A stretch of 64,000 bases of DNA from an uncultured Anaerolineales bacterium. Lineage in GTDB: Bacteria > Chloroflexota > Anaerolineae > Anaerolineales > UBA11858. A program made the translations under genes and the position numbers. Positions 1 through 64,000 of the stretch are shown piece after piece. The notes under the pieces are model-generated. The model saw nothing but the letters and a program-made list of their open reading frames with translations, ran no database searches and was not told the DNA's origin. Numbering within the stretch: the first letter of the stretch is position 1; each line of letters starts with the position of its first letter. The stretch is taken from positions 5,317 to 69,316 of the forward strand of contig CAZUSV010000001.1 of NCBI GenBank assembly GCA_964622645.1. The letters are read 5' to 3'.

Positions 1-48
1 CCGGCAGATGATCAAACTGGCACATCTGCTGCTGATTTCCTGGTAGCC

Positions 49-2718
49 TTGCATTCCGTTTTTAGTGACCTAGAGCCGGGTGTCAGCATAGACCCAGGTC
101 CAAACCAGAGAACGCAAACCGTACGCTATATTGGGTCGACAGAACGCACGGCATTTGGCTGGATCATGTTCGAAGCCGACCGCTTGATGAAAAATCTGTC
201 CCTTGGCGAAGATAACGAGACCGGGGAACCCATCACGTCAGCTGTGCCAGGGCATGGCACTATGTTTGATTTTAGCTTTGCTTATCCTGGTGAAACAGGT
301 GTGGAAATCCGACGACGTTTCTGGTTTACGGTTGCCAATGTCCAATTGGGGCACACTGAGGACGGTTTGGGAATCGTCTTCCAAGACATCGACATACAAG
401 TTGAGACAGAATATCTCGATCAGAATTGGCAGACGCTCGAGATCCAGATGCCCGATCCAGCCGGGCAAGCATTTGCTGACCAACTCACCCAACATTATGA
501 TGAATATGCCCAAGAATTTCCCGTGCTGCGAGATCTAGAATCCCTGGTACGTTGGATGGCACTGGCGCGTTGGATTGAGGAAACCCCCCAGGTTATCAAT
601 ATCGATGCCCTGTTGTCTACGCCGGTTGACCTGATCGATACACCGGAAATGACGCCGGCCATCACGGTTGAACAAAGCCGTTCGACCACAACCAGTACCG
701 GTGAAGTCATCGAGACGATCACACTATGGGGTGGTGTTGATTTAGATTTCTCAATCGAATACTCAGACCTTGCTGCAGAAGAGGCTAATAACTTAGCAGC
801 TGCGATCGAAACGCAAAAAGAATGCGCCGGTGCGCGTTGTTCCCAGGCGAGTCGCGACGAAAATATCACTTCTCTGCAAACCTCAACTCTTTACAAAGGG
901 TATAGCTTAGACCTGGAGTTACCAAGTAGCCTGAGTTCAATCGGTGGTGAAAAAGTATTCACCATGATATACGATTCGACTTCCTCAGAATCTAATATTT
1001 CTAGTCCTGGTTGGTTGATTGGAGTACCTCATCTGGAATTTCCTCTCCCCGAACAAGAATACGAAGAATGGAATGAAGAACTTTATCCCACCATTGTCTG
1101 GGTGGATACTATTCAGGGCCACAGTCACCCAATGGTTTATCAAGGGAACATTGATGAGCAGGGAAATCTTTTATACATCAATCAAGAAGCCGGATTATTG
1201 CTAACCTGGAACGCGAGTGGATTTTCTCTTCAAAAAGCAACTTTTTACCCAGATGGAGGCTATTCTCAAAGTTCAGAATTCAGACAAGATTTCAATCGGG
1301 ATGGATTCTCCGTCAAATGGGTGTCAGATAGTGGCTCGCTTGTTTCGTATGCTTATACTGGTGGTTTGCTGAAAAAAATCTCTGGGCCTGAGGGTGATGT
1401 AGATTTCAAATACAATCAAGCAGGGAATCTCATCCAGATCACAAATCAGGAAACTGGTGATAGCCGGCGGTTTGACTATAATGATCAGGGACATTTAGTA
1501 AGAACAATTTCAACTGCTGGTGCAGTAATTTCTAGCTTTGTATATGATGATGACCAACGTTTAGTCGAGCAACGTAATGGGGATGACATTATTGAAAGCC
1601 AGCTGGCCTATGATAACTCAGGACGACTCCTCGCTCGAACGCATGATTCGACTGTTCTGGTTTACGATTGGCTGGCTGATGGGGGGGCACGTATTTACGG
1701 TTTGGGGGCTGGTAGTTCCCATTGGGTAGAGGGCTTAGGCACCCCAGTTCTAAAACAACTTGGAACAGTGATACGTATTTCGCTGCATGGAGCAAGTGTT
1801 GATCATGTTTTATACGTGCGTAAACTCGATGATAAAGCCTTGATGCTATTGGATGGCCGTACGCATGTACTACCTCTTGACGCGCTATCGAGTTCGAGAA
1901 TATTTCGGAATGCAATCAATGAGCTGAATCCTGCTATCAATCCAGATGATATTGTGCTGGTAGCAGATGGGGACAGTCAGGATATTGACTTTCAAGCTGC
2001 ATTTCCTGATTACCGCTGGCTGACGTCTGAGGGTTTGGATGAAAGTCAAATTCTACGCAATTTAGATGATTTTGAGTCTTTGGAGGTTCTTATGCCAGAT
2101 GTGACTGAGCTTTTCCTTGGCGTTCCTAGACCAGAAGAGGTTACAAAAGTTGGATTGAAAGCAGCAAATCGGGGGGACTGGGCAGGAGTTCTTGAGCAGT
2201 ATATAGAACTGGCAGAACGTTGGGATTTCGAACCTGCCACGGTTCAGCCTGAAAAAAAGTTAGCACAGCGAATGGAAGAGGCTTTTAAAGACAAAGCGGC
2301 TGTACTCATTGTGGTCGCGCATAGCGATGGCGAAAAAATATACTTACCAGATGGTACCTATTTTTCACCCGATGAACTATCCCAAGATGCAAGAGACGCA
2401 ATTGCAGCTAACAGGCCGGTGGTTATCTTAGTAAGTTGCCAGACAGCTCAGATGAATGATACTCGCTCTCTGGCCAAAAAATTGATTGATTTGGGAGCTC
2501 GTTTTGTTGTAGCACCCAAGGGAAATATCCCTGCTGTTTCCACGGTAGAATTCTTAAAGTCGTTTTTTGAGAACTCGGCAAAAAACCAACGCATTCCTGA
2601 CGCGTTATGGAATGCCAGTAGATTTATATACGAAATATATAAAAATATCCAATTCGAAAAAATAATTGGCCAAACCCCTCCGATCGATCAAGATATCAAG
2701 GAAAATCGGAGAGTATGA
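49..2718 (+). CDS. YD/RHS-repeat protein with C-terminal CHAT-like (caspase-fold) peptidase domain; frame is open back to nt 1, so the true start may lie upstream of the window
   Basis: 889-aa ORF; TTG at 49 is only the first in-window start. YD-repeat words: YAYTGGLLKKISGPEGDVDFKYNQAGNLIQITN, RRFDYNDQGHLVRT, FVYDDDQRLVEQ, LAYDNSGRLLART. The C-terminus has a His...Cys dyad context like CHAT domains: VLIVVAHSDGEKIYL ... RPVVILVSCQTAQ. Assignment from motif memory. Confidence 0.6.
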   Translation: MHSVFSDLEPGVSIDPGPNQRTQTVRYIGSTERTAFGWIMFEADRLMKNLSLGEDNETGEPITSAVPGHGTMFDFSFAYPGETGVEIRRRFWFTVANVQLGHTEDGLGIVFQDIDIQVETEYLDQNWQTLEIQMPDPAGQAFADQLTQHYDEYAQEFPVLRDLESLVRWMALARWIEETPQVINIDALLSTPVDLIDTPEMTPAITVEQSRSTTTSTGEVIETITLWGGVDLDFSIEYSDLAAEEANNLAAAIETQKECAGARCSQASRDENITSLQTSTLYKGYSLDLELPSSLSSIGGEKVFTMIYDSTSSESNISSPGWLIGVPHLEFPLPEQEYEEWNEELYPTIVWVDTIQGHSHPMVYQGNIDEQGNLLYINQEAGLLLTWNASGFSLQKATFYPDGGYSQSSEFRQDFNRDGFSVKWVSDSGSLVSYAYTGGLLKKISGPEGDVDFKYNQAGNLIQITNQETGDSRRFDYNDQGHLVRTISTAGAVISSFVYDDDQRLVEQRNGDDIIESQLAYDNSGRLLARTHDSTVLVYDWLADGGARIYGLGAGSSHWVEGLGTPVLKQLGTVIRISLHGASVDHVLYVRKLDDKALMLLDGRTHVLPLDALSSSRIFRNAINELNPAINPDDIVLVADGDSQDIDFQAAFPDYRWLTSEGLDESQILRNLDDFESLEVLMPDVTELFLGVPRPEEVTKVGLKAANRGDWAGVLEQYIELAERWDFEPATVQPEKKLAQRMEEAFKDKAAVLIVVAHSDGEKIYLPDGTYFSPDELSQDARDAIAANRPVVILVSCQTAQMNDTRSLAKKLIDLGARFVVAPKGNIPAVSTVEFLKSFFENSAKNQRIPDALWNASRFIYEIYKNIQFEKIIGQTPPIDQDIKENRRV

Positions 2719-2878
2719 TTATGGCCTTATTTGGATACCCTGGCACGGTCTGTGCTTACAGCGAGCCTCGCCGCTATGCGCGCCTTTGGCGGGTCAGACC
2801 GGCCTAAGCCCTTGAAAGGAAAACGAACGGTTACTTTGTTTACAGAGTATTAGCAATATTGCCAGAAGAGCCAATTCA

Positions 2879-4900
2879 ATGGCCAATTCAACAGGTGAAA
2901 AACCAAAATTGAATATTTTCGCCTTACCCAGCCAGACGACCCTGCTATTCTGGTTGATGGTCGTGGTGTTGCTAGCGGCTGTGATGCTTGGCAGCATTGG
3001 CCGTTCACCTATCCTCATCTGGCCCATGGCGGTTGGATTGTTATTCCTTCCGCTACGGGCATACCTGGCGCGCCCTGAGCGCGATTTCAAGCGCTTTGGT
3101 TTGGAGCATGCAGGGGAAGAATTTGCTCCTATCCGACAAGCTATAATGATTTACGCCATCAAATTGGGGTTGAAAAGGCATCCTGGGCTCGTAATCAGTC
3201 AAAGAGATATCCCTTTCCACACTTTCGGGACTTTTCGTCGTTGGTTTATAGCTATCGGACGAGAAGAAGCGGTAGATTTACTAGAGAGGATAAAAAATCC
3301 GGCGACTGCCTCCCAGGCATACGCCATGATCATTCACGAGCTTTATCATTTCAAAACGGGCGATTATTGGAAGATGGGCTATACAGGGGAATTATTGAAG
3401 ACGACCTTTATATTTTTAGGATGGGGGATTGCTTTCTTCTATGGGCTTGGGTTGTTGCTGGTTGTGGCTACTCCGGATTTCCTGGCGCTCAACCCCTCCG
3501 ATCTGATTTCGCAAATTGAAGGGATAACACCGGGAATGCAGCAAACCATGGTCCAACTATTGCCATCCGCAGCTGATATGGGCGTAATGCATCAAAGAGC
3601 GGCTGGGATAAATATGTCTTTGGTGCTCAACTTCATTATGAGTGCTATTTTCCCATTAGTTTTGATTGCCTTTCTCTTGTGGCGTTTTTACTGGCCCAAA
3701 CTTTGGCGAACACGAGAGTACTATGCCGACGCGGGCGTAGTGCATACTCAAGGAAAAATTGCACATTTTTTGTTAAGTTTTATCAAAGAGAAGTCACTCA
3801 AAGAAAGAGAAGAAAAATTTCAGCCGCGTGAAGATAATCGGTTTATTGCATGGTGGAGAAAACTATATGATGGCATATTGGATATGTCTCCCGCTTTTGT
3901 CCCAAGTTATGGCGCTTATACGGAAGAAGGTTTGGCTTCTCTATTTAATGGCGAGGTGATCCAGAGATCCCGTGGACAAAAAATTATCGCATGGTGGAAG
4001 AGAGTCACTTCTTACCATCCGGAAGTAATATCTCGAATTAATTGCGTGAAGAATCCTGCCTTGGCGTTTGACACCTGGTGGAGTACGGCTTTTCACGTAG
4101 GAAGCCTGACACTTCTACTGGATATTCTACTGAGTAGCCCATTAACATTAATTCATGTAGGTAACTGGCCGATGCATTTTTCCACCCTGGTCATCCTGGT
4201 GACAGTGTCGCTGGGATTTATACTCCCAACAATTGCACAAGGAAACCTGGTTTGGTTGGATCTAATTAAAATTGTTGGTCTGGTCGTTGGATTACGTCTG
4301 GCATGGCTTGCTTTTACTGTCTTAGCATTGTTTGTATCTCTTGTTATGGCTCCTGAATATCTCTCAGAGGCCCTCGAAGCTGCGGTGGCTAGCGTAGCAC
4401 ACTATGCGGGTTACGCAGATGACCTCGGTTTTGCTGATATAACTTCATTCTTACTGAGAGCAGCGCTACTCAACCTGGCTCAGATCTTGATCATTTTCTT
4501 CCTGCTCTTGTTCTCGTTGTATAGTATTGCTTGGTTGCTGCGTCGCCTCTTGACCTGGTACGGCTTCCCGCAAGTAGAAATACGCTTGATGCCGGTTGCT
4601 TCTCTGGTCGTTGTTCTGTGGGCAATTTTTACCGGGTTTACGATTTTGATGCCTATCACCCTGGCACTCTTGCATCCTGCTGACTTGATCAGGCCAGTTT
4701 ATCTCATATTGGAGTTGATTGGTTTCCTCCTGGCTTGTATTGGGATTGGTGTATTCACTCTAGCCGATCGAAAGTTCTCCAAAAGGTGTCCAAAATGCGG
4801 AACAGGTATCAGTGGTTTCTATTGGCTAGGTAAGTGTTGTGAAAATGATCAGTGCAAGGAAAAGCTTTTGCCCTGGTTGATCGCGGAGTATGAAGTGTGA
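2879..4900 (+). CDS. polytopic membrane protein with M48/M56-like HExxH zinc-metalloprotease motif and C-terminal Cys-rich zinc-ribbon
   Basis: 673-aa ORF with many hydrophobic helices. HExxH in AMIIHELYHFKTGDYW. C-terminal CPKCGTGISGFYWLGKCCENDQC. ATG start. Confidence 0.55.
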   Translation: MANSTGEKPKLNIFALPSQTTLLFWLMVVVLLAAVMLGSIGRSPILIWPMAVGLLFLPLRAYLARPERDFKRFGLEHAGEEFAPIRQAIMIYAIKLGLKRHPGLVISQRDIPFHTFGTFRRWFIAIGREEAVDLLERIKNPATASQAYAMIIHELYHFKTGDYWKMGYTGELLKTTFIFLGWGIAFFYGLGLLLVVATPDFLALNPSDLISQIEGITPGMQQTMVQLLPSAADMGVMHQRAAGINMSLVLNFIMSAIFPLVLIAFLLWRFYWPKLWRTREYYADAGVVHTQGKIAHFLLSFIKEKSLKEREEKFQPREDNRFIAWWRKLYDGILDMSPAFVPSYGAYTEEGLASLFNGEVIQRSRGQKIIAWWKRVTSYHPEVISRINCVKNPALAFDTWWSTAFHVGSLTLLLDILLSSPLTLIHVGNWPMHFSTLVILVTVSLGFILPTIAQGNLVWLDLIKIVGLVVGLRLAWLAFTVLALFVSLVMAPEYLSEALEAAVASVAHYAGYADDLGFADITSFLLRAALLNLAQILIIFFLLLFSLYSIAWLLRRLLTWYGFPQVEIRLMPVASLVVVLWAIFTGFTILMPITLALLHPADLIRPVYLILELIGFLLACIGIGVFTLADRKFSKRCPKCGTGISGFYWLGKCCENDQCKEKLLPWLIAEYEV

Positions 4901-5520
4901 AGATGAAATCTCGTTTGCTAACCTGGGTAACACGACTTTGTTGGGCAATTGTACTGCTTGATTTGTTGTTGATCTTTATTTTTCCATCCGAAATCTTCGC
5001 TGACAACCTGACCATGATGCTAGCCTACACTGTCTGGCTTTTGCTCACATTGTTTCTTACAATAACGTCATTGATGGTAATTTATCGCGGCTTATTTCAG
5101 TCTTGGATAGGTTGGATAACGCCGATTATCATATTAATATTCAGTAATTTGTTTTCCTCCGGTCAAATCCAAATCCATAATCCCAGGTTGTCCTTTTTTT
5201 ATGTCTTGCTTACCACTTTCAGTATGTGGGGGGTTGGTGTTGCTACGATAATTTTCCTTTGGTACCGGGATGTTGGATTGAAGCTGATAGCTTCAACATT
5301 AGTCATATTCACATGGGCTGGTTTTTTTATATGGTATTTCCAGGGCAATATATTTGATTTGCTGATTGCTAGTATAAATCAACCGGAAGTGACCTCACCT
5401 TTGTGGTGGCTCAATCCTTTCTTGTGTGTTTTTTGGTGGGTTATTCCTATTGGAATTAGTAGTTTCATTGTACATACTTTTCGAATCTTCGCCCGTGAGA
5501 TAAACCGTTCCAAATCTTAA
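4897..5520 (+). CDS. integral membrane protein, unknown function
   Basis: 207-aa ORF, about 6 hydrophobic helices. Its start overlaps the stop of the upstream gene by 4 nt (GTGA), which suggests translational coupling. Confidence 0.5.
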   Translation: MKMKSRLLTWVTRLCWAIVLLDLLLIFIFPSEIFADNLTMMLAYTVWLLLTLFLTITSLMVIYRGLFQSWIGWITPIIILIFSNLFSSGQIQIHNPRLSFFYVLLTTFSMWGVGVATIIFLWYRDVGLKLIASTLVIFTWAGFFIWYFQGNIFDLLIASINQPEVTSPLWWLNPFLCVFWWVIPIGISSFIVHTFRIFAREINRSKS

Positions 5521-5786
5521 TTGAGTAACTTTCGTAACCATTCGCTGGGGATGGATTAAGATAGTAGGGGTATTGTAGATAATAACTCTGTTAGTGTGGC
5601 ATAACCTCGAGAATAAGAACGCCTTCTAATTTGCCAAGTGATGTTTGTTGATATAGGCTTGTCAGTGTAAGAATCAGGAGATATTGGGGATAGTAATTAA
5701 TAGCAGAACATGTGGTTTCCTTATGCTACACAACCACGATTCTTTCTATATCACCCGTAACCCATTTTGTTGAAGTAGCCCCGACC

Positions 5787-6704
5787 ATGAATGAAAAATT
5801 AGATGCTATAGATAATACTCTAGTGGCTCAAGCCACAGCAACTACCAAACAGCACAACCCAACTGCCTATTTGTTGTCGAATTTATTGCACGATAAAGGA
5901 ATGACCCCAATATTTTGTCTTGTCTACGCATATTTCCGCTGGTTGGACGATTATATTGATGAATCAGGTACGGAATCTTTCTTATGTCGCCAGATGGTAG
6001 CTAGCCAAAAAGAACTCTTGGTTGAGGCTTATTCTGATCCCCGAATGTCAGCAAGCTCTATCCGTGAATCAATGCTAGTCACAGTTGCTAATTTTGACAA
6101 GAGCAGGCGAATGCTGTTGAAAACATCGATTTTTGATATGTTTTCAGCCCTCGAATGGGATTCTTATAGACGAGGAACGGTTGTATCATCTAAAGAATTA
6201 GCTCAGTATTCTTACTGGTTGGGTCGCTCCTACACAAAAGCTCTTCAGGCATGTATTGCTTACCCTTATGAGTATCCTGATCATGGATATAAATACTATG
6301 CTGGAGTTGGTGCCCATATTACTCATATTGTGCGTGATTTATTTGAGGATCTCGCAATGGGGTATATCAACATATCTAAGGAAGATATCAGGCGTTACTC
6401 GATAGATATTCGATGTCCAACTGCAACATCGCTGCGTGCGTGGACGCAAAAAACTGTATTATCTGCACGCAAGTATCTAAATTGGGGTAAGTTGTACCTA
6501 AATACACTGCCGATATTTCGGTGTCGATTAATGGGTTATTTGTACTGTTCGCGCTATGAGATGGTTTTGGATGCGATAGAGGATGCGAACTATGATTTGT
6601 CGATGAATCGATCTGAATCAGTTCGCAAAGGAAAATACTATTGGCAGGCTATCTCGAATGCTATATCAAGTCCAATGATGCGAGGCCACTTGCGAGTAGT
6701 ATAA
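5787..6704 (+). CDS. squalene/phytoene synthase family (head-to-head trans-isoprenyl diphosphate synthase fold), divergent
   Basis: Asp-rich motif 1 YAYFRWLDDYIDE; motif 2 region GAHITHIVRDLFEDLAMGYINISKED. The ORF track starts at GTG 5712; ATG at 5787 (MNEKLDAI) is preferred. Confidence 0.65.
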   Translation: MNEKLDAIDNTLVAQATATTKQHNPTAYLLSNLLHDKGMTPIFCLVYAYFRWLDDYIDESGTESFLCRQMVASQKELLVEAYSDPRMSASSIRESMLVTVANFDKSRRMLLKTSIFDMFSALEWDSYRRGTVVSSKELAQYSYWLGRSYTKALQACIAYPYEYPDHGYKYYAGVGAHITHIVRDLFEDLAMGYINISKEDIRRYSIDIRCPTATSLRAWTQKTVLSARKYLNWGKLYLNTLPIFRCRLMGYLYCSRYEMVLDAIEDANYDLSMNRSESVRKGKYYWQAISNAISSPMMRGHLRVV

Positions 6705-6726
6705 ATTATTGTAAGAGGAAGAGATC

Positions 6727-7557
6727 ATGATAGGTTATTCTCGCAGCCTAAGACTTGAATTGACGATGAAAGATATCGTTCAAGAAAATCAATATTATTG
6801 TGGATTGTGTCATGCACTACGTTTTGAAAACGGTACTCTTTTTTCCACATTGACAAATTATGATGGTCGTTTGGTTGGCATGCTTGTTGATGCCCAACGA
6901 ATTAATGAGCCCACCCAAGAAACGACAAAATGCCCCAGTCCTCCTTTCATCCATGAGCGAGATATTGTTGCTTATGGATCAACCACTCGATTTTCTGCTG
7001 CCCTCACAGTTTTGTTGGCTAGAGAGAAATTGTCGGATAATGTAATCGATGATTCAAATAAGCTTTCAAGATTTCTCTTGGGAAAGATTGATCCTTATGC
7101 AAACCGAGCCAAAGATACTTTGATGGAGTTGGGATTTCCCGTTGAAGAGATCGATGAGTTAAGGAACAGACAAGAGAATGTAGAGAAACAGACAGGTATT
7201 GAGCTAGACGAAATTTGTGCTCCAACATCGATGACACTTTCGCTGATTTTTCGGTTTACGGCTCATCTTTCAGGTAACCCTGGAAATATAAAAGAATTAG
7301 GAATGCTTGGTTCTGAGGTGGGAAAGGTTATATGTATGTTGGATGCTCTGAAGGATCTACATGCAGACCTCAATAAGAATCGCTACAATCCAATCGCTAA
7401 TTGTTTTGGAATTAATCTCGGGCAACAATTAACTTTAAAGGTGTACACAGAAATCCTTGCACTTCTCACAAGCCACCTACAATCAATTCATCGGTCTGTG
7501 CAAAAATTACAAATTTATCGCTATCGACATCCATTAGAGAATATTTTTTTGTGTTAG
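6727..7557 (+). CDS. DUF5685-like protein (uncharacterised family)
   Basis: N-terminus MIGYSRSLRLELTMKDIVQENQYYCGLCHALR...LTNYDGRLVGMLV matches my recollection of the DUF5685 signature (MxGY..EL...YYCGLC...L.YD). Lies 22 nt after the previous gene. Needs HMM confirmation. Confidence 0.45.
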   Translation: MIGYSRSLRLELTMKDIVQENQYYCGLCHALRFENGTLFSTLTNYDGRLVGMLVDAQRINEPTQETTKCPSPPFIHERDIVAYGSTTRFSAALTVLLAREKLSDNVIDDSNKLSRFLLGKIDPYANRAKDTLMELGFPVEEIDELRNRQENVEKQTGIELDEICAPTSMTLSLIFRFTAHLSGNPGNIKELGMLGSEVGKVICMLDALKDLHADLNKNRYNPIANCFGINLGQQLTLKVYTEILALLTSHLQSIHRSVQKLQIYRYRHPLENIFLC

Positions 7558-7597
7558 TTTTCCTCACCAAATCCAAAAAGCGCTTGATGCATTATCT

Positions 7598-8005
7598 GTG
7601 AATTCTGAGTGGGAGGGAGATCTTGCTCCCCCAATAGATGCTCAGCTCTGTCACTGCACTCGCTGCACTTCTATTCGTGAACAGGTAGATCATTGGCGTG
7701 TATATTTTGCCGAGAAAGCCTCTGACCTGCGCCCCGAGTGGGCTGCTGGAGCCCTACGGGAATTGCTGGGATTTGAAGATGCTTTGGGTAGGCGATGGAT
7801 ACAAGGGCAGTTGAAGAAAATGAGTACTGTGTATTTTGCAGCACTTCCATTACTCACTTTGCGACCCTTACAGCAGAGCAATCCTACTTGTGAAGATTCA
7901 TGTTCAGAGGGCTGTGGTGGATGTTGTCTTACGTATATGCTTTTATGTCCGTGTAGTGGTGAGGAGTGCACAATCTGCTGTTGTATGGGATCAGGTAATT
8001 ACTAA
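7598..8005 (+). CDS. hypothetical protein with extremely Cys-rich C-terminal tail
   Basis: 135-aa ORF (GTG start, no clear RBS). CHCTRC near the N-terminus. Residues 98-129 (CEDSCSEGCGGCCLTYMLLCPCSGEECTICCC) carry 11 Cys. An alternative ATG at 7820 would give a 61-aa product. Confidence 0.4.
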   Translation: MNSEWEGDLAPPIDAQLCHCTRCTSIREQVDHWRVYFAEKASDLRPEWAAGALRELLGFEDALGRRWIQGQLKKMSTVYFAALPLLTLRPLQQSNPTCEDSCSEGCGGCCLTYMLLCPCSGEECTICCCMGSGNY

Positions 8006-8069
8006 GTTCATGATGAGCCTGAAATTGATATCTCCCATAAGTATTGAATCTCGACGATAGGATCAAGAT

Positions 8070-9932
8070 ATGATCACCAAATACACTATTACTAACAACT
8101 TTGTTCTCTTATTGTTGATTGTCTTAGGTATTGGGGTGACTTTAATCGGATTTAGGAAAAACGATAATCCCCTCGAGAGAATGAATTGGATTATATATCC
8201 AACTTTTAATTTTTTTCTTGAGGCTGATTCTGTTCATCGGCCCTTCATGTCTACCGGTGATAGAATACATGAATCATGGATCGGCAAGAGTTATTGGTCT
8301 TCAAAGAATGAAAAGATAGATGGATTTGGAATGGGGTCATCCGCTCACTTGCGAGTTGGTGCGGATCAATTAGAAGCGGCGCTTGATGAATTGAAATCAA
8401 TGAATGTGCATTGGGTGAGAGAAGAAATCCCTTGGGCAGAAATCGAACCTTCGCCGGATTCTTTTCGCTGGGATTATTCTTTCGGAGAGACTCCTCGTGA
8501 TTTTTCCTTGCTCGTTTCTGAATTAGAAAAGCGAGATATCGAAATTGTGGCTCTCCTAGATTATGGCCCTATTTATGGAAATAAACCCATCCCTGAAGAT
8601 AAATTACTCATCCGCTGGGAGAATTATGTTCAAGCAGTGGTTATCAAATTTGGAGATCAGATAGATCATTGGGAGATCCAAAATGAGATGAATAGCCCTT
8701 TGTTTTGGGGGAAAGTTATATATACAGGGCAAAGCATAGATGCGCCTCCAGATCCCGAACTGTATACAAAAATGCTAGATCTTGCTTACACAGTAATCAA
8801 AAAACACAGTCCCGATGATGAGGTTGTCTTAGGTGGGTTAGTGGGTAATGTAAACGATAATTGTGAGACAAATCCTTTTGATTACCTTCATAAAGTACAT
8901 CAGGCTGGGGGTTGGAGTTCGTTTGACGTTATAGCAATACATCCTTATTGGGAAGCCAATCCACCAGAAGCTTTTATCAATCGTGGTCGGGGCCATTCTT
9001 CGGATTCAGGTGCTTGTCAATGGGATCAAACTGCAAATTACAATATGATCGGAGAGGCTCGTGCAATTCGCGACCTGGTCAATCAATTTGGTTCAAAACC
9101 TATTTGGGTCACAGAGGTAGGTTGGAGCCAAGGCTGGCTTGAAACATTAGCTGGTTATCGTGGCACAGATCCTGATTTTGCGGAGGCTGATTATCTAACC
9201 CGAACTTATATTCCGCTCCTTTCGGAACCAGGAGTGAACAAAGTGTTTTGGTATACACAATATGATGATCCTGGTATTTGGGATCAGTTTGCATTGGATT
9301 CGCCGGGCCAACAGGCTTTCCAGAATTTATCTTTCCTACTGACAGGGAGTACCTCACTTGGTCAATCCCAGGGGCAAGGAGATCAGGGCCTTCCAGGTGA
9401 CGATGATGTTTATGAATATCGTTTTGAAAAGGAGGGACAACTCATAATTGTGATTTGGAAATCGCGCGGAGGTGATGTCCCTCGAGATGTCACCATCAGC
9501 GATGTTGATGTTGATGAAATGCGCTTGTACAATCACGATGCTGATGACTTTTCTCCTGATGCAGGACGTGAGATTATTGTAGAAGATGGCAAATTGACCG
9601 TAAAATTGACAGAGCGTCCTGTAATCTTGATTTCTAGCGAGCTAAATTTGTTGGAACGCCTCCAATCAGATGCTCAGCGGAGAGTCGATGAATGGGTACA
9701 AGATCAAACTGAGAAAATATCTCGACAAATTGATGAATGGTGGCAGCGTCAGAGAGAAGAACTTGAACGACGGCTTACGGAATGGCTGCTATCCCAGTGG
9801 GAGAATTTTATTCAACAGCTTGAAGACGCTATCAACCGTTGGTTAGAAGAACAGTGCGCAAGTGTTGGCTTTGTTTTATTATTACCCCTGTTTGTATTAA
9901 TTGTCCGTCGAAAACAGAAGAAATCTGTGTAA
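8070..9932 (+). CDS. clan GH-A glycoside hydrolase (GH5/GH39-like) with N-terminal signal-anchor, C-terminal Trp-rich coiled coil and C-terminal TM anchor
   Basis: Acid/base motif HWEIQNEMN and nucleophile motif IWVTEVGW. N-terminal LLLLIVLGIGVTLIGF. C-terminal VDEWVQDQ...IDEWWQRQREELERRLTEWLLSQWENF...NRWLEEQ followed by GFVLLLPLFVLIVRRKQKK. Confidence 0.7.
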   Translation: MITKYTITNNFVLLLLIVLGIGVTLIGFRKNDNPLERMNWIIYPTFNFFLEADSVHRPFMSTGDRIHESWIGKSYWSSKNEKIDGFGMGSSAHLRVGADQLEAALDELKSMNVHWVREEIPWAEIEPSPDSFRWDYSFGETPRDFSLLVSELEKRDIEIVALLDYGPIYGNKPIPEDKLLIRWENYVQAVVIKFGDQIDHWEIQNEMNSPLFWGKVIYTGQSIDAPPDPELYTKMLDLAYTVIKKHSPDDEVVLGGLVGNVNDNCETNPFDYLHKVHQAGGWSSFDVIAIHPYWEANPPEAFINRGRGHSSDSGACQWDQTANYNMIGEARAIRDLVNQFGSKPIWVTEVGWSQGWLETLAGYRGTDPDFAEADYLTRTYIPLLSEPGVNKVFWYTQYDDPGIWDQFALDSPGQQAFQNLSFLLTGSTSLGQSQGQGDQGLPGDDDVYEYRFEKEGQLIIVIWKSRGGDVPRDVTISDVDVDEMRLYNHDADDFSPDAGREIIVEDGKLTVKLTERPVILISSELNLLERLQSDAQRRVDEWVQDQTEKISRQIDEWWQRQREELERRLTEWLLSQWENFIQQLEDAINRWLEEQCASVGFVLLLPLFVLIVRRKQKKSV

Positions 9933-10380
9933 TATAAAAATGCACTCTTTTTCTTGGATAATTGCTTGATGAAGTTGGATCGGTTTACCCGCATATTTAT
10001 TCCACAGCCCCGCCTTAACTTTGCCCTTCTCTTGCTCGCTTATGTTGTAGTTATCGGCTAAGGTTGCGCATTGCTCATTGTCCGTTCGCCAACAATATTT
10101 GCACACAGTATTCTGATTCTGTTGATATACAGCGGTGGAATGACAATGATTATGTTTGCCGTCGCCATGGGAAAAAGATGATAATTTGTACGAACGCAGT
10201 TAGAGCACCGTTGGGTAAGACAAGAGATCCAAGTGAGAGTGCATAGGGCGCAATTTTTTGTTTGGTTCGTCGCGCATCACTTGTTGTGGATATCTATTAG
10301 CAGCATTTCAATTTACTCTTTTCTGTTCATCTTTGGGATAAAGAATTGGATTCTTACTTTTTTAAGGCTCGGAATGTGGG

Positions 10381-10708
10381 TTGACTCCTTACACGGGGAG
10401 AAGTACAATTGTTCTAGTTCTGAATTGAGAGAAAAGAAGCTCTTTTAAATGAAGAAAGCTGCACAAGAAGTGCAGCAGTCACTCAGATTGTCTTATAAGT
10501 GGTTCTGCGGGGTTCTGTCCCCCTATTTTTACTTCGGGTGGTGTTCCCCTAGGGACGCATGGCGCACACCCCCGTCGGGACCGCCTGAAGTAAAAAACAT
10601 ATGACAGCCTGGTGTAACGTGAGTTGCTCCAGGCCTTTTTTGTTAAGAGACCGGGAGAATCTCGGTCATTTTTGATTCTCGGAGGTAATAAATGGAAAAA
10701 TCGATATG
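10381..10708 (+). repeat. copy 1 of a roughly 320-bp structured non-coding repeat (hairpin, 16-bp conserved stem with variable apex, two terminator-like hairpins)
   Basis: Collinear with 25822-26134. Hairpin GCTGCACAAGAAGTGCAGC. Stem arms TTTTTACTTCGGGTGG (10526-10541) and CCGCCTGAAGTAAAAA (10581-10596), 16 bp if two G-U pairs are allowed. GCCTGG...CCAGGC followed by a T-run. GACCGGGAGAATCTCGGTC (10649-10667) followed by a T-run. Confidence 0.8.
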
Positions 10709-10910
10709 GGAAACTCAGATACTTCTAAAAATGAATGAACCTGAGAACTTCGAGTTACCGGAGTCATATTCGTGTTGTAGGTAGAGAAGGTATCGTTTCA
10801 TCGAATGGATTATTCGATATTCGCGTTTTCAAGATGATCTTGCATAACCAAAAATGTGATACAATCAATGTGTCCACAAATGTGGAGCCATTTGTGTTTT
10901 GGAGGCTGAT

Positions 10911-11162
10911 ATGGTTACTGTAGGAGTACGAGAATTAAAACAGCAGGCCAGCGAGTTGATCCGCCAGGTACGTGAGGATGGCCAGGAAATTCAGGTAACT
11001 TACCGTGGTGAAGTTGTTGCACTGGTCGTACCTGTAAAAAGCCCACCAGAATCTGATAGTACAGCAGCCTGGGATCGCCTGGATGTGCTGGCGGCAGAGA
11101 TCGGTGCGCGCTGGCCAGAAGATGTCACCAGCGTCGAGGCTGTCGCCGAGGGGCGTTCATGA
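10911..11162 (+). CDS. type II antitoxin, Phd/YefM family
   Basis: MVTVGVRELKQQASELIRQVREDGQEIQVTYRGEVVALVVP. RBS GGAGG 5 nt upstream of ATG 10911. 4-nt overlap with the PIN gene. Inverted repeats CCACAAATGTGG / CATTTGTG at 10874-10896 are candidate operators. Confidence 0.75.
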   Translation: MVTVGVRELKQQASELIRQVREDGQEIQVTYRGEVVALVVPVKSPPESDSTAAWDRLDVLAAEIGARWPEDVTSVEAVAEGRS

Positions 11163-11575
11163 GTAAGTATCTCGTTGTCGATGCCAGCGTGTGGGTTGCC
11201 CGTCTGATTGCTCAAGATGCATTTCATGATCTCAGTCGTCGATGGTTGAATGTGCAGCGAGAACACGGGGTGCAATTTGTTGCTCCGACACTTTTGTTAG
11301 TCGAAGTCGCAGCTGCAATATCGCGCCGCACGGGGGACAGAGAGCTGGCAAAGCAGGCAGTGGAAGCATTGGAAGCTTTGGCTGACTTGCGTTTGGTGGA
11401 AATGGATCAGAGTGTTGTTCAATCCGCTGTTAATGCAGGCGCTGATCTGGGTGTGCGTGGCGCAGATGCATTTTATATCGCCATTGCCCAACAACTGTTC
11501 CTGCCTTTGGCTACTTTGGATAAGGATCAACTAGAACGTGCTAGTGACATGGTGGAGACAAAAACAATCGCCTGA
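11159..11575 (+). CDS. PIN-domain ribonuclease toxin (VapC-like)
   Basis: 138 aa. N-terminal LVVDASVWV (first acidic residue), internal LLLVEVA, C-terminal GADAFYIAIAQ...ATLDKD. Immediately follows the Phd-type antitoxin. Confidence 0.75.
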   Translation: MSKYLVVDASVWVARLIAQDAFHDLSRRWLNVQREHGVQFVAPTLLLVEVAAAISRRTGDRELAKQAVEALEALADLRLVEMDQSVVQSAVNAGADLGVRGADAFYIAIAQQLFLPLATLDKDQLERASDMVETKTIA

Positions 11576-11607
11576 TATCAGGATATTGGGAGCTTATATT
11601 GTATTGA

Positions 11608-11640
11608 AAAGAGCGAGAGCGCTGGCCTCGCTCTTTGATT
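11608..11640 (+). terminator. rho-independent-type hairpin after the first TA pair
   Basis: AAAGAGCGAG (11608-11617) pairs with CTCGCTCTTT (11627-11636), 9-nt loop, A-run before and T-rich after. The whole spacer is also bracketed by TATCAGGATA / TATCCTGATA. Confidence 0.5.
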
Positions 11641-11688
11641 TCATGGTTATCCTGATAATTTGGAGGAGAAGTACGATACAATTACTGT

Positions 11689-11949
11689 ATGCTCTCTGAC
11701 ACACCCCCAGAAATTGAAGCAATGCAGTTGGATTTACTGCGTAGAGCACCTCCCTGGCGGAAGGCACATATGCTTGGTCAAATGTACCAAACAGCAAAGA
11801 ATCTTGCCATGGTCGGATTACGTCATCGTAATCCCGATGCTTCTGAAGCTTATCTGCGCCATCGCTTAGCTTTTATATTGCTTGGTCCTGAACTAGCCGA
11901 AAGCGCTTATGGAGCATTAGACGAAATGCTGTTGGTCGATGTTGACTGA
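11689..11949 (+). CDS. small hypothetical protein, putative partner of the downstream nucleotidyltransferase
   Basis: 86-aa ORF overlapping the next gene by 11 nt. No recognisable motif. Confidence 0.4.
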   Translation: MLSDTPPEIEAMQLDLLRRAPPWRKAHMLGQMYQTAKNLAMVGLRHRNPDASEAYLRHRLAFILLGPELAESAYGALDEMLLVDVD

Positions 11950-12511
11950 ACCAATTCTGGTCACGTTACGTGTTGTGGAAGTTCTTGAGCAATTGAAACT
12001 TCCATATATTATTGGTGGTTCCATGGCTACTGCAGTGCATGGTATTGCTCGAGCCACGATGGACGTGGATTTGCTTGTTGATATAAGAGTTGAGCAAGTG
12101 AATATATTAGCACAACAACTGGGGGATGATTTTTTTGCCGATGTGGAGATGATGAAGAATGCTATCAAGCAGGGCATGAGCTTCAATTTAATTCATAAAG
12201 AAACCATGTTCAAAGTGGATATATTCCCAAAAGCAGATCGTCCTTTTGATCAGTCGCAACTGAATCGAGGTGTTTCCCTTCCACTGGCTGTGGATCCCAT
12301 GCGCACTGCATATATTGCCAGTCCCGAGGACAACATTCTTGCAAAGCTTGAATGGTACCGTAAGGGGAGCGAGATATCCGATCGCCAATGGCAAGATGTG
12401 ATTAACGTCATCAAAATTCAAGGGGATCGGCTCGATCATGATTATTTACATCAATGGGCTTTACAGCTGGGAGTAGAAGATTTGCTTGCCAAGGCGTTAT
12501 CAGAAGGATGA
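11939..12511 (+). CDS. minimal nucleotidyltransferase-fold protein (MNT/AbiEii-like TA component)
   Basis: NTase signature GGSMATAVHGIARATMDVDLLV (G-G-S ... D-x-D). 190 aa. Confidence 0.6.
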   Translation: MLTEPILVTLRVVEVLEQLKLPYIIGGSMATAVHGIARATMDVDLLVDIRVEQVNILAQQLGDDFFADVEMMKNAIKQGMSFNLIHKETMFKVDIFPKADRPFDQSQLNRGVSLPLAVDPMRTAYIASPEDNILAKLEWYRKGSEISDRQWQDVINVIKIQGDRLDHDYLHQWALQLGVEDLLAKALSEG

Positions 12512-12537
12512 TCTCCTAATATAGCGAAAAGCTCTTT

Positions 12538-12657
12538 GGCGCACACCCTGTCGGGACTGCCTGAAGTAAATACACTACTACAGAAAGTTCGGAAGGGATG
12601 GAAGACCCTCTGAGCTTTTTTGTTTTAAGATCAAAGAATTTGATGATGATTCTGAGA
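12538..12657 (+). repeat. partial, diverged third copy of the structured repeat (3-prime half only)
   Basis: GGCGCACACCCTGTCGGGACTGCCTGAAGTAAA matches the right arm region of copies 1 and 2. It is followed by a different hairpin, then TTTTTTGTTTTAAGA and TGATTCTGAG, collinear with the copy 1 and 2 tails. Confidence 0.6.
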
Positions 12658-12770
12658 AAACAACACTGGGGTGGGTAGAGAATATCCAAACCGCCCCAGT
12701 GTTGTTTCGGGGCGGTTTGGATGATATATCAATATCTTGTTACCAGCCGCTGAGATAAAGGTGGGTTTTG

Positions 12771-14384
12771 TCACGGCCAGGGAATATCTACCCAACCTGA
12801 ATTTATTGAGCAGTTTGAATTATAGCAAGCAACGATTTTTCCATAAGATTCATTTCCCATACAGGCATTATTGTCATAGACTGTGTAAGGAGACTTTACC
12901 CATTTTTCAAAATTCGTATCGTAATTTTCCCCGACACAATAGCCCGTTTCAATGTGAACACCCACTGCGCCAAGAGGTATGGTCCATGTAACTTCTACCT
13001 TATCCTCTTCATAATCTCTAACAGCTTTAATATTTCCAGGGGGATCATACGATTTTGTTACTGCCGCCGGCCAGGAAATTTCTTTCCAAGGGGATGAATC
13101 GTTACAGAAATGTGGATCGAAGCAAGTACGGACTTTCCCCCAGGATTTCTCTGAGCACAGACCCTTATCTGTTATAGTGTACGGTGAAGAAACATTAGGC
13201 ATGTCATAATATTGCATTTGGTTCTGGTCCCAACACACATTCACTTCTACCATATATCCTGTTGCACAAGGGACATCTGACCATGTTATCGTGACCTGGT
13301 CGCCATTGCGAGAGGCCGAAACGCTATCAGGTGGAACATGCGGGCAAGATGGTTCTTCGGGCTCCTGTTGGGAAGATTGTGAGCCATCAACGATCACAAT
13401 CTCTACATAAAGGGTGCTATCACTGGCGGGGCCAAAGAGAAAGGTCTCCCCTGAGCTGCTGCGCATCTTCCAGTGACTCCATTTCGTGCCCTCCGAAGTT
13501 GGCACGGCCATGTTCATGCTGATCTCGATTTGTGCGCCAGGCATCACGTTTGTGCTCGTGAATTGATAAGGAGAGTTTTCTGAACCAAAATCACCCCCGT
13601 GATAGGTCAGCCGGTAGCCTGCATCCCAGGTGCAGGTGCCCGTGTTTTCGATGCGCCAGATTTTGTTAATGGTTTCACCTGGATCAACAACGGTACCATC
13701 ATCGTAAGTTACATCGCCTCGCCATTGGGCTTTGTTGGTGCAGGTGGCCACCGCAGTGGTAGGCGTGTTGCTGGGTGTAAAGGTGAATGTTGGGGTAAAT
13801 GAGGGGGTAACGGTGTACTCGATGATCTCAGTAAAAGTGGGCGTGGGTGTATGTTGGGGCTCTGCGAGGGACTCCTCTGGTGCTTTTGTATGAGTAGGTG
13901 TGTTGGTTGGCCGATTAATTTCGGGCTCCGCTTCGACGACCTCGGCAACCACGATCTCCTTGGGTTCGACGCTTACCCAGGCACTGGCGCGCGAACTGGT
14001 CACACCAAACTCATTGATGGCCTCTACTTCCACCAGGTATTCGCCGGGATTTTGCGGCACCCAGGAATCAAATAGCACATCGACCAATGGTGAACTGGTG
14101 TCGGTATTTTTGCTCTCCCACAACTCGCCGTTGATATACAATCCCACCAGGGTGACCCCCGGCCCGTCGCCATCCCGCGCATGAGCCTGCACCAGGATGA
14201 ATTCTCCAGCCTTTCCCTGGGTGGGATTGCGGGGTTGGTCGAGCCAGATTACAGGCGCGCCAGCCTGAGCAAGAGATATCTCGGCTACTCCCGTAGTCGG
14301 CATTTCACAGGCGGAAAAAATATTTAACAAGCAGAAATATACTCCAAGCATCATATACTGATTGATTTTACATATGGTTTTCAT
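12771..14384 (-). CDS. secreted/lipoprotein-like multidomain protein: Ig-like, Pro/Thr linker, NBR1-like (FW) domain, two Cys-containing FN3-like modules
   Basis: Start moved to ATG 14384 (RBS AGAGG). Signal peptide ending LNIFSAC. PT linker NTPTHTKAP...TPSFTPTFTFTPSNTPTT. NBR1-like KIWRIENTGTCTWDAGYRL...WSHWKMRSSSGETF. FN3-like DQVTITWSDVPCATGYMVEV and DKVEVTWTIPLGAVGVHIE. Confidence 0.65.
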   Translation of the reverse strand: MKTICKINQYMMLGVYFCLLNIFSACEMPTTGVAEISLAQAGAPVIWLDQPRNPTQGKAGEFILVQAHARDGDGPGVTLVGLYINGELWESKNTDTSSPLVDVLFDSWVPQNPGEYLVEVEAINEFGVTSSRASAWVSVEPKEIVVAEVVEAEPEINRPTNTPTHTKAPEESLAEPQHTPTPTFTEIIEYTVTPSFTPTFTFTPSNTPTTAVATCTNKAQWRGDVTYDDGTVVDPGETINKIWRIENTGTCTWDAGYRLTYHGGDFGSENSPYQFTSTNVMPGAQIEISMNMAVPTSEGTKWSHWKMRSSSGETFLFGPASDSTLYVEIVIVDGSQSSQQEPEEPSCPHVPPDSVSASRNGDQVTITWSDVPCATGYMVEVNVCWDQNQMQYYDMPNVSSPYTITDKGLCSEKSWGKVRTCFDPHFCNDSSPWKEISWPAAVTKSYDPPGNIKAVRDYEEDKVEVTWTIPLGAVGVHIETGYCVGENYDTNFEKWVKSPYTVYDNNACMGNESYGKIVACYNSNCSINSGWVDIPWP

Positions 14385-14398
14385 GTTCCAACCTCTGA

Positions 14399-17300
14399 TT
14401 AAGGTCCCACCAATTGATATTCGAATGAAAATGTGCAATCTTCTTTATCCATTTGGTACGTCCCATGGGGGTTTTCTCGCCAATATTCAAGAGAACCTGC
14501 TTGAATAAAATACTCACTGATACATGAACTACCAGCATCAAAATAAAATACAGGGAAAGGGACTGTTATTTTTCCCCCTCCTCTTCGAAAAATATGTAAT
14601 TCTATTTTTAAATTGGGTTTCTCTTTATGCAAATTTACAATTAATAACGGTTTCTTTATTAGACCAAATTTAACCAGTTCGCTATAAGTAAATTCTCTAT
14701 TATGGTGGGATTTTATGCTGAGATCCACACCTTCAAGTAATTGATATCGCTCTTCATTCAAATTAATGAACATTTTTGAAATATCATCTTCCCAATCGGG
14801 AAATGTGATAGTATGCAAATTGATTTCAATAGCTAACTCGCATTTTTCAGGTGTTGATGTGAAAGGTGCACTTTTGGGGGAGATTTGATTATCCACAATT
14901 GCTTCAACCCAGAACGTCATCGTCGTCCCGCAAGGTGCTTTGTTAACATCTTCAATCACAAGATGTTGGGTGTCTTCAGGGATAATTGGCGTTAAAAGCT
15001 CTGCAAAGAGGCTGGGACCGCCATATTGGGCATGCTTGATGACCGAGAGACCATCCTCAGTTGCACTGTACTCAGCAGAGGGATTGATTTGACGATATAT
15101 GCGGAACCCCTGAAATACACGTCCTTCGAGATATTCTTCGGTATAAACGTAACCTTGAGGGTCATTTGTCCATAGCCAATCCCAAGAAAGGAACAAATCA
15201 GTTCCCATAGGAGTGAGACTAAGTCCATAGGGTGCATGTAAATCCTGATTTTCAGCAATAGATGCGGGGCTTTTATACTCTGGGTAGCATAGTGCATTTG
15301 AGCAAGTGTCTTCCTGAACTTCTTGAAACCTGTTTCCAGGTCGATAACAAACCTGAATGCGTCCTCTTTCCTCTTTCGGAGCACATCCTACAGGGCCAAT
15401 ATCAACAGTGATTGGCGAAGTTTGGCTCGGGGTGAAAACATCTTGCAGCCAGGTGTTGGTTTCCGGATCGCAAACCGAGTAAACCACCTGGTTTGCTACC
15501 GTTGAGAAATCTAATTTGAAGAGGCCGCCAACCCTGTATAAATTCAAAACATCTGGTAGTTCTACATCTGGGCTTATTGGTTTATCCACAATAAGCGGAG
15601 TGCAAAATTGTTTTGGCTCACTTAGCCCTGCTTCCAAAACAGCGCCGTTTTCAGATGTATAGCTGTGCAAGTCGCCGTCTGGGTTAGCCCTGTTTAGAAA
15701 ATCCTGGAAGCGGCCGACCGGGATTAGTTTATTCGCTAGCCAGCCATAACAATCCATCTCAACGGGGACATCTTCATTATCAGGCGCATTAATGGATAAC
15801 GGTGAGCTGAACATGGAAAGAGGGAAGACATTCTCGCGTCCGGGCAAATGACGCAAAAACCTTCCGACTTGGGTTGGTACGCGGTTGTATAAGCCATGAT
15901 GACCAATTTTCTGGTAACAATAAATGTCAGAAACGCCCATTGAATCCTCCGAGAGCATAAGATCCCCAAAATTGCTGACAATAGTATTCTTGCTTTCAGA
16001 TGCTTTTTGGGCAGGGCCGGTTTTGCAGAAAGGGGTGGCGTATTCCTGGCTGAGATGATTGGAGCGGAATCCCAGGGGGCTTTCGGCCTCAACCACGAGG
16101 GTATATTTTTCCCCCTCGATGAAGGTCTCCGGCGGCAATTCAAATTCGGTCTGATCAGGAGCAGTCTCTCCTACTTCCATCAATCCAACTTCGGTAAAGG
16201 CGCCTAAGGGGGGAATATAGGAAATAATATAGCGGCGGAAATCATCCCCAAGCGTGTTCCAGGTCAGTTTCACCGGGTCGCAGCCTCCTCCAGCAATTAC
16301 CAGGCCTTCGGGTGTGGGTGGTGTATCCACATCGCTGCCTATTTGCGTGTTCTCATCAGCGATGACTGTGAAGCCTTCGGTGGGGTCGGGGAGCGAAATG
16401 ACTTCGGGTTCAAAAACCAACTCAGGGACGACAATGGTTTCTCCTTCCGACAGGGCTTGATCAGCCTGGAAACCAGGATTGGCGTCAACGACGTCTTGGA
16501 CATCCACACCTACTTCATTGGCAATGGTTTGGATGGTTTCCCCCTCTTCGGCTAGCTCGATGGTTGCTGCAAGCACCTGCCCAGGCTCGGGATCGACAAC
16601 CATGAAGCGCAGCACGCTGGATTGTCCCATCTCTCCCTGGGTGTTATAAGCGCGTGCCACCAGGGTGTGCCAGCCTAATTCGTGGGGTACCAGGCTGGGT
16701 GTGAAGCTGAAGGTGTCGGAATAGCCGCTGGCGCTGTTTTCATATTGGACCAGGATCTCTCCATCCACCACCAGCTCGCCGCGCGTGACCCCATCCGCAT
16801 CGCGGGCGGTGGCGATCAGGGTCATTTGCCACTCACGCAGGACTTCATCGCCTGTATTTTGGGAGGTATTCAATTCAACAATGGGACCTGGGGCGCGGTA
16901 ATAGGTCACCGCTTGTGATTCTGGTTTCAAAAGTAATTGGTAAGCAAAATAGGCTCCGGCAAACAGGGCGGCAAACGCCAGCAATCCTGCCGTGATCCCT
17001 ATGGCGAGCCTGCCCTTGCGGAGTCTCCGGCGGGCTTGTTTTCTCGCCTTTCTGGTGCTGCGCCGGGGAAAGACGGCCGGTTGTGCCGGTACCTTCGAGC
17101 TGCTGCGGCCAACAGCCGGGGCGCCCGCTTGAACCTTCATCCCCAATGAGAGGCCGAGTTGTACAACGCTCTTTGGGCCCAAACGGGTGGGCTGTGTGAT
17201 GCGCTGGCCGTTGACAAAAGTGCCGTTGGTCGATCTAAGATCCTCAATCCACACCTGACCGGCCTGGACGGTGATGCGGGCGTGGTTGCGCGAAAGCGAT

Positions 17301-17815
17301 TCATCCAGAATGACAACCTCATTGCTCGGATCACGCCCGATGCTCTGGCTGCCCTCGTACAGCTCGAATGTTTGACCCTGATAAAGCCCTTCCAACACGG
17401 AAAGATGGAAGGCGGGTGGGGAAGCTGCCGGAGGATGAATCGCCGCGGTCGGCTGAGGAAGCGGTGTGGCCAATGGCTGATTGACCTGCACTTGCACAGA
17501 GGGTCCAATTTGCAGATTATCGCCCGGATTAAGCCAGGTCGCCTGTGTGATGCACTGGCCGTTGACAAAAGTGCCGTTCGACGAACCCAAATCCTGGATC
17601 CAGACTCCCTCTGGCTGAACCTGGAGCAAAGCATGTCGGCTGGAAATCGTGGGATCATTGAGTTGAATCTGGTTATCCTTATCACGCCCAATGAAATGCT
17701 GACCAGGCTCTAAAGTGAATGTCTGATTGGTCTGTGAACCGCTCTGAACGGTCAGGGTATAGAATCCCTGGTTGATATTCGAAGCTACCATTGTATCTGG
17801 CATGATTTCCTCCAA
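14399..17815 (-). CDS. tandem-FHA, single-pass membrane protein with large extracytoplasmic region (LysM, Ig/FN3-like modules)
   Basis: Two FHA cores (IGRDKDNQIQLNDPTISSRHALL...SSNGTFVNG and IGRDPSNEVVILDESLSRNHARI...STNGTFVNG). Basic stretch then TM IGITAGLLAFAALFAGAYFAY. LysM-like GETIQTIANEVGVDVQDVVDANP. Confidence 0.75.
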   Translation of the reverse strand: MEEIMPDTMVASNINQGFYTLTVQSGSQTNQTFTLEPGQHFIGRDKDNQIQLNDPTISSRHALLQVQPEGVWIQDLGSSNGTFVNGQCITQATWLNPGDNLQIGPSVQVQVNQPLATPLPQPTAAIHPPAASPPAFHLSVLEGLYQGQTFELYEGSQSIGRDPSNEVVILDESLSRNHARITVQAGQVWIEDLRSTNGTFVNGQRITQPTRLGPKSVVQLGLSLGMKVQAGAPAVGRSSSKVPAQPAVFPRRSTRKARKQARRRLRKGRLAIGITAGLLAFAALFAGAYFAYQLLLKPESQAVTYYRAPGPIVELNTSQNTGDEVLREWQMTLIATARDADGVTRGELVVDGEILVQYENSASGYSDTFSFTPSLVPHELGWHTLVARAYNTQGEMGQSSVLRFMVVDPEPGQVLAATIELAEEGETIQTIANEVGVDVQDVVDANPGFQADQALSEGETIVVPELVFEPEVISLPDPTEGFTVIADENTQIGSDVDTPPTPEGLVIAGGGCDPVKLTWNTLGDDFRRYIISYIPPLGAFTEVGLMEVGETAPDQTEFELPPETFIEGEKYTLVVEAESPLGFRSNHLSQEYATPFCKTGPAQKASESKNTIVSNFGDLMLSEDSMGVSDIYCYQKIGHHGLYNRVPTQVGRFLRHLPGRENVFPLSMFSSPLSINAPDNEDVPVEMDCYGWLANKLIPVGRFQDFLNRANPDGDLHSYTSENGAVLEAGLSEPKQFCTPLIVDKPISPDVELPDVLNLYRVGGLFKLDFSTVANQVVYSVCDPETNTWLQDVFTPSQTSPITVDIGPVGCAPKEERGRIQVCYRPGNRFQEVQEDTCSNALCYPEYKSPASIAENQDLHAPYGLSLTPMGTDLFLSWDWLWTNDPQGYVYTEEYLEGRVFQGFRIYRQINPSAEYSATEDGLSVIKHAQYGGPSLFAELLTPIIPEDTQHLVIEDVNKAPCGTTMTFWVEAIVDNQISPKSAPFTSTPEKCELAIEINLHTITFPDWEDDISKMFINLNEERYQLLEGVDLSIKSHHNREFTYSELVKFGLIKKPLLIVNLHKEKPNLKIELHIFRRGGGKITVPFPVFYFDAGSSCISEYFIQAGSLEYWRENPHGTYQMDKEDCTFSFEYQLVGP

Positions 17816-18223
17816 ATTCTCTCCGCCTGTGGCTAATGCGTGTATAGTTCAAATAGTTCCTTAATCTCGGTGATAGACAACACCCGGTTGTAGAGAAGTC
17901 GATTTCATCAGAATAGTATCCTGGTAAATTTTCAAAGAGTTTGCTTTCTTGAGCGGTTGGCGGGACGGCTTTCGTCGGTTGTGGTGGCGGGAGCGTTGAG
18001 GGATCACTCAGTAAAATCTAACTCCCAGGATCGCGACCGAGAATATTCCGACCCGGAATTAAAGAAATTATCATGCCGGTTTGAGGACGGCCCTGAGTAA
18101 TTAGGTTTATTGATTTTTGTTGACCCATTTGTTCAAAAATCCTACATCCTTAGCAGATTTCTTATTTGCAAACCAGGGTGTACTCAAGTGGGTCGCTCCG
18201 GTTACCTGCTTCATCCAAGATAC

Positions 18224-20132
18224 TTACTTGAAGGACAACCGTATAAGCATTATCGCCGCACTTCCATGTTCCAGTAACAACTGCGCCATTTTTTGTTCGT
18301 TTTCAGGAATATAAATATCTCCATTATTGATATAGATATCATCATTTGTCGTGGATATAAGCTCATATTCGATGCGATTTGCATCTCCATCTGGATCGAA
18401 AAACTCAAAATCTTTATAAATGATTAATGAACCCGAATCAGTATCTTCCCTGAGATTTACATTTGTGATAACCGGTCTGGATTGTTCTGATTGGTCGATC
18501 CCGTGTCGGGTGTTGAAAATGTAACCGTAGGTTGCCAGGAAAGCCCCCAGACATTTTCTATCGAAATAACCTGTTTCAAGTTTTCTCCATTCACATCGAT
18601 TATCCATATTCCCCCCCCTATCAGAATCATAAAAAGCGATCCACTTGCTGTCTGGCGACCATTGAGGGCAACCCCCAGAAATGAGTTTCTTTTCCTCATG
18701 TGGATTTGATGGGTTCAATAGAGTGATCTCTCCAGTTGTTAAGTAAGCAACCCAACGGCCGTCTGGTGACCACTCCGGGCAAATGGCTCCTCGATCGGTG
18801 AGGCTTACTCTGTTTGAACCATCAGCATTCATCATTTCGATAACACCCCCGTTTTTCAAAAATATGATTTTTTCCCCATCAGGAGACCATGAAGGAAATG
18901 ATCCCGAAATGTCATCTTCTGTTAGTTTTACAGGACCAGACCCGTCAATATTAGCTTTCCAGATACTATCTGGATACGTAGCAGATGATGCAAAGGTGAT
19001 TTCTTGGCCATTTTTCGATACATCCACGTGATAGATTAGCCCGTTGAATATTTTCCTACGGAACATACTTAGGTTTTCTAATTTCAGGGTCTTTATTCCC
19101 CCCCCATTCACCAAATACAATTTCACCTGTTGGCAACCAAGCATTGGTTTTAATATCACTACTTGTCTGAAGTTCAGATTTAATCAACTGTTTCCCACTT
19201 CCGTCAATATTTACAGAATTTAGATTTTGTTTGTCGTTAACTTCCTCCCAGAAATATATTTTTCCGGTTCCCCCACCGATGATTACTACGGGCGTTTGAG
19301 TTAGTGTGATCTTTGGTGTGTTTGTTAGTTCCATTGTAGATGTAGGATTGGGGGTGAAGGTTGTTGTCACCTCCTCTTGTAAATTTTCATCCAATATTGC
19401 CACTGCTTGTGTCGCCTGCGAAATCTGTGGTTCCGGTTTTTTGGGGGTTGGAAATACAAGTTCTTGAGTAGGAATAGTTTTCGGAGTCAATATAGATGGT
19501 AGATACAAAATTCCCACAACGATAATGGCCATCAAACCTAATACGCCTGCAGATATTCCTAGCCAGAGGATGATATTCTTTTCCTGGGGTTCTGCAGGTT
19601 GCCATAGCGATTGACTATCCTGGGGAGGCATCATTGGCGGCGCGCTTGCAAATCCGGGAGCGGGACCCGGGGTTGGTTCGATCGTAGGGGGTGGGGATTG
19701 GGTTGGAGGTGGTCCTGTAGGAGGCCGGATGGTCGGATGAGGACCAGATGGTGGACTTTCTGTTGGTATCACAGTCTGAATAGACTCTCTGGCCTTCGGG
19801 GTGATTGCTTTGGTAGAAGGATCGCGTGCCTGAATTATTACCAAGATGGAACCGCCAATTTGGAGAGTATCACCAGGATAAAGCCGTACAGGCGTGGTGA
19901 TCTTTTGGGCATTTACATAGGTTCCATTTGTCGAATCTAGATCCTGTATCCACAACTCAGCAGATAGAGCATTGAGAAGAGCATGTTTGTCCGATACAGA
20001 TGGGTCATCGAATATGATTTGGTTATCAATATTCCTGCCGATGGAATGGGTTCCGATACTCAGTTCCAAGCTTTGGTCGCTTAGTGCCCCGCTCTGGATA
20101 GTGAATATCCATTGTGATAAAGGCTTATTCAT
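18224..20132 (-). pseudogene. FHA - Pro-rich linker - TM - TolB-like (PD40) beta-propeller protein, interrupted by a frameshift in a G8 (plus-strand C8, 19098-19105) homopolymer
   Basis: ORF 19056-20132 carries the FHA (IGRNIDNQIIFDDPSVSDKHALL...STNGTYVN), linker and TM. ORF 18224-19159 carries the PD40 repeats (SWSPDGEKIIF, EWSPDGRWVAY, QWSPDSKWIAF). Reading GGTGAATGGGGGGGGAAT with one G fewer joins ...GEWGG to IKTLKLENLSMFRRK in a single frame. Confidence 0.7.
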
Positions 20133-20145
20133 ATCAAATTCTTAC

Positions 20146-20361
20146 TCACTTGGGTTTGCTATCCTCCAGCATGGCTAATACTTTTTCTGGAAGTGATTGA
20201 ATCTCCTGAAAATATTGCTTTTCACGTGTCCGCACATGCTCGATCATGCCGCGCCATTCACCGCTGGTTTTGGCCTGGTTGGGCTCCCACCACATGCGCA
20301 CCACAAATACGTGCTGTTCTTGCTGGGCATAGGTTGATGATTTCAAGGTAGATTTATTCAT
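20146..20361 (-). CDS. small conserved-looking hypothetical protein (71 aa)
   Basis: HVFVVRMWWEPNQ...SGEWRGMIEHVRTREKQYFQEIQSLPE resembles small proteins of the type xFVVRxWxE...WRGxIEHVxSGExxYF that I recall from Actinobacteria, Chloroflexi and cyanobacteria. Its stop is 14 nt upstream of the FHA gene start. Confidence 0.5.
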   Translation of the reverse strand: MNKSTLKSSTYAQQEQHVFVVRMWWEPNQAKTSGEWRGMIEHVRTREKQYFQEIQSLPEKVLAMLEDSKPK

Positions 20362-20456
20362 ATGAAAAAGAAAAAGCAGTGAAGAGTATTATTCTTCACT
20401 GCTCGAATCTAGCAAAGCCGCGTCCTGGAAACGTCCGAGCTTTGTCCTGGAAACGA

Positions 20457-20711
20457 TTATTCGGATGCTGCTTGCGCGAGTCCCCGGATGATGCTTTGTT
20501 CTGCTATCAGGAAAGTAATCAAGAGAGGGATGAAAGTGAGTACAGCCCCTGCCATTGCCAGGCCAAAGTCTGTTGTGTCGGCCACCGATACCAGTCGCGC
20601 TACCCCCACAGGCAGAGTATAGTGGGCACGATCTGCGGCCACGATCGATTGCCAGATGTAATCACGCCAGCGAGCGTTGAATATGAGTATCCCGACAGCG
20701 ATGATGGCTGA
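20457..20711 (-). pseudogene. orphan C-terminal remnant of a MalG-type carbohydrate ABC permease
   Basis: Minus-strand translation SAIIAVGILIFNARWRDYIWQSIVAADRAHYTLPVGVARL...TDFGLAMAGAVLTFIPLLITFLIAEQSIIRGLAQAASE* is the typical last 85 or so residues of a CUT1 permease. The frame is closed by TAG immediately upstream. Confidence 0.7.
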
Positions 20712-20950
20712 CTAAGGTTGCGAGTGTTTTAATATAAGTATCTCTCAGGCGTAGTCATTCAATAGTGATCCAGGGATCATCAAATCCCACGAGTAGATCC
20801 CCCCTGATAGATCTTTAAGGCTTTATATAGTAAGACCGGATTTGATTGGGCAATACTGAAATGGAATTCTTCTATGTCGAGCCGATATAAGTAAGCTCAC
20901 CTCGATATTCCCAAACAAGAATATGTCAATCAAAATCCGCTGATTATCCA

Positions 20951-23900
20951 TCATTCCTCATGGATTTGGGTATCTTTCCATGCTGAATAAATCTTCGTAT
21001 GAAGTGGAAATTCATGGATTTCCTGGCGCAGTTCCGGGTTTTTGATAAGATCAACTCGATCTCGTAATGTTTGATATGCTTTTTGGGCAAATATTTGGGC
21101 TTCATCATAGTTCTTTTGAGCTGATAAGGCAAGATAGCGGGCGTGGTAAATATATGGTTCAGAATATCCAGAATTATTGCCAAGTAATTCGATGGCTTCA
21201 GAAGTTACGAGAAATGCCCTTTCTATTTGACCAAGCCCTATGTGGATAAATGCCAACACTGGAAGGGTTAGTAAATAACTTTGAATATCTCCCATTTCTT
21301 GGAAAATATTTATAGCTATCTGCATATCCGAAAATGCAAGTTCTGCGTGTCCAGCGTCAAACTCTTCCCAGGCCAAGAGCGCGTGCCGCTGACCTTTTAC
21401 ATTTGGTCGGCTTTGCCATTGTCCTACCTTTTCTAAATTGTGGGCCGTTTCCCTGGTAGTTGTTAAATGATGGGTATCGGTTCTCAGTTTGATGATCATC
21501 TCCAATAAGTGAGCTTCGACCATCAGTCCACTAAAATCGATCAGATGCAAAGTATCAAGAGCATCTTCCAAAATGTTAAGGCTAAATTGTGTTGCTCCCA
21601 TAGCACCCATGCAATAGCTAAACTCTAATTTAGTTAGGACCACTTCATCACTTCTTACGTTCTGATGACTTTGTAATATAGCTAGACTTCGATTGAAAGC
21701 ATCTATGGATTGCTGATATGAGCCGGTACGGACGTGTATAGTCCCCATTTCACGCCAGGCTGCCGCATGCTGAACCTGACCATCCTCTGTTTGAAAAAAA
21801 TTGCTGTTATCAAAGATTGCCAGGGCTTGCTGAAGATCAGAGAAGGATTTCTGGATCCGCAATCCTCCGAAATTTGTGCGGCCACGTTCTACCAGGGCAG
21901 GAGCAAGCATAGTTTGATCATTGAGGTGCTTAATCAATTCAATGCATTCCTCGAGCACAGGTAATGCCTGTCGATATTGGCCACATTTGCGCAAAAAACG
22001 TCCGCGATTGTATAAAGCGCCTGCCAGAATGGCAACATCATCCGTTGAGCGCGCGGTTTTCTCCATCTCTTCCAGACTGGAGAGCATTCGTTCATAATCT
22101 CCTTCTCGTTCTTCGGACCGTAAACGACAAGTAAGTAGATCAAATTGAAGTTTCGGGTCTTTTTGGGGAAGATTTCTGAGTGCATCCAAAGCCAAGTCGT
22201 AATAATAGATCGCTTCTCCGTCAGCAAAACGCTTCTCCGCTCGGTGGGCAGCCGCCTCAGCGTATTCTAGTGCCTTTTGCCATACTTGTCCTCGGAAGAA
22301 ATGATAGGCAAGATCACCAAGAATATCTTCGTTACCTGGGTGCAAATTTTCAATTGTAGTTCCAACTAATTTATGCAAGTGATTACGACGGGACGGAGAT
22401 AATCCAGAATAAATTGCTTCGCGAACGAGGTGGTGATTAAAGAGGTATTGACCCTCGACCTTATTAGGCAAGATGAATTCATACCTCAACAGATCATCAA
22501 GTGCTGCAAGTGATTCGTTTAGTTCCAATTCCCCAGCCTGCTTAACAACTTCAAAGTCAAAAACTCTTCCAGCAACAGCAGCTGACTGGATAAAGGATTT
22601 TGTTTGAAGAGATAATCTTGCCGCGCGGCCATTTATGGTTGCCAACAAGGATTTTGGTAATTGGATTTCGAGTTCAAGGGCATCTTTCAAAAAGGTACCT
22701 GACCAAATTCCATCATTAAGGATGATGTGCCCTGCGCTGATCAGCTCGCGGATCATTTCGTGCAAGTAAAAAGGGTTCCCTAAAGTTTCTTGATAAATGC
22801 GCTTAGCTGCATTAGTGACAACCACGCTTTCAAGACCTGACAACTTGGTAACCAGATCATGATTAGCTTCCTGGGATAATGGAGGCAGAATAAATGATGA
22901 TGCCAGTCCGGTTCGTACATAACGACGTTGCATCCGTGCAAGGGAATGTTGTGTTCCGATTTCCTCGCTCCGGTAGGTGATTGTTAGAAGAATATTGCTG
23001 TCAGCCAGGTGAGGAATGATGTATGTTAACCAATCTAATGTGGAATTAGAGGCCCAATGGGTATCTTCAAGCACGAACAAGGTGGGTTGGATCCGAGCTA
23101 AGCCTAGGCAGATTTGCAGTAAGGCTTCGAAGAGTTGTAAGCGAGACTCGCTTTCCGAGAGGATCTGGTCATCATTGATTGATCTCGTTGCACCAAGGAG
23201 GTCTGGGGCTACTTGAGAAATAATGGCGCGATGTGCTGGCAGAATATTTATGTGTGGGAGGATATGTTTTGCTGAGCGAAGCAATTCGATGATAGCCTGA
23301 TAGGGTACAGCACGCTCAAATTCATAACAGTGACCTAGAAGAACATGCCCTCCCTGCTGTGTTGAAAAGTCTGCTAGATTTTGTGCTAAATAACTCTTCC
23401 CAATACCTGCTATTCCGCTGATCAGAACAGCTGTCCCTTGTCCTTGAGAAGCCTTGAGCCATAACTTTCCCAATTCAGCCATCTCGGTTTCCCGTCCAAT
23501 GGGTTGTGGTAAGGGAATTTTTTGGTCTGTTTTTTTGGGGGGTATTTTTTCGATTTGTGTTGGAAGGGGATTTTTGTTCTTGATGGCTTCATACACTGCC
23601 TGCGTTTCGGGCATCGGCTCGATGTCAAGTTCATTTTGAAGGATGGTACATAGCTGCTTGTAAGCCCCGGTGGCTGCCATGCGATCGCCGTTGAGATAGT
23701 GTAATGAAATCCATTGGCGATGCGCAACCTCCGATAAGGGATTAAGGTCCACCAGTTGCCCCGCGAAACGCAGCGCACAATCGTAATCGCCCAGGGCGCG
23801 GTAGTGAGTCGCCAACTGTTCCAGGATACTTCCTTGGGCCTGGCGCAGGCGTTCTCTCTCAATGACGACCCATTCTTCGTCAATGTCTGATAACAAATCG

Positions 23901-24325
23901 CCAGTATAGAGATCCGCAGCAGTGTGGAGCGCTTCTACACTTGCATTTTTCCTTGAAGCCTCATAATCTGAGATATCCAACCAATATTCGTTGTGTGAGT
24001 TCCATTGGATATCTCCATCGATAGTCAGGATCCATTCTCCTTGATCTAGCTCTGCCAGAGTTTTTCGGAGCTCACTCAAGGCGCGGCGCAACTGCCCTAG
24101 AGCATCTTTTTCTGGAATACCAGGCCACAGGGAAAATGCAATGCTTTCTCTGGGAGTGGGGGTATTGCGATGAAGTAGTAAGTAAGCCAGCAAGCGTTTA
24201 GCCCGCTTAGAGAAATGGCCAAGATTCGATGCCCCACCATCGGTCACTTGCAGATGACCGAAAGCTCTAATCCGAAGAGTCACCAATAACAACCCCTTTG
24301 CGCGATCCGGGATGATATTTTTCAA
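20951..24325 (-). CDS. SARP/AfsR-like regulator: winged-helix DNA-binding domain + BTAD + P-loop NTPase + TPR array
   Basis: N-terminal LRIRAFGHLQV...RAKRLLAYLLLH. BTAD region ALHTAADLYTGDLL...EWVVIERERLR...QWISLHYLNGDRMAATGAYKQL. Walker A ISGIAGIGKSYL. Long TPR-like C-terminus. Confidence 0.8.
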   Translation of the reverse strand: MKNIIPDRAKGLLLVTLRIRAFGHLQVTDGGASNLGHFSKRAKRLLAYLLLHRNTPTPRESIAFSLWPGIPEKDALGQLRRALSELRKTLAELDQGEWILTIDGDIQWNSHNEYWLDISDYEASRKNASVEALHTAADLYTGDLLSDIDEEWVVIERERLRQAQGSILEQLATHYRALGDYDCALRFAGQLVDLNPLSEVAHRQWISLHYLNGDRMAATGAYKQLCTILQNELDIEPMPETQAVYEAIKNKNPLPTQIEKIPPKKTDQKIPLPQPIGRETEMAELGKLWLKASQGQGTAVLISGIAGIGKSYLAQNLADFSTQQGGHVLLGHCYEFERAVPYQAIIELLRSAKHILPHINILPAHRAIISQVAPDLLGATRSINDDQILSESESRLQLFEALLQICLGLARIQPTLFVLEDTHWASNSTLDWLTYIIPHLADSNILLTITYRSEEIGTQHSLARMQRRYVRTGLASSFILPPLSQEANHDLVTKLSGLESVVVTNAAKRIYQETLGNPFYLHEMIRELISAGHIILNDGIWSGTFLKDALELEIQLPKSLLATINGRAARLSLQTKSFIQSAAVAGRVFDFEVVKQAGELELNESLAALDDLLRYEFILPNKVEGQYLFNHHLVREAIYSGLSPSRRNHLHKLVGTTIENLHPGNEDILGDLAYHFFRGQVWQKALEYAEAAAHRAEKRFADGEAIYYYDLALDALRNLPQKDPKLQFDLLTCRLRSEEREGDYERMLSSLEEMEKTARSTDDVAILAGALYNRGRFLRKCGQYRQALPVLEECIELIKHLNDQTMLAPALVERGRTNFGGLRIQKSFSDLQQALAIFDNSNFFQTEDGQVQHAAAWREMGTIHVRTGSYQQSIDAFNRSLAILQSHQNVRSDEVVLTKLEFSYCMGAMGATQFSLNILEDALDTLHLIDFSGLMVEAHLLEMIIKLRTDTHHLTTTRETAHNLEKVGQWQSRPNVKGQRHALLAWEEFDAGHAELAFSDMQIAINIFQEMGDIQSYLLTLPVLAFIHIGLGQIERAFLVTSEAIELLGNNSGYSEPYIYHARYLALSAQKNYDEAQIFAQKAYQTLRDRVDLIKNPELRQEIHEFPLHTKIYSAWKDTQIHEE

Positions 24326-24548
24326 TATAAGTATACATTAATTCTTGTGCAAAATATTGCTATCCTGATTGGGTTTAAAAATAAATTTGGCATTTATCCA
24401 CATACACCAATTCGAACTGTAGCCCGTCGGGTTAGCTCACGGCATAAGTATTTCCGTCTAAGGTGCCTTCTACCGGACTGATGCTCATAATCCGAAGATC
24501 CCAGATTCGAGTTGAATAAATAGAATGCGCCTTATTCTGGTTTTTTTC

Positions 24549-25821
24549 TATCAATTGCTGACCTTCAGACAAAAGATCGGACAACTATACAAGAAAGATG
24601 GGAACCTCTAATCTCCGGGTAGCAGACCCGAAAGGAGTGAAAAGGTTCCCATGGATAAGTTTACCCGCATTTCAGAATTTACAGACCAACTCTTTGATGA
24701 TCAAAAGACATCGCAACAAGCCAGTGAAATCATTGAAGGCATATTGGAGACACGCTCACCACGGATCAGCGATATCGCATCCAGGATGAAGGGTAGTGAA
24801 GCAGGTTGCTACAAAAGGGTGCAGCGATTTCTGCATCAGAATGATCCTTGCCAAGAACTGAAGCTGTTATTCAACGAAGGAGTGAGTTTGTGATTGGAGA
24901 TCCCACGGAAATTGAGCGTCCAAATGCCAATAAGACCAAGTATGTTGGCACGCTGAAGGATGGGCAGACCAAAGGCTTTTGCGTGTTGACCTTGGCAACA
25001 CCAGTGCGAGGCAGAGCGATCCCATTTCATTTTCTAACCTATTCGTCTCGAACGTTTGAAGACCAGATAAGTTCAAGGAACCTGGAGCATTTCAAAGCCA
25101 TTCAAGAAATCAAGACTTTGATTGGACGGAGACCGATCGTTTTTGACAGGGAGTTTTCCTACTTGATGTTATTGAAGAGCTTGGTCGCCAGTGACGTTCA
25201 GTTCGTGATCCGCTTGAACACGGGCAGTAACCCACCAAACTTCTACTACGATGCTGATCAAAAACAACAGCTACGTCTGGCCATCGCGCCACTCAACAAG
25301 CCCCAAATCTATCGCCAGGTGTACTACATGGGAGAAGTGCCTTTGAATGTGATTGGTATTTGGCAGTATGGTTTCAAATCGCCCATCTGGATTATGACCA
25401 ACCTGGAACCAGAAGATGCATTGAAGCTCTATTTCAAGCGTATGAAGATTGAAATTTGCTTCCGTGATCTCAAAAGCCTGCTCAAGATCAACAAGATCAT
25501 GAACAAATCACAAACCTTACTCAACAAAATGATCGCTATGGTGATGTTGGCCTATTCCATCAGCATCGTCATTGGCGAAGCAATCCGTGATGTGCAGTAT
25601 GCTGGCGTTTCCCCAAAAGACTTCAATTTATTGAACGTGCCAGATGTTGAGAAACGCTCGCGTTGGCATTTGTTTTCAGGCCCATTCCTGTTCATCAAAC
25701 AGCGTTACTCCTTGCCTGATACCGTCTTAGCTACTATTGTTGAGATTGCCTTGCTTGTCTTCACCAATTTGATCTTTGCTTTCAATGTCCGAACTCTTGT
25801 CCCAACATGAGTCAATTGATA
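24549..25821 (+). mobile_element. IS4-family-like insertion sequence (1273 bp) with imperfect terminal inverted repeats of about 36 nt
   Basis: IRL TATCAATTGCTGACCTTCAGACAAAAGATCGGACA (from 24549) against the reverse complement of the right end, TATCAATTGACTCATGTTGGGACAAGAGTTCGGACA (ending 25821). The first 9 nt are identical, then there is a 14/16 block. No obvious target-site duplication. Confidence 0.65.
24651..25810 (+). CDS. DDE transposase (IS4 family), split over two frames with a -1 shift needed near 24880-24890
   Basis: The N-terminal 80 aa (24651-24893) end ...LKLLFNEGVSL*. The rest (24848-25810) carries VIGDPTEIER (D), IVFDREFS (D) and YFKRMKIEICFRDLKS (E, Y-x2-R-x3-E-x6-K). No classical slippery heptamer is visible. 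Confidence 0.7.
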
Positions 25822-26134
25822 TTGACTCCTTACACGGGGAGAAGTACAATTGTTCTAGTTTCGACTTGAAAGAAAAGAAGTACTTTTAAATGAAGAACGC
25901 TGCACAAAAAGTGCAGCAGTCACTCTAGATGATCATATAAATGGTTTCGAAGGGTTCTGTCCCCCCATTTTTACTTCGGGTGCGCGCAGCGCCACCCCCG
26001 TCGGGACCGCCTGAAGTAAAAAACATATGACAGCCTGGTGTAACGTGCGTTGCTCCAGGCTTTTTTTGTTAAGAGACCGGGAGAATCTCGGTCTTTTTTG
26101 ATTCTCGGAAGTGAAACATGGAAAAATCGATATG
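25822..26134 (+). repeat. copy 2 of the roughly 320-bp structured repeat, abutting the IS right end
   Basis: Collinear with 10381-10708. The same basal stem and both terminator hairpins are present (GACCGGGAGAATCTCGGTC 26075-26093 plus T6). The apical segment between the stem arms is shorter and different. Confidence 0.8.
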
Positions 26135-26157
26135 TGTATGATCGATGAGTTATCCCG

Positions 26158-26185
26158 TTGAGAATCTCCAAATACATGCTATAAT
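26158..26185 (+). promoter_or_regulatory. candidate sigma-70-type promoter of the second TA pair
   Basis: TTGAGA (26158-26163), 16-nt spacer, TATAAT (26180-26185). RBS TAAGGAG before ATG 26234. Confidence 0.4.
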
Positions 26186-26233
26186 ATATATTGAAATATA
26201 TATTCACGAATAAATGCTGATAAGGAGTATGCC

Positions 26234-26506
26234 ATGCAACTGATTGTTGGTGTAACCGAATTGCAGCGCCGTTTCCGTTCGTTCTTCGATCAGGTAGTTG
26301 GCAAACGCACGCCGATCGTGCTGACCCGCGGTTCACGCCCTGAAGCAGCCTTGATCCCCTATGAGGATTATTTGCGCTTCCAGCAAATGCAAGAGAGCGA
26401 AGTTTTGGCCCGTTTCGATCAGGTCTGGAACCGGCTGGATGAACTCAACGCGGCATACAGTGATGATGAAATCGCAACTGATATCGAAGCCGCTCGCCAG
26501 GGATAG
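26234..26506 (+). CDS. type II antitoxin, Phd/YefM family
   Basis: MQLIVGVTELQRRFRSFFDQVVGKRTPIVLTRGSRPEAALIPYEDYLRF; 90 aa. The PIN gene starts 4 nt after its stop. Confidence 0.75.
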   Translation: MQLIVGVTELQRRFRSFFDQVVGKRTPIVLTRGSRPEAALIPYEDYLRFQQMQESEVLARFDQVWNRLDELNAAYSDDEIATDIEAARQG

Positions 26507-26509
26507 CTA

Positions 26510-26920
26510 ATGCGAGCCGTTATTGATACGGGTATATTCGTCAGCGCCTTGATCCGCAAGCGGGGACCCCTCGGTTCTATTCTGGGTGCCTTGCGCGATG
26601 GACGCTTTACAGCTATTTATACTACCGACATTATGGTAGAAATTATTGACGTCCTTGGGCGGGACAAATTTCGGGTCAAGTATCACATCGAATCTGATGA
26701 CGTTTCGGCCCTGATTCACTTGATTCGATTGCGCGGAGAGTTGGTCATTCCCAGCGAAAAAGTGACAGCCTGCCGCGACCCGAAAGACGACAAATTTCTG
26801 GAAGCTGCGCTGGCAGGCAGCGCTGATTGCATCGTTTCCTGCGATGCAGATCTACTCGATATGGAATCCTTTGACGATATTCCCATCATGCGCCCAGCAG
26901 AATTTAGTGCCCATATATGA
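26510..26920 (+). CDS. PIN-domain toxin (PIN_3 / TIGR00305-like)
   Basis: MRAVIDTGIFVSALI ... ACRDPKDDKFLEAALAGSADCIVSCDADLL. A different PIN subfamily from 11159-11575. Confidence 0.75.
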   Translation: MRAVIDTGIFVSALIRKRGPLGSILGALRDGRFTAIYTTDIMVEIIDVLGRDKFRVKYHIESDDVSALIHLIRLRGELVIPSEKVTACRDPKDDKFLEAALAGSADCIVSCDADLLDMESFDDIPIMRPAEFSAHI

Positions 26921-27078
26921 CTGCTGCGAGGATTCCAAAGGTGAATTCTAAGAGTTTTGAGTTGATTCCTTATACCTGTTCAGGGTATTCATTACAATAA
27001 TCCCAGGAAGGCTTCTTCCGTAATGGCTGAACACCAGCATAAGGCAAAAAACCGTAGAGATCTGGCGAGGAAATCACC

Positions 27079-28641
27079 ATGAAATGGACAATCTCGATTG
27101 GCCGCATCCGGGAGACAGAGATCCAATTACATCTCACCTTGATCCTGGTGGTCATCTATGTTCTGGTCGTTGGACAACCTGGTAGCGTGGGGACGGCCTT
27201 GTGGACCATCGGCACCATTTTAGCGCTGTTTGCTTGCATCTTTTTGCATGAATTGGGGCATACCCTGGTCTCATGGGCTTATGGCATCAAGGTCAGCAGC
27301 ATCATCCTGTGGCCGCTGGGCGGCTTTGCCGTTTTGGAACGCCAACCGGAAAAGCCGCTTGCTTCCATGCTGATTGCTGGCGTAGGACCGCTGGTCAATC
27401 TCGTACTGGCTGGCCTGGTGCTGGTAGTACTATTTAGCGGGTCATTATTCCAATTTCTCCCTGAGATAAATTTGCGCTCACCCCTGGGCGGTTTCCTGGC
27501 GATCCTGGTGATTATGAACGGCATTTTGGCCTTGTTCAATCTGTTCCCCATCTACCCCCTGGATGGCGGACGCGTGCTGCATGCGTTGTTCCAGATGGTT
27601 ATGGGGGCAGAGCGTGCAGACACCGCAATGCTGATCATCACTCTGCCATTGATCTTTGTGATGGCCGTCTATGCCATCCTGAGTGGAGAATTCCTACTGT
27701 TACTCACCAGTCTGCTGCTGTTGATGGGCGCCAGCACGCTCAACCTGAAATTGAGGCGTTGGGTCTCCCTGGCTTTCACAGCCCTCACCAATCGGGGCTC
27801 CTATTGCCTGCTTAGACGCGATTACGATAAAGCCATTACCCACTACAGCCGTTCGATCAAACGCTGGCCGTGGAATATTAATCTATATTTCACACGCGGC
27901 ATTGCCTATCTGGTTATTCAGGAAATCGATAAAGCCCAGGAGGATGCCGAAATGGCTTTCAAACTGGCTCCTGAGAACCCGCTGGCCTGGATCCTGAAGG
28001 GAGAAATATACGAAGCCAACGATGATCTCGAACAAGCGCTGGCCAGCTACCAACGTGCTGCGGAACTCAAACCAGGCTGGTACCTGCCCTATGCAGACTG
28101 TGCTGGTGTGCATATGGCCAGGGGAGATTTTTCCAAAGCTCTGGCTGACCTGGAGCAATCTTTCAAACTCAACCCCAGGTCCGATCTTGTGCATGTTTTG
28201 CGCTCCATGGTTCGCTACCGTCTGGGCGACCTGGATGGTTCTCAAAAAGATGGCGAGAAAGCCATCAAGTTGTTGCCGGAAAATTCACTTGTCTTTCCAG
28301 GGCCATTCCTGGTGCTGATGAAAGATCAGGTCGACTGGGCCGAAGGATATTATCACCAGGCGATGCAGATGTTGCCCAATTCATCGCTGCCCCATCAAGG
28401 TCTGGCAGACGCCTATGGCGTCAATGGGGAGTATGAAAAGGCTTTGATCGAGTGGGATCTGGCGATCCAAAAATCGCCCAAGCGAGCTGCCCTTTTCCTG
28501 GGTCGGGGGAGTGCCTACCTGCAGTTGGGAGAACGAGAGCAGGCGGGGGCTGAATTCCGTAAAGTGCTTTCTTTGAGCAAAAAAGCCCACATCCGACGGC
28601 AGACTGAGGTACAACTGCAAGCCCTGGCAGAAGAGACCTAA
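27079..28641 (+). CDS. M50 (site-2 protease family) zinc metalloprotease fused to a C-terminal TPR domain
   Basis: HExxH in IFLHELGHTLV. Second M50 motif NLFPIYPLDGGRVL. Several TM helices. The C-terminal half consists of TPR-like repeats (AITHYSRSIK..., ALASYQRAAELKP..., ALIEWDLAIQKSP...). Confidence 0.8.
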   Translation: MKWTISIGRIRETEIQLHLTLILVVIYVLVVGQPGSVGTALWTIGTILALFACIFLHELGHTLVSWAYGIKVSSIILWPLGGFAVLERQPEKPLASMLIAGVGPLVNLVLAGLVLVVLFSGSLFQFLPEINLRSPLGGFLAILVIMNGILALFNLFPIYPLDGGRVLHALFQMVMGAERADTAMLIITLPLIFVMAVYAILSGEFLLLLTSLLLLMGASTLNLKLRRWVSLAFTALTNRGSYCLLRRDYDKAITHYSRSIKRWPWNINLYFTRGIAYLVIQEIDKAQEDAEMAFKLAPENPLAWILKGEIYEANDDLEQALASYQRAAELKPGWYLPYADCAGVHMARGDFSKALADLEQSFKLNPRSDLVHVLRSMVRYRLGDLDGSQKDGEKAIKLLPENSLVFPGPFLVLMKDQVDWAEGYYHQAMQMLPNSSLPHQGLADAYGVNGEYEKALIEWDLAIQKSPKRAALFLGRGSAYLQLGEREQAGAEFRKVLSLSKKAHIRRQTEVQLQALAEET

Positions 28642-28692
28642 CCGGCTCCCGTAAGTCAACCCCCAGGATTTCTCATAGATTTGATATCCCCC

Positions 28693-29408
28693 ATGGCCAA
28701 AATAAATGAGTTGCTTCTGACCTATTATGGGGATGATTTAACAGGATCGACGGATTCACTGGAAGCATTGGAATTAGGTGGTGTTTCCACAGTTCTGTTT
28801 TTGGAGCCGCCGACTCCGGAGCAGTTGGCTCGATTTCCCAAGGTATGTGCCGTCGGTCTGGCGGGTGTCAGCCGCACGATGACCCCTGATGCGATGGATG
28901 ATGCCCTCCCAGGAGCATTCCAAAGCTTGAAGAATCTTGGAGCGCCGTTGACTCATTATAAAGTTTGCTCGACCTTCGACTCTTCCCCTGAAATTGGTAG
29001 CATCGGCCGGGCGACTGAGATTGGCAAGCGTGTATTCGCTACGCCGCTTATTCCAGTGATGGTAGGCGCGCCCAAGCTCAAGCGCTATGTGGTGTTTGGA
29101 AACCACTTTGCCAGCGTAGGAAATACCACCTATCGTCTTGACCGCCATCCAACCATGAGCAGACATCCTATCACCCCCATGGATGAAGGGGATCTGCGAT
29201 TGCACCTTGGGAAGCAAACCGACCTTTCCGTGGATATAATTTTGGTGGTTATGTGCTGGAATTTTTGGTCCCTTTGGGCGTGGCTACACCACTTTGCCGG
29301 GCTGGCTCTCATGACACTAATTTCGATGGGTTGGAGATCGCTTTGAAGGGGGGCCAACTAGGAGAAATTGATTTCTTTGAACGGGTATTAAGCGGACGAA
29401 AGATTTAG
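28693..29408 (+). pseudogene. four-carbon acid sugar kinase (DUF1537, OtnK/DtnK-like) gene with internal loss/frameshift
   Basis: N-terminal YYGDDLTGSTDSLEAL is the ADDxTGA-type motif. The ORF degenerates into nonsense (…LVVMCWNFWSLWAWLHHF) and stops at 29346. A different frame at 29343-29408 reads LKGGQLGEIDFFERVLSGRKI*, typical of this family's C-terminus. The central part is missing. Confidence 0.6.
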
Positions 29409-29424
29409 TAAGTTAGATTATACG

Positions 29425-29628
29425 TTATGTCAGTTTTGGGACAAATCTCCCTGAATTTTGCTGATATTCACGATATTTCTCTCCGAAAGTTTCCACAAGC
29501 ATGGCCTCTTCACTTTGGACGCGGTCGATGATCAACAAACTGTAGATAAATCCAATTGGGTGATCGTGCTGATGGGGTATCGCGATTTGAGTTGGGATGC
29601 GTTCCCTTATAAAGAATATTACCCCCAC
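29425..29628 (-). pseudogene. C-terminal fragment of an isoprenylcysteine carboxyl methyltransferase (ICMT)-like membrane methyltransferase
   Basis: ...HDHPIGFIYSLLIIDRVQSEEAMLVETFGEKYREYQQNSGRFVPKLT* resembles the RHPxYxG...EExxLxxxFGxxYxxYxxxxxRxxP tail. No N-terminal half is present. Confidence 0.4.
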
Positions 29629-30039
29629 TATTTTGGCCCCTATTGGTGGGAGGTATTTCTGGTGCCGGTTTGGGCTTTGGCCTGCCTTGCTACTTCCTGG
29701 GGTGATGGTTGGGAGGTATGGGCACCTTCAAACAGGTCATTGCTATGATCGTGCTGGCCTCAGTGGTTTCTTTGCCAATCATGTTTACGGTCGACCTGCT
29801 CTTGCCTGACCCAGAATATCTACCTAATTTTACGCATCATTTCTATCATTGTTTTGATCTTAGGCATCGCCATGCTGGTGTATTGGGGTATGTATGTCCT
29901 CCAGGGGATGCCTGGTGACAGTTTAGATTTTTCGTCCCCTTTTGGGGCTTTTACCGATGCTGTGCTGTTTCAGCTGATACTCGTCTTTACGGTTTTCCTG
30001 TCAGTTATCGTCTGGCAGAATCGAGCATTATTTAAGTAG
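29458..30039 (+). pseudogene. probable frameshift-riddled membrane-protein gene
   Basis: Four consecutive overlapping plus-strand ORFs in different frames (29458-29748, 29597-29809, 29709-29918, 29854-30039), each encoding hydrophobic helix-like segments. Confidence 0.3.
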
Positions 30040-30094
30040 AACGGCTTGATTTCCTTGAAAAGCATTCAATAACAGCAAGGTTTGAGAGGTAGTG

Positions 30095-30529
30095 ATGGCA
30101 AAACAATATCAAGTAAATAGACAAGTCCGCTTTGTGAACAAAATGATAGCGCGCATGATCCGCTGGAACATCGCCCCGCCGCGCACCTATCTAATGACGG
30201 TACGCGGACGTAAAACAGGCAAACTTTATTCTACGCCCGTGACCCTGATTGAGCGGGACGAACAACGCTGGTTAGTCTCACCTTATGGAGAAGTCAACTG
30301 GGTCAAGAATGCGCGTGCTGCAGGCGAAGTCAGCCTTTCCCGCGGTGGCAAGACGGAGACGTGTAGTCTGCATGAACTTGACCTGAAAGAAAGCGCCGTA
30401 GTGGTCAAAGAGTATCTCACCATTGAGGGATTCGTTCGCCCCTATTTCGATGTCGGCCCCGATTCACCTATTGAAGCGTTCGAGGCTGAAGAAGCTCAAC
30501 GTCCAGTATTCCGTTTGGATGCAAAATGA
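30095..30529 (+). CDS. DUF385 / deazaflavin-dependent nitroreductase-family (PNPOx-like split barrel) protein
   Basis: FVNKMIARMIRWNIAPPRTYLMTVRGRKTGKLYSTPVTLIERDEQRWLVSPYGEVNWVKNARAAGEVSL. RBS GAGAGG 8 nt before ATG 30095. Confidence 0.6.
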   Translation: MAKQYQVNRQVRFVNKMIARMIRWNIAPPRTYLMTVRGRKTGKLYSTPVTLIERDEQRWLVSPYGEVNWVKNARAAGEVSLSRGGKTETCSLHELDLKESAVVVKEYLTIEGFVRPYFDVGPDSPIEAFEAEEAQRPVFRLDAK

Positions 30530-30534
30530 AAACC

Positions 30535-30848
30535 AATTGTTAATCACCTGGTCGAGCGATATGGCGCAGACGAAGGATGAAACGATCTGCTCTCCATTGA
30601 ATTTGCCCTCGTTGGCGTAAAGCAGGCCGAATTTGGCCAAATCGCGAGCTGCGAAGTGGATTTCGCCATGCCCGATGTAGTAGCCGTCTTGATCTTGCGT
30701 TCATTTGATGACTTCAACGCCTGCAACCAGATAGCCATTCTTGAAGACCAGCAAGCTGTAGCCCGTTTCCGGTTGGGAGGCGTTGCAATACAGTTCTGCT
30801 ACAAGCTCTGGGGCGAGTCCCAATTCCTCGGCTGTTTTCTTTGTCCAG
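30535..30848 (-). pseudogene. remnant of a serine hydrolase (beta-lactamase/transpeptidase-like family)
   Basis: Minus-strand translation ...GYSLLVFKNGYLVAGVEVIK*TQDQDGYYIGHGEIHFAARDLAKFGLLYANEGKFNGEQIVSS... The segment DLAKFGLLYxNxGKxNGxQIVS is typical of the family. There is an in-frame stop and no start. Confidence 0.5.
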
Positions 30849-30850
30849 GG

Positions 30851-31996
30851 CTATCCAATGTCAGCAGATCGCCAGTTAGATTTCACCAGTTGAGCTATTG
30901 ATCGATATCCCGAGACAACCAGATTGCTGGCCAAATAGGTCAAGGTGATCAGCAGTACCCATTTCAGGACGGCGGGCAGGCCGGTGTTCAGCAGCAGCGT
31001 GCCGAAAACCCCAATCATGATCACATGGATGATGTACACACCGTATGAATTGCGGTTCAGTTCACTCCAGACCTTTCCCGTTTTATCCAGGTAGCGCCAG
31101 AAACTTTCTACCAGCACATAGACCATCACTAGGGAAGATAGGTGGAAGCTTACGAACCAAAGGATCCGGTATAAGGGTGTAACTGAAAAATCGCCGGTGA
31201 GGAAAGGCCACAGGCGGAGGAAGATATGCCCGGTAACCGGCAGCCAGGCGACCGAATTTGCCACGGTGTAGAGCGTTTTACTCTTAGGCAGCTCTTCAAA
31301 GACCTTCTGCTGGTAGCACAGCGCACCGACCAGGAAAAACAGCAAGTGGGCCAACACCCTTTCATTTTCAAAGTCCAGGATCGGGGTCAGGGTCCAGCTG
31401 CGGAAGCCCAACAGGCCGCCGATAACATAGCTGAAAGCCACGCTGAGTAAGAAGAACAGGATCACAACCCAGACCAGTGAGAGCTTATGGAATTTGATTC
31501 CGGCTTTGTCGAGCAGTAGATAGATCAGGCTGAACAAAAAGAGCAGCGGCAGGAACCAGAGCCAGTTCTGGCTGTTGGGGTTGGTGATATGGAAATATGT
31601 GCTCCAATTCTCTTGTGGCATGCCGCGCGAATACAGGAAGATCACCTTGTAGAGCGGGATCAGCGTCAACACGGCAACCAACCAGGGCAGCAGCAGGCGG
31701 TTAGCCTTGGTCTTGATAAACTGCCAATCCGTTTTGGTCTCCAGAGAGGCCGGTGCCAAATATCCAGAGATGAAGAAGATCGCCGGCATGACCAGGATAT
31801 CGAACATGATCCCCACGATTCCCACCCAGGTGATGGTGTCGGGGTCATCAACGATCCAGAACCAGCCCCACAACCCGGCAGCTTCGTATACGCCCCCGAC
31901 GTGGTACAGCACTACCAGCAGGATGATGATTGTTCTGAGGTTGTCCATCCAGTGGATGCGGTTCTTTTGGGTTGGAGAGTGTTCTTGTGTGGTCAT
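30851..31996 (-). CDS. acyltransferase family 3 (OafA/OpgC-like) integral membrane O-acyltransferase
   Basis: RIHWMDNLRTIIILLVVLYHVGGVY at the N-terminus and about 10 TM helices. Start moved to ATG 31996 (RBS AAGGAG 7 nt upstream). Confidence 0.75.
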   Translation of the reverse strand: MTTQEHSPTQKNRIHWMDNLRTIIILLVVLYHVGGVYEAAGLWGWFWIVDDPDTITWVGIVGIMFDILVMPAIFFISGYLAPASLETKTDWQFIKTKANRLLLPWLVAVLTLIPLYKVIFLYSRGMPQENWSTYFHITNPNSQNWLWFLPLLFLFSLIYLLLDKAGIKFHKLSLVWVVILFFLLSVAFSYVIGGLLGFRSWTLTPILDFENERVLAHLLFFLVGALCYQQKVFEELPKSKTLYTVANSVAWLPVTGHIFLRLWPFLTGDFSVTPLYRILWFVSFHLSSLVMVYVLVESFWRYLDKTGKVWSELNRNSYGVYIIHVIMIGVFGTLLLNTGLPAVLKWVLLITLTYLASNLVVSGYRSIAQLVKSNWRSADIG

Positions 31997-32092
31997 ATTT
32001 TTCTCCTTGTACAAAGAATACTGTTGAACTTCATTCACTTGCTGGCCCTTCTCTTGTCCAGAGAGGGTGTCGCATAATTCCCCTGTGTCGGT

Positions 32093-32788
32093 CTAAAACT
32101 GTTTGAACATATTTCGCCTGGCTTCTTGGATATGTGCTTGCATAAGGTTTTCTGCAGTTTCCATATCGTTTGCAAGAATTGCATCGACGATATCCTTATG
32201 TTCTTGGGTTCCTTGCACAAGATATGAAGCGTTGTAATAATCCTGGAAAACAATACCCACTACTCGATTCCTTGCCTCAAGAACAAGTTTTCCGAGCAAT
32301 CTGTTAGGGCAATACTCACTTAGCGTTTCATGCCATATTGTGTCTGCTTTTGACCAGGCCAGACGATCACCTGCTTGGGCAGCTTTTTCCATTTCCTGAG
32401 TGGTTTCTTGCATTATTTTTCGTGCTTCATCGGGCAGGCTGCCGGCTGCCAAACGCGTCAGTTCTGGTTCGAGCAATTCTCGGATGTGGAGTGCATCCAG
32501 AACATCTTGGATTGAAGGTGCGGCAACTGCGATAGCTCGGCCAGGGATGACTTGAAGTACTCCCTCCTGAGCCAAACGGCGAATCGCCTCTCGAACCGGA
32601 GTTCTGCTGATCCCTAACGCCTTAGAAATGCGACCTTCCGAAAGTAAATCACCAGGATGAACCTCAGTCTGTTTTAGCGCGATCTTCAAACGTTCATATG
32701 CCACTTGATGCAGCAGGCGAGAATCTGTATCATCGATTGGCTCCATCGCTGAAATAAATTGTTCCAGATTTTTCATTGATTTGCTCAT
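32093..32788 (-). CDS. GntR-family transcriptional regulator, FadR/FCD subfamily
   Basis: wHTH LSEGRISKALGISRTPVREAIRRLAQEGVLQVIPGRAIAV plus an FCD-type helical C-domain. 231 aa. Confidence 0.85.
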   Translation of the reverse strand: MSKSMKNLEQFISAMEPIDDTDSRLLHQVAYERLKIALKQTEVHPGDLLSEGRISKALGISRTPVREAIRRLAQEGVLQVIPGRAIAVAAPSIQDVLDALHIRELLEPELTRLAAGSLPDEARKIMQETTQEMEKAAQAGDRLAWSKADTIWHETLSEYCPNRLLGKLVLEARNRVVGIVFQDYYNASYLVQGTQEHKDIVDAILANDMETAENLMQAHIQEARRNMFKQF

Positions 32789-32901
32789 AATGCCATTCTT
32801 TCTGATGTATACAACATGTATATGGCCTATCTAGAGTGTCCAATTGAACATAATTTCCTTGGTTTTGTCAAGCAAATATGATCACCAATGGTTTTACCTT
32901 A

Positions 32902-33000
32902 ATGTCAACTTCGCGAGAACTTCCGAAAATAGGGGGATGCGGGGGCGCGGAGCACCCCCGCATCCCCCTATTTTCAGGCTCCTCGTCTGAAAGTTGACAT
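32902..33000. repeat. 99-nt imperfect palindrome with a perfect 21-bp GC-rich inner stem, in the divergent GntR intergenic region
   Basis: Outer arms ATGTCAACTT (32902-32911) / AAGTTGACAT (32991-33000). Inner arms GAAAATAGGGGGATGCGGGGG (32925-32945) / CCCCCGCATCCCCCTATTTTC (32955-32975), 9-nt loop. Confidence 0.85.
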
Positions 33001-33054
33001 TGTCAAGCTAGAAACCATTTCTGGTGAATCAAAAATATTTTAATGTTTGGGAAG

Positions 33055-33082
33055 TTGACAAGCTACATACTTCATGTATAAT
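33055..33082 (+). promoter_or_regulatory. near-consensus sigma-70-type promoter for the plus-strand GntR gene, followed by a TGTATACA palindrome
   Basis: TTGACA (33055-33060), 16 nt, TATAAT (33077-33082). TGTATACA at 33097-33104. The same octamer occurs at 32806-32813 in front of the minus-strand GntR gene, which has TTGACA-N17-TTCAAT on its own strand (-35 is the reverse complement of 32867-32872). Confidence 0.45.
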
Positions 33083-33140
33083 CAACAAATACATGCTGTA
33101 TACAATCCATATATTGGCAGAACACAATCGTTAAGCCCCT

Positions 33141-33836
33141 ATGGATGACTCCCTGAATTCAACACTTCAACAAGACGACCCAATATCCGCAGAATCGCCG
33201 CGCCTTTTAAGCGAAGTTGCTTACGAGCGCATCAAGGATGCTATTCGCAATGCGGACCTTGAGCCTGGACAACCACTTTCAGAAACTAAACTCTCAAAAC
33301 TGCTAGGAATCAGCAGGACACCAGTTCGCGAAGCGATACATCAATTAGCTCAAGAAGGTTTAGTGCAGATAATTCCCGGACGGGCAGTAACAGTTGCATC
33401 TCTTTCAGTTCAGGAGGTACTCAACGCTGTCCATGTGCGGACAATTCTGGAGCCCGAAGTGGCCCGTTTGGCAGCAGTGTCTATTTCTCCAGAAGATCTT
33501 GAGGCGCTTTGGAAAATTTTAGTGCAAATGGAACAAGCGATTGAGGGTGAGGACCGGGTAGCGTGGGCCAAAGCGGACAGCCAGTTTCATGAAATTTTGA
33601 GTGCTTCATGTCCGAATAAACTCCTGGGGGATATGGCTATTCAAGTTCGTAACCGGATTTCTTATCTGTCATCTGATAATCAAACGGGCCAAAAACGCAT
33701 GCAAGCCTGTACCCAAGAACACCGCCAGATTGTTGATGCCATTGCCGCAGGGGATCCACAAGAGGCTGAAGAAACCATGCGTAATCATCTGACTATGCTT
33801 CGAGAAAGTTATTTCCGTCGGCTTACGCTAACCTGA
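33141..33836 (+). CDS. GntR-family transcriptional regulator, FadR/FCD subfamily (paralogue of 32093-32788)
   Basis: LSETKLSKLLGISRTPVREAIHQLAQEGLVQIIPGRAVTV plus an FCD domain. Same length (231 aa) and alignable end to end with the divergent neighbour. Confidence 0.85.
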   Translation: MDDSLNSTLQQDDPISAESPRLLSEVAYERIKDAIRNADLEPGQPLSETKLSKLLGISRTPVREAIHQLAQEGLVQIIPGRAVTVASLSVQEVLNAVHVRTILEPEVARLAAVSISPEDLEALWKILVQMEQAIEGEDRVAWAKADSQFHEILSASCPNKLLGDMAIQVRNRISYLSSDNQTGQKRMQACTQEHRQIVDAIAAGDPQEAEETMRNHLTMLRESYFRRLTLT

Positions 33837-33986
33837 GAATTATGTTCGAGAAGCATAAATCTACTTGCCCTGGTAACCTGGGGCTTGAAAGGAGGTGAGG
33901 TGCCCAAAAAAATATAAATAGGCAAATCAACAATACGTATCTTAAAGTCAACCTTTTACTTAATAAAATACAAGGAGAAGAACATT

Positions 33987-35312
33987 ATGTCGAAAAGATT
34001 AATTGTCGTGTTGATGCTCAGTCTGGTCTTTATTTTGGCTGGTTTTAGATCAGCTGATTCTCATATCTCTGAGATCACGATTCTCTGGGCACAATGGGAC
34101 CCGGCAGACTACTTGCAGCAGATCGGCAATATGTACGAAGCCGAGACCGGCATCAAGGTGAACATCGTTCAGGAGCCCTGGGGATCCTTCCAGGATCGCT
34201 TCTTCACCGAGATGGCAGCCGGTGGCGACGCCTGGGACATGGTTGTTGGTGACAGCCAGTGGCTGGGTGCAGGTTCGACCCAAGGTCACTACTTGGACCT
34301 GACTGAGTTCCTGACTAGCACCGGCATTGCTGACACGGTCACGCCCGCAACCTTGACCTACTATGGTGAATATCCAACCGGATCGGGCAATTACTGGGCT
34401 TACCCCACTGAGGGTGACGCCGATGGTTGGGCCTACCGCAAGGACCTCTTCGAGGATCCCGATGAAATGGCCGCCTTCGAAGCCGAGTATGGCTATCCTC
34501 TGGACGTTCCTGAAGACTACACTCAGTTCACGGACATCGCCAAATTCTTTACCCGACCAGATGAAGGCCTTTACGGCGTGGCCATCTACGGCCAGAATGG
34601 TTATGACTCCATGGTGATGGGTGTCGAGAACACCATGTTTGCCTGGGGTGCTTCCTGGCAGGATGAGAACAATGTCGTCGAGGGTGTGGTTAACAGCGAG
34701 CGTGCTGTTGAAGCACTCGAGGCCTACAAAGAACTCTTCGATTGCTGCAGTCCACCAGGTATGTCGGCGGCTTTCTTTACCGAGACCAATGATGCCTTCA
34801 TCAGCGGCCAGTCTGTGATGGCGATGAACTTCTTCGCCTTCTTCCCGGCTCTCGTCAGTCCGGATGTCAATCCCTATGCCGAAGGTACTGGCTTCTTCGC
34901 CAACCCCGCCGGTCCCTACGGCGATCGTGGTGCGGCTCTGGGTGGCCAGGGCATGAGCGTCATCAACTACATCAGTGATGATCGCAAACAGGCCGCCTTG
35001 GACTTCATCGAGTGGTTCGCTCAGGAAGATATTCAGCTCGAGTGGGCGGCATTGGGCGGCTACACCTGCAATGCCAATGTGCTCGAATCCGACACCTTCC
35101 TGAATGCTACCCCCTTCAACCCGGCCTTTGCTGAGACCATGACCATCGTCAAAGACTTCTGGAATGTCCCGGTTTATGATCCTCTGCTGCAGGCTGCCAA
35201 TAAAGAATTTGGTGCCTACATCATCGAGGGTATCGGCACGGCTCAAGAGACAATGGATAACGTTGCTGAACAGCATACCGAGATCCTCCAGGATGCTGGC
35301 ATTCTCGAATAG
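33987..35312 (+). CDS. ABC transporter extracellular solute-binding protein, family 1 (sugar, CUT1)
   Basis: 441 aa, signal-anchor N-terminus, RBS AAGGAG. Typical SBP_bac_1 features (ITILWAQWDPADYL..., GDAWDMVVGDSQWLG). Confidence 0.8.
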   Translation: MSKRLIVVLMLSLVFILAGFRSADSHISEITILWAQWDPADYLQQIGNMYEAETGIKVNIVQEPWGSFQDRFFTEMAAGGDAWDMVVGDSQWLGAGSTQGHYLDLTEFLTSTGIADTVTPATLTYYGEYPTGSGNYWAYPTEGDADGWAYRKDLFEDPDEMAAFEAEYGYPLDVPEDYTQFTDIAKFFTRPDEGLYGVAIYGQNGYDSMVMGVENTMFAWGASWQDENNVVEGVVNSERAVEALEAYKELFDCCSPPGMSAAFFTETNDAFISGQSVMAMNFFAFFPALVSPDVNPYAEGTGFFANPAGPYGDRGAALGGQGMSVINYISDDRKQAALDFIEWFAQEDIQLEWAALGGYTCNANVLESDTFLNATPFNPAFAETMTIVKDFWNVPVYDPLLQAANKEFGAYIIEGIGTAQETMDNVAEQHTEILQDAGILE

Positions 35313-35426
35313 GATTCCATCTCAAAACTGTGGATAGGAGACTGTCTGCAGTCGTTTACAACCATTGGAGAGGCGGTGAAAGCCGCCTCTCCAATGGACA
35401 CGATTTTCACAGAAAGAGGACAACTT

Positions 35427-36365
35427 ATGGCCTCAACCAATCCACAAGCATTATCAGAGCGGCGTGGACCACGCTTGGGTGATCGCACGATTCAAAACCT
35501 ATTTATCTGGCCTACTTTGATACTGCTGATTTTGATCAATGTTTTTCCCCTTTTCTACAGTCTTTATTTGAGCTTTACCGACTACTCAGCCATTGCCCGC
35601 CAGGCTCCAACGTGGATCGGCTTTGCCAACTTTGCAGAAGTGCTCAACGATGAGCAGTTGTGGAAATACTTTGCCACAACGGGTCGCTTTGCCTTTCTCA
35701 CGGTTGGGTTGCAAACCCTGCTTGGATTTGGTTTAGCAATGCTTGTGCGGGAAAAATTTGCGGGCAGCGGCATTATTACAACTCTGATCCTGATTCCGAT
35801 GATGCTCTCGCCTGTGGTGGTCGGGCTCTTTTGGAAGCTCATGTACAACCCGACCTTTGGTTACCTGAATTTCCTTTTAGGTTTTACCAATCCAGCGGTC
35901 GCGCCCGACTGGTTGGCCAGTCGTATTGGCAACCAACCCACACCGGGTCTGGCTTTGTGGTCTGTGGTGCTGGTCGATGTGTGGATGTGGAGCCCCTTTG
36001 TTATGCTGTTGGCGCTTTCTGGGTTGAAAGCCATCCCGGATTATCTCTATGAGGCTGCTTCTATTGACCGCGCCAGTCCCTGGTTCCAATTCTGGCGCAT
36101 CACTGTGCCTCAGGTTGCCCCGCTATTGTTGATTGCGATCTTGTTTAGGACCATCGAGGCTTTCAAAGCGTTCGATTTGGTCATGGGGATGACCGGAGGG
36201 GGGCCGGGTGACCAGACGGAGTTGATCGCTGTGAACCTATATCGCTTAGCGTTTACACAGTGGGATACAGGGGTTTCTAGCGCATTGGCGTATATTATCT
36301 TGATCATCATTATCGCCATCAGCAATCTCTATATTAAGTATTTGAACCAGATGAGAGGCGAATAA
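35427..36365 (+). CDS. carbohydrate ABC transporter permease (MalF/UgpA-like)
   Basis: Six-TM permease with EAA-loop region EAASIDRASPWFQFWRITVPQVAP. Start moved to ATG 35427 (RBS GAGGA). Confidence 0.85.
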   Translation: MASTNPQALSERRGPRLGDRTIQNLFIWPTLILLILINVFPLFYSLYLSFTDYSAIARQAPTWIGFANFAEVLNDEQLWKYFATTGRFAFLTVGLQTLLGFGLAMLVREKFAGSGIITTLILIPMMLSPVVVGLFWKLMYNPTFGYLNFLLGFTNPAVAPDWLASRIGNQPTPGLALWSVVLVDVWMWSPFVMLLALSGLKAIPDYLYEAASIDRASPWFQFWRITVPQVAPLLLIAILFRTIEAFKAFDLVMGMTGGGPGDQTELIAVNLYRLAFTQWDTGVSSALAYIILIIIIAISNLYIKYLNQMRGE

Positions 36366-36367
36366 CC

Positions 36368-37456
36368 ATGGCTACTTTTGAAGAAACGGGCCCACGCGCT
36401 CCGGTAACCACAAGTACGCGGGTTGATAAAATTCGCCCAAGTGCACGTGTTGGGAAATCGATCCGCATGGTCATTGTATTTATATTGACGATTGTTGGCT
36501 TGGTCCCAGTCGTTGCTATGGGGATTACGGCCTTCAAATCCCGCAGTGCTGTGGTCTCTGTCCCCCCCAGTTTGATCCCAGTACCCGATGGAGATGAACT
36601 GCGCGTCGAAGCGGTCGAGTTGTGGCGGGAAACCAAAGAGACGAGTATCGAGCGTCACTATTTCGAACCAACCCTGGAAGGCTTCGTCTTCTTGTTGACC
36701 GAACGGGCCCAGGCGGGTCCAGCCCGAGCTGAAGAACTCAAGGAACTGGCTCAAAAAGGTGACTTGTCGGTCTTTGACCAGATCGCCTTGAATAATGGAC
36801 AGGAGATCCTGGGACCGAGCGATTACGTCTTTCGATTACGCAACTCGCTGATCATCGCTGGAGTATCCACTGTTGCCTCGGTAGTTTTGGGGTTATTTGC
36901 GGCCTACTCTTTCAGCCGCTTTAACATCAAAGGTGAAAGCGATCTGCTCTTTTTCATCCTGAGCACGCGTATGTTGCCGCCGGTTGTCGTCACTATTCCG
37001 CTCTTCTTGATGTACCGGCAGCTAAAATTGCACGATGCCCATCTCGGAATGATCTTGCTGTATACAGTATTTAACCTTTCCCTTTCTGTTTGGCTGCTTA
37101 AAGGTTTTATCGACGAAATCCCTAAAGAATACGAAGAGGCAGCCCTTGTTGATGGGTATACACGATTGCAGGCATTTTTCAGAATCGTGCTGCCGCAGGC
37201 CGTAACTGGTATAGCCGCCACAACTGTTTTCTGCATGATCTTTGCCTGGAACGAGTATGCCTTCGCGCTTATGCTGACCAGTGAAAAGGCCCGTACGGCC
37301 CCGCCCAGTATTGCCACGATGTTGGGCAGGGGAGGCATAGAGTGGTCTGCCATTGCTGCAGGGAGTTTAGGATTCTTGATTCCAGTGGTGATCGTGACTT
37401 TCGCGCTGAGGAACTATTTGTTGCGTGGTGTCACCTTCGGCGCAGTGCGAAAATAG
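36368..37456 (+). CDS. carbohydrate ABC transporter permease (MalG/UgpE-like) with an unusually long first extracytoplasmic loop
   Basis: EAA loop EAALVDGYTRLQAFFRIVLPQAV. About 100 extra hydrophilic residues between TM1 and TM2 (SRSAVVSVPP...SDYVFRLRNS). Confidence 0.85.
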   Translation: MATFEETGPRAPVTTSTRVDKIRPSARVGKSIRMVIVFILTIVGLVPVVAMGITAFKSRSAVVSVPPSLIPVPDGDELRVEAVELWRETKETSIERHYFEPTLEGFVFLLTERAQAGPARAEELKELAQKGDLSVFDQIALNNGQEILGPSDYVFRLRNSLIIAGVSTVASVVLGLFAAYSFSRFNIKGESDLLFFILSTRMLPPVVVTIPLFLMYRQLKLHDAHLGMILLYTVFNLSLSVWLLKGFIDEIPKEYEEAALVDGYTRLQAFFRIVLPQAVTGIAATTVFCMIFAWNEYAFALMLTSEKARTAPPSIATMLGRGGIEWSAIAAGSLGFLIPVVIVTFALRNYLLRGVTFGAVRK

Positions 37457-37468
37457 CAGGATGTGATT

Positions 37469-38569
37469 ATGGCTACTATTGAACTAAAGCAAATTGAGAA
37501 GAGATTTGGCGATCTTCATGCTGTCAAGCCAATGGACTTGACCATCAATGATGGAGAGTTTGTCGTTTTGCTGGGCCCCTCGGGTTGTGGAAAAACGACC
37601 ACCCTGCGGATGATCTCGGGACTGGAAGCGGTTAGTGGGGGAGAGATTACCCTGGATGGACGCAATGTGACCTGGTTGCATCCCAGCGATCGTGATATCG
37701 CCTTTGTGTTCCAATTATACGCTCTGTACCCGCACCTGTCCGCCCGACAGAATATTGCCTTCCCATTGCAAGCGCAAGGCGAATCCCGCGAGACGATTGA
37801 TAAACGTATCAATGAGGTTGTAGTGATGCTGCGCATCGAGCACCTGCTCAAGGCAAGACCAGGTAAGTTAAGCGGGGGTGATCAACAGCGTGTGGCTCTG
37901 GCGCGTGCCCTGGTGCGCCGTCCGGCGGCCTTCTTGATGGACGAGCCATTAGGCGCTTTGGACGCAGATTTTCGAGAAGCGATGCGTGCCGAGATCAAAC
38001 GCCTGCATATTGCGCAACATGCCACCACCGTATACGTCACCCACGATCAGGTTGAGGCAATGGCCATGGGCGATCGCATCGTAGTCATGTCTGCCGCGGA
38101 AATCCAGCAAGTGGGCACACCGGCAGAGGTCTACTACAAACCATCCAATTTGTTTGTGGCTCGATTTATCGGTAGTCCCGGGATGAACCTGGTTGCTGGG
38201 AATTACGCCGACGGCCTTGTACGGCTGGCTGGAACTGATATCCAATATAAGGTTACCCAAGATTGGCAGAAACCCGTCAGCGAAGGAATCGATGGACAGG
38301 GTGAGGTCATTATCGGTTTCCGGCCCGAGGCGGCAAAATTGAGCGAAAATGGCGAACTATCTGGCGAAGTATATGCCAGCGAATTGCAGGGCGCCTATAC
38401 CGTCTTACATGTCAACATCAACGAACATGAGATTGTGCATATTCGTAGCGACCGGATGGTGAATTACCCCATCGGCGCGTCAGTAAAGTTTGACCTAGAT
38501 CCCCAGATGGTGCGCTTCTTCGAACCTACCACTGAATATGCCATCCGACGGGAGGTGGGTGATGAGTAA
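37469..38569 (+). CDS. ABC transporter ATP-binding protein (MalK/UgpC-like), copy 1
   Basis: Walker A GPSGCGKTT, signature LSGGDQQRVALARAL, Walker B FLMDEPL, C-terminal TOBE-like regulatory domain. Confidence 0.9.
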   Translation: MATIELKQIEKRFGDLHAVKPMDLTINDGEFVVLLGPSGCGKTTTLRMISGLEAVSGGEITLDGRNVTWLHPSDRDIAFVFQLYALYPHLSARQNIAFPLQAQGESRETIDKRINEVVVMLRIEHLLKARPGKLSGGDQQRVALARALVRRPAAFLMDEPLGALDADFREAMRAEIKRLHIAQHATTVYVTHDQVEAMAMGDRIVVMSAAEIQQVGTPAEVYYKPSNLFVARFIGSPGMNLVAGNYADGLVRLAGTDIQYKVTQDWQKPVSEGIDGQGEVIIGFRPEAAKLSENGELSGEVYASELQGAYTVLHVNINEHEIVHIRSDRMVNYPIGASVKFDLDPQMVRFFEPTTEYAIRREVGDE

Positions 38570-39623
38570 TGTCAAAATCAATCATATAACCAAGCATTTC
38601 CCAGGTGTCACCGCCTTGAAGGATGTCTCCTTCGAAATCCAGGATGGAGAATTCTTTGTCTTGTTAGGCCCCACTGGGGCAGGAAAGACAACCACCTTGC
38701 GTGTGATTGCCGGTTTGGAGAGACAAGATGAAGGCAGTGTTACCTTTGATGATGTGCCTGTTGATAATGCGCCTCCAGCGGAACGTGACATCGCCTTTGT
38801 CTTTCAGCAGTATTCCTTGTATCCGACAATGACGGTCTATGACAATCTGGCTTTCCCGCTGCGTTCACCGATGAGAAAAATCTCCGAAGACGAGATTCGT
38901 GCAAAGGTCGCAGATACTGCAGAGACGCTGCGTATCAGCCACCTGCTGGAACGAAAGACAGCCAATTTGTCGGGCGGCGAGATGCAGCGAGTTTCTATCG
39001 GACGCGCCATTGTCCGGGAGCCACGCATCTTCCTGATGGATGAGCCCCTCTCGAATCTGGATGCTAAATTGCGAGAAGCCCTGCGCGTGGAACTGCAGCA
39101 CTTGCAGAAAACCCAGGGCAGCACGACCTTGTTCGTAACCCACGATCAAATCGAAGCCCTGACCATGGCAGATCGTATTGCCGTTTTGAATGAGGGACGC
39201 ATCATTCAAGTGGGTAGCCCGGAAGATATCTATGACCGTCCGGCAACGACCTTTGTGGCCACATTGGTCGGTACACCTCGCATTAACCTGTTTGAAGCTC
39301 ACCGAGAAAACAGCCGTGTCCTGATCAAAGACACCTCCTTACATTTGCCCGCTCCGAAGGATTGTGCTTTACCGGGGACGTTCACCCTAGGTATTCGTCC
39401 CGAGGACATCCATCCCGATTCCGCTGGAGAGTTTACCGGCCAGGTGGCCTTGACGGAGCCTTTAGGTGTAGAAACCATCTTACATATTCAATCAGGTGAG
39501 CGGACCTTGGTGAGTCTGGTTCCCGGCATGACAGATGTCAAGATCGGTGATGAGTTGAAGTACAAGATCACCCACGAGCGCATTCACTGTTTTGGATTGG
39601 ATGGAAGTCGAATTCAAAATTGA
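38562..39623 (+). CDS. ABC transporter ATP-binding protein (MalK/UgpC-like), copy 2
   Basis: Walker A GPTGAGKTT, signature LSGGEMQRVSIGRAI, Walker B FLMDEPL. ATG 38562 (RBS GGGAGG) overlaps the stop of copy 1 by 8 nt. Confidence 0.9.
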   Translation: MSNVKINHITKHFPGVTALKDVSFEIQDGEFFVLLGPTGAGKTTTLRVIAGLERQDEGSVTFDDVPVDNAPPAERDIAFVFQQYSLYPTMTVYDNLAFPLRSPMRKISEDEIRAKVADTAETLRISHLLERKTANLSGGEMQRVSIGRAIVREPRIFLMDEPLSNLDAKLREALRVELQHLQKTQGSTTLFVTHDQIEALTMADRIAVLNEGRIIQVGSPEDIYDRPATTFVATLVGTPRINLFEAHRENSRVLIKDTSLHLPAPKDCALPGTFTLGIRPEDIHPDSAGEFTGQVALTEPLGVETILHIQSGERTLVSLVPGMTDVKIGDELKYKITHERIHCFGLDGSRIQN

Positions 39624-39650
39624 TTTTCGATCGAGGAAGGAGAGGAAACC

Positions 39651-40499
39651 ATGAAATTTGGTGTAAACACCTGGGTATGGACATCACCCCTTACTACAGA
39701 AAAATTAACCGAATTGGCACCAACTATAGCTGATATCGGGTTTGATCAGATCGAAGTGCCGCTGGAAAGTCTCGATGATCTGGATTTTCGGGAAGGGAAT
39801 GCTATCATCAAAGACAACAATCTATTGGTGAGCGCCTGTGCAGCCATGGGTCCGGATCGTGATTTGATCCATCCCGAAGCGGATATTCGCGAAAATGGCC
39901 TCGATTACCTGCGCGGTTGTATCGAGGCCTGCCAGACCCTGGGGGCGACCAATCTGGTGGGTCCGCTGTATTCTTCCGTCGGCCGAACCTGGCAGCAAAC
40001 ACCTGACGATCGTGCCAAAGACCTGGATCTGCTGGTCGAAAATCTAGGCGCTCTGGCAGCGTACGCCGCAGATCATGGTGTCATCTTGTGTGTCGAACCA
40101 CTCAACCGTTTCGAGACTAGTTTTATCAATCTGGCAGAACAAGCCATTGAAGTCGTCGATCGGGTGGATCATCCGGCATGCCAGATCATGTTAGATACTT
40201 TCCATATGAATATCGAAGAGAAGTCCCTTGGTGAAGCCATCCGGGCAGTTGGACCGCGTCTCAAGCACCTGCATAGTTGTGAAAATGATCGCGGTGCTCC
40301 TGGCTCTGGCAACGTCACCTGGAACGAAGTCGCCGAGGCTCTCAAGGCGATCAATTACGATGGTCCGGTGGTGATCGAGTCCTTCACCCCTGAAGTGAAG
40401 AGCATTGCTCGTGCTGCGGCTATCTGGCGTCAGCTGGCTCCCAGTTCTGAGTCCCTGGCGCAAGATGGGCTCAAATTCTTGAAAGGATTGCTCAATTAA
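39651..40499 (+). CDS. xylose-isomerase-fold TIM barrel, ketose 3-epimerase-like (sugar phosphate isomerase/epimerase family)
   Basis: 282 aa. ILCVEPLNRFE and MLDTFHMNIEE motifs as in D-tagatose/D-psicose 3-epimerases. RBS GGAAGGAG. Confidence 0.7.
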   Translation: MKFGVNTWVWTSPLTTEKLTELAPTIADIGFDQIEVPLESLDDLDFREGNAIIKDNNLLVSACAAMGPDRDLIHPEADIRENGLDYLRGCIEACQTLGATNLVGPLYSSVGRTWQQTPDDRAKDLDLLVENLGALAAYAADHGVILCVEPLNRFETSFINLAEQAIEVVDRVDHPACQIMLDTFHMNIEEKSLGEAIRAVGPRLKHLHSCENDRGAPGSGNVTWNEVAEALKAINYDGPVVIESFTPEVKSIARAAAIWRQLAPSSESLAQDGLKFLKGLLN

Positions 40500-40678
40500 G
40501 TAAACCGCTAAGGCGCGAAGAACGTAGTTGAATAAGCGCAAAGGCATAAGATCAGGTTATATAAATTTAGAAGCGTGTTTTCCCAATTCCATCTTTGCGA
40601 CCTTTGTGTCTTCGCAGTGAAGAATTTTTCATAAGTACCGTATTGGCACCAAGTTAAATCACGAAAGGAGTAGAAGTC

Positions 40679-41683
40679 ATGGCAAGACCTGTCACATTAT
40701 TTACCGGCCAATGGGCCGATCTGACCCTGGAAGACCTGGCGAAAAAAGTCAGTGGATGGGGTTTCGATGGCCTGGAACTGGCTTGTTGGGGGGACCACTT
40801 TGAGGTCGACAAAGCCCTGGAGGACGATGGCTATGTGAAGACCCGCTGGGACATCCTCAACAAATACAACCTGAAATGCTTCGCCATCAGCACCCACCTG
40901 GTTGGGCAGTGCGTTGCGGATGATCCCATCGATGAGCGCCACCAACGCATTTTGCCAGAACGCCTGTGGGGGGATGGTGATCCTGAAGGTGTCCGCCAAC
41001 GCTGCGCCCAGGAGATGAAGGATACTGCCATAGCTGCCAAGAAATTTGGCGTCGACGTTGTCAATGGCTTCACCGGCAGCGCGGTCTGGAAGAACTTGTA
41101 CTTCTTCCCTCCCACCACGCAAGATGATATCAATAAGGGCTATGAAGACTTTGCTGCTCGCTGGAAGCCGATCATGGACGTCTTCCAAGAGAATGGCATC
41201 AAATTTGGCCTGGAAGTGCACCCCACTGAGATTGCCTACGACATCATTACCTCACACCGGGCTTTGGAGGCTCTGGATCATCATCCTGCCTTTGGTTTCA
41301 ACTTCGACCCCAGCCACTTTGTACACCAATTCCTTGACCCGGTCGAATTCATCAATGACTTCGCTGACCGTATCTGGCATATGCATGTCAAAGATTCGCG
41401 CGTACAGCTCACCGGACGCAACAGCATCCTTGCCTCTCACCTGGATTTTGGTGATCATCGGCGCGGCTGGGACTTCGTTTCACCGGGACGGGGTGGCGTG
41501 GATTGGGACAAAATCGTGCGCGCCCTCAATCGCGTTGGTTATGATGGCCCGCTGTCCATCGAGTGGGAAGACTCGGGCATGGACCGCGAATGGGGTGCCC
41601 CTGAAGCCCTAGAAATGATCCGCAATCAGGACTTCACGCCTTCGGCTGTAGCCTTCGATGCGGCCTTCAGTTCAGATGATTGA
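40679..41683 (+). CDS. sugar phosphate isomerase/epimerase-family TIM barrel (larger subtype usually paired with a Gfo/Idh/MocA oxidoreductase)
   Basis: 334 aa. [56 protein letters not shown]. Confidence 0.7.
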
Positions 41684-41728
41684 CTCGCGCGGTATGCGCG
41701 TGATTGGAAAGTATTAGGAGGTTTTTTA

Positions 41729-42934
41729 ATGAGCGAAGAAAAGAAACAATCCTTTACGGCGCAGGCCGGGGCTAAAGCCGAGGGTGATGTGCCAGTTATA
41801 GGTATTGGAATGCTGGGCTATGCCTTCATGGGCAAAGCCCATTCCAATGCTTTCAAGAAGATCCCCTATATGATGTACCCGCCTCCTGCCATCCCTGGCT
41901 TGGCAGCAATTTGTGGACGCAATGAAGAAGCTACTGCTGAAGCAGCCAAGCGATTTGGCTATGCCAAATACTACACCGATTGGCGTGAAATGCTGGAAGA
42001 TGAGGCTGTTCAACTCTTTGATAATGGTGGTCCCAATGACACCCATGCCGAGCCCTGCAATACGGCGGCCGCAGCCGGCAAGCATATCCTTTGTGAGAAG
42101 CCCCTTGCCCGCACAGCTGAAGAATCCAAGGGTATGTTGGACGCCGTCGAAAAGGCTGGCGTCAAGCACATGGTGGCCTTTAACTACCGCTTTGTTCCTG
42201 CTATCCGCCAGATTCGCAACCTGATCGACAGCGGCGCATTGGGGAAGATCTATCACTGGCGTGCAGTTTACAACCAGGAATGGATTTTGCCCCACTATGG
42301 CACCCCCAAGATTTGGCGCTTAGATAAGAGTGTTGCTGGTAGTGGTGCTCTTGGCGACCTGGGTGCCCACATCATTGATCTGGCACACTATCTGGTTGGT
42401 GGTGTTAAGAGCCTGTCCGCCTACACAAAGACATTTATCGAAGAACGCCCCATGCCTGATGACTCGAGCAAAATGGGGAAGGTCGATGTCGATGATGCTT
42501 ATGTTGCGGTTTGTGAATTCGAGAACGGCGCCTTAGGAACCTTCGAATCGACACGCTTTGCCCTTGGGCGCAAGAACTTCAATAATTTCGAGATCAATGG
42601 CGAGAAGGCCAGCGTGCGATTCAATCTTGAGCGATTGAACGAGTTCGACATCTTCTATCGCGATCATGAACCAAAGGAGACTATGGGCTGGACGAATGTC
42701 CTGGTTACCGAAGGCCATCATCCCTGGTGGGAGAATTGGTGGCCGCATGGTCATATCATTGGCTGGGAACACACTTTCGTGCACGAGGTTACTCATCTGT
42801 TAGATTGCATTGTCAATGATAAAGAGGTTGGCCCTCATGGTGCGACCTTCGAAGATGGTTACCGAACTGCTGTAATTTGTGATGCAATCACCGAAGCATC
42901 AGCTACGAAGAAACAGGTAGATATAAAGTATTAG
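41729..42934 (+). CDS. Gfo/Idh/MocA-family NAD(P)-dependent oxidoreductase
   Basis: Rossmann N-terminus VIGIGMLGYAFMGKAHSNAF. GKHILCEKPLA motif. 401 aa. Confidence 0.85.
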   Translation: MSEEKKQSFTAQAGAKAEGDVPVIGIGMLGYAFMGKAHSNAFKKIPYMMYPPPAIPGLAAICGRNEEATAEAAKRFGYAKYYTDWREMLEDEAVQLFDNGGPNDTHAEPCNTAAAAGKHILCEKPLARTAEESKGMLDAVEKAGVKHMVAFNYRFVPAIRQIRNLIDSGALGKIYHWRAVYNQEWILPHYGTPKIWRLDKSVAGSGALGDLGAHIIDLAHYLVGGVKSLSAYTKTFIEERPMPDDSSKMGKVDVDDAYVAVCEFENGALGTFESTRFALGRKNFNNFEINGEKASVRFNLERLNEFDIFYRDHEPKETMGWTNVLVTEGHHPWWENWWPHGHIIGWEHTFVHEVTHLLDCIVNDKEVGPHGATFEDGYRTAVICDAITEASATKKQVDIKY

Positions 42935-43023
42935 CGGGGGAGACAGGGAGAAGGGGAGCAAGGGAGAAGCATCACCCCTGCTCCCCGTCACCCATGCGCC
43001 CCATACAAAAAAACGGAGTCAAT

Positions 43024-43467
43024 ATGGCAGAGACTCGCTTTAAATTCCCCTTTGGACTAGTAATTACGGCCGTTGTGCTGCTGATTTTGGGGCTGGCTGC
43101 TGGGCCTCTGATCCGCTCATGGGCGACAGAAGAACAGCTTGCTACGAATGTGCTGCTTAGCGCCATTCCATTTATTTTGATCTTTGTGTCGATTCTTTTA
43201 GGGTTCATCACGGTGATCACGGTGGTTGCCAGGCTGCTCAACGACAAGATACAGCCAAAAATCTATCGTGTCATCGAAGGTGTCATCATTGCGGGTATCG
43301 TTTTAGGTGTCGTTGGTCTGTTCCAACCCTGGCAAATGATATTTTATAAATATGGTTTCATGGTTCTATTGATCTCTACGCTATCATTTATCCTATGGAG
43401 TCACGTCCGGCCTGCGAGAGAGCAGCGACAAGAAGAGATTGCGACCGTGTCCTCAGTGGGTGAATGA
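43024..43467 (+). CDS. small membrane protein, unknown function
   Basis: Four hydrophobic helices. ATG 43024 with RBS ACGGAG preferred over ATG 42994. Confidence 0.45.
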
Positions 43468-43478
43468 TAGGAGTAGTG

Positions 43479-43967
43479 ATGACAGATCGCTATACTCCCA
43501 AACCAGAACATAAATTTACCTTCGGCCTTTGGACTGTTGGGAATATTGGACGAGATCCTTTTGGCGAGCCCGTACGTGAGCCGCTTTCGCCCGTAGAGTT
43601 AGTTCACCTTCTCGCGGAAGTGGGTGCTTACGGGGTCAACCTGCATGATAACGACCTGGTGCCCATTGATGCAACACCGGCTGAACGAGAACAAATCGTC
43701 AAGGATTTTGCCCGCGGCTGCATGCGCACGTACTTGATCTTGAAGCAAAAAGCCGATCAGTGGAACCAGGACAAAGAAATTCAGGCTTTGGTAGCTGAGA
43801 TCAACGCTGATCCAGAAGGTGCTGCAACTCTTGTAGGAGCTTACAGCACCGAGAAAGCCAGGCTACTCAAAGGTAAATCCTTCGACCGAAAGGCTCTAGG
43901 GGCACGCGGCCTGCCTTATGAGCGCCTTGACCAGTTGACAGTGGAAGTTTTATTGGGTATGCGCTAG
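43479..43967 (+). pseudogene. xylA: class I (actinobacterial-type) xylose isomerase with a large in-frame internal deletion
   Basis: The N-terminal part [58 protein letters not shown] joins directly to the C-terminal part [16 protein letters not shown]...[21 protein letters not shown]. The central part of about 230 residues that carries the metal ligands in Streptomyces-type XylA is absent. Confidence 0.7.
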
Positions 43968-43999
43968 CTTGGAAGGATTTCATTAAGCTTGGAGAAAGC

Positions 44000-45496
44000 A
44001 TGTCCTATTTTTTAGGAATTGACACCTCGACAACGGCTACGAAGGCCCTGTTGATCGATGAGATGGGGATGGTGATCGGCGTAGCTGCGACGACCTATCC
44101 TTATGATACACCTGAGCCCCTTTGGAGTGAGCAGGATCCCGCTTTGTGGTGGGATGCCACGCATCGCAGCGTTGGTCAAGTCATCAAGGAAACCGGTGTC
44201 GCTCCCAAGGATATTGCCGCTGTAGGACTCACCGGCCAAATGCACGGGCTGGTGCTGCTCGATGAGGCAGGCGAGGTGCTGCGACCTGCTATCCTTTGGA
44301 ACGACCAGCGCACTGGGGCACAATGCGATGAGATCCGTACCCGGTTAGGAAAAGATCGTCTGATCCAAATTACCGGCAACGATGCCCTGACTGGTTTCAC
44401 CGCCCCGAAAATTTTGTGGGTGGCGGGTAATGAGCCTGAAATTTATGCCAAAACGCGACAAATCTTGCTGCCTAAAGATTACCTGCGTTATAAGTTGACC
44501 AATGCATATGCAATGGATCGGGCCGGCGGCGCAGGTACACTGCTCTTCGATTTGAAAACCCGTACCTGGTCGGCCGAAGTCCTCTCTGCCCTGGATATTC
44601 CCGCTGAATGGCTGCCGCCGACATATGAAGGCCCTCAAGTGACCGGCACGATCAGCGCTGAAGCTGCCTCGGTGACCGGGCTGGCTGAAGGAACACCTGT
44701 AGTGGGCGGCGGTGGTGATCAGGCTGCCCAGGCCGTCGGTGTTGGGGCTGTGCACCCTGGTGTGATTGCGCTTACCCTGGGTACTTCCGGCGTAGTGTTT
44801 GCCACGACAGAGTCTCCCCTGATAGAACCCGAGGGACGCTTGCACGCCTTTTGCCACGCTGTGCCAGATCGCTGGCATTTTATGGGTGTGATGCTCAGCG
44901 CAGCGGGCAGTTTGCAGTGGTATCGCGATACCTTTGTCCCAGAGATCAGCTTCGATGATTTGGTGAGTGAAGCAAATGATGTGCCGCCTGGTTGCGAGGG
45001 AGTATTGTTTTTGCCCTATCTGACCGGTGAGCGCACCCCGCATCCTGATCCGCTGGCGCGCGGCGCTTTTGTCGGGCTGACCGTACGCCACAGGCGAGCC
45101 CATCTCACCCGTGCAGTTTTGGAAGGGGTCGCCTTTGGCATCAAGGACAGTTTCACTTTGATCCAGAACGCCGGATTGGGAGATATCGAGCAGGTGCGTA
45201 TTTCGGGTGGTGGCGCCAAAAGCCCCATCTGGCGCCAGATCATTGCCGATGTGCTGGGTGTCGAACTGGTCACGGTCAACACCACTGAGGGAGCGGCTTA
45301 TGGCGCCGCTTTGCTAGCTGGCGTTGGCGCGGGAGCGTTCGATAGCGTCCCCGCGGCCTGTGAAGCTGCGATTCAGATCACCGGACGTACCACCCCGAGC
45401 AAAGCATCGCAGATCTATCAGAAGGTGTATCCTCGTTATCAGGCCTTATACCCAGCATTGAAGAACGAGTTCAAAGCCTTATCAACTCTCAATTGA
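44000..45496 (+). CDS. xylB: xylulokinase (FGGY family)
   Basis: YFLGIDTSTTATKALLIDEMG, GLTGQMHGLVLLD, ISGGGAKSPIWRQIIADVLG. 498 aa. Confidence 0.85.
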   Translation: MSYFLGIDTSTTATKALLIDEMGMVIGVAATTYPYDTPEPLWSEQDPALWWDATHRSVGQVIKETGVAPKDIAAVGLTGQMHGLVLLDEAGEVLRPAILWNDQRTGAQCDEIRTRLGKDRLIQITGNDALTGFTAPKILWVAGNEPEIYAKTRQILLPKDYLRYKLTNAYAMDRAGGAGTLLFDLKTRTWSAEVLSALDIPAEWLPPTYEGPQVTGTISAEAASVTGLAEGTPVVGGGGDQAAQAVGVGAVHPGVIALTLGTSGVVFATTESPLIEPEGRLHAFCHAVPDRWHFMGVMLSAAGSLQWYRDTFVPEISFDDLVSEANDVPPGCEGVLFLPYLTGERTPHPDPLARGAFVGLTVRHRRAHLTRAVLEGVAFGIKDSFTLIQNAGLGDIEQVRISGGGAKSPIWRQIIADVLGVELVTVNTTEGAAYGAALLAGVGAGAFDSVPAACEAAIQITGRTTPSKASQIYQKVYPRYQALYPALKNEFKALSTLN

Positions 45497-45523
45497 CAAT
45501 TCAGAATTACTAATTATCTCTTG

Positions 45524-46468
45524 ATGAACAAGCCTATTCTCTGCCTCGGAATTATGGTCGCCGACGTCGTCGGTCGTCCGTTGCGTGCTGTTCCCGATCC
45601 TGGACGATTAGTGCTGGTTGATGAGATGGGTTTGCATACGGGCGGCTGTGCGATCAATGCTGCCACAGCATTACGCCGACTTGGGTTGCCCGTAGAAATC
45701 ATTGGTAAGATCGGCTCTGATCCGCTGGGGGATTTCTTACTAAGTGAACTGGCTGATCGCGGCATCGGCGCGGCTGGTGTCAAGCGTGATTCCCAGGTAG
45801 GTACCTCAGGAACCATGGTGATGGTCGAACCCGATGGTGAGCGTCGCTTTGTGCACTATATTGGCGCCAACGCCATGCTGACTCTGGATGACATCGACTT
45901 TTCTGTCGTCAAGGATGCTGCTATCTTGCATGTTGCTGGTTGCCTGGTCTTGCCTGGAATTGACGGCGAACCTACCGCTGAATTGTTGCAGCGCGCCAGG
46001 GATGCTGGTGTGATCACATTTTTAGATGTTGTCTGGGATGACACTGGACGCTGGATGGAACTTGTGGGGCCGAGTTTGCCATATCTTGATTATTTCGTGC
46101 CTAGTTTGCCTGAAGCGCAAGCCATCACAGGCCGGGATGACCCTGTCGAAGCTGCCCAGGCGTTACTGGATCACGGCGTGGGTACGGTTGGTCTTAAGAT
46201 GGATTCGGAAGGCTGTTTGGTGATGACCAGTGATGGTGCAGTCCTCCGCCAACCCGCTTATGAAGTTGATGTTATCGATGCCACTGGTGCGGGAGATGCC
46301 TTTGCCGCAGGCTTTGTAGCTGGCGTGTATCACGGTTGGTCTATGGAGAAAATCGCGCCTTTTGCCAACGCCGTCGGAGCGCTGTGCGTCACTGGCCTCG
46401 GTGCCACCGGGGGTGTGCGCTCTTTGGATGAGACATTGGAATTTATGCAAAGCACACCACTAAGATAG
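45524..46468 (+). CDS. PfkB-family carbohydrate kinase (ribokinase fold)
   Basis: GGCAINAATALRRLG (GG switch region) and C-terminal DATGAGDAFAAGF. Confidence 0.85.
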   Translation: MNKPILCLGIMVADVVGRPLRAVPDPGRLVLVDEMGLHTGGCAINAATALRRLGLPVEIIGKIGSDPLGDFLLSELADRGIGAAGVKRDSQVGTSGTMVMVEPDGERRFVHYIGANAMLTLDDIDFSVVKDAAILHVAGCLVLPGIDGEPTAELLQRARDAGVITFLDVVWDDTGRWMELVGPSLPYLDYFVPSLPEAQAITGRDDPVEAAQALLDHGVGTVGLKMDSEGCLVMTSDGAVLRQPAYEVDVIDATGAGDAFAAGFVAGVYHGWSMEKIAPFANAVGALCVTGLGATGGVRSLDETLEFMQSTPLR

Positions 46469-46552
46469 GATTAGATCCACTAAGGGCCACGAAGAGATAG
46501 TCTGAATATTCGTGCCCTTCGTGTTCTTCGTGGATCAAAACAGGAGAGTGAG

Positions 46553-47584
46553 ATGGAAAAATTCGGATACCGCTTTTCGTTTGGCCCCTGGAATATTCAC
46601 GAGGGAGCAGATCCCTTTGGGCCGACGGTGCGTCCATCTGTGCCTTTCGATGAAAAGCTGAAAACGCTCAAAGATTTGGGCTTCGATGCCATGCAGTTCC
46701 ATGATGATGATGCTGTGCCTGGTTTGGATGATCTTTCTCCAGCGGAAATCCGTGCCAAGGCCCAGGCCATGAAAACCAAACTCGACGACCATGGCCTGGT
46801 CGCAGAATTCGTCGCCCCGCGTCTTTGGGAGCATCCCCTGACCATCGATGGTGCCTATACGGCCAATGACCCCCAATGCCGACAGTATGCCATCGAGCGT
46901 TCCAAAAAGGCCGCCGATATTGCGCAGGCGTTAGGTTGCGATCTGATGGTGCTGTGGCTGGCCAGGGAAGGAACCTATCTTCGAGAAGCCAAAGATGCTT
47001 CCAAAGCTACACATCAATTGTTGGAAGCCATTGACGCAATCCTGAATTATGACAATAACTTGCGCATCGTTGTTGAACCCAAGCCCAATGAGCCCATGGA
47101 TTTAGCCTACATTCCAACGATTGGCCATGCCCTGGCTTTGGGCTTCCAAGCCAGTGAGCCTGAACGTGTTGGCTGCCTGGTCGAGTCGGCTCATGCAGTG
47201 CTGGCGGGATTGGACCCCTCCGATGAAATGGCCTTCGCCCTGGCGTTTGACAAATTGTGGAGCGTTCACCTGAACGATCAGAACGGCCTGAAGTTTGACC
47301 AGGATCGCTCCTTTGGTTCAGTGGATTTGCGCCGGGCATTCAACCAGGTGCTGGTTCTGGATGATGCCAAATTCTACGAGAAAGGCATGGTTGGGTTGGA
47401 TGTCAAAGCCATCCGCACGCAGTTACCTGAAGTTGCCACCAAGCATTTGAGCAATAGTCTCAAGACCTTCTTACGGTTGGTCGAAGTGGTGCGCTCGCTC
47501 GACCGCTCTAAGATGGATGAATTGATCGCCGCCCGCGATTACGAAGAATTGGATCTGCTGATCTTGAATGCCCTGATGGGCTAA
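46553..47584 (+). CDS. divergent xylose-isomerase-like sugar isomerase (short, 343 aa)
   Basis: RFSFGPWNI, FHDDD, IVVEPKPNEP, VESAHAVLAGL, HLNDQNGLKFDQDRSFG parallel the XylA signatures (FGLWTV, FHDDD, EPKPNEP, E-x-x-H, KYDQDLRFG). It lacks the long C-terminal helical extension. Confidence 0.7.
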   Translation: MEKFGYRFSFGPWNIHEGADPFGPTVRPSVPFDEKLKTLKDLGFDAMQFHDDDAVPGLDDLSPAEIRAKAQAMKTKLDDHGLVAEFVAPRLWEHPLTIDGAYTANDPQCRQYAIERSKKAADIAQALGCDLMVLWLAREGTYLREAKDASKATHQLLEAIDAILNYDNNLRIVVEPKPNEPMDLAYIPTIGHALALGFQASEPERVGCLVESAHAVLAGLDPSDEMAFALAFDKLWSVHLNDQNGLKFDQDRSFGSVDLRRAFNQVLVLDDAKFYEKGMVGLDVKAIRTQLPEVATKHLSNSLKTFLRLVEVVRSLDRSKMDELIAARDYEELDLLILNALMG

Positions 47585-47674
47585 TTAACCTTCTTATAAA
47601 ATAGTACACGGAAGAACACGGACGCCTACGGCGTCCGTGAAATCCGTGTACAAAAAAACAGTAAAGGATACTTT

Positions 47675-49114
47675 ATGGAAAGTGACCTATTTTTAATCGA
47701 GATGATTCGCAGTGAACTGGCCGAGATCGTCGGCCAGGAGAATGTGTCGGTGGCGGAGAGTGACAAGCTGGTCTACTCCACCGATTGGTCCTGGATGCCG
47801 CAAATGTGGCTCGACCGCGGAAAACCTCTCACAAAACCCGATTACATCGTTCATCCTGGCTCTTCAGAAGAAATCTCTGAGATTATGGATATCGCCAACA
47901 AGTACCGTATGCCTGTAGTCCCTTGGGGTGGTGGTTCTGGTACGCAGGGCGGCGCGCTGCCACTGTTTGGCGGAATCCTGCTCGATATGAAGCGCATGAA
48001 CAAGGTCATCGAAATCGATGAAAAATCACTCACTGTAACTGCTGAAGCGGGCATCATCATTTCGCAACTGGAAATGGTTGTCAATGAAGTCGACTTGATG
48101 CTGCCGCATTATGCCGCCTCAAGCAACTGCGCTACCCTGGGTGGTGCATTGGCCCCGCGCGGCACCGGCACCATCAGCACCAAATACGGCAAAGCCGAAG
48201 ATATGGTCTTGAGCATGAAAGTGGTGCTGCCTACCGGTGAGATCATTCAGACGCCGCCGGTGCCCCAACACGCTGCCGGCCCAGATTGGTGGCGCATTTT
48301 CCTCGGGGCTGAAGGCACCTTCGGGGTTATCACCGAAGCTACCATGCAGCTCGATTATCTACCCGAGGAGCGCCTGCTGCGTGCCTTGCTCTTCGATGAT
48401 CTCAGCATCGCCCTGGAAGCCGGGCGCCAGATCATGACCCGCCGCTTGAATCCTTTTGTTATTCGGCTCTATGATCCCGAATCGACCAAATCCCGCGTCA
48501 AGAGCATCTTGGGGTACGAATATGAAGGTGCTTACATGGTGATGGGCTTTGACGGCGATCCAGACATCGCTGCCCTGGAGGAGCAGAAAGCGCTCAAGAT
48601 CTGTACTGACCTGGGTGCGCAGGATTTAGGCCGTGAACCTGGCGAAAAGTGGTGGAACCACCGCTATGATTTCTACTACCCGCCCATCAACTTGAAACTG
48701 CCCTGGATGTACGGCACCACCGAGACCATCACCACCTACGATAAAATCGAGAATCTGTACTGGGCGGTCAAGAACGCCGTCGAAGGCGGCTTCACAGATT
48801 GGGATATCAAGTTTATTGGCCACTTCTCACACTGGTTCCATTGGGGTGTGATGCTCTATTCGCGCTTCATTATCGAAGAGCCGCCCCAGGACGCCCAGGA
48901 AGCCCTGCGTCTGCACAACAAGGTCTGGAATGCGGCCATGCAGGCGGTGATCTCCAATGGCGGTATGATCAACGAGCACCATGGTGTGGGCTTGAAACTC
49001 TCTCGCTATATGCGCGGCCAGTTTGGTGAAGCCTGGCCGCTGCTGCTGAAACTCAAGAAGACCTTCGACCCCAACGGGATCATGAATCCCGGCAAGACGG
49101 GATTTGGATTTTAG
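47675..49114 (+). CDS. FAD-linked oxidase (GlcD / D-lactate dehydrogenase / alkyl-DHAP synthase superfamily)
   Basis: FAD-binding PCMH-type N-domain with PVVPWGGGSGTQGGALP. C-terminal HHGVGLKLSRYM ... FDPNGIMNPGK. Confidence 0.85.
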   Translation: MESDLFLIEMIRSELAEIVGQENVSVAESDKLVYSTDWSWMPQMWLDRGKPLTKPDYIVHPGSSEEISEIMDIANKYRMPVVPWGGGSGTQGGALPLFGGILLDMKRMNKVIEIDEKSLTVTAEAGIIISQLEMVVNEVDLMLPHYAASSNCATLGGALAPRGTGTISTKYGKAEDMVLSMKVVLPTGEIIQTPPVPQHAAGPDWWRIFLGAEGTFGVITEATMQLDYLPEERLLRALLFDDLSIALEAGRQIMTRRLNPFVIRLYDPESTKSRVKSILGYEYEGAYMVMGFDGDPDIAALEEQKALKICTDLGAQDLGREPGEKWWNHRYDFYYPPINLKLPWMYGTTETITTYDKIENLYWAVKNAVEGGFTDWDIKFIGHFSHWFHWGVMLYSRFIIEEPPQDAQEALRLHNKVWNAAMQAVISNGGMINEHHGVGLKLSRYMRGQFGEAWPLLLKLKKTFDPNGIMNPGKTGFGF

Positions 49115-49125
49115 GAGCGCATGTT

Positions 49126-50226
49126 ATGGTCACTCAAGAATTAATCAACACTACTGCCGATAACTGCCGCTACTGCCTGATGTGCCGACACCTGGCATCC
49201 GTCGAGTTGGTCACCCACAAAGAGACCTACTCCCCTCATGGCTGGGGAATCCTGATTGCTTCGGAACGCCGCGGGCTGCTGGAATGGAATGAAGATTCTG
49301 TGCATGCCCTCTATGCCGCAGTGGATAATGGCAACTCTCGCGCCCATTGCGTTACCGACCAGCCCTTCCCGGAGATCATCGCGGCCGTGCGCGCCCAGTT
49401 GGTGGAGAAGAAGCTCGCGCCTGATGTGGTCTACCAGCTCGAAGATGCCTTCAAGAAATTTGAGAACCCCTTCGCAGAGAAATCCCCCCAGGCTTCGGAA
49501 GGCAAAGGTGAAGTGGCTTTGTTTGTGGGGGATGAGGCCCAGTACCTCTGGCCGGATGCACTCGACTCGGCCCTGAAGTTGCTGGCTGCCCTTGATGTTG
49601 ATCCTGTTCTCGTTGGGGTGGGGCGCAATAACGGCTACCTGGCCAGCTCTCTCGGTCTGCTGGAGACCGCCAAGGAACTCGCTCGAGCCACCCTGGAGGA
49701 ACTCAATGCCACGGGTGCCAAGCGCATGTTGGTGCTCTCTCCGGGGGATTACTTCACTTTTAGTCAGCTCTACGAAGAACGCTTAGGCCTTCCCTGGCCT
49801 GAAGATGTAGAACTCCTCGAGCTGACAACCCTTCTGGCTGAGCAACTTGAGCAGGGTGTGCTTAAGTTCAAGAAATCAAATCACGCCTCGGTCTTCGCCT
49901 ACGTTGATCCAACCCTGTCCGTGCGGGTGCCGACACGCCATCAGGCCCCGCGTAGCTTGGCGGCAGCAGTGCAGCCCTCCTCGGGCGTAGAACTGCTTTG
50001 GAGAAAAGAACGCGCCCACCCTGTAGGTAGTACGGCGCTCCAGTTCACCAGGCCAGATATCGCTGAAAAGTTGACCCATGCCCGCTTGCAAGACGCTCAA
50101 CGGGTTGGTGCTCAAACGATGATTACGGAAGATCCCGGAACCTTGCATAAATTGTCTGGGATGGCCGATCAGTATAACCTACGCATCCAGGGACTTTATG
50201 AATTACTGGCTGAACACCTGGCTTAG
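49126..50226 (+). CDS. GlcF/LutA-like partner protein whose CCG cysteine-rich domains have lost all cysteines
   Basis: N-terminal CRYCLMCRHL (CxxCxxC) plus one more Cys (RAHC). No Cys in the remaining 290 or so residues, although segments echo CCG-domain proteins (ALFVGDEAQYLWPD, FAYVDPTLSVR, MITEDPGTLHKL). 12 nt after the flavoprotein gene. Confidence 0.55.
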   Translation: MVTQELINTTADNCRYCLMCRHLASVELVTHKETYSPHGWGILIASERRGLLEWNEDSVHALYAAVDNGNSRAHCVTDQPFPEIIAAVRAQLVEKKLAPDVVYQLEDAFKKFENPFAEKSPQASEGKGEVALFVGDEAQYLWPDALDSALKLLAALDVDPVLVGVGRNNGYLASSLGLLETAKELARATLEELNATGAKRMLVLSPGDYFTFSQLYEERLGLPWPEDVELLELTTLLAEQLEQGVLKFKKSNHASVFAYVDPTLSVRVPTRHQAPRSLAAAVQPSSGVELLWRKERAHPVGSTALQFTRPDIAEKLTHARLQDAQRVGAQTMITEDPGTLHKLSGMADQYNLRIQGLYELLAEHLA

Positions 50227-50305
50227 TCGTAGACGGGCGTTTTTTGCCCAAGGGAACCAATCAACTATCAAACTACCAAACTAACCAACTATAAGGAGGT
50301 ACAAA

Positions 50306-51199
50306 ATGCATCTGTCAATGCACAACTGGATGAGGGCAGAGCCCATTGATGTCACGATTGCTCGCCTGGCTAAATATGGTTATGAGAGCATCGAGATCGG
50401 TGGTGAGCCCGATCGCTACGATACCAAGGAGGTCAAGAAAATTCTCGACGAGCATGGTATCCGTTGTTGGGGTGCGGTTACCCTGATGTTCGAAGGACTG
50501 CACCTGCCATCCCCAGACCCGGCCGTTCGTGAGCACACCGTGCAGTATGTCAAGAACTGCATCACCATGGTCAAGGAGCTCGAAGGTGAGATCATCACCA
50601 TTGTTCCGGGTACAGTTGGCAAAGTCAACGCCGATGCCACCCCCGAAGAGGAATGGGCCAACGCCGTTGAGGGTATGAAGGAGATCGACGCCTGGAGCAA
50701 GAAAGAAGGCGTGCGCATAGCCGTCGAGCCCATCAACCGCTTCGAGACCTACTTTGTCAGCCGGGCCAATCAGGCCATGGCGCTGGCCGAGGCCACCAGC
50801 CCTGAGTGTGGCGTTTGTTTGGATGCCTTCCATATTAATATGGAAGAAGTCGATCCCTTCGAAGCCATCCGCTCGACCAAGGGCCGCCTGGAAGACTTCC
50901 ATGTGGCTGACACCAACCGCTTCGCCTGCGGCTGGGGTCACTGGGATTGGGCTAAAGTGGTTGGAACGCTCAAGGAAATCGGCTACGATGGCGCCCTGAC
51001 CGTCGAGTTCGTCGCACCTGTGGACCGCACTCCAGCCAATCCGTACCCTGATATGGTCGAGACCGATCTGAGCAGGCTGGACATCAGCGAAGAACAGAAG
51101 AAATTCATCATCGATCACGGTTCCAGCTTCCTCACGGAGGAGTTCTACAGTGGCCAGGTAAAGGCCACCGCCGATACCTTGCTGCCGTTGATCCAGTAA
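50306..51199 (+). CDS. xylose-isomerase-fold TIM barrel, sugar phosphate isomerase/epimerase family
   Basis: RIAVEPINRFE and CLDAFHINMEE motifs. RBS AAGGAGG. 297 aa. Confidence 0.75.
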   Translation: MHLSMHNWMRAEPIDVTIARLAKYGYESIEIGGEPDRYDTKEVKKILDEHGIRCWGAVTLMFEGLHLPSPDPAVREHTVQYVKNCITMVKELEGEIITIVPGTVGKVNADATPEEEWANAVEGMKEIDAWSKKEGVRIAVEPINRFETYFVSRANQAMALAEATSPECGVCLDAFHINMEEVDPFEAIRSTKGRLEDFHVADTNRFACGWGHWDWAKVVGTLKEIGYDGALTVEFVAPVDRTPANPYPDMVETDLSRLDISEEQKKFIIDHGSSFLTEEFYSGQVKATADTLLPLIQ

Positions 51200-51302
51200 G
51201 CAGTATTCAGTTATCAGTAGTCAGTGAGTGGTGATCAGTGTGCAATTTTTCGCACTGGTTACTGCTTACTGTTTACTGGTTACTCTCCAAGGGAGTACCG
51301 CT

Positions 51303-52538
51303 ATGGGAAAAACCGTTGTCATCATCGGTACGTTGGATACCAAAGGGCCAGAGATCGCCTATCTGCGCGATCGTCTGCAGGCACTTGGTTTGGAGACGAT
51401 TGTGATCGATTCGGGCATTCTCGGAGAGCCCTTGGGGATCACTCTGGACCCTGCACGCGACTTCGACCACGCCAAAGCTGCGCGTTATGGTGGCACAACC
51501 ATCGCAGCGTTGCAGAATGCCGGTAGCCGCGGCAAAGCTGTCGAGGGAATGCGCGCGGCGGTCAAGAAATTGACCCTGGATTTATATGCCCAGGGCAAGC
51601 TGGACGCTATCACCAGTATGGGTGGAGCCGAAGGGGCGGTGATGGGTGCCGCGGCGATGATGGTCCTCCCAGTGGGTGTGCCCAAGGTATTGGTTTCGCC
51701 GATTGCCTCGGGATTACACTTTTTTGACCCTTTGGTGGGTACCAGCGATATCATGGTGGTGCACTCGATTGTCGATATCCTGGGGTTAAATCCGATTGCC
51801 ACTACTGTCTTCGACAATGTTGCGGCGGCGTTAAAGGGCCTGGCAGAACATGGTCATGAACTGGCACCGCCTGCGCCTGGTGATAAATTTGTCGCTGTTA
51901 CCATGCTGGGTAATACTACCAAGGCAGTGATGGCGCTCAAAGACCGCCTTGCCGACGATGGCTACGAAGCCGTGATCTTCCACTCTAATGGGGTCGGAGG
52001 TCCAGCCATGGAAGAGCTTGCCGAGGCAGGTCAGTTTGTGGGCGTGATTGACTTCACCACAAACGAATCCTACGACCCCATGACCGGCGGCATCCACAAC
52101 GGCGGCCCTGATCGTCTGAAGCGGGTCGGTCTGGCAGGCATACCTCAGGTTGTTGTTCCCGGCTGTATCGACTTTTCGGTATTCCATGCTGGACATATCC
52201 CGCAGGAATTGCAAGGCCGTCCAGTCTATGACCACAATCCTGAATACACCCTGGTGCGTGCCACACATGATGAAATGGTCGCCTTGGGGTATTTGTTTGC
52301 TGAGAGGCTTAATGTTTCTAAAGCCCCGGTGGTTTTAGCAATTCCCACACAAGGATTGTCGATCCCCAACGTCCCCAGCGGCCCCTTCTGGAATCCTGAA
52401 GCCGATGCTGCATTCCTGGAAGCACTGCGAAAAGATATCCGCACGGATTTCCCCATCCATACCTATCAACGCCACGTCAACGATCCGGAATTTGGTGTTG
52501 AAGTTGCGGAGTTGTTTATCGAATTGATGTCTTCATAA
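51303..52538 (+). CDS. UPF0261 / Tm-1-like ATP-binding domain protein, copy 1
   Basis: MGKTVVIIGTLDTKGPEIAYLRDRL. Alignable along its length with 61207-62412. Start moved to ATG 51303 (RBS AAGGGAG). Confidence 0.75.
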   Translation: MGKTVVIIGTLDTKGPEIAYLRDRLQALGLETIVIDSGILGEPLGITLDPARDFDHAKAARYGGTTIAALQNAGSRGKAVEGMRAAVKKLTLDLYAQGKLDAITSMGGAEGAVMGAAAMMVLPVGVPKVLVSPIASGLHFFDPLVGTSDIMVVHSIVDILGLNPIATTVFDNVAAALKGLAEHGHELAPPAPGDKFVAVTMLGNTTKAVMALKDRLADDGYEAVIFHSNGVGGPAMEELAEAGQFVGVIDFTTNESYDPMTGGIHNGGPDRLKRVGLAGIPQVVVPGCIDFSVFHAGHIPQELQGRPVYDHNPEYTLVRATHDEMVALGYLFAERLNVSKAPVVLAIPTQGLSIPNVPSGPFWNPEADAAFLEALRKDIRTDFPIHTYQRHVNDPEFGVEVAELFIELMSS

Positions 52539-52611
52539 TCATTTGGACGCAGATGAAAGTAGATTTACCAGGATAAAAGAAATTTTGGAATGGTCAAAGA
52601 AACCTGAATAT

Positions 52612-52692
52612 CTGTCATTGCGAGCGGATGAAGCAATCTCCACCGCAAAAATGGGAGATTGCTTCATCCGCTACGCTCCCTCGCAATGACAG
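52612..52692. repeat. 81-nt imperfect palindrome (REP-like) between UPF0261 and creatininase-family genes
   Basis: Left arm CTGTCATTGCGAGCGGATGAAGCAATCTCC (52612-52641). Right arm GGAGATTGCTTCATCCGCT[ACGCTCCC]TCGCAATGACAG (52654-52692): 19 bp plus 11 bp perfect with an 8-nt bulge. Confidence 0.8.
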
Positions 52693-52764
52693 GCGAAAAT
52701 GTGTAAACATAATAAGACCGCGTATCTCCGCGTCAAAATCATTGAATAAGAAAGGAGCTTGTCT

Positions 52765-53685
52765 ATGCTCAATCCTGGCCCAAAGTATCGTGACTTACCC
52801 CACTTGGTTGAAGAAAAAGAGTTCCGTGAGAAATTCATCTCTTGGGACCTGGGAGACTTGTCCTTCGTCGATGTGCAAGAATATTTGAAAGTAAAAGATC
52901 TCATCCTGGTACCCATGGCATCGCTGGAGCAGCATGGGCCGCATTTGCCGATCTATACCGATACAGTAACTTGTTGGGAGATCGCTACACGAGTGTCTGA
53001 GATGATCGCTGTGATGCACGCCCCGGCGATCTGGATGGGGTATTCCCCCCAACACATGCACGAACCAGGCATGGGACGCGGCACCATCACTGTACGCAGC
53101 AGCACCTTGCTTAACCTGGTCAACGATGTTGCTCGCAGTCTGATCCACCATGGTTTCAATAAGATCGTCTTCATCAATGGGCATGGCTCCAATGTCAAAG
53201 TTATCGATCCGGTGCTGCGCAAACTGCGCTATGAGACCGGAGCTTTGATCAGCTTTGTAAAGCCCTACATGGAGAACTATGTCGGTATTCTCGAAGGCCT
53301 GATGGAAAATCCCTGGGACGAGACCCCTGGCTGGCACTCCAGCGAGTTGGAGACATCCCAGGACTTGGCCTGGAACGAGAAGCTGGTGCGCATGGATCGC
53401 GCCGACTTCACGCGTGCCCATATCCCTGAGAATCTGCCCGAAACCTTCGATAAGAAAGACGGTATGCCTGATGTGGCCTTCGAGGGCTACAAATACTTCA
53501 CCTTCCCCATGGATCATCATGAATTCATCGAGAGCGGCGTCATCGGCAATCCGCTGCGTGCCACCAAGGAGAAGGGCGAAGAGGCTTTCCGCCGCCTCTC
53601 TGAGCATGTCGCCCGTGGCGTGCTCGAATTGATGAAAGTGCCTGTCGAGGTGCATACCCGAGAGTTCGTAGACCGCGTTCTCTAG
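52765..53685 (+). CDS. creatininase-family amidohydrolase
   Basis: PMASLEQHGPHLPIYTD, VFINGHGSN, GWHSSELETS. RBS AAAGGAG 8 nt before ATG 52765 (the ORF track starts at TTG 52759). Confidence 0.8.
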   Translation: MLNPGPKYRDLPHLVEEKEFREKFISWDLGDLSFVDVQEYLKVKDLILVPMASLEQHGPHLPIYTDTVTCWEIATRVSEMIAVMHAPAIWMGYSPQHMHEPGMGRGTITVRSSTLLNLVNDVARSLIHHGFNKIVFINGHGSNVKVIDPVLRKLRYETGALISFVKPYMENYVGILEGLMENPWDETPGWHSSELETSQDLAWNEKLVRMDRADFTRAHIPENLPETFDKKDGMPDVAFEGYKYFTFPMDHHEFIESGVIGNPLRATKEKGEEAFRRLSEHVARGVLELMKVPVEVHTREFVDRVL

Positions 53686-53690
53686 TTATA

Positions 53691-53810
53691 GGAGTTACGC
53701 ACTTGCCCCCCTGTCCCCCCAACCTTGGGGGGAACCTTTGGAAATCCCCCCCCAGAATTTGGGGGTTGGGGGGGCTTCATAGGTTAAATGTTTTCCAACT
53801 GCGTAACTCC
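53691..53810. repeat. MITE-like 120-bp element with perfect 11-bp terminal inverted repeats and alternating C- and G-homopolymer runs
   Basis: GGAGTTACGCA (53691-53701) / TGCGTAACTCC (53800-53810). Internal runs C6, C6, G6, C8, G5, G7. A second start-like copy GGACTTACGTACTTGGGG lies at 53878, and a 9-bp hairpin GGGGGGTGG/CCACCCCCC at 53835-53872. Confidence 0.6.
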
Positions 53811-54004
53811 AAAGTTTATTGAAATATAGAATATCGGGGGGTGGGAGATCATTCCACCCCCCTTTGTTATAGCAACAGGACTTACGTACTTGGGGTAGCT
53901 GGCCCAACCATGTTGGGCGTAGAAAAGGTGAACCGACACCCAACGCGGTTGGTTTCCTACCCTGGAAATGTGCAAACTGCATAAGTCAATTAGTGAATAT
54001 TCTG

Positions 54005-55018
54005 ATGATAAAAGTGATCCTGGTTGGCATTGGTGGGTTTGCCAATGCCTGGATTCCAGTTATTATTGATTCGACTGAAGTCGATTTTGCCGGGTTTGTC
54101 GAGATCAACCCCAAAGTCATCAAGCAGCAGGTCAAGAAATATGGCTTTGCGCAGCAATTGATCTTCCCAACGTTGGAAGATGCTTTCGTTGAGGTGGAGG
54201 CTGATGGGGTTATCAATGTCACACCGCCTGCGGAGCATAAGGGTATCTCGCTGACAGCACTCCAAGCGGGCATTCCCGTTTTGTCAGAAAAGCCCTTAGC
54301 GGACTCCATGGCCTCGGCGCGTGAAATTGTACAGAAATCTACTCAAACTGGGGTGCTGCATATGGTCGCTCAGGATTACCGCTACAAGATCCCCATTCAA
54401 ACGGTGAAAGCTGTCTTAGATTCGGATGAGTTGGGCCGGGTGGACTCGGTTCGTGTGGATTTTTACAAGGGACCTCATCTGGAAATGAGCTATCTCGACG
54501 ATCTGCCTTATCCATTGCTGATGGATATGGCGATCCATCATTTCGATTTGATGCGCTTCTTTTTGGGGAGCAACCTTTCAGCTGTCAACGCACATAGCTG
54601 GGCACCGCCTTGGAATTGGTTCAAGGGCGAGAGCGCGGTTTCCGCGGTGCTCGAATTTGAGAACCAGGCCGTGGTCTCATATACCGCTAGTTGGTGTAGT
54701 ACTGGCCAGGAAACCACCTGGACTGGCAATTGGCGTTTTGATTGTGAGAATGGCGTCTTGTTGCTGCTCGATGACAAGGTTTATATTCAGCATCGCACAG
54801 ATGAGCTCGAAGACCTAGGAGGGTATTCTCAATACATCAGTGAAGATCTGCTTGAAGTGCCCTTGCTTGATCCTCCTCGAGTTGGGCGTGACTATTTGTT
54901 GCACGAATTCTGTCAGGCTATCTCAATGGGTGTAAAACCTAAAAATACGTGTATAGATAATATCGAATCGCTCAAAATCGTATTCGATGTCATAGAGGCT
55001 GCTGAGCTATGGAAATAG
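54005..55018 (+). CDS. Gfo/Idh/MocA-family oxidoreductase
   Basis: MIKVILVGIGGFANAW Rossmann start (GTG 53993 is also possible). GIPVLSEKPLA motif. About 337 aa. Confidence 0.8.
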   Translation: MIKVILVGIGGFANAWIPVIIDSTEVDFAGFVEINPKVIKQQVKKYGFAQQLIFPTLEDAFVEVEADGVINVTPPAEHKGISLTALQAGIPVLSEKPLADSMASAREIVQKSTQTGVLHMVAQDYRYKIPIQTVKAVLDSDELGRVDSVRVDFYKGPHLEMSYLDDLPYPLLMDMAIHHFDLMRFFLGSNLSAVNAHSWAPPWNWFKGESAVSAVLEFENQAVVSYTASWCSTGQETTWTGNWRFDCENGVLLLLDDKVYIQHRTDELEDLGGYSQYISEDLLEVPLLDPPRVGRDYLLHEFCQAISMGVKPKNTCIDNIESLKIVFDVIEAAELWK

Positions 55019-56280
55019 AACTCACTTACGGTCGCACCGGATTGAAGATATCCTTGCCCTTGGATGCAGACGTAATTACACCACGCTATGTAGAAGGTCT
55101 GCATGATGAAGCCAGCGCTCTCCAGGAACCCCTTCGCAATCCCATTGAATCCCCGGCCCTGGCTGAAAAAGTAGAGCCTGGCGATTCTGTTGTGGTGGTG
55201 CACACAGATATCACCCGCGCTACGCCTAATGATCGTATCCTGCCTGTTTTGTTGGGAGAACTGGAAACAGCGGGAGTCCGACCCGAGGACATCACGATGC
55301 TCAATGGCCTCGGTACCCATCGCCCTCAAACCGACGCCGAGTTGAGAGAGCTTTTGGGCGATGAAATCGTCGAGAATTATCGTTGTTTGCAGCATGATTG
55401 TCACGACGATGACAATCTTGTATCGCTAGGGGAAACATCATTAGGGCATCCAGTGCGGATCAACCGCCGCTACCTCGAAGCCGATGCCCGCATTTTGACC
55501 GGCTTCATCGAGCCGCACTTCTTTGCTGGATTTAGTGGGGGCCCCAAAGCGATTTTGCCCTCCCTGGCAGGTTCAGAGAGTGTTTTTACCAATCATGGCA
55601 TCGACATGATTGCACATGCCAAAGCAGCCTGGGGGATAACCACTGGCAATCCTATTTGGGAGGAGATGCGCGAGGTCGCATTGCGCACTGAAGCGACCTT
55701 TTTGCTAAATGTGGCTCTCAACGCTAAACGCCAGATCACCGGGGTCTTCGCCGGGGATATGCTGGCTGCCCACGCCCGGGGCTGTGAGTTCGTCAAAGAG
55801 AACGCCATGGTAGCTGTTGAGCATCCTTACGATATTGTCATCACCACCAACAGTGGCTACCCACTCGACCAGAATCTGTACCAATCCGTTAAGGGGATGA
55901 GCGCGGCCAGCCAGGTTGTGCGCAAGGGGGGCGCGATCATCATGGCCGCGGCCTGTGAAGATGGATTGCCCGATCATGGATTATATGCTTCGTTGCTGGC
56001 CGAGGCTGGTTCTCCCCAGGCTGTCTTAGATTTGATATCGAAACCTGGCTTCAGCGCCCAGGACCAATGGCAGGTGCAGGTCCAGGCCCAAATCCAGCAA
56101 AAGGCTGAGGTTTTCGTGTACAGCGATGGACTGACCGACCAGCAGATTGAGCGCGCCCTATTTACCCCCAGCCGGGATATCGCCGTCACCGTGAGCCAAT
56201 TGGTAGAAAAAATCGGCCCTCAGGCGCGCATCTGCGCCATCCCCGAAGGCCCGCAAACCATTCCTTATCTGCGAAATTAG
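55009..56280 (+). CDS. LarA-family (DUF2088) nickel-pincer-cofactor-dependent racemase/epimerase homologue
   Basis: VVVVHTDITRATPNDR, LNGLGTHRPQT, GFIEPHFFAGFSGGPKAILP correspond to the LarA Arg/His/His/Lys catalytic and cofactor-tether motifs as I remember them. Overlaps the upstream gene by 10 nt. Confidence 0.75.
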   Translation: MEIELTYGRTGLKISLPLDADVITPRYVEGLHDEASALQEPLRNPIESPALAEKVEPGDSVVVVHTDITRATPNDRILPVLLGELETAGVRPEDITMLNGLGTHRPQTDAELRELLGDEIVENYRCLQHDCHDDDNLVSLGETSLGHPVRINRRYLEADARILTGFIEPHFFAGFSGGPKAILPSLAGSESVFTNHGIDMIAHAKAAWGITTGNPIWEEMREVALRTEATFLLNVALNAKRQITGVFAGDMLAAHARGCEFVKENAMVAVEHPYDIVITTNSGYPLDQNLYQSVKGMSAASQVVRKGGAIIMAAACEDGLPDHGLYASLLAEAGSPQAVLDLISKPGFSAQDQWQVQVQAQIQQKAEVFVYSDGLTDQQIERALFTPSRDIAVTVSQLVEKIGPQARICAIPEGPQTIPYLRN

Positions 56281-56310
56281 GAACACGGTTCCTCTAAGGA
56301 ACCGTGTTCC
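56280..56310 (+). terminator. perfect 14-bp hairpin directly after the LarA-like gene (no U-run)
   Basis: GGAACACGGTTCCT cta AGGAACCGTGTTCC. It begins with the last base of the TAG stop codon (56278-56280). Confidence 0.45.
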
Positions 56311-56407
56311 TCCAAAGAATAAAGAATAAATCAAAAGTCATTTCTCAAATCAAACTTTTTTGCTCTGTGTTCTCCGCGACTCTGCGGTGAAAAATTGGGA
56401 TCAAATT

Positions 56408-57199
56408 ATGGACAGTAAATCCTATCGAATGAAAGAAATCATCAATTCGGCAGATCAGCGCAGTTTGATCGTCGAGACCAGTGCTGGATTGACCCTGGGG
56501 CCGGTGCCTGGCCTGGAGCGGTTCTCCAAGGCGGTGCTGCCGCTCCTGCCGCTGGTCGATGGCTTAGTCTGCAGCCCTGGGCAGGCACGCAAACTCATCA
56601 GCCGCACGCGCCAGGATGCGGGTCTGTTGGTGCGCGCTGATTGGACCAACGCCATACGCGGCCCCGATTTTGTCTTGCCTCCAGAGTCGATCAAGCATAT
56701 CCCTTTGCTGACACCCACGCAGGCCCTCGATCTGGGCGCGGCCGCGCTGGTCTTGACCTTCTTGCTAGGCCATGAGGAGCAGATCGAAGCCGAATGCCTG
56801 CGTCGAACGGTGCAAACCGCCCTGGAGGGAAGTCGCATTGGCGTGCCGCTGATCTTAGATATCCTCCCCAGCGGCCCTCGGGTAGTCCTGTTCAAGAAGG
56901 CTGTGGAACTGGGCGTGTCTTACGCGCTCGAAGGCGGTGCCGACGGCGCAGCGATCCCCTGGCCTGGATCAGAGTCCTTCGAAACGATCATCACTATGGC
57001 CGGCGAAGTGCCGATCTGGGTGAAGCCCTCCTCGTTGAATAATACTGAAGCTGAATTATCCCAGGCGCTCGACCTGGGTGGAGCCGGTTTATGGCTGGAC
57101 GAAACTGTTTTCGCTGAAGACGATACTATGGACCAATTGCGTGCATTCAAAGCGCAATTGCACACCGAAAAGTCCCCTCTCCCCCTGGGAGAGGCTTAG
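56408..57199 (+). CDS. DhnA/FbaB/LsrF-type class I aldolase paralogue lacking the Schiff-base lysine (probable pseudoenzyme)
   Basis: Alignable with the N-domain of the next gene. GADALKIPYTGDVESF (next gene) corresponds to GADGAAIPWPGSESF here, so Lys is replaced by Ala. Confidence 0.6.
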   Translation: MDSKSYRMKEIINSADQRSLIVETSAGLTLGPVPGLERFSKAVLPLLPLVDGLVCSPGQARKLISRTRQDAGLLVRADWTNAIRGPDFVLPPESIKHIPLLTPTQALDLGAAALVLTFLLGHEEQIEAECLRRTVQTALEGSRIGVPLILDILPSGPRVVLFKKAVELGVSYALEGGADGAAIPWPGSESFETIITMAGEVPIWVKPSSLNNTEAELSQALDLGGAGLWLDETVFAEDDTMDQLRAFKAQLHTEKSPLPLGEA

Positions 57200-57218
57200 G
57201 GTGAGGGGAGCATCGATC

Positions 57219-58511
57219 ATGCAACCTGGATTACAAACCCGCATGGACCGCTTATTCAACCGCCACGGTGATGGCCGGGCGGTATGCGTCGCTGCCGATC
57301 ACGGCTATATGAGCGATGTCACCGATAACGTCGTGCAGCTGCGCCCGATCACCGAAGCTGTGATTCGCGGTGGTGTGGACGGCATCTTGCTCAGCCCGGG
57401 GCAGGCCATGAGACTGGCACCGCTATTTCAGGGTCGTGATGGCCCCGCGCTGATCATACGCGCCGATTGGATGAATATGCCCCGCCTGGGTACCTCCAAT
57501 GTCGCCAACTCCGTGCCGCAGCGCACTCTATTCCACCAGAAAGTGATCACTGCTGAACAAGCGTTAGCTTTGGGGGCCACGGCGATCACCATTTATCTGT
57601 TTCTGGGCAACAGCGACCGCATCGAAGCCGCCGGCATCGATGTCTGCGCCCGTTTTGCTGCCGAATGCCGGGAAGTAGGATTGCCCTGCATCATGGAGCC
57701 ACTGGCGGTCGGAGGACAGGTGACCGGGGCCAATATCGTCGAGATCCTTACCCTGGGGGCGCGCATGTGCGTCGAGTTAGGCGCCGACGCCCTCAAGATC
57801 CCCTACACCGGAGATGTGGAATCTTTCCGCCATCTGGTCGAGGTGTCTGAAGTGCCTGTTTTGGTATTGGGCGGGGCGCGCAGCGATTACGAGCGTGACG
57901 CCTTGGAGTTATTCGCTGAAGGGCTCGAAGCCGGGGGCCGCGGCTGCCTGATGGGCCGCAATGTGACCAAGTCGCCCGATCCCCAGCGCATGATCGAGCA
58001 GTTGTGCGGCATTGCCCATCAGGGCTGGTCTGTGGACCGCGCCTTGCGTACCGAAGAATGGGAATATCTGAAATTAAAAGCCCACCCAAGGAAATGCACC
58101 GGCTGCGACCTGTGCGTGGTGGCCTGTGTCGCTCATCATGAAAGGGACGCCTATGGTACCCATCTCTCTCGCCTGCGCATCGACCCTGGCAACAAACCCG
58201 GCCAGCACAAGGTCATGTTCTGTACGCTGTGCAAGAAATGTCTGGACGTCTGTCCTACGGATGCGCTGCGCTGGCACCCAGAGACCGGGGCGGTTGAGCT
58301 ATTGGTCGATAAGTGCACCGCCTGCGATGAGTGTGTGCAGATCTGCCCGACCGGGGTGATCGTCCACAGCGATGAGGGAATCCAACTATCATCCGGCGAA
58401 TACCTGGAATGGTACCCCGTAGATTGCGATCTTTGCGGAGGTGAACCGGAATGCACGCGCATCTGTCCCACAGGCGCCATCTTTGTCGATGAACGGGTGG
58501 AGGTGGCCTGA
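57219..58511 (+). CDS. class I aldolase (DhnA/FbaB/LsrF family) fused to a C-terminal four-cluster [4Fe-4S] polyferredoxin domain
   Basis: Aldolase part: VCVAADHGYM, ALIIRADWMN, ELGADALKIPYTG, LMGRNV. Ferredoxin part: CTGCDLCVVAC, CTLCKKCLDVCP, CTACDECVQICP, CDLCGGEPECTRICP. RBS GAGGGGAG before ATG 57219. Confidence 0.7.
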   Translation: MQPGLQTRMDRLFNRHGDGRAVCVAADHGYMSDVTDNVVQLRPITEAVIRGGVDGILLSPGQAMRLAPLFQGRDGPALIIRADWMNMPRLGTSNVANSVPQRTLFHQKVITAEQALALGATAITIYLFLGNSDRIEAAGIDVCARFAAECREVGLPCIMEPLAVGGQVTGANIVEILTLGARMCVELGADALKIPYTGDVESFRHLVEVSEVPVLVLGGARSDYERDALELFAEGLEAGGRGCLMGRNVTKSPDPQRMIEQLCGIAHQGWSVDRALRTEEWEYLKLKAHPRKCTGCDLCVVACVAHHERDAYGTHLSRLRIDPGNKPGQHKVMFCTLCKKCLDVCPTDALRWHPETGAVELLVDKCTACDECVQICPTGVIVHSDEGIQLSSGEYLEWYPVDCDLCGGEPECTRICPTGAIFVDERVEVA

Positions 58512-60316
58512 TGAATCTGCAAAAACGAGCCTACTGTGACCGTCTGCTGCGAGTGGATCTATCCAGCGGGAAAATCGAGACCACGCCGTTACCCGCCGAG
58601 GCCATGCCATCGATTTTGGGCGGCAAGGGTCTGGGAGCTTGGCTGCTCTATCATGAGCAACCCGTCGGTGTTGACCCCTTATCCCCCGAAAACCACCTGA
58701 TATTCCATAACGGCCCGCTAACGGGCACCACCGCCCCCACCGCCGGCCGCTTTGGCTGTACGACGCGCAGCCCGGCCACGGGCACATACAGCGATTCGTA
58801 TTGCGGTGGCTATTGGGGGCAGACACTCAAATATGCCGGTTATGACGGCGTGGTTTTGACTGGCGCCGCCTCGGGGCCAGTGGTCCTGCTCATCGATGAC
58901 GATCACGCCAAACTTGAATCCGCAACCCATCTTTGGGGGCAGAATATCACCGAGACCACGCACCAGCTCTGGGATCAGTACGGGCGTGACTGGCAGTCCC
59001 TGGTCATCGGCCCACCGGGCGAAAAGCAGCGTAATCTGGCGGGTGTTTTCAATGAGACGCGTGCCCTGGCACGCGGCGGTGTGGGCGCGGTGATGGGATC
59101 AAAGAACCTAAAAGCCATCCTGGTGCGCGGGCAGGGTTACGTGCGCGTCCAAGATCCAGAGAAATATGAGCGAGCCCTGCAGTTGGCCTTCCGCGCAGTA
59201 CGCATGTCCAGCGAGACCACCTTACTCAGCAAAGAGGGCACAGCCAATATCCTGGAGATCGTCAACGTCATGGGCGCTTTGCCCACGCGTAATTTCCAGC
59301 AGGGCCAGTTCGAAGCTGCCGAAGACGTTTCGGGCTGGGCTTTTCGCGAGCACGAATGGGTCAAGGAATATGCCTGTTTTGGCTGCCCTATCGCCTGTGG
59401 TAAATATACTCGCCCTTTTAGTGATGGCAAAGTTATCGAAGGGCCAGAATACGAGACCATTTTCGCCTTCGGCCCCAACTGTGCCATTGGCGATCGGCAG
59501 GTGATCAACCAACTGAACTGGTGGTGCGACGAGTACGGCCTGGACACGATCAGCGCCGGTGGGGTGATCGGCTTTGTGATGGAGGCCTTCGAGCGCGGGC
59601 TGATCGCTTCAAGTGATTTAGATGGTATTGAACCGCGCTTTGGAGATGCCCAGGCCGCCTTGGCATTAGTGGAAAAGATGGCTTGCGTCGAAGGCTGCGG
59701 CGAGTGGCTTTCCCAAGGTGTGGCCGCCATAGCCGCACGCTATCCCGAGGCCTCCGCTTTCGCCATGCATGTCAAAGGCTTAGAAATGCCTGCCTATCAT
59801 CCCAGCGCGGCCAAAGGCACCGCCCTGGCCTACGCCGTCTCGGAGCGCGGCGCCTGCCATTTACGCGGCGCGCCCCTCGGCGAGCTTTTCAGCGGAGCAG
59901 CCGAGCCCTTGAGTACGGAGGGCAAGCCGCAGATGTTCCGTGACCACCAGGCTGATAAAGCCGTCTGGGACAGCGCCTGTTTGTGCTATTTCCCCGGCTA
60001 TGGCATGAAGCTCAAAGAGTTGTGGCAGTTGGTCACCGCAGCTACCGGGTTTGATTATCCAACTGTGCATGAGTTCGAACGCATCGGTGAGCGAATTTCG
60101 ACCCTGGCGCGACTCTTTAACGTGCGCGAGGGCCTCAATCGCTCAGCAGACACACTGCCAGCCCGCAACCTCTCCCAACCGCTTCCGGTGGGTGCTGGTG
60201 GGGGGCAGATCGTCGACCTGGCGCCCATGCTGGATGAATATTATCAACTTATGGGCTGGGATGCGCAGGGTGTTCCCACGCCAGAGCGATTACGCGATTT
60301 AGGGATTAGGGAGTAA
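58511..60316 (+). CDS. tungsten-type aldehyde:ferredoxin oxidoreductase (AOR family)
   Basis: N-terminal LLRVDLSSGKIETTPLP...LGGKGLGAWLLY. Cluster Cys motif CFGCPIAC. Pterin-binding DEYGLDTISAGG. 601 aa. ATG shares one base with the upstream TGA (TGATG). Confidence 0.85.
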   Translation: MNLQKRAYCDRLLRVDLSSGKIETTPLPAEAMPSILGGKGLGAWLLYHEQPVGVDPLSPENHLIFHNGPLTGTTAPTAGRFGCTTRSPATGTYSDSYCGGYWGQTLKYAGYDGVVLTGAASGPVVLLIDDDHAKLESATHLWGQNITETTHQLWDQYGRDWQSLVIGPPGEKQRNLAGVFNETRALARGGVGAVMGSKNLKAILVRGQGYVRVQDPEKYERALQLAFRAVRMSSETTLLSKEGTANILEIVNVMGALPTRNFQQGQFEAAEDVSGWAFREHEWVKEYACFGCPIACGKYTRPFSDGKVIEGPEYETIFAFGPNCAIGDRQVINQLNWWCDEYGLDTISAGGVIGFVMEAFERGLIASSDLDGIEPRFGDAQAALALVEKMACVEGCGEWLSQGVAAIAARYPEASAFAMHVKGLEMPAYHPSAAKGTALAYAVSERGACHLRGAPLGELFSGAAEPLSTEGKPQMFRDHQADKAVWDSACLCYFPGYGMKLKELWQLVTAATGFDYPTVHEFERIGERISTLARLFNVREGLNRSADTLPARNLSQPLPVGAGGGQIVDLAPMLDEYYQLMGWDAQGVPTPERLRDLGIRE

Positions 60317-60437
60317 GGAGTAAGGAAATAGGGAGTAAGGAAGTAGGGAGTAGGAAGTAGGGAGTAGGAAGTAGGGAAAACTCGGTACCCTACTCACATA
60401 CTCCCTACTCCCATACTCCTTACTCCCCAAAGGTTTT
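60296..60437. repeat. strand-asymmetric tandem-repeat hairpin: 84-nt C-free purine-rich arm, 46-nt G-free arm, then a T-run
   Basis: No C from 60296 to 60379, with GGGAGTAAGG/GGAAGTAGGGAGTA words repeated. No G from 60385 to 60430 (CCCTACTC...CCTTACTCCCC). GGTTTTTT at 60431-60438. It starts inside the last codons of the AOR gene. Confidence 0.8.
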
Positions 60438-60441
60438 TTCC

Positions 60442-61188
60442 ATGATGCCTGATCAGTCAATACTATTCTACATTGTATTCGCCTTCGTAGCTTTCCTGAT
60501 TGGCCTGGCCAAAGGGGGCTTCGGCGGTTTGATGGGCGCCCTGGCGACACCCTTGATGGCCTTGGTAATGCCTGTTGACCAGGTAATCGGATTGGTCTTG
60601 CCTGTGCTCATGTTCGCCGATCTCTTCGCCTTGGCTTTCCACTGGCAGCGCTGGAATGGGCGCTTGGTCTTGTTGCTGCTGCCAGGCGCTGTGATCGGTG
60701 TGACCATTGGCACGCTCTTCATCACCAACGCACCTACCGAGACCTTGCGTTTGGCGCTGGGGATCATTGTGCTGATATTTGCCATCTACAAAATTCTCGA
60801 GAACCGCATCATCGGTTCCTTGGAGTATGAAAGCCGCAATTGGCATGGGTTGTTAGGCGGCACGATCACCGGTTTTTCTTCAGCGCTTGCTCACACCGGG
60901 GGGCCGCCGGTGAGCATCTATTTGTTGATGCAGAATATTTCCCCGCGAGTTTTTGTGGCTACTGCAGCCCTGTTTTTCTTCTCGTTGAACTGGATCAAAG
61001 TGCCGTATTACTTCTACGCCCAGTTATTCGATTTTCAAAAGCTGTGGTCGGTCATCTGGTTGGTCCCCCTGGTTCCCTTGGGGGCCTGGTTTGGCCGCTG
61101 GGTCAGCGAGAAAATAGATCCTAAAAGTTTTGAGCGCTTCATCCTGGTTTTGCTGACAATTTCAGCGCTGATCTTGATTGTTACCTGA
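60442..61188 (+). CDS. TSUP (TauE/SafE, DUF81) family anion exporter-like membrane protein
   Basis: 248 aa, 7-8 TM. GLAKGGFGGLMGALATPLM and ALAHTGGPPVSIYLL motifs. Confidence 0.75.
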   Translation: MMPDQSILFYIVFAFVAFLIGLAKGGFGGLMGALATPLMALVMPVDQVIGLVLPVLMFADLFALAFHWQRWNGRLVLLLLPGAVIGVTIGTLFITNAPTETLRLALGIIVLIFAIYKILENRIIGSLEYESRNWHGLLGGTITGFSSALAHTGGPPVSIYLLMQNISPRVFVATAALFFFSLNWIKVPYYFYAQLFDFQKLWSVIWLVPLVPLGAWFGRWVSEKIDPKSFERFILVLLTISALILIVT

Positions 61189-61206
61189 TGCGAAAGGAGT
61201 GAGTCG

Positions 61207-62412
61207 ATGCCCCAGCCCGTTGTTTTGGTTGGTTCACTGGATACGAAAGGGGAAGAATTTCAATTTGTCAGGGATTTGATCCAGGCGCAAGGCCTGGAGA
61301 CGATCCTGGTGAATTTCGGCGTTTTGGGTGATCCTGTACTTGAAGCGGATGTCAGTTCCGATGAGGTGGCGCGCGCCGGGGGCTTCAGCCTCGCTGAGTT
61401 GCGCCAGAAAGAAGACAAAACCATGGCCATGCGCACCATGACCGCGGGGCTGACCCAGGTCGTGGCGGACCTGTTCGAAAAAGGCCGCCTGGGCGGCATC
61501 CTCGGGATGGGTGGCGGCGGGGGCACCTCCATCGCTACCGCGGCTATGCGCGGCCTGCCTACCGGGGTACCCAAATTGATGCTCTCCACCGTAGCCGCTG
61601 GTGATGTGGCCCAATATGTTGGCACTCGTGATATCACCATGATGCCCTCGGTGGTCGATGTGGCTGGTATCAATTCCATCAGCCGCCAGATCTATGCGAA
61701 CGCCGCCGGGGCTATTGCCGGGATGGTGAGTCAAAAGCTCGAAGAAGTTGCTGAGGAAAAACCCCTCATCACGGCCAGCATGTTCGGCAACACCACTGAA
61801 TGCGTCACCCGGGCGCGTGAAAAATTAGAAGCCGCCGGTTACGAGGTGCTGGTTTTTCATGCCACTGGCACCGGTGGGCGCACCATGGAAGACCTGATCG
61901 CGGATGGATTTATCGCCGCTAATTTGGATATCACCACCACCGAACTGGCCGACGAGGTCTGTGGTGGCGTTCTCAGCGCCGGTCCCGAGCGCATGCTGGC
62001 TGCGGCAAAAGCTGGTATTCCCACATTGCTGGTTCCTGGTTGTGTGGATATGGCCAACTTCTGGGGGCGCGATACCGTGCCGGAGAAATATCAGGAACGA
62101 TTGCTCTATGAGTGGAATCCTAACATCACCTTGCTGCGCACCAACGTCGAAGAGAATAAGCGCATGGGTGAAATGATCGCCCAGGCCGCCAACCAGTCCA
62201 CTGGGCCGGTAGCGATCTTAATACCATTGAAGGGCGTTTCGCAGTTGGACTCTCCCGGTGGTGATTTCTGGGATCCCGAAGCCGATCAAGCCTGTTTCCA
62301 GACCATAAAGGAGAACCTCAAGGCTGGGATTCCAGTCGTCGAACTGGATCACAACATCAATGACCCCGAGTTCGCCGACACAGCGGTTGAGCTGTTGTTG
62401 GATATGCTTTAG
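61207..62412 (+). CDS. UPF0261 / Tm-1-like ATP-binding domain protein, copy 2
   Basis: MPQPVVLVGSLDTKGEEFQFVRDLI. RBS AAAGGAG. Paralogous to 51303-52538. Confidence 0.75.
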   Translation: MPQPVVLVGSLDTKGEEFQFVRDLIQAQGLETILVNFGVLGDPVLEADVSSDEVARAGGFSLAELRQKEDKTMAMRTMTAGLTQVVADLFEKGRLGGILGMGGGGGTSIATAAMRGLPTGVPKLMLSTVAAGDVAQYVGTRDITMMPSVVDVAGINSISRQIYANAAGAIAGMVSQKLEEVAEEKPLITASMFGNTTECVTRAREKLEAAGYEVLVFHATGTGGRTMEDLIADGFIAANLDITTTELADEVCGGVLSAGPERMLAAAKAGIPTLLVPGCVDMANFWGRDTVPEKYQERLLYEWNPNITLLRTNVEENKRMGEMIAQAANQSTGPVAILIPLKGVSQLDSPGGDFWDPEADQACFQTIKENLKAGIPVVELDHNINDPEFADTAVELLLDML

Positions 62413-62417
62413 AGAAT

Positions 62418-62529
62418 CTCACCGCTGAGACGCGGAGACCGCAGAGATGTACTTGAAGTAGAGACAAAGATGATTGTTGATCTCCCTCTCAAAGTATTCT
62501 CTGTGTACTCTGTGTCTCTGCGGTGAAAA
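62418..62529. repeat. 112-nt imperfect inverted repeat filling the spacer between UPF0261 and the PEP-hydrolase-like gene
   Basis: TCACCGCTGAGACGCGGAGACCGCAGAG (62418-62446) against TTCTCTGTGTACTCTGTGTCTCTGCGGTGAAAA (62497-62529). Confidence 0.7.
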
Positions 62530-62543
62530 TAAGGAGATTCAGA

Positions 62544-63374
62544 ATGGCCATTGCACGAAAAGAGATCATCAAACGTTTGAAGGCCCAGACCAAAGCCGGC
62601 AAGCCGATCGTCGGCTGCGGCGCGGGCACTGGCATCTCGGCTAAATTCGCCGAGGCTGGCGGCGCTGATATTATCATCATCTACAACTCCGGGCGCTACC
62701 GTATGGCTGGGCGTGGCTCTTTAGCAGGGTTGCTGCCCTATGGCGATGCCAACGGCATCGTGGTTGAGATGGCTGCTGAAGTACTGCCAGTGGTCAAGGA
62801 TACGCCAGTGCAGGCCGGAGTCTGCGGCACAGACCCCTTCCGTTTGATGCCGGTGTTCTTGAAGCAGTTGAAAGAGATAGGCTTCTCCGGAGTGCAGAAT
62901 TTCCCTACTGTCGGGTTATTCGATGGTAAGTTCCGCAACAACCTGGAAGCAACTGGAATGGGTTATGACAAGGAAGTCGAAATGATTCGGCTGGCCCATG
63001 AAATGGACTTCTTTACCACGCCTTATGTCTTTGCTGTGGAAGAGGCTCAAGCCATGACAAGAGCCGGAGCTGATCTGTTGGTCTGTCACGTCGGCCTGAC
63101 TACCGCGGGCAGCATCGGCGCGGCTGAGGCCTTCACGCTCGATGAAGCCATCGATAAGGTCATGGCCATGGCTGAGGCTTCATGGTCGATCAACAGAAAG
63201 CAGATGGTGATTTGCCACGGCGGTCCTTTTGACGAGCCCGAAAATGTCGGCGTTGCACTGAAGAAGATGCCCGGGATTGTTGGATTCTTTGGCGCTTCCA
63301 GTATCGAACGTTTACCGACGGAGCGCGCCATTCGCGGGCAGGTGGATGCGTTCAAGGGTCTGCAGATGGCGTGA
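62544..63374 (+). CDS. phosphoenolpyruvate hydrolase-like TIM barrel (PF09370-type, Tm-1 C-domain-like)
   Basis: [79 protein letters not shown] 7 nt before ATG 62544. Confidence 0.7.
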
Positions 63375-63415
63375 TACCCTCCCACGTAATTCCGGCCACG
63401 GTGGAATTGGATTAT

Positions 63416-64000
63416 TTACGGGGCTTCACTCTGGAGGCTAATCCCACGCAAACCAACGGCAGCCAACCCAAATGCCAGCAAGGCTGCCACAGGCATAACC
63501 AGCAGTGAAGTTTGCAGGTTGGAGTGGCGCGCGATCAAAGACATCAAAAAAGGCAATAATATCCCGCCAATGGGAATTGCCACCTTGATTGTGCCAATGA
63601 CAGTTCCAGCCATATCTTTGAAGAGCAATCCTGCCAAAGTGATAATCAGGGGGAGTAGGGCAGATAAAGTTATTCCTGCAATATATATCAAGGGATAGGT
63701 AAATTCGTTCAGGTCTAAGTAATAAAGCCCAAAAAAGAGCATCGTTGCCAGGGCAAATAGCGTCTGCAGATATTGAACGATCTGGTCTTCACGCGTCAGC
63801 AGGCCAATAATCAGGCGACCCGAGGCGACACCACCCAGGAAAGTGATCAAGCCTATCTTTGAGGTCAGCTGTGTGAAATCGCGCAGCTCCATCAGGTATG
63901 TGGTCAGAATGCCGATGGTGCTTAATTCAACGCCAACTGCCAGGATGGTGAGCAAAAAAAGCATGACCACGGTGCGATTTTTTGCCAGTACTAAAATTTT
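63416..64000 (-). CDS. polytopic membrane transporter, MFS-like; 5-prime end lies beyond the window
   Basis: The minus-strand ORF is open to nt 64000. Six or more hydrophobic helices. Loop GGVASGRLIIGLLTRED is reminiscent of MFS. Confidence 0.5.
   Translation of the reverse strand, partial: KILVLAKNRTVVMLFLLTILAVGVELSTIGILTTYLMELRDFTQLTSKIGLITFLGGVASGRLIIGLLTREDQIVQYLQTLFALATMLFFGLYYLDLNEFTYPLIYIAGITLSALLPLIITLAGLLFKDMAGTVIGTIKVAIPIGGILLPFLMSLIARHSNLQTSLLVMPVAALLAFGLAAVGLRGISLQSEAP

Follow-up and report, generated by a model that had tools for sequence, protein, structure and literature searches.

We identified a conserved unit of three genes, which encode a lysine-less aldolase paralogue (AldoP), a class I aldolase fused to a four-cluster ferredoxin domain, and an aldehyde:ferredoxin oxidoreductase (AOR) of the tungsten type. 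The unit lies in a 64,000-nt stretch of DNA (the window), and numerous uncultured anaerobic bacteria share its gene order. We lean towards the view that the three genes form one enzyme system, in which a sugar aldolase is tethered to the AOR that would oxidize its aldehyde. A sequence-only reading of the window knew of no earlier description of such a fusion, and no paper describing an aldolase-ferredoxin fusion was found in the literature searched. The features of the unit are as follows.

56360..57199, + strand: AldoP, a lysine-less DhnA-like paralogue that opens the triad (below-cutoff NCBIfam match, synteny)
57219..58049, + strand: aldolase domain of the fusion, residues 1-277 (PF01791, PDB profile matches, AF2 model)
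57297-57299, + strand: candidate catalytic Asp27, invariant in fused homologues
57696-57698, + strand: candidate catalytic Glu160, invariant in fused homologues
57795-57797, + strand: candidate catalytic Lys193 (Schiff-base lysine), invariant in fused homologues
58074..58511, + strand: AorA/WorS-type polyferredoxin domain of the fusion, residues ~286-430 (four Cys motifs, Pfam, PDB matches)
58511..60316, + strand: AOR-family (tungsten-type) aldehyde:ferredoxin oxidoreductase large subunit, 601 residues (AFOR_N, AFOR_C, PDB matches)

The fusion is encoded by a single uninterrupted frame of 430 residues (57219..58511, + strand), with GAGGGGAG located ~9 nt upstream of its ATG start. A longer frame from a GTG at 57078, which would overlap the upstream gene, lacks support because homologues are ~430 residues long with 100% query coverage. 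The sequence-only reading had described one ORF with an aldolase domain and four Cys motifs, and all the motifs it quoted are present: GADALK at residues 188-193, CTGCDLCVVAC at 293-303, CTLCKKCLDVCP at 335-346, CTACDECVQICP at 366-377, and CDLCGGEPECTRICP at 403-417. In Pfam, PF01791 (DeoC/LacD aldolase) matches residues 22-250 (E 2.9e-21, 76.6 bits against a cutoff of 23.8), and several 4Fe-4S dicluster families (Fer4_7, Fer4_9, and related ones) match residues ~290-425, where the four Cys motifs correspond to four predicted [4Fe-4S] clusters. Only 14 residues follow the last Cys.

Profile, sequence, and fold searches all place the N-terminal domain in the DhnA-type class I aldolase fold, as had been proposed. 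The domain matches MJ0400 (2qjg) with E 3e-30, as well as the Thermoproteus tenax FBP aldolase and LsrF, and its AF2 model superposes on 2qjg with a target-normalized TM of 0.86-0.89. Compared with T. tenax FBP aldolase (1OJX), MJ0400 (2QJG), and LsrF (3GKF), it has the same (beta/alpha)8 barrel (target-normalized TM 0.78-0.89) at 22-29% identity, and shares the GAD-x-x-K lysine, the DHG aspartate, and the GG-x-K/R and GRN loops; unlike these enzymes, it is paired with a lysine-less paralogue and joined to a ferredoxin. It scores under all equivalog cutoffs of NCBIfam. There is also an extra loop at residues ~86-103 (RADWMNMPRLG...) relative to DhnA-family enzymes. Among 126 fused sequences, including members at 36-54% identity, Lys193, Asp27, and Glu160 are invariant, and the GG(A)R and GRN motifs vary little or not at all. 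Of the 16 cluster cysteines, 15 are invariant and Cys369 is kept in 96%. This conservation argues that the aldolase is not a dead scaffold. The catalytic acid/base of T. tenax FBP aldolase, Tyr146, is replaced by Leu in the fusion, with an invariant Glu two residues ahead of it, and a Tyr146 equivalent is absent in the thiolase LsrF as well. For this reason, we regard retro-aldol chemistry of the domain as likely but not certain. By our own reasoning, the invariant Glu near the Schiff-base lysine could replace Tyr as the acid/base.

The C-terminal domain had been read as an AorA-type four-cluster subunit, and it matches AorA (8c0z_C, E 2.6e-16), the small subunit of WOR5 (6x6u_B, E 2.5e-13), and WorS (9mqx_E, E 1.9e-8). 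This resemblance marks it as a predicted AOR small subunit, to whose N-terminal end the aldolase is joined. The AF2 single-chain model is moderate in this part (pLDDT ~58-84). The TGA of the fusion (58509-58511) gives its A to the ATG of the AOR gene at 58511 (TGATG), an overlap already recognized in the sequence-only reading. The AOR ORF matches AFOR_N (E 1.2e-72) and AFOR_C (E 6.4e-125) in Pfam, and 9mqx_D (E 1e-128), 1aor (3.5e-128), 8c0z_A (5e-109), and WOR5 (2e-63) in the PDB. Both motifs by which the gene had been assigned align with Pyrococcus furiosus AOR, CFGCPIAC with Cys288/291/295 and DEYGLDTIS with DELGLDTIS; the equivalents of Glu313 and His448 align directly, and a Cys is found at the position expected for the fourth cluster ligand, Cys494. 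The protein is closest to AOR sensu stricto, with an NCBIfam GAPOR score of 47.5 bits against a cutoff of 1300. Tungstate-uptake (tupABC) and pterin-synthesis genes were looked for, and none were found within the 64,000-nt window.

The pairing of the fusion and AOR is strictly conserved. A protein database search found 760 homologues of the fusion at E<=1e-5, and the best 120 of these all have the DeoC+Fer4 architecture, 74-94% identity, and the same length, and come from independent assemblies and sources. The architecture recurs in hundreds of homologues of ~430 residues. The gene was found in 78 species-level genomes, mostly Anaerolineae but also KSB1, Bacteroidota, and Ignavibacteriales, and Planctomycetota and Calditrichaeota are also among the protein matches; all 78 genome loci are from MAGs. 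The fused gene is full-length in 69 of the 78 loci. AOR lies directly downstream in 71 loci, mostly with a gap of -4 to +15 nt, and wherever sequence beyond a full-length fusion is available, AOR comes next. The only loci with room but without AOR are L070, L071, and L072, where the aldolase is unfused and stops after the barrel. Across loci, identity to the window copy co-varies between the fusion and AOR (r = 0.95) and between the fusion and AldoP (r = 0.91). The fusion is real, widespread in several phyla, and kept together with AOR, which supports the earlier interpretation in part. That two separate genes were merely joined by misassembly or a frameshift, an objection which that reading had raised against itself, is effectively refuted by the uninterrupted ORF in the window, the same-architecture homologues in independent assemblies, the full-length fused gene in most loci, and the fused forms in several phyla; in its favor stand the general possibility of such errors and frameshifts in a few long-read MAG loci.

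In almost all of the 78 loci, the gene immediately before the fusion is AldoP. In the window, its real start is probably the ATG at 56408. The protein matches the ADH-synthase subfamily of NCBIfam below the cutoff (E 2.8e-19) and has no Pfam match. As had been noticed from the sequence, Ala stands in place of the Schiff-base lysine (GADGAA); in addition, DHG is changed to SAG and Glu to Asp, and these losses are common to KSB1 and other phyla. A catalytic aldolase beside a paralogue without catalytic residues is also found in GatY/GatZ and KbaY/KbaZ, in which a class II tagatose-bisphosphate aldolase has a non-catalytic paralogous partner. These belong to another aldolase class and fold family and have no redox partner.

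Genes around the triad, and two hairpins that flank it, are listed below.

44000..45496, + strand: FGGY kinase, XylB equivalog (587 bits against a cutoff of 380), with the LsrK model among its weaker FGGY-family matches
45521..46468, + strand: PfkB sugar kinase, best match IolC-like, below cutoff
47675..49114, + strand: GlcD-like FAD-linked 2-hydroxyacid dehydrogenase (FAD_binding_4, FAD-oxidase_C; glcD E 5e-53)
49126..50226, + strand: protein weakly similar to the C-terminus of LdhH (LdhH C-terminal part E 2.8e-10)
55009..56280, + strand: LarA, nickel-pincer lactate racemase homologue (Lar_N, LarA_C; NCBIfam)
56279..56311, + strand: perfect 15-bp hairpin between LarA and AldoP (MFE -25.9 kcal/mol, z -7.65)
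60306..60440, + strand: long imperfect hairpin of GGGAGTA(A)GGA repeats, followed by TTTTTT (folding energy, inverted repeat)
60442..61188, + strand: TSUP/TauE-family membrane protein (PF01925 E 4.7e-37)

The context of the triad is consistently sugar catabolism. The window also contains an ABC sugar transporter and TIM barrels resembling ketose 3-epimerase and xylose isomerase, and other loci contain AraA or FucI-like isomerases with FGGY kinase, alpha-galactosidase, GH38, PfkB, or DUF4432. GntR or LacI regulators are among the neighbors. In 10 other loci, the triad is immediately preceded by an FGGY or PfkB kinase gene, and the two kinases of the window are candidate suppliers of a phosphorylated ketose. 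The flanking sugar genes vary by lineage, so no single substrate emerges. LarA and the TSUP protein had been named earlier, and profiles confirm both identities; LarA passes the lactate-racemase equivalog (Ni_dep_LarA, 503 bits against a cutoff of 460). These two genes had been grouped with the paralogue, fusion, and AOR into one module. The paralogue indeed belongs to the core, whereas LarA and TSUP are lineage-specific accessories: of 63 Chloroflexota loci, 19 have LarA near the fusion and 24 have TSUP within 6 kb of it, directly after AOR, and none of the 15 other loci has either gene nearby. The TSUP protein may be an anion exporter. The GlcD-like/LdhH-like pair, which the window-type block retains, may act as a sink for an acid product; a GlcD-like gene is linked in Chloroflexota and lies directly before the triad in one Planctomycetota contig.

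In the mechanism we infer, including complex formation, direction, substrate, channelling, and the match between aldolase product and AOR substrate, AldoP and the aldolase domain would assemble into a heteromeric class I aldolase of the DhnA type. The four-cluster domain would be the small electron-transfer subunit for the adjoining AOR, and the aldolase would therefore be tethered to the tungsten enzyme. A nearby-encoded isomerase or epimerase and kinase would provide a phosphorylated ketose, which would form a Schiff base with Lys193 and be cleaved to DHAP and a small hydroxy-aldehyde. This aldehyde is probably non-phosphorylated, for example, lactaldehyde, glycolaldehyde, or glyceraldehyde, as supported by the affinity of the AOR to AOR sensu stricto and its GAPOR score far under the cutoff. 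AOR would oxidize it to the acid, and two electrons would pass from the pterin cofactor through the AOR cluster and the four fused clusters to ferredoxin or another soluble acceptor. In window-type loci, the acid would probably go to LarA and the GlcD-like dehydrogenase, whose linkage supports a 2-hydroxyacid product, or leave through the TSUP protein. If true, this suggests that the aldehyde from sugar cleavage is oxidized on the spot. Several observations count against this mechanism: the Leu in place of Tyr146, the variation of flanking sugar genes among lineages, the lack of acceptor modules and of tungsten or pterin genes in the vicinity, and a class II ketose-bisphosphate aldolase directly upstream in ~10 Chloroflexota loci, which would give a second aldolase no obvious role.

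Other readings should be weighed against this one. The aldolase may instead serve mainly to bring AOR protomers and their Fe-S wires together as an oligomeric scaffold, standing in for the filament-forming C-terminal helix of AorA, with AOR as a general aldehyde detoxifier whose substrate could come from elsewhere. DhnA-family enzymes crystallize as decamers (PDB entries with 10 or 20 chains each), the fusion lacks the extension past the last cluster motif that AorA stacking needs, AORs are broad in aldehyde specificity, and they have been invoked as general detoxifiers in MAG studies. We nevertheless consider this reading unlikely: the catalytic residues (Lys, Asp, and Glu) and the phosphate-loop motifs do not vary from phylum to phylum, and the aldolase pair occurs without AOR in sugar loci, which indicates an enzyme in its own right. 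A scaffold role would also be compatible with metabolic coupling.

It is rather improbable that the N-terminal domain is another Schiff-base enzyme, with LsrF-like cleavage of a diketone phosphate or ADH-synthase-like transaldol transfer, and that AOR acts on its carbonyl partner or product. ADH synthase (MJ0400) and LsrF are among the best NCBIfam and PDB matches besides FBP aldolase, the domain, like LsrF, has no counterpart of Tyr146, and an FGGY kinase, with LsrK among the weaker matches, is often adjacent. However, all NCBIfam equivalog cutoffs are missed, the loci examined contain no LsrG-like isomerase or CoA-linked gene, and the invariant Glu may, as we reason above, stand in for Tyr. 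The same complex could also run reductively, with low-potential ferredoxin driving AOR, by way of the fused clusters, to reduce a carboxylic acid to the aldehyde and the tethered aldolase at once condensing it with DHAP. AORs are reversible, and the Aromatoleum AOR reduces acids (PMC12096430); the architecture is symmetrical as to direction, and in our own estimation aldol condensation would pull the unfavorable reduction forward. We judge this to be quite improbable, as the neighbors serve uptake and catabolism (ABC sugar transporter, glycosidases, isomerases, kinases, GntR/LacI regulators) and nothing points to a need for making ketose phosphates from acids.

The tethered aldolase-AOR system was compared with the known AOR systems AorAB(C) of Aromatoleum aromaticum (8C0Z), WorABCSL of Acetomicrobium mobile (9MQX), and P. 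furiosus WOR5/ASOR (6X6U). All have a homologous AOR-family large subunit and a four-[4Fe-4S] small subunit encoded by adjoining genes, but only here is the small subunit the C-terminal domain of an aldolase. Unlike in AorAB(C) and WorABCSL, no AorC (FAD/NAD) or Bfu-type WorABC electron acceptor module is found near the triad, and the attached module would supply substrate rather than accept electrons. AorA stacks into filaments via its C-terminal helix, which the fusion lacks.

Aldol cleavage followed by ferredoxin-linked aldehyde oxidation is the order of archaeal pathways. In Pyrococcus glycolysis, class IA FBP aldolase is followed by GAPOR. In the non-phosphorylative ED branch, KD(P)G aldolase is followed by an aldehyde oxidoreductase (PMC2063504). 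There, aldolase and oxidoreductase are separate enzymes, and no small-subunit gene is linked to theirs. The triad also differs in that its AOR is no GAPOR and that it occurs in mesophilic bacterial lineages represented by MAGs alone. A precedent for covalent joining is RhaEW of Chloroflexus and Bacillus, a rhamnulose-1-phosphate aldolase fused to L-lactaldehyde dehydrogenase, in which aldolase activity requires the dehydrogenase step (PMC3870299). It likewise joins an aldolase to aldehyde-oxidizing machinery in sugar catabolic loci, Chloroflexi included. The proteins are unrelated, and the fusion joins a class I aldolase to an Fe-S subunit and not to the oxidizing enzyme itself, which here is a ferredoxin-reducing pterin enzyme.

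The hairpin at 60306..60440 resembles a terminator closing the triad. Its MFE is -62.4 kcal/mol (z -5.8), a stability reached by 0 of 200 shuffles, and its 43-nt inverted-repeat arms show 84% complementarity; it is absent from the list of a simple terminator scan. The hairpin at 56279..56311 may be a transcript boundary or a stabilizer.

The triad in the window consists of AldoP (a Lys-less DhnA-like paralogue), the aldolase-ferredoxin fusion and an aldehyde:ferredoxin oxidoreductase-family gene of the tungsten type (AOR). The triad and its immediate neighbours are:

55009..56280, LarA, upstream of the triad, scoring above the NCBIfam lactate-racemase cutoff
56360..57199, AldoP, directly upstream of the fusion, whose Schiff-base Lys position is occupied by Ala
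57219..58511 (+), the fusion, 430 aa, ATG start with GAGGGGAG upstream
58511..60316 (+), AOR, 601 aa, with AFOR_N (E 1e-72) and AFOR_C (E 6e-125)
60442..61188, TauE/TSUP membrane protein, downstream of AOR

The fusion ORF matches PF01791 (DeoC/LacD class I aldolase) at residues 22-250, with an E value of 2.9e-21 and a score of 76.6 bits (cutoff 23.8), which places this part within the family. Several 4Fe-4S dicluster families match residues ~290-425, where Cys motifs at residues 293-303, 335-345, 366-376 and 403-416 provide 16 Cys, predicted to hold four [4Fe-4S] clusters. The sequence-only reading had described one ORF joining an aldolase domain to four Cys motifs; the Pfam matches agree, and the five motifs it quoted were all found. 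The overlap it reported between the fusion and AOR is likewise present, as the TGA of the fusion (58509-58511) and the ATG of the next ORF have an A in common. A longer GTG start at 57078 was rejected because of its overlap with AldoP and the 430-aa length of the homologues.

A search of 5.8 billion proteins returned 760 homologues of the fusion at E<=1e-5. The best 120, which come from JGI, ENA, NCBI and Logan assemblies, are 74-94% identical and ~430 aa long, and every one of them carries DeoC plus Fer4. An assembly or frameshift artefact is ruled out as the origin of the architecture by the intact ORF and the many independent fused homologues, and the fusion is real and widespread. When representatives at 50% identity were searched exhaustively, full-length fused proteins turned up down to 35% identity. 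When a rare unfused relative was used as query, ~105 of its 120 best matches were fused, including proteins from Planctomycetota, Calditrichaeota and 'Zhuqueibacterota'; judged by these matches, the unfused relative is nested among fused proteins. The database names of the fused proteins are generic only ('4Fe-4S dicluster domain-containing protein', 'DhnA family FBA class Ia/ferredoxin', 'Cgl0159 family protein'). A scan with one genome per species gave 78 loci with a fusion-gene homologue, the majority in Anaerolineae and other Chloroflexota at 70-92% identity, together with KSB1, Bacteroidota, Ignavibacteriales and unclassified bacteria at 47-51%. Since all 78 are from MAGs, testing the module would need heterologous expression.

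The N-terminal domain resembles solved DhnA-type enzymes in both sequence and predicted structure. It matches the ADH synthase MJ0400 (E 3e-30), the fructose-bisphosphate (FBP) aldolase (FBPA) of T. tenax, and LsrF. An AF2 model of the fusion as a single chain has a mean pLDDT of 77.5; the barrel lies mostly at 80-97 and largely above 85, the ferredoxin part at 58-84. Foldseek with the predicted barrel matched 2qjg (E 3e-23, target-normalised TM 0.86-0.89) as well as 1ojx and 3gkf, and superposition on the MJ0400, T. tenax FBPA and LsrF structures gave target-normalised TM values of 0.78-0.89, indicating the (beta/alpha)8 fold of solved DhnA members. In the alignment, Lys193 takes the position of Lys177, the Schiff-base residue of T. 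tenax FBPA. Across 126 fused sequences, Lys193, Asp27 (in DHG), Glu160, the GG(A)R loop and the GRN loop do not vary. Profile, fold and Lys193 alignment together support the earlier assignment of this domain to the DhnA-type aldolases, with GADALK as the putative catalytic motif. Where T. tenax FBPA has the catalytic Tyr146, the fusion has Leu162, and family members carry L, I or M there; the invariant Glu160 takes the place of Trp144; the thiolase LsrF also lacks the Tyr146 equivalent. Val probably stands at the site of Arg148, the presumed distal-phosphate binder of T. tenax FBPA. The domain scores under the NCBIfam equivalog cutoffs for ADH synthase (138 vs 299 bits), archaeal FBP aldolase (125 vs 430) and LsrF (91 vs 297), and under the PRK07226 subfamily cutoff (170 vs 241). 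Residue conservation is solid evidence that the active site is under selection. The invariant catalytic residues, the missing Tyr and the equivalog scores suggest that the domain is probably an active Schiff-base enzyme of a distinct DhnA clade.

The C-terminal domain resembles the four-cluster electron-transfer subunits of solved AOR-family enzymes, namely AorA (8c0z_C, E 2.6e-16), the WOR5 small subunit (6x6u_B, 2.5e-13) and WorS (9mqx_E, 1.9e-8), and it is encoded beside a large subunit. Fifteen of the 16 cluster Cys are invariant in the 126 fused sequences, and C369 is kept in 96%. Three of the 126, such as homologue P0121, have His at C369, so that the second Cys of the third motif is replaced (C-x2-H-x2-C), which suggests a His-ligated or otherwise altered third-motif cluster in one subclade. 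In AorA, a C-terminal helix is needed for filament stacking (PMC12096430). The fusion lacks a stacking helix of this type, because only 14 residues remain after its last Cys.

The gene that follows encodes an AOR-family protein, with 244 bits for AFOR_N and 418 bits for AFOR_C against cutoffs of ~30 and ~27. Its closest solved structures are WorL of Acetomicrobium mobile (9MQX, E 1e-128), P. furiosus AOR (1AOR, E 3.5e-128), Aromatoleum AorB (8C0Z, E 5e-109), WOR5 (E 2e-63) and BamB (E 5e-52). In the alignment with 1aor, Cys288/291/295, Glu313 and His448 of the P. furiosus enzyme have counterparts; Cys494, the fourth-ligand site, also aligns with a Cys (DSACLCY vs DSAGLCL), a match made by alignment and not by counting out the position. 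The DEYGLDT motif is present, and the AFOR domains and this alignment substantiate the cluster and pterin motifs read earlier from the sequence. Profile searches of the window revealed none of the tup, moa and moe genes. Neither an AorC FAD subunit nor Bfu-type WorABC genes were found between 33 and 64 kb of the window, and the other loci that were inspected have none either.

The order AldoP, fusion, AOR is kept in nearly all of the 78 loci (tblastn with the window proteins). AOR lies directly 3' of the fusion in 71 of them, mostly with -4 to +15 nt between the stop and the projected start, so the gene pair singled out by the sequence-only reading is indeed conserved. Three loci (L070, L071 and L072) have room downstream but no AOR; there the aldolase gene ends after the barrel without a ferredoxin domain, AldoP is retained, and URO-D-like genes come next. 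Because these are the only AOR-less loci with room, and their aldolases are unfused, the ferredoxin domain and AOR occur both or neither. The identity of the parts and the strict pairing of fusion and AOR are solid. A putative aldehyde product of the unfused aldolases must have a fate other than oxidation by AOR. Across 44 loci, identity to the window copy co-varies between fusion and AOR (r = 0.95) and between fusion and AldoP (r = 0.91), which fits inheritance of the triad as one unit. In all the phyla examined, AldoP is without the Lys, the DHG Asp and the Glu and retains an R-x-DWTN motif; a partner without catalytic activity is the best interpretation. The Lys-less paralogue, LarA and TSUP, which had been grouped as one module, are all present as described by profile matches and alignment; the paralogue belongs to the core, but LarA and TSUP are lineage-specific accessories.

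Some loci deviate from this arrangement. Two of the unfused-aldolase loci are at L070:9866-12718 and L072:9800-12500, the URO-D-like call in L072 coming from translated frames alone, and L070 further carries GH38, ROK, PfkB and a lyxose-isomerase-like cupin. In one genome (L083:10001-14429), an AAA_14/DUF4143 ATPase gene sits between fusion and AOR, followed 2.4 kb downstream by a ThiS/MoaD-like gene.

In the window, a 30-kb sugar locus on a single strand has the triad at its end. Its regulators are of the GntR type, and sugar import is represented by an ABC transporter. Among its enzymes are xylose-isomerase-like TIM barrels (one akin to ketose 3-epimerases, E 3e-27), Gfo/Idh/MocA oxidoreductases, two kinases (an XylB-type FGGY kinase and a PfkB kinase) and a GlcD-like FAD dehydrogenase next to an Fe-S-like protein. 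A creatininase-family protein, UPF0261 and PEP-hydrolase-like genes (Tm-1-like) and LarA also belong to it. Two UPF0261 genes and one PEP-hydrolase-like gene (51228-52538, 61207-62412 and 62523-63374) correspond to the two halves of plant Tm-1; they match PDB 3WRY at E 1e-85 and are kept in the window-type block around the triad. Divergent GntR/FCD regulators at 32093-32788 (-) and 33141-33836 (+) mark the start of the locus. Positions 49-32000 are unrelated to it and encode an RHS/CHAT protein, a 1137-aa FHA-match protein, a BTAD-AAA-TPR regulator, an M50 peptidase-TPR protein and a squalene/phytoene synthase-like protein.

Gene surroundings of the triad in other genomes
L048 type, ~10 loci: FucI-like isomerase, class II aldolase, FGGY kinase, LacI
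L042: AraA, FGGY kinase
L062: FGGY kinase, alpha-galactosidase
L058, L061, L079: PfkB kinase and/or DUF4432
L080: glycosidase-like genes
L082 (Planctomycetota), 7718-12888: GlcD-like dehydrogenase, AldoP, fusion, AOR, as a compact four-gene unit amid housekeeping genes

In L082, the GlcD-like gene and AldoP overlap by 4 nt. At L048:5285-9173 and ~10 similar loci, the FucI-like isomerase, a class II ketose-bisphosphate aldolase and the FGGY kinase stand right before the triad. DUF4432 lies beside the aldolase pair in several phyla, with or without AOR (L058:13796-14845, L061:11987-13030, L070:8816-9856, L079:14003-15064); literature searches on DUF4432 gave nothing useful. Outside Chloroflexota, the gene after AOR encodes a ~210-aa conserved protein with ~six hydrophobic segments and an FKFLN-x-PFF-x-CQ motif (L058:13156-13776, L079:13124-13753, L060:13070-13747, L062:12803-13438). 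This membrane protein occupies the place of TSUP in Chloroflexota, matches no Pfam family and has no similarity to TSUP or the lyxose-isomerase-like protein; it may stand in, as a non-orthologous substitute, for a transporter linked to the module.

Because the combination of isomerase or epimerase, kinase, aldolase and AOR recurs, the loci support a route in which an isomerase or epimerase and a kinase would supply a phosphorylated ketose, the aldolase would cleave it into DHAP and a small hydroxy-aldehyde (lactaldehyde, glycolaldehyde or glyceraldehyde), and AOR would oxidize the aldehyde to the acid. A 2-hydroxyacid dehydrogenase is often close by. GlcD-type enzymes are D-specific, and in window-type loci LarA plus the GlcD-type dehydrogenase would fit conversion of L-lactate through D-lactate to pyruvate. 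The class II aldolase of L048-type loci does not follow from this scheme. We infer physical complex formation, direction, substrate and channelling. We tentatively propose a supercomplex, which we consider possible though rather doubtful, in which a ring of catalytic and Lys-less DhnA-type subunits would bear several AOR protomers, each wired through the fused four-cluster domain, forming a ferredoxin-reducing branch for deoxy- or rare sugars that keeps the toxic hydroxy-aldehyde inside. A sharper variant for the TSUP-linked Chloroflexota loci is that the aldehyde would be sulfolactaldehyde or lactaldehyde and the acid would be exported.

Other substrates were weighed against this ketose-phosphate route. 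GAPOR-like oxidation of glyceraldehyde-3-phosphate is not favoured: by the GAPOR_Arch profile AOR is no GAPOR, scoring 47.5 bits where the cutoff is 1300 and over residues 50-140 only, and its nearest relatives are AORs sensu stricto. A sulfoquinovose pathway was prompted by the TauE-family gene and by the L048 FucI-like isomerase, whose sole NCBIfam match is the sulfoquinovose isomerase SftI (83 vs 700 bits). We consider this pathway improbable, as there is no sulfoquinovosidase in the window, and loci with TSUP are of another type than those with the FucI-like gene. An inositol pathway was dropped: the matches pointing to it, an IolC-like PfkB, an IolN-like creatininase-family protein and a Cgl0159-like Pfam match, are all under their cutoffs.

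Most bacterial AOR-family tungsten enzymes have unclear physiological substrates and are usually labelled broad aldehyde detoxifiers. In the triad, the genome links AOR to one putative aldehyde-producing enzyme, making its role directly testable. Protomers of AOR large and small subunits plug into an FAD subunit in the AorABC nanowire (PMC10413684) and into a bifurcating Bfu module in WorABCSL (PMC12318220). These protomers are emerging as plug-in units, and the fusion adds a new kind of module to the small subunit: AorC and Bfu-type WorABC accept electrons, whereas the module attached here would supply substrate. The sequence-only reading knew of no described aldolase-ferredoxin fusion, and our full-text literature searches likewise found no description of an aldolase-polyferredoxin fusion. 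Archaea employ a class IA aldolase followed by GAPOR as separate enzymes. The archaeal sequence of KD(P)G aldolase and aldehyde oxidoreductase also uses separate enzymes (PMC2063504); these pathways have the same reaction sequence as proposed for the triad. The WorABCSL paper (PMC12318220) and a 2025 tungsten-enzyme review (PMC12096430) mention neither an aldolase nor a fusion. The nearest functional analogue, though non-homologous, is RhaEW, a class II-type rhamnulose-1-P aldolase fused to an NAD-dependent lactaldehyde dehydrogenase, whose aldolase step depends on the dehydrogenase (PMC3870299). A MAG study speculates that AORs detoxify rhamnose-derived lactaldehyde, without noting the architecture with the aldolase (PMC9324843).

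The hosts of the triad belong to several phyla of abundant uncultured anaerobes in sludge, sediments and soils, and with the module they would obtain more reduced ferredoxin and more hydrogen from sugars. Biocatalysis is a further use for which the module is a compact candidate, from sugar phosphate to hydroxy-acid or, in reverse, from acid to sugar phosphate. If the tentative supercomplex exists, a ferredoxin-reducing sugar branch would be open to uncultured fermenters (Anaerolineae, KSB1, Bacteroidota, Planctomycetota and others), and this AOR would be the first in bacteria whose physiological substrate comes from a defined and genetically fixed source.

Two strongly predicted hairpins flank the triad in the window:

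56279-56311, after the LarA stop, perfect 15-bp stem GGAACACGGTTCC...GGAACCGTGTTCC, z -7.7, without a T-run
60306-60440, after AOR in the AOR-TSUP intergenic region, ~40-bp stem, MFE -62 kcal/mol, z -5.8, followed by TTTTTT (U6)

The hairpin at 56279-56311 may be a transcript boundary or a stabiliser ahead of the triad. The stem at 60306-60440 is made of purine-rich GGGAGTA(A)GGA repeats opposite their complement, and this repeat is absent from the rest of the window. There are no Rfam elements or riboswitches in the window, including the Moco riboswitch, and a simple promoter and terminator scan gave no signal beyond shuffled expectation. A palindrome, CCTCTCCCCCTGGGAGAGG (57176-57194), coincides with the 3' end of AldoP, whose non-conserved C-terminal ...SPLPLGEA it encodes; GGGTGAGGGGAG, which follows it, is the ribosome-binding site of the fusion gene. 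The palindrome resembles a small repeat element that was inserted here, and this is its sole copy in the window.
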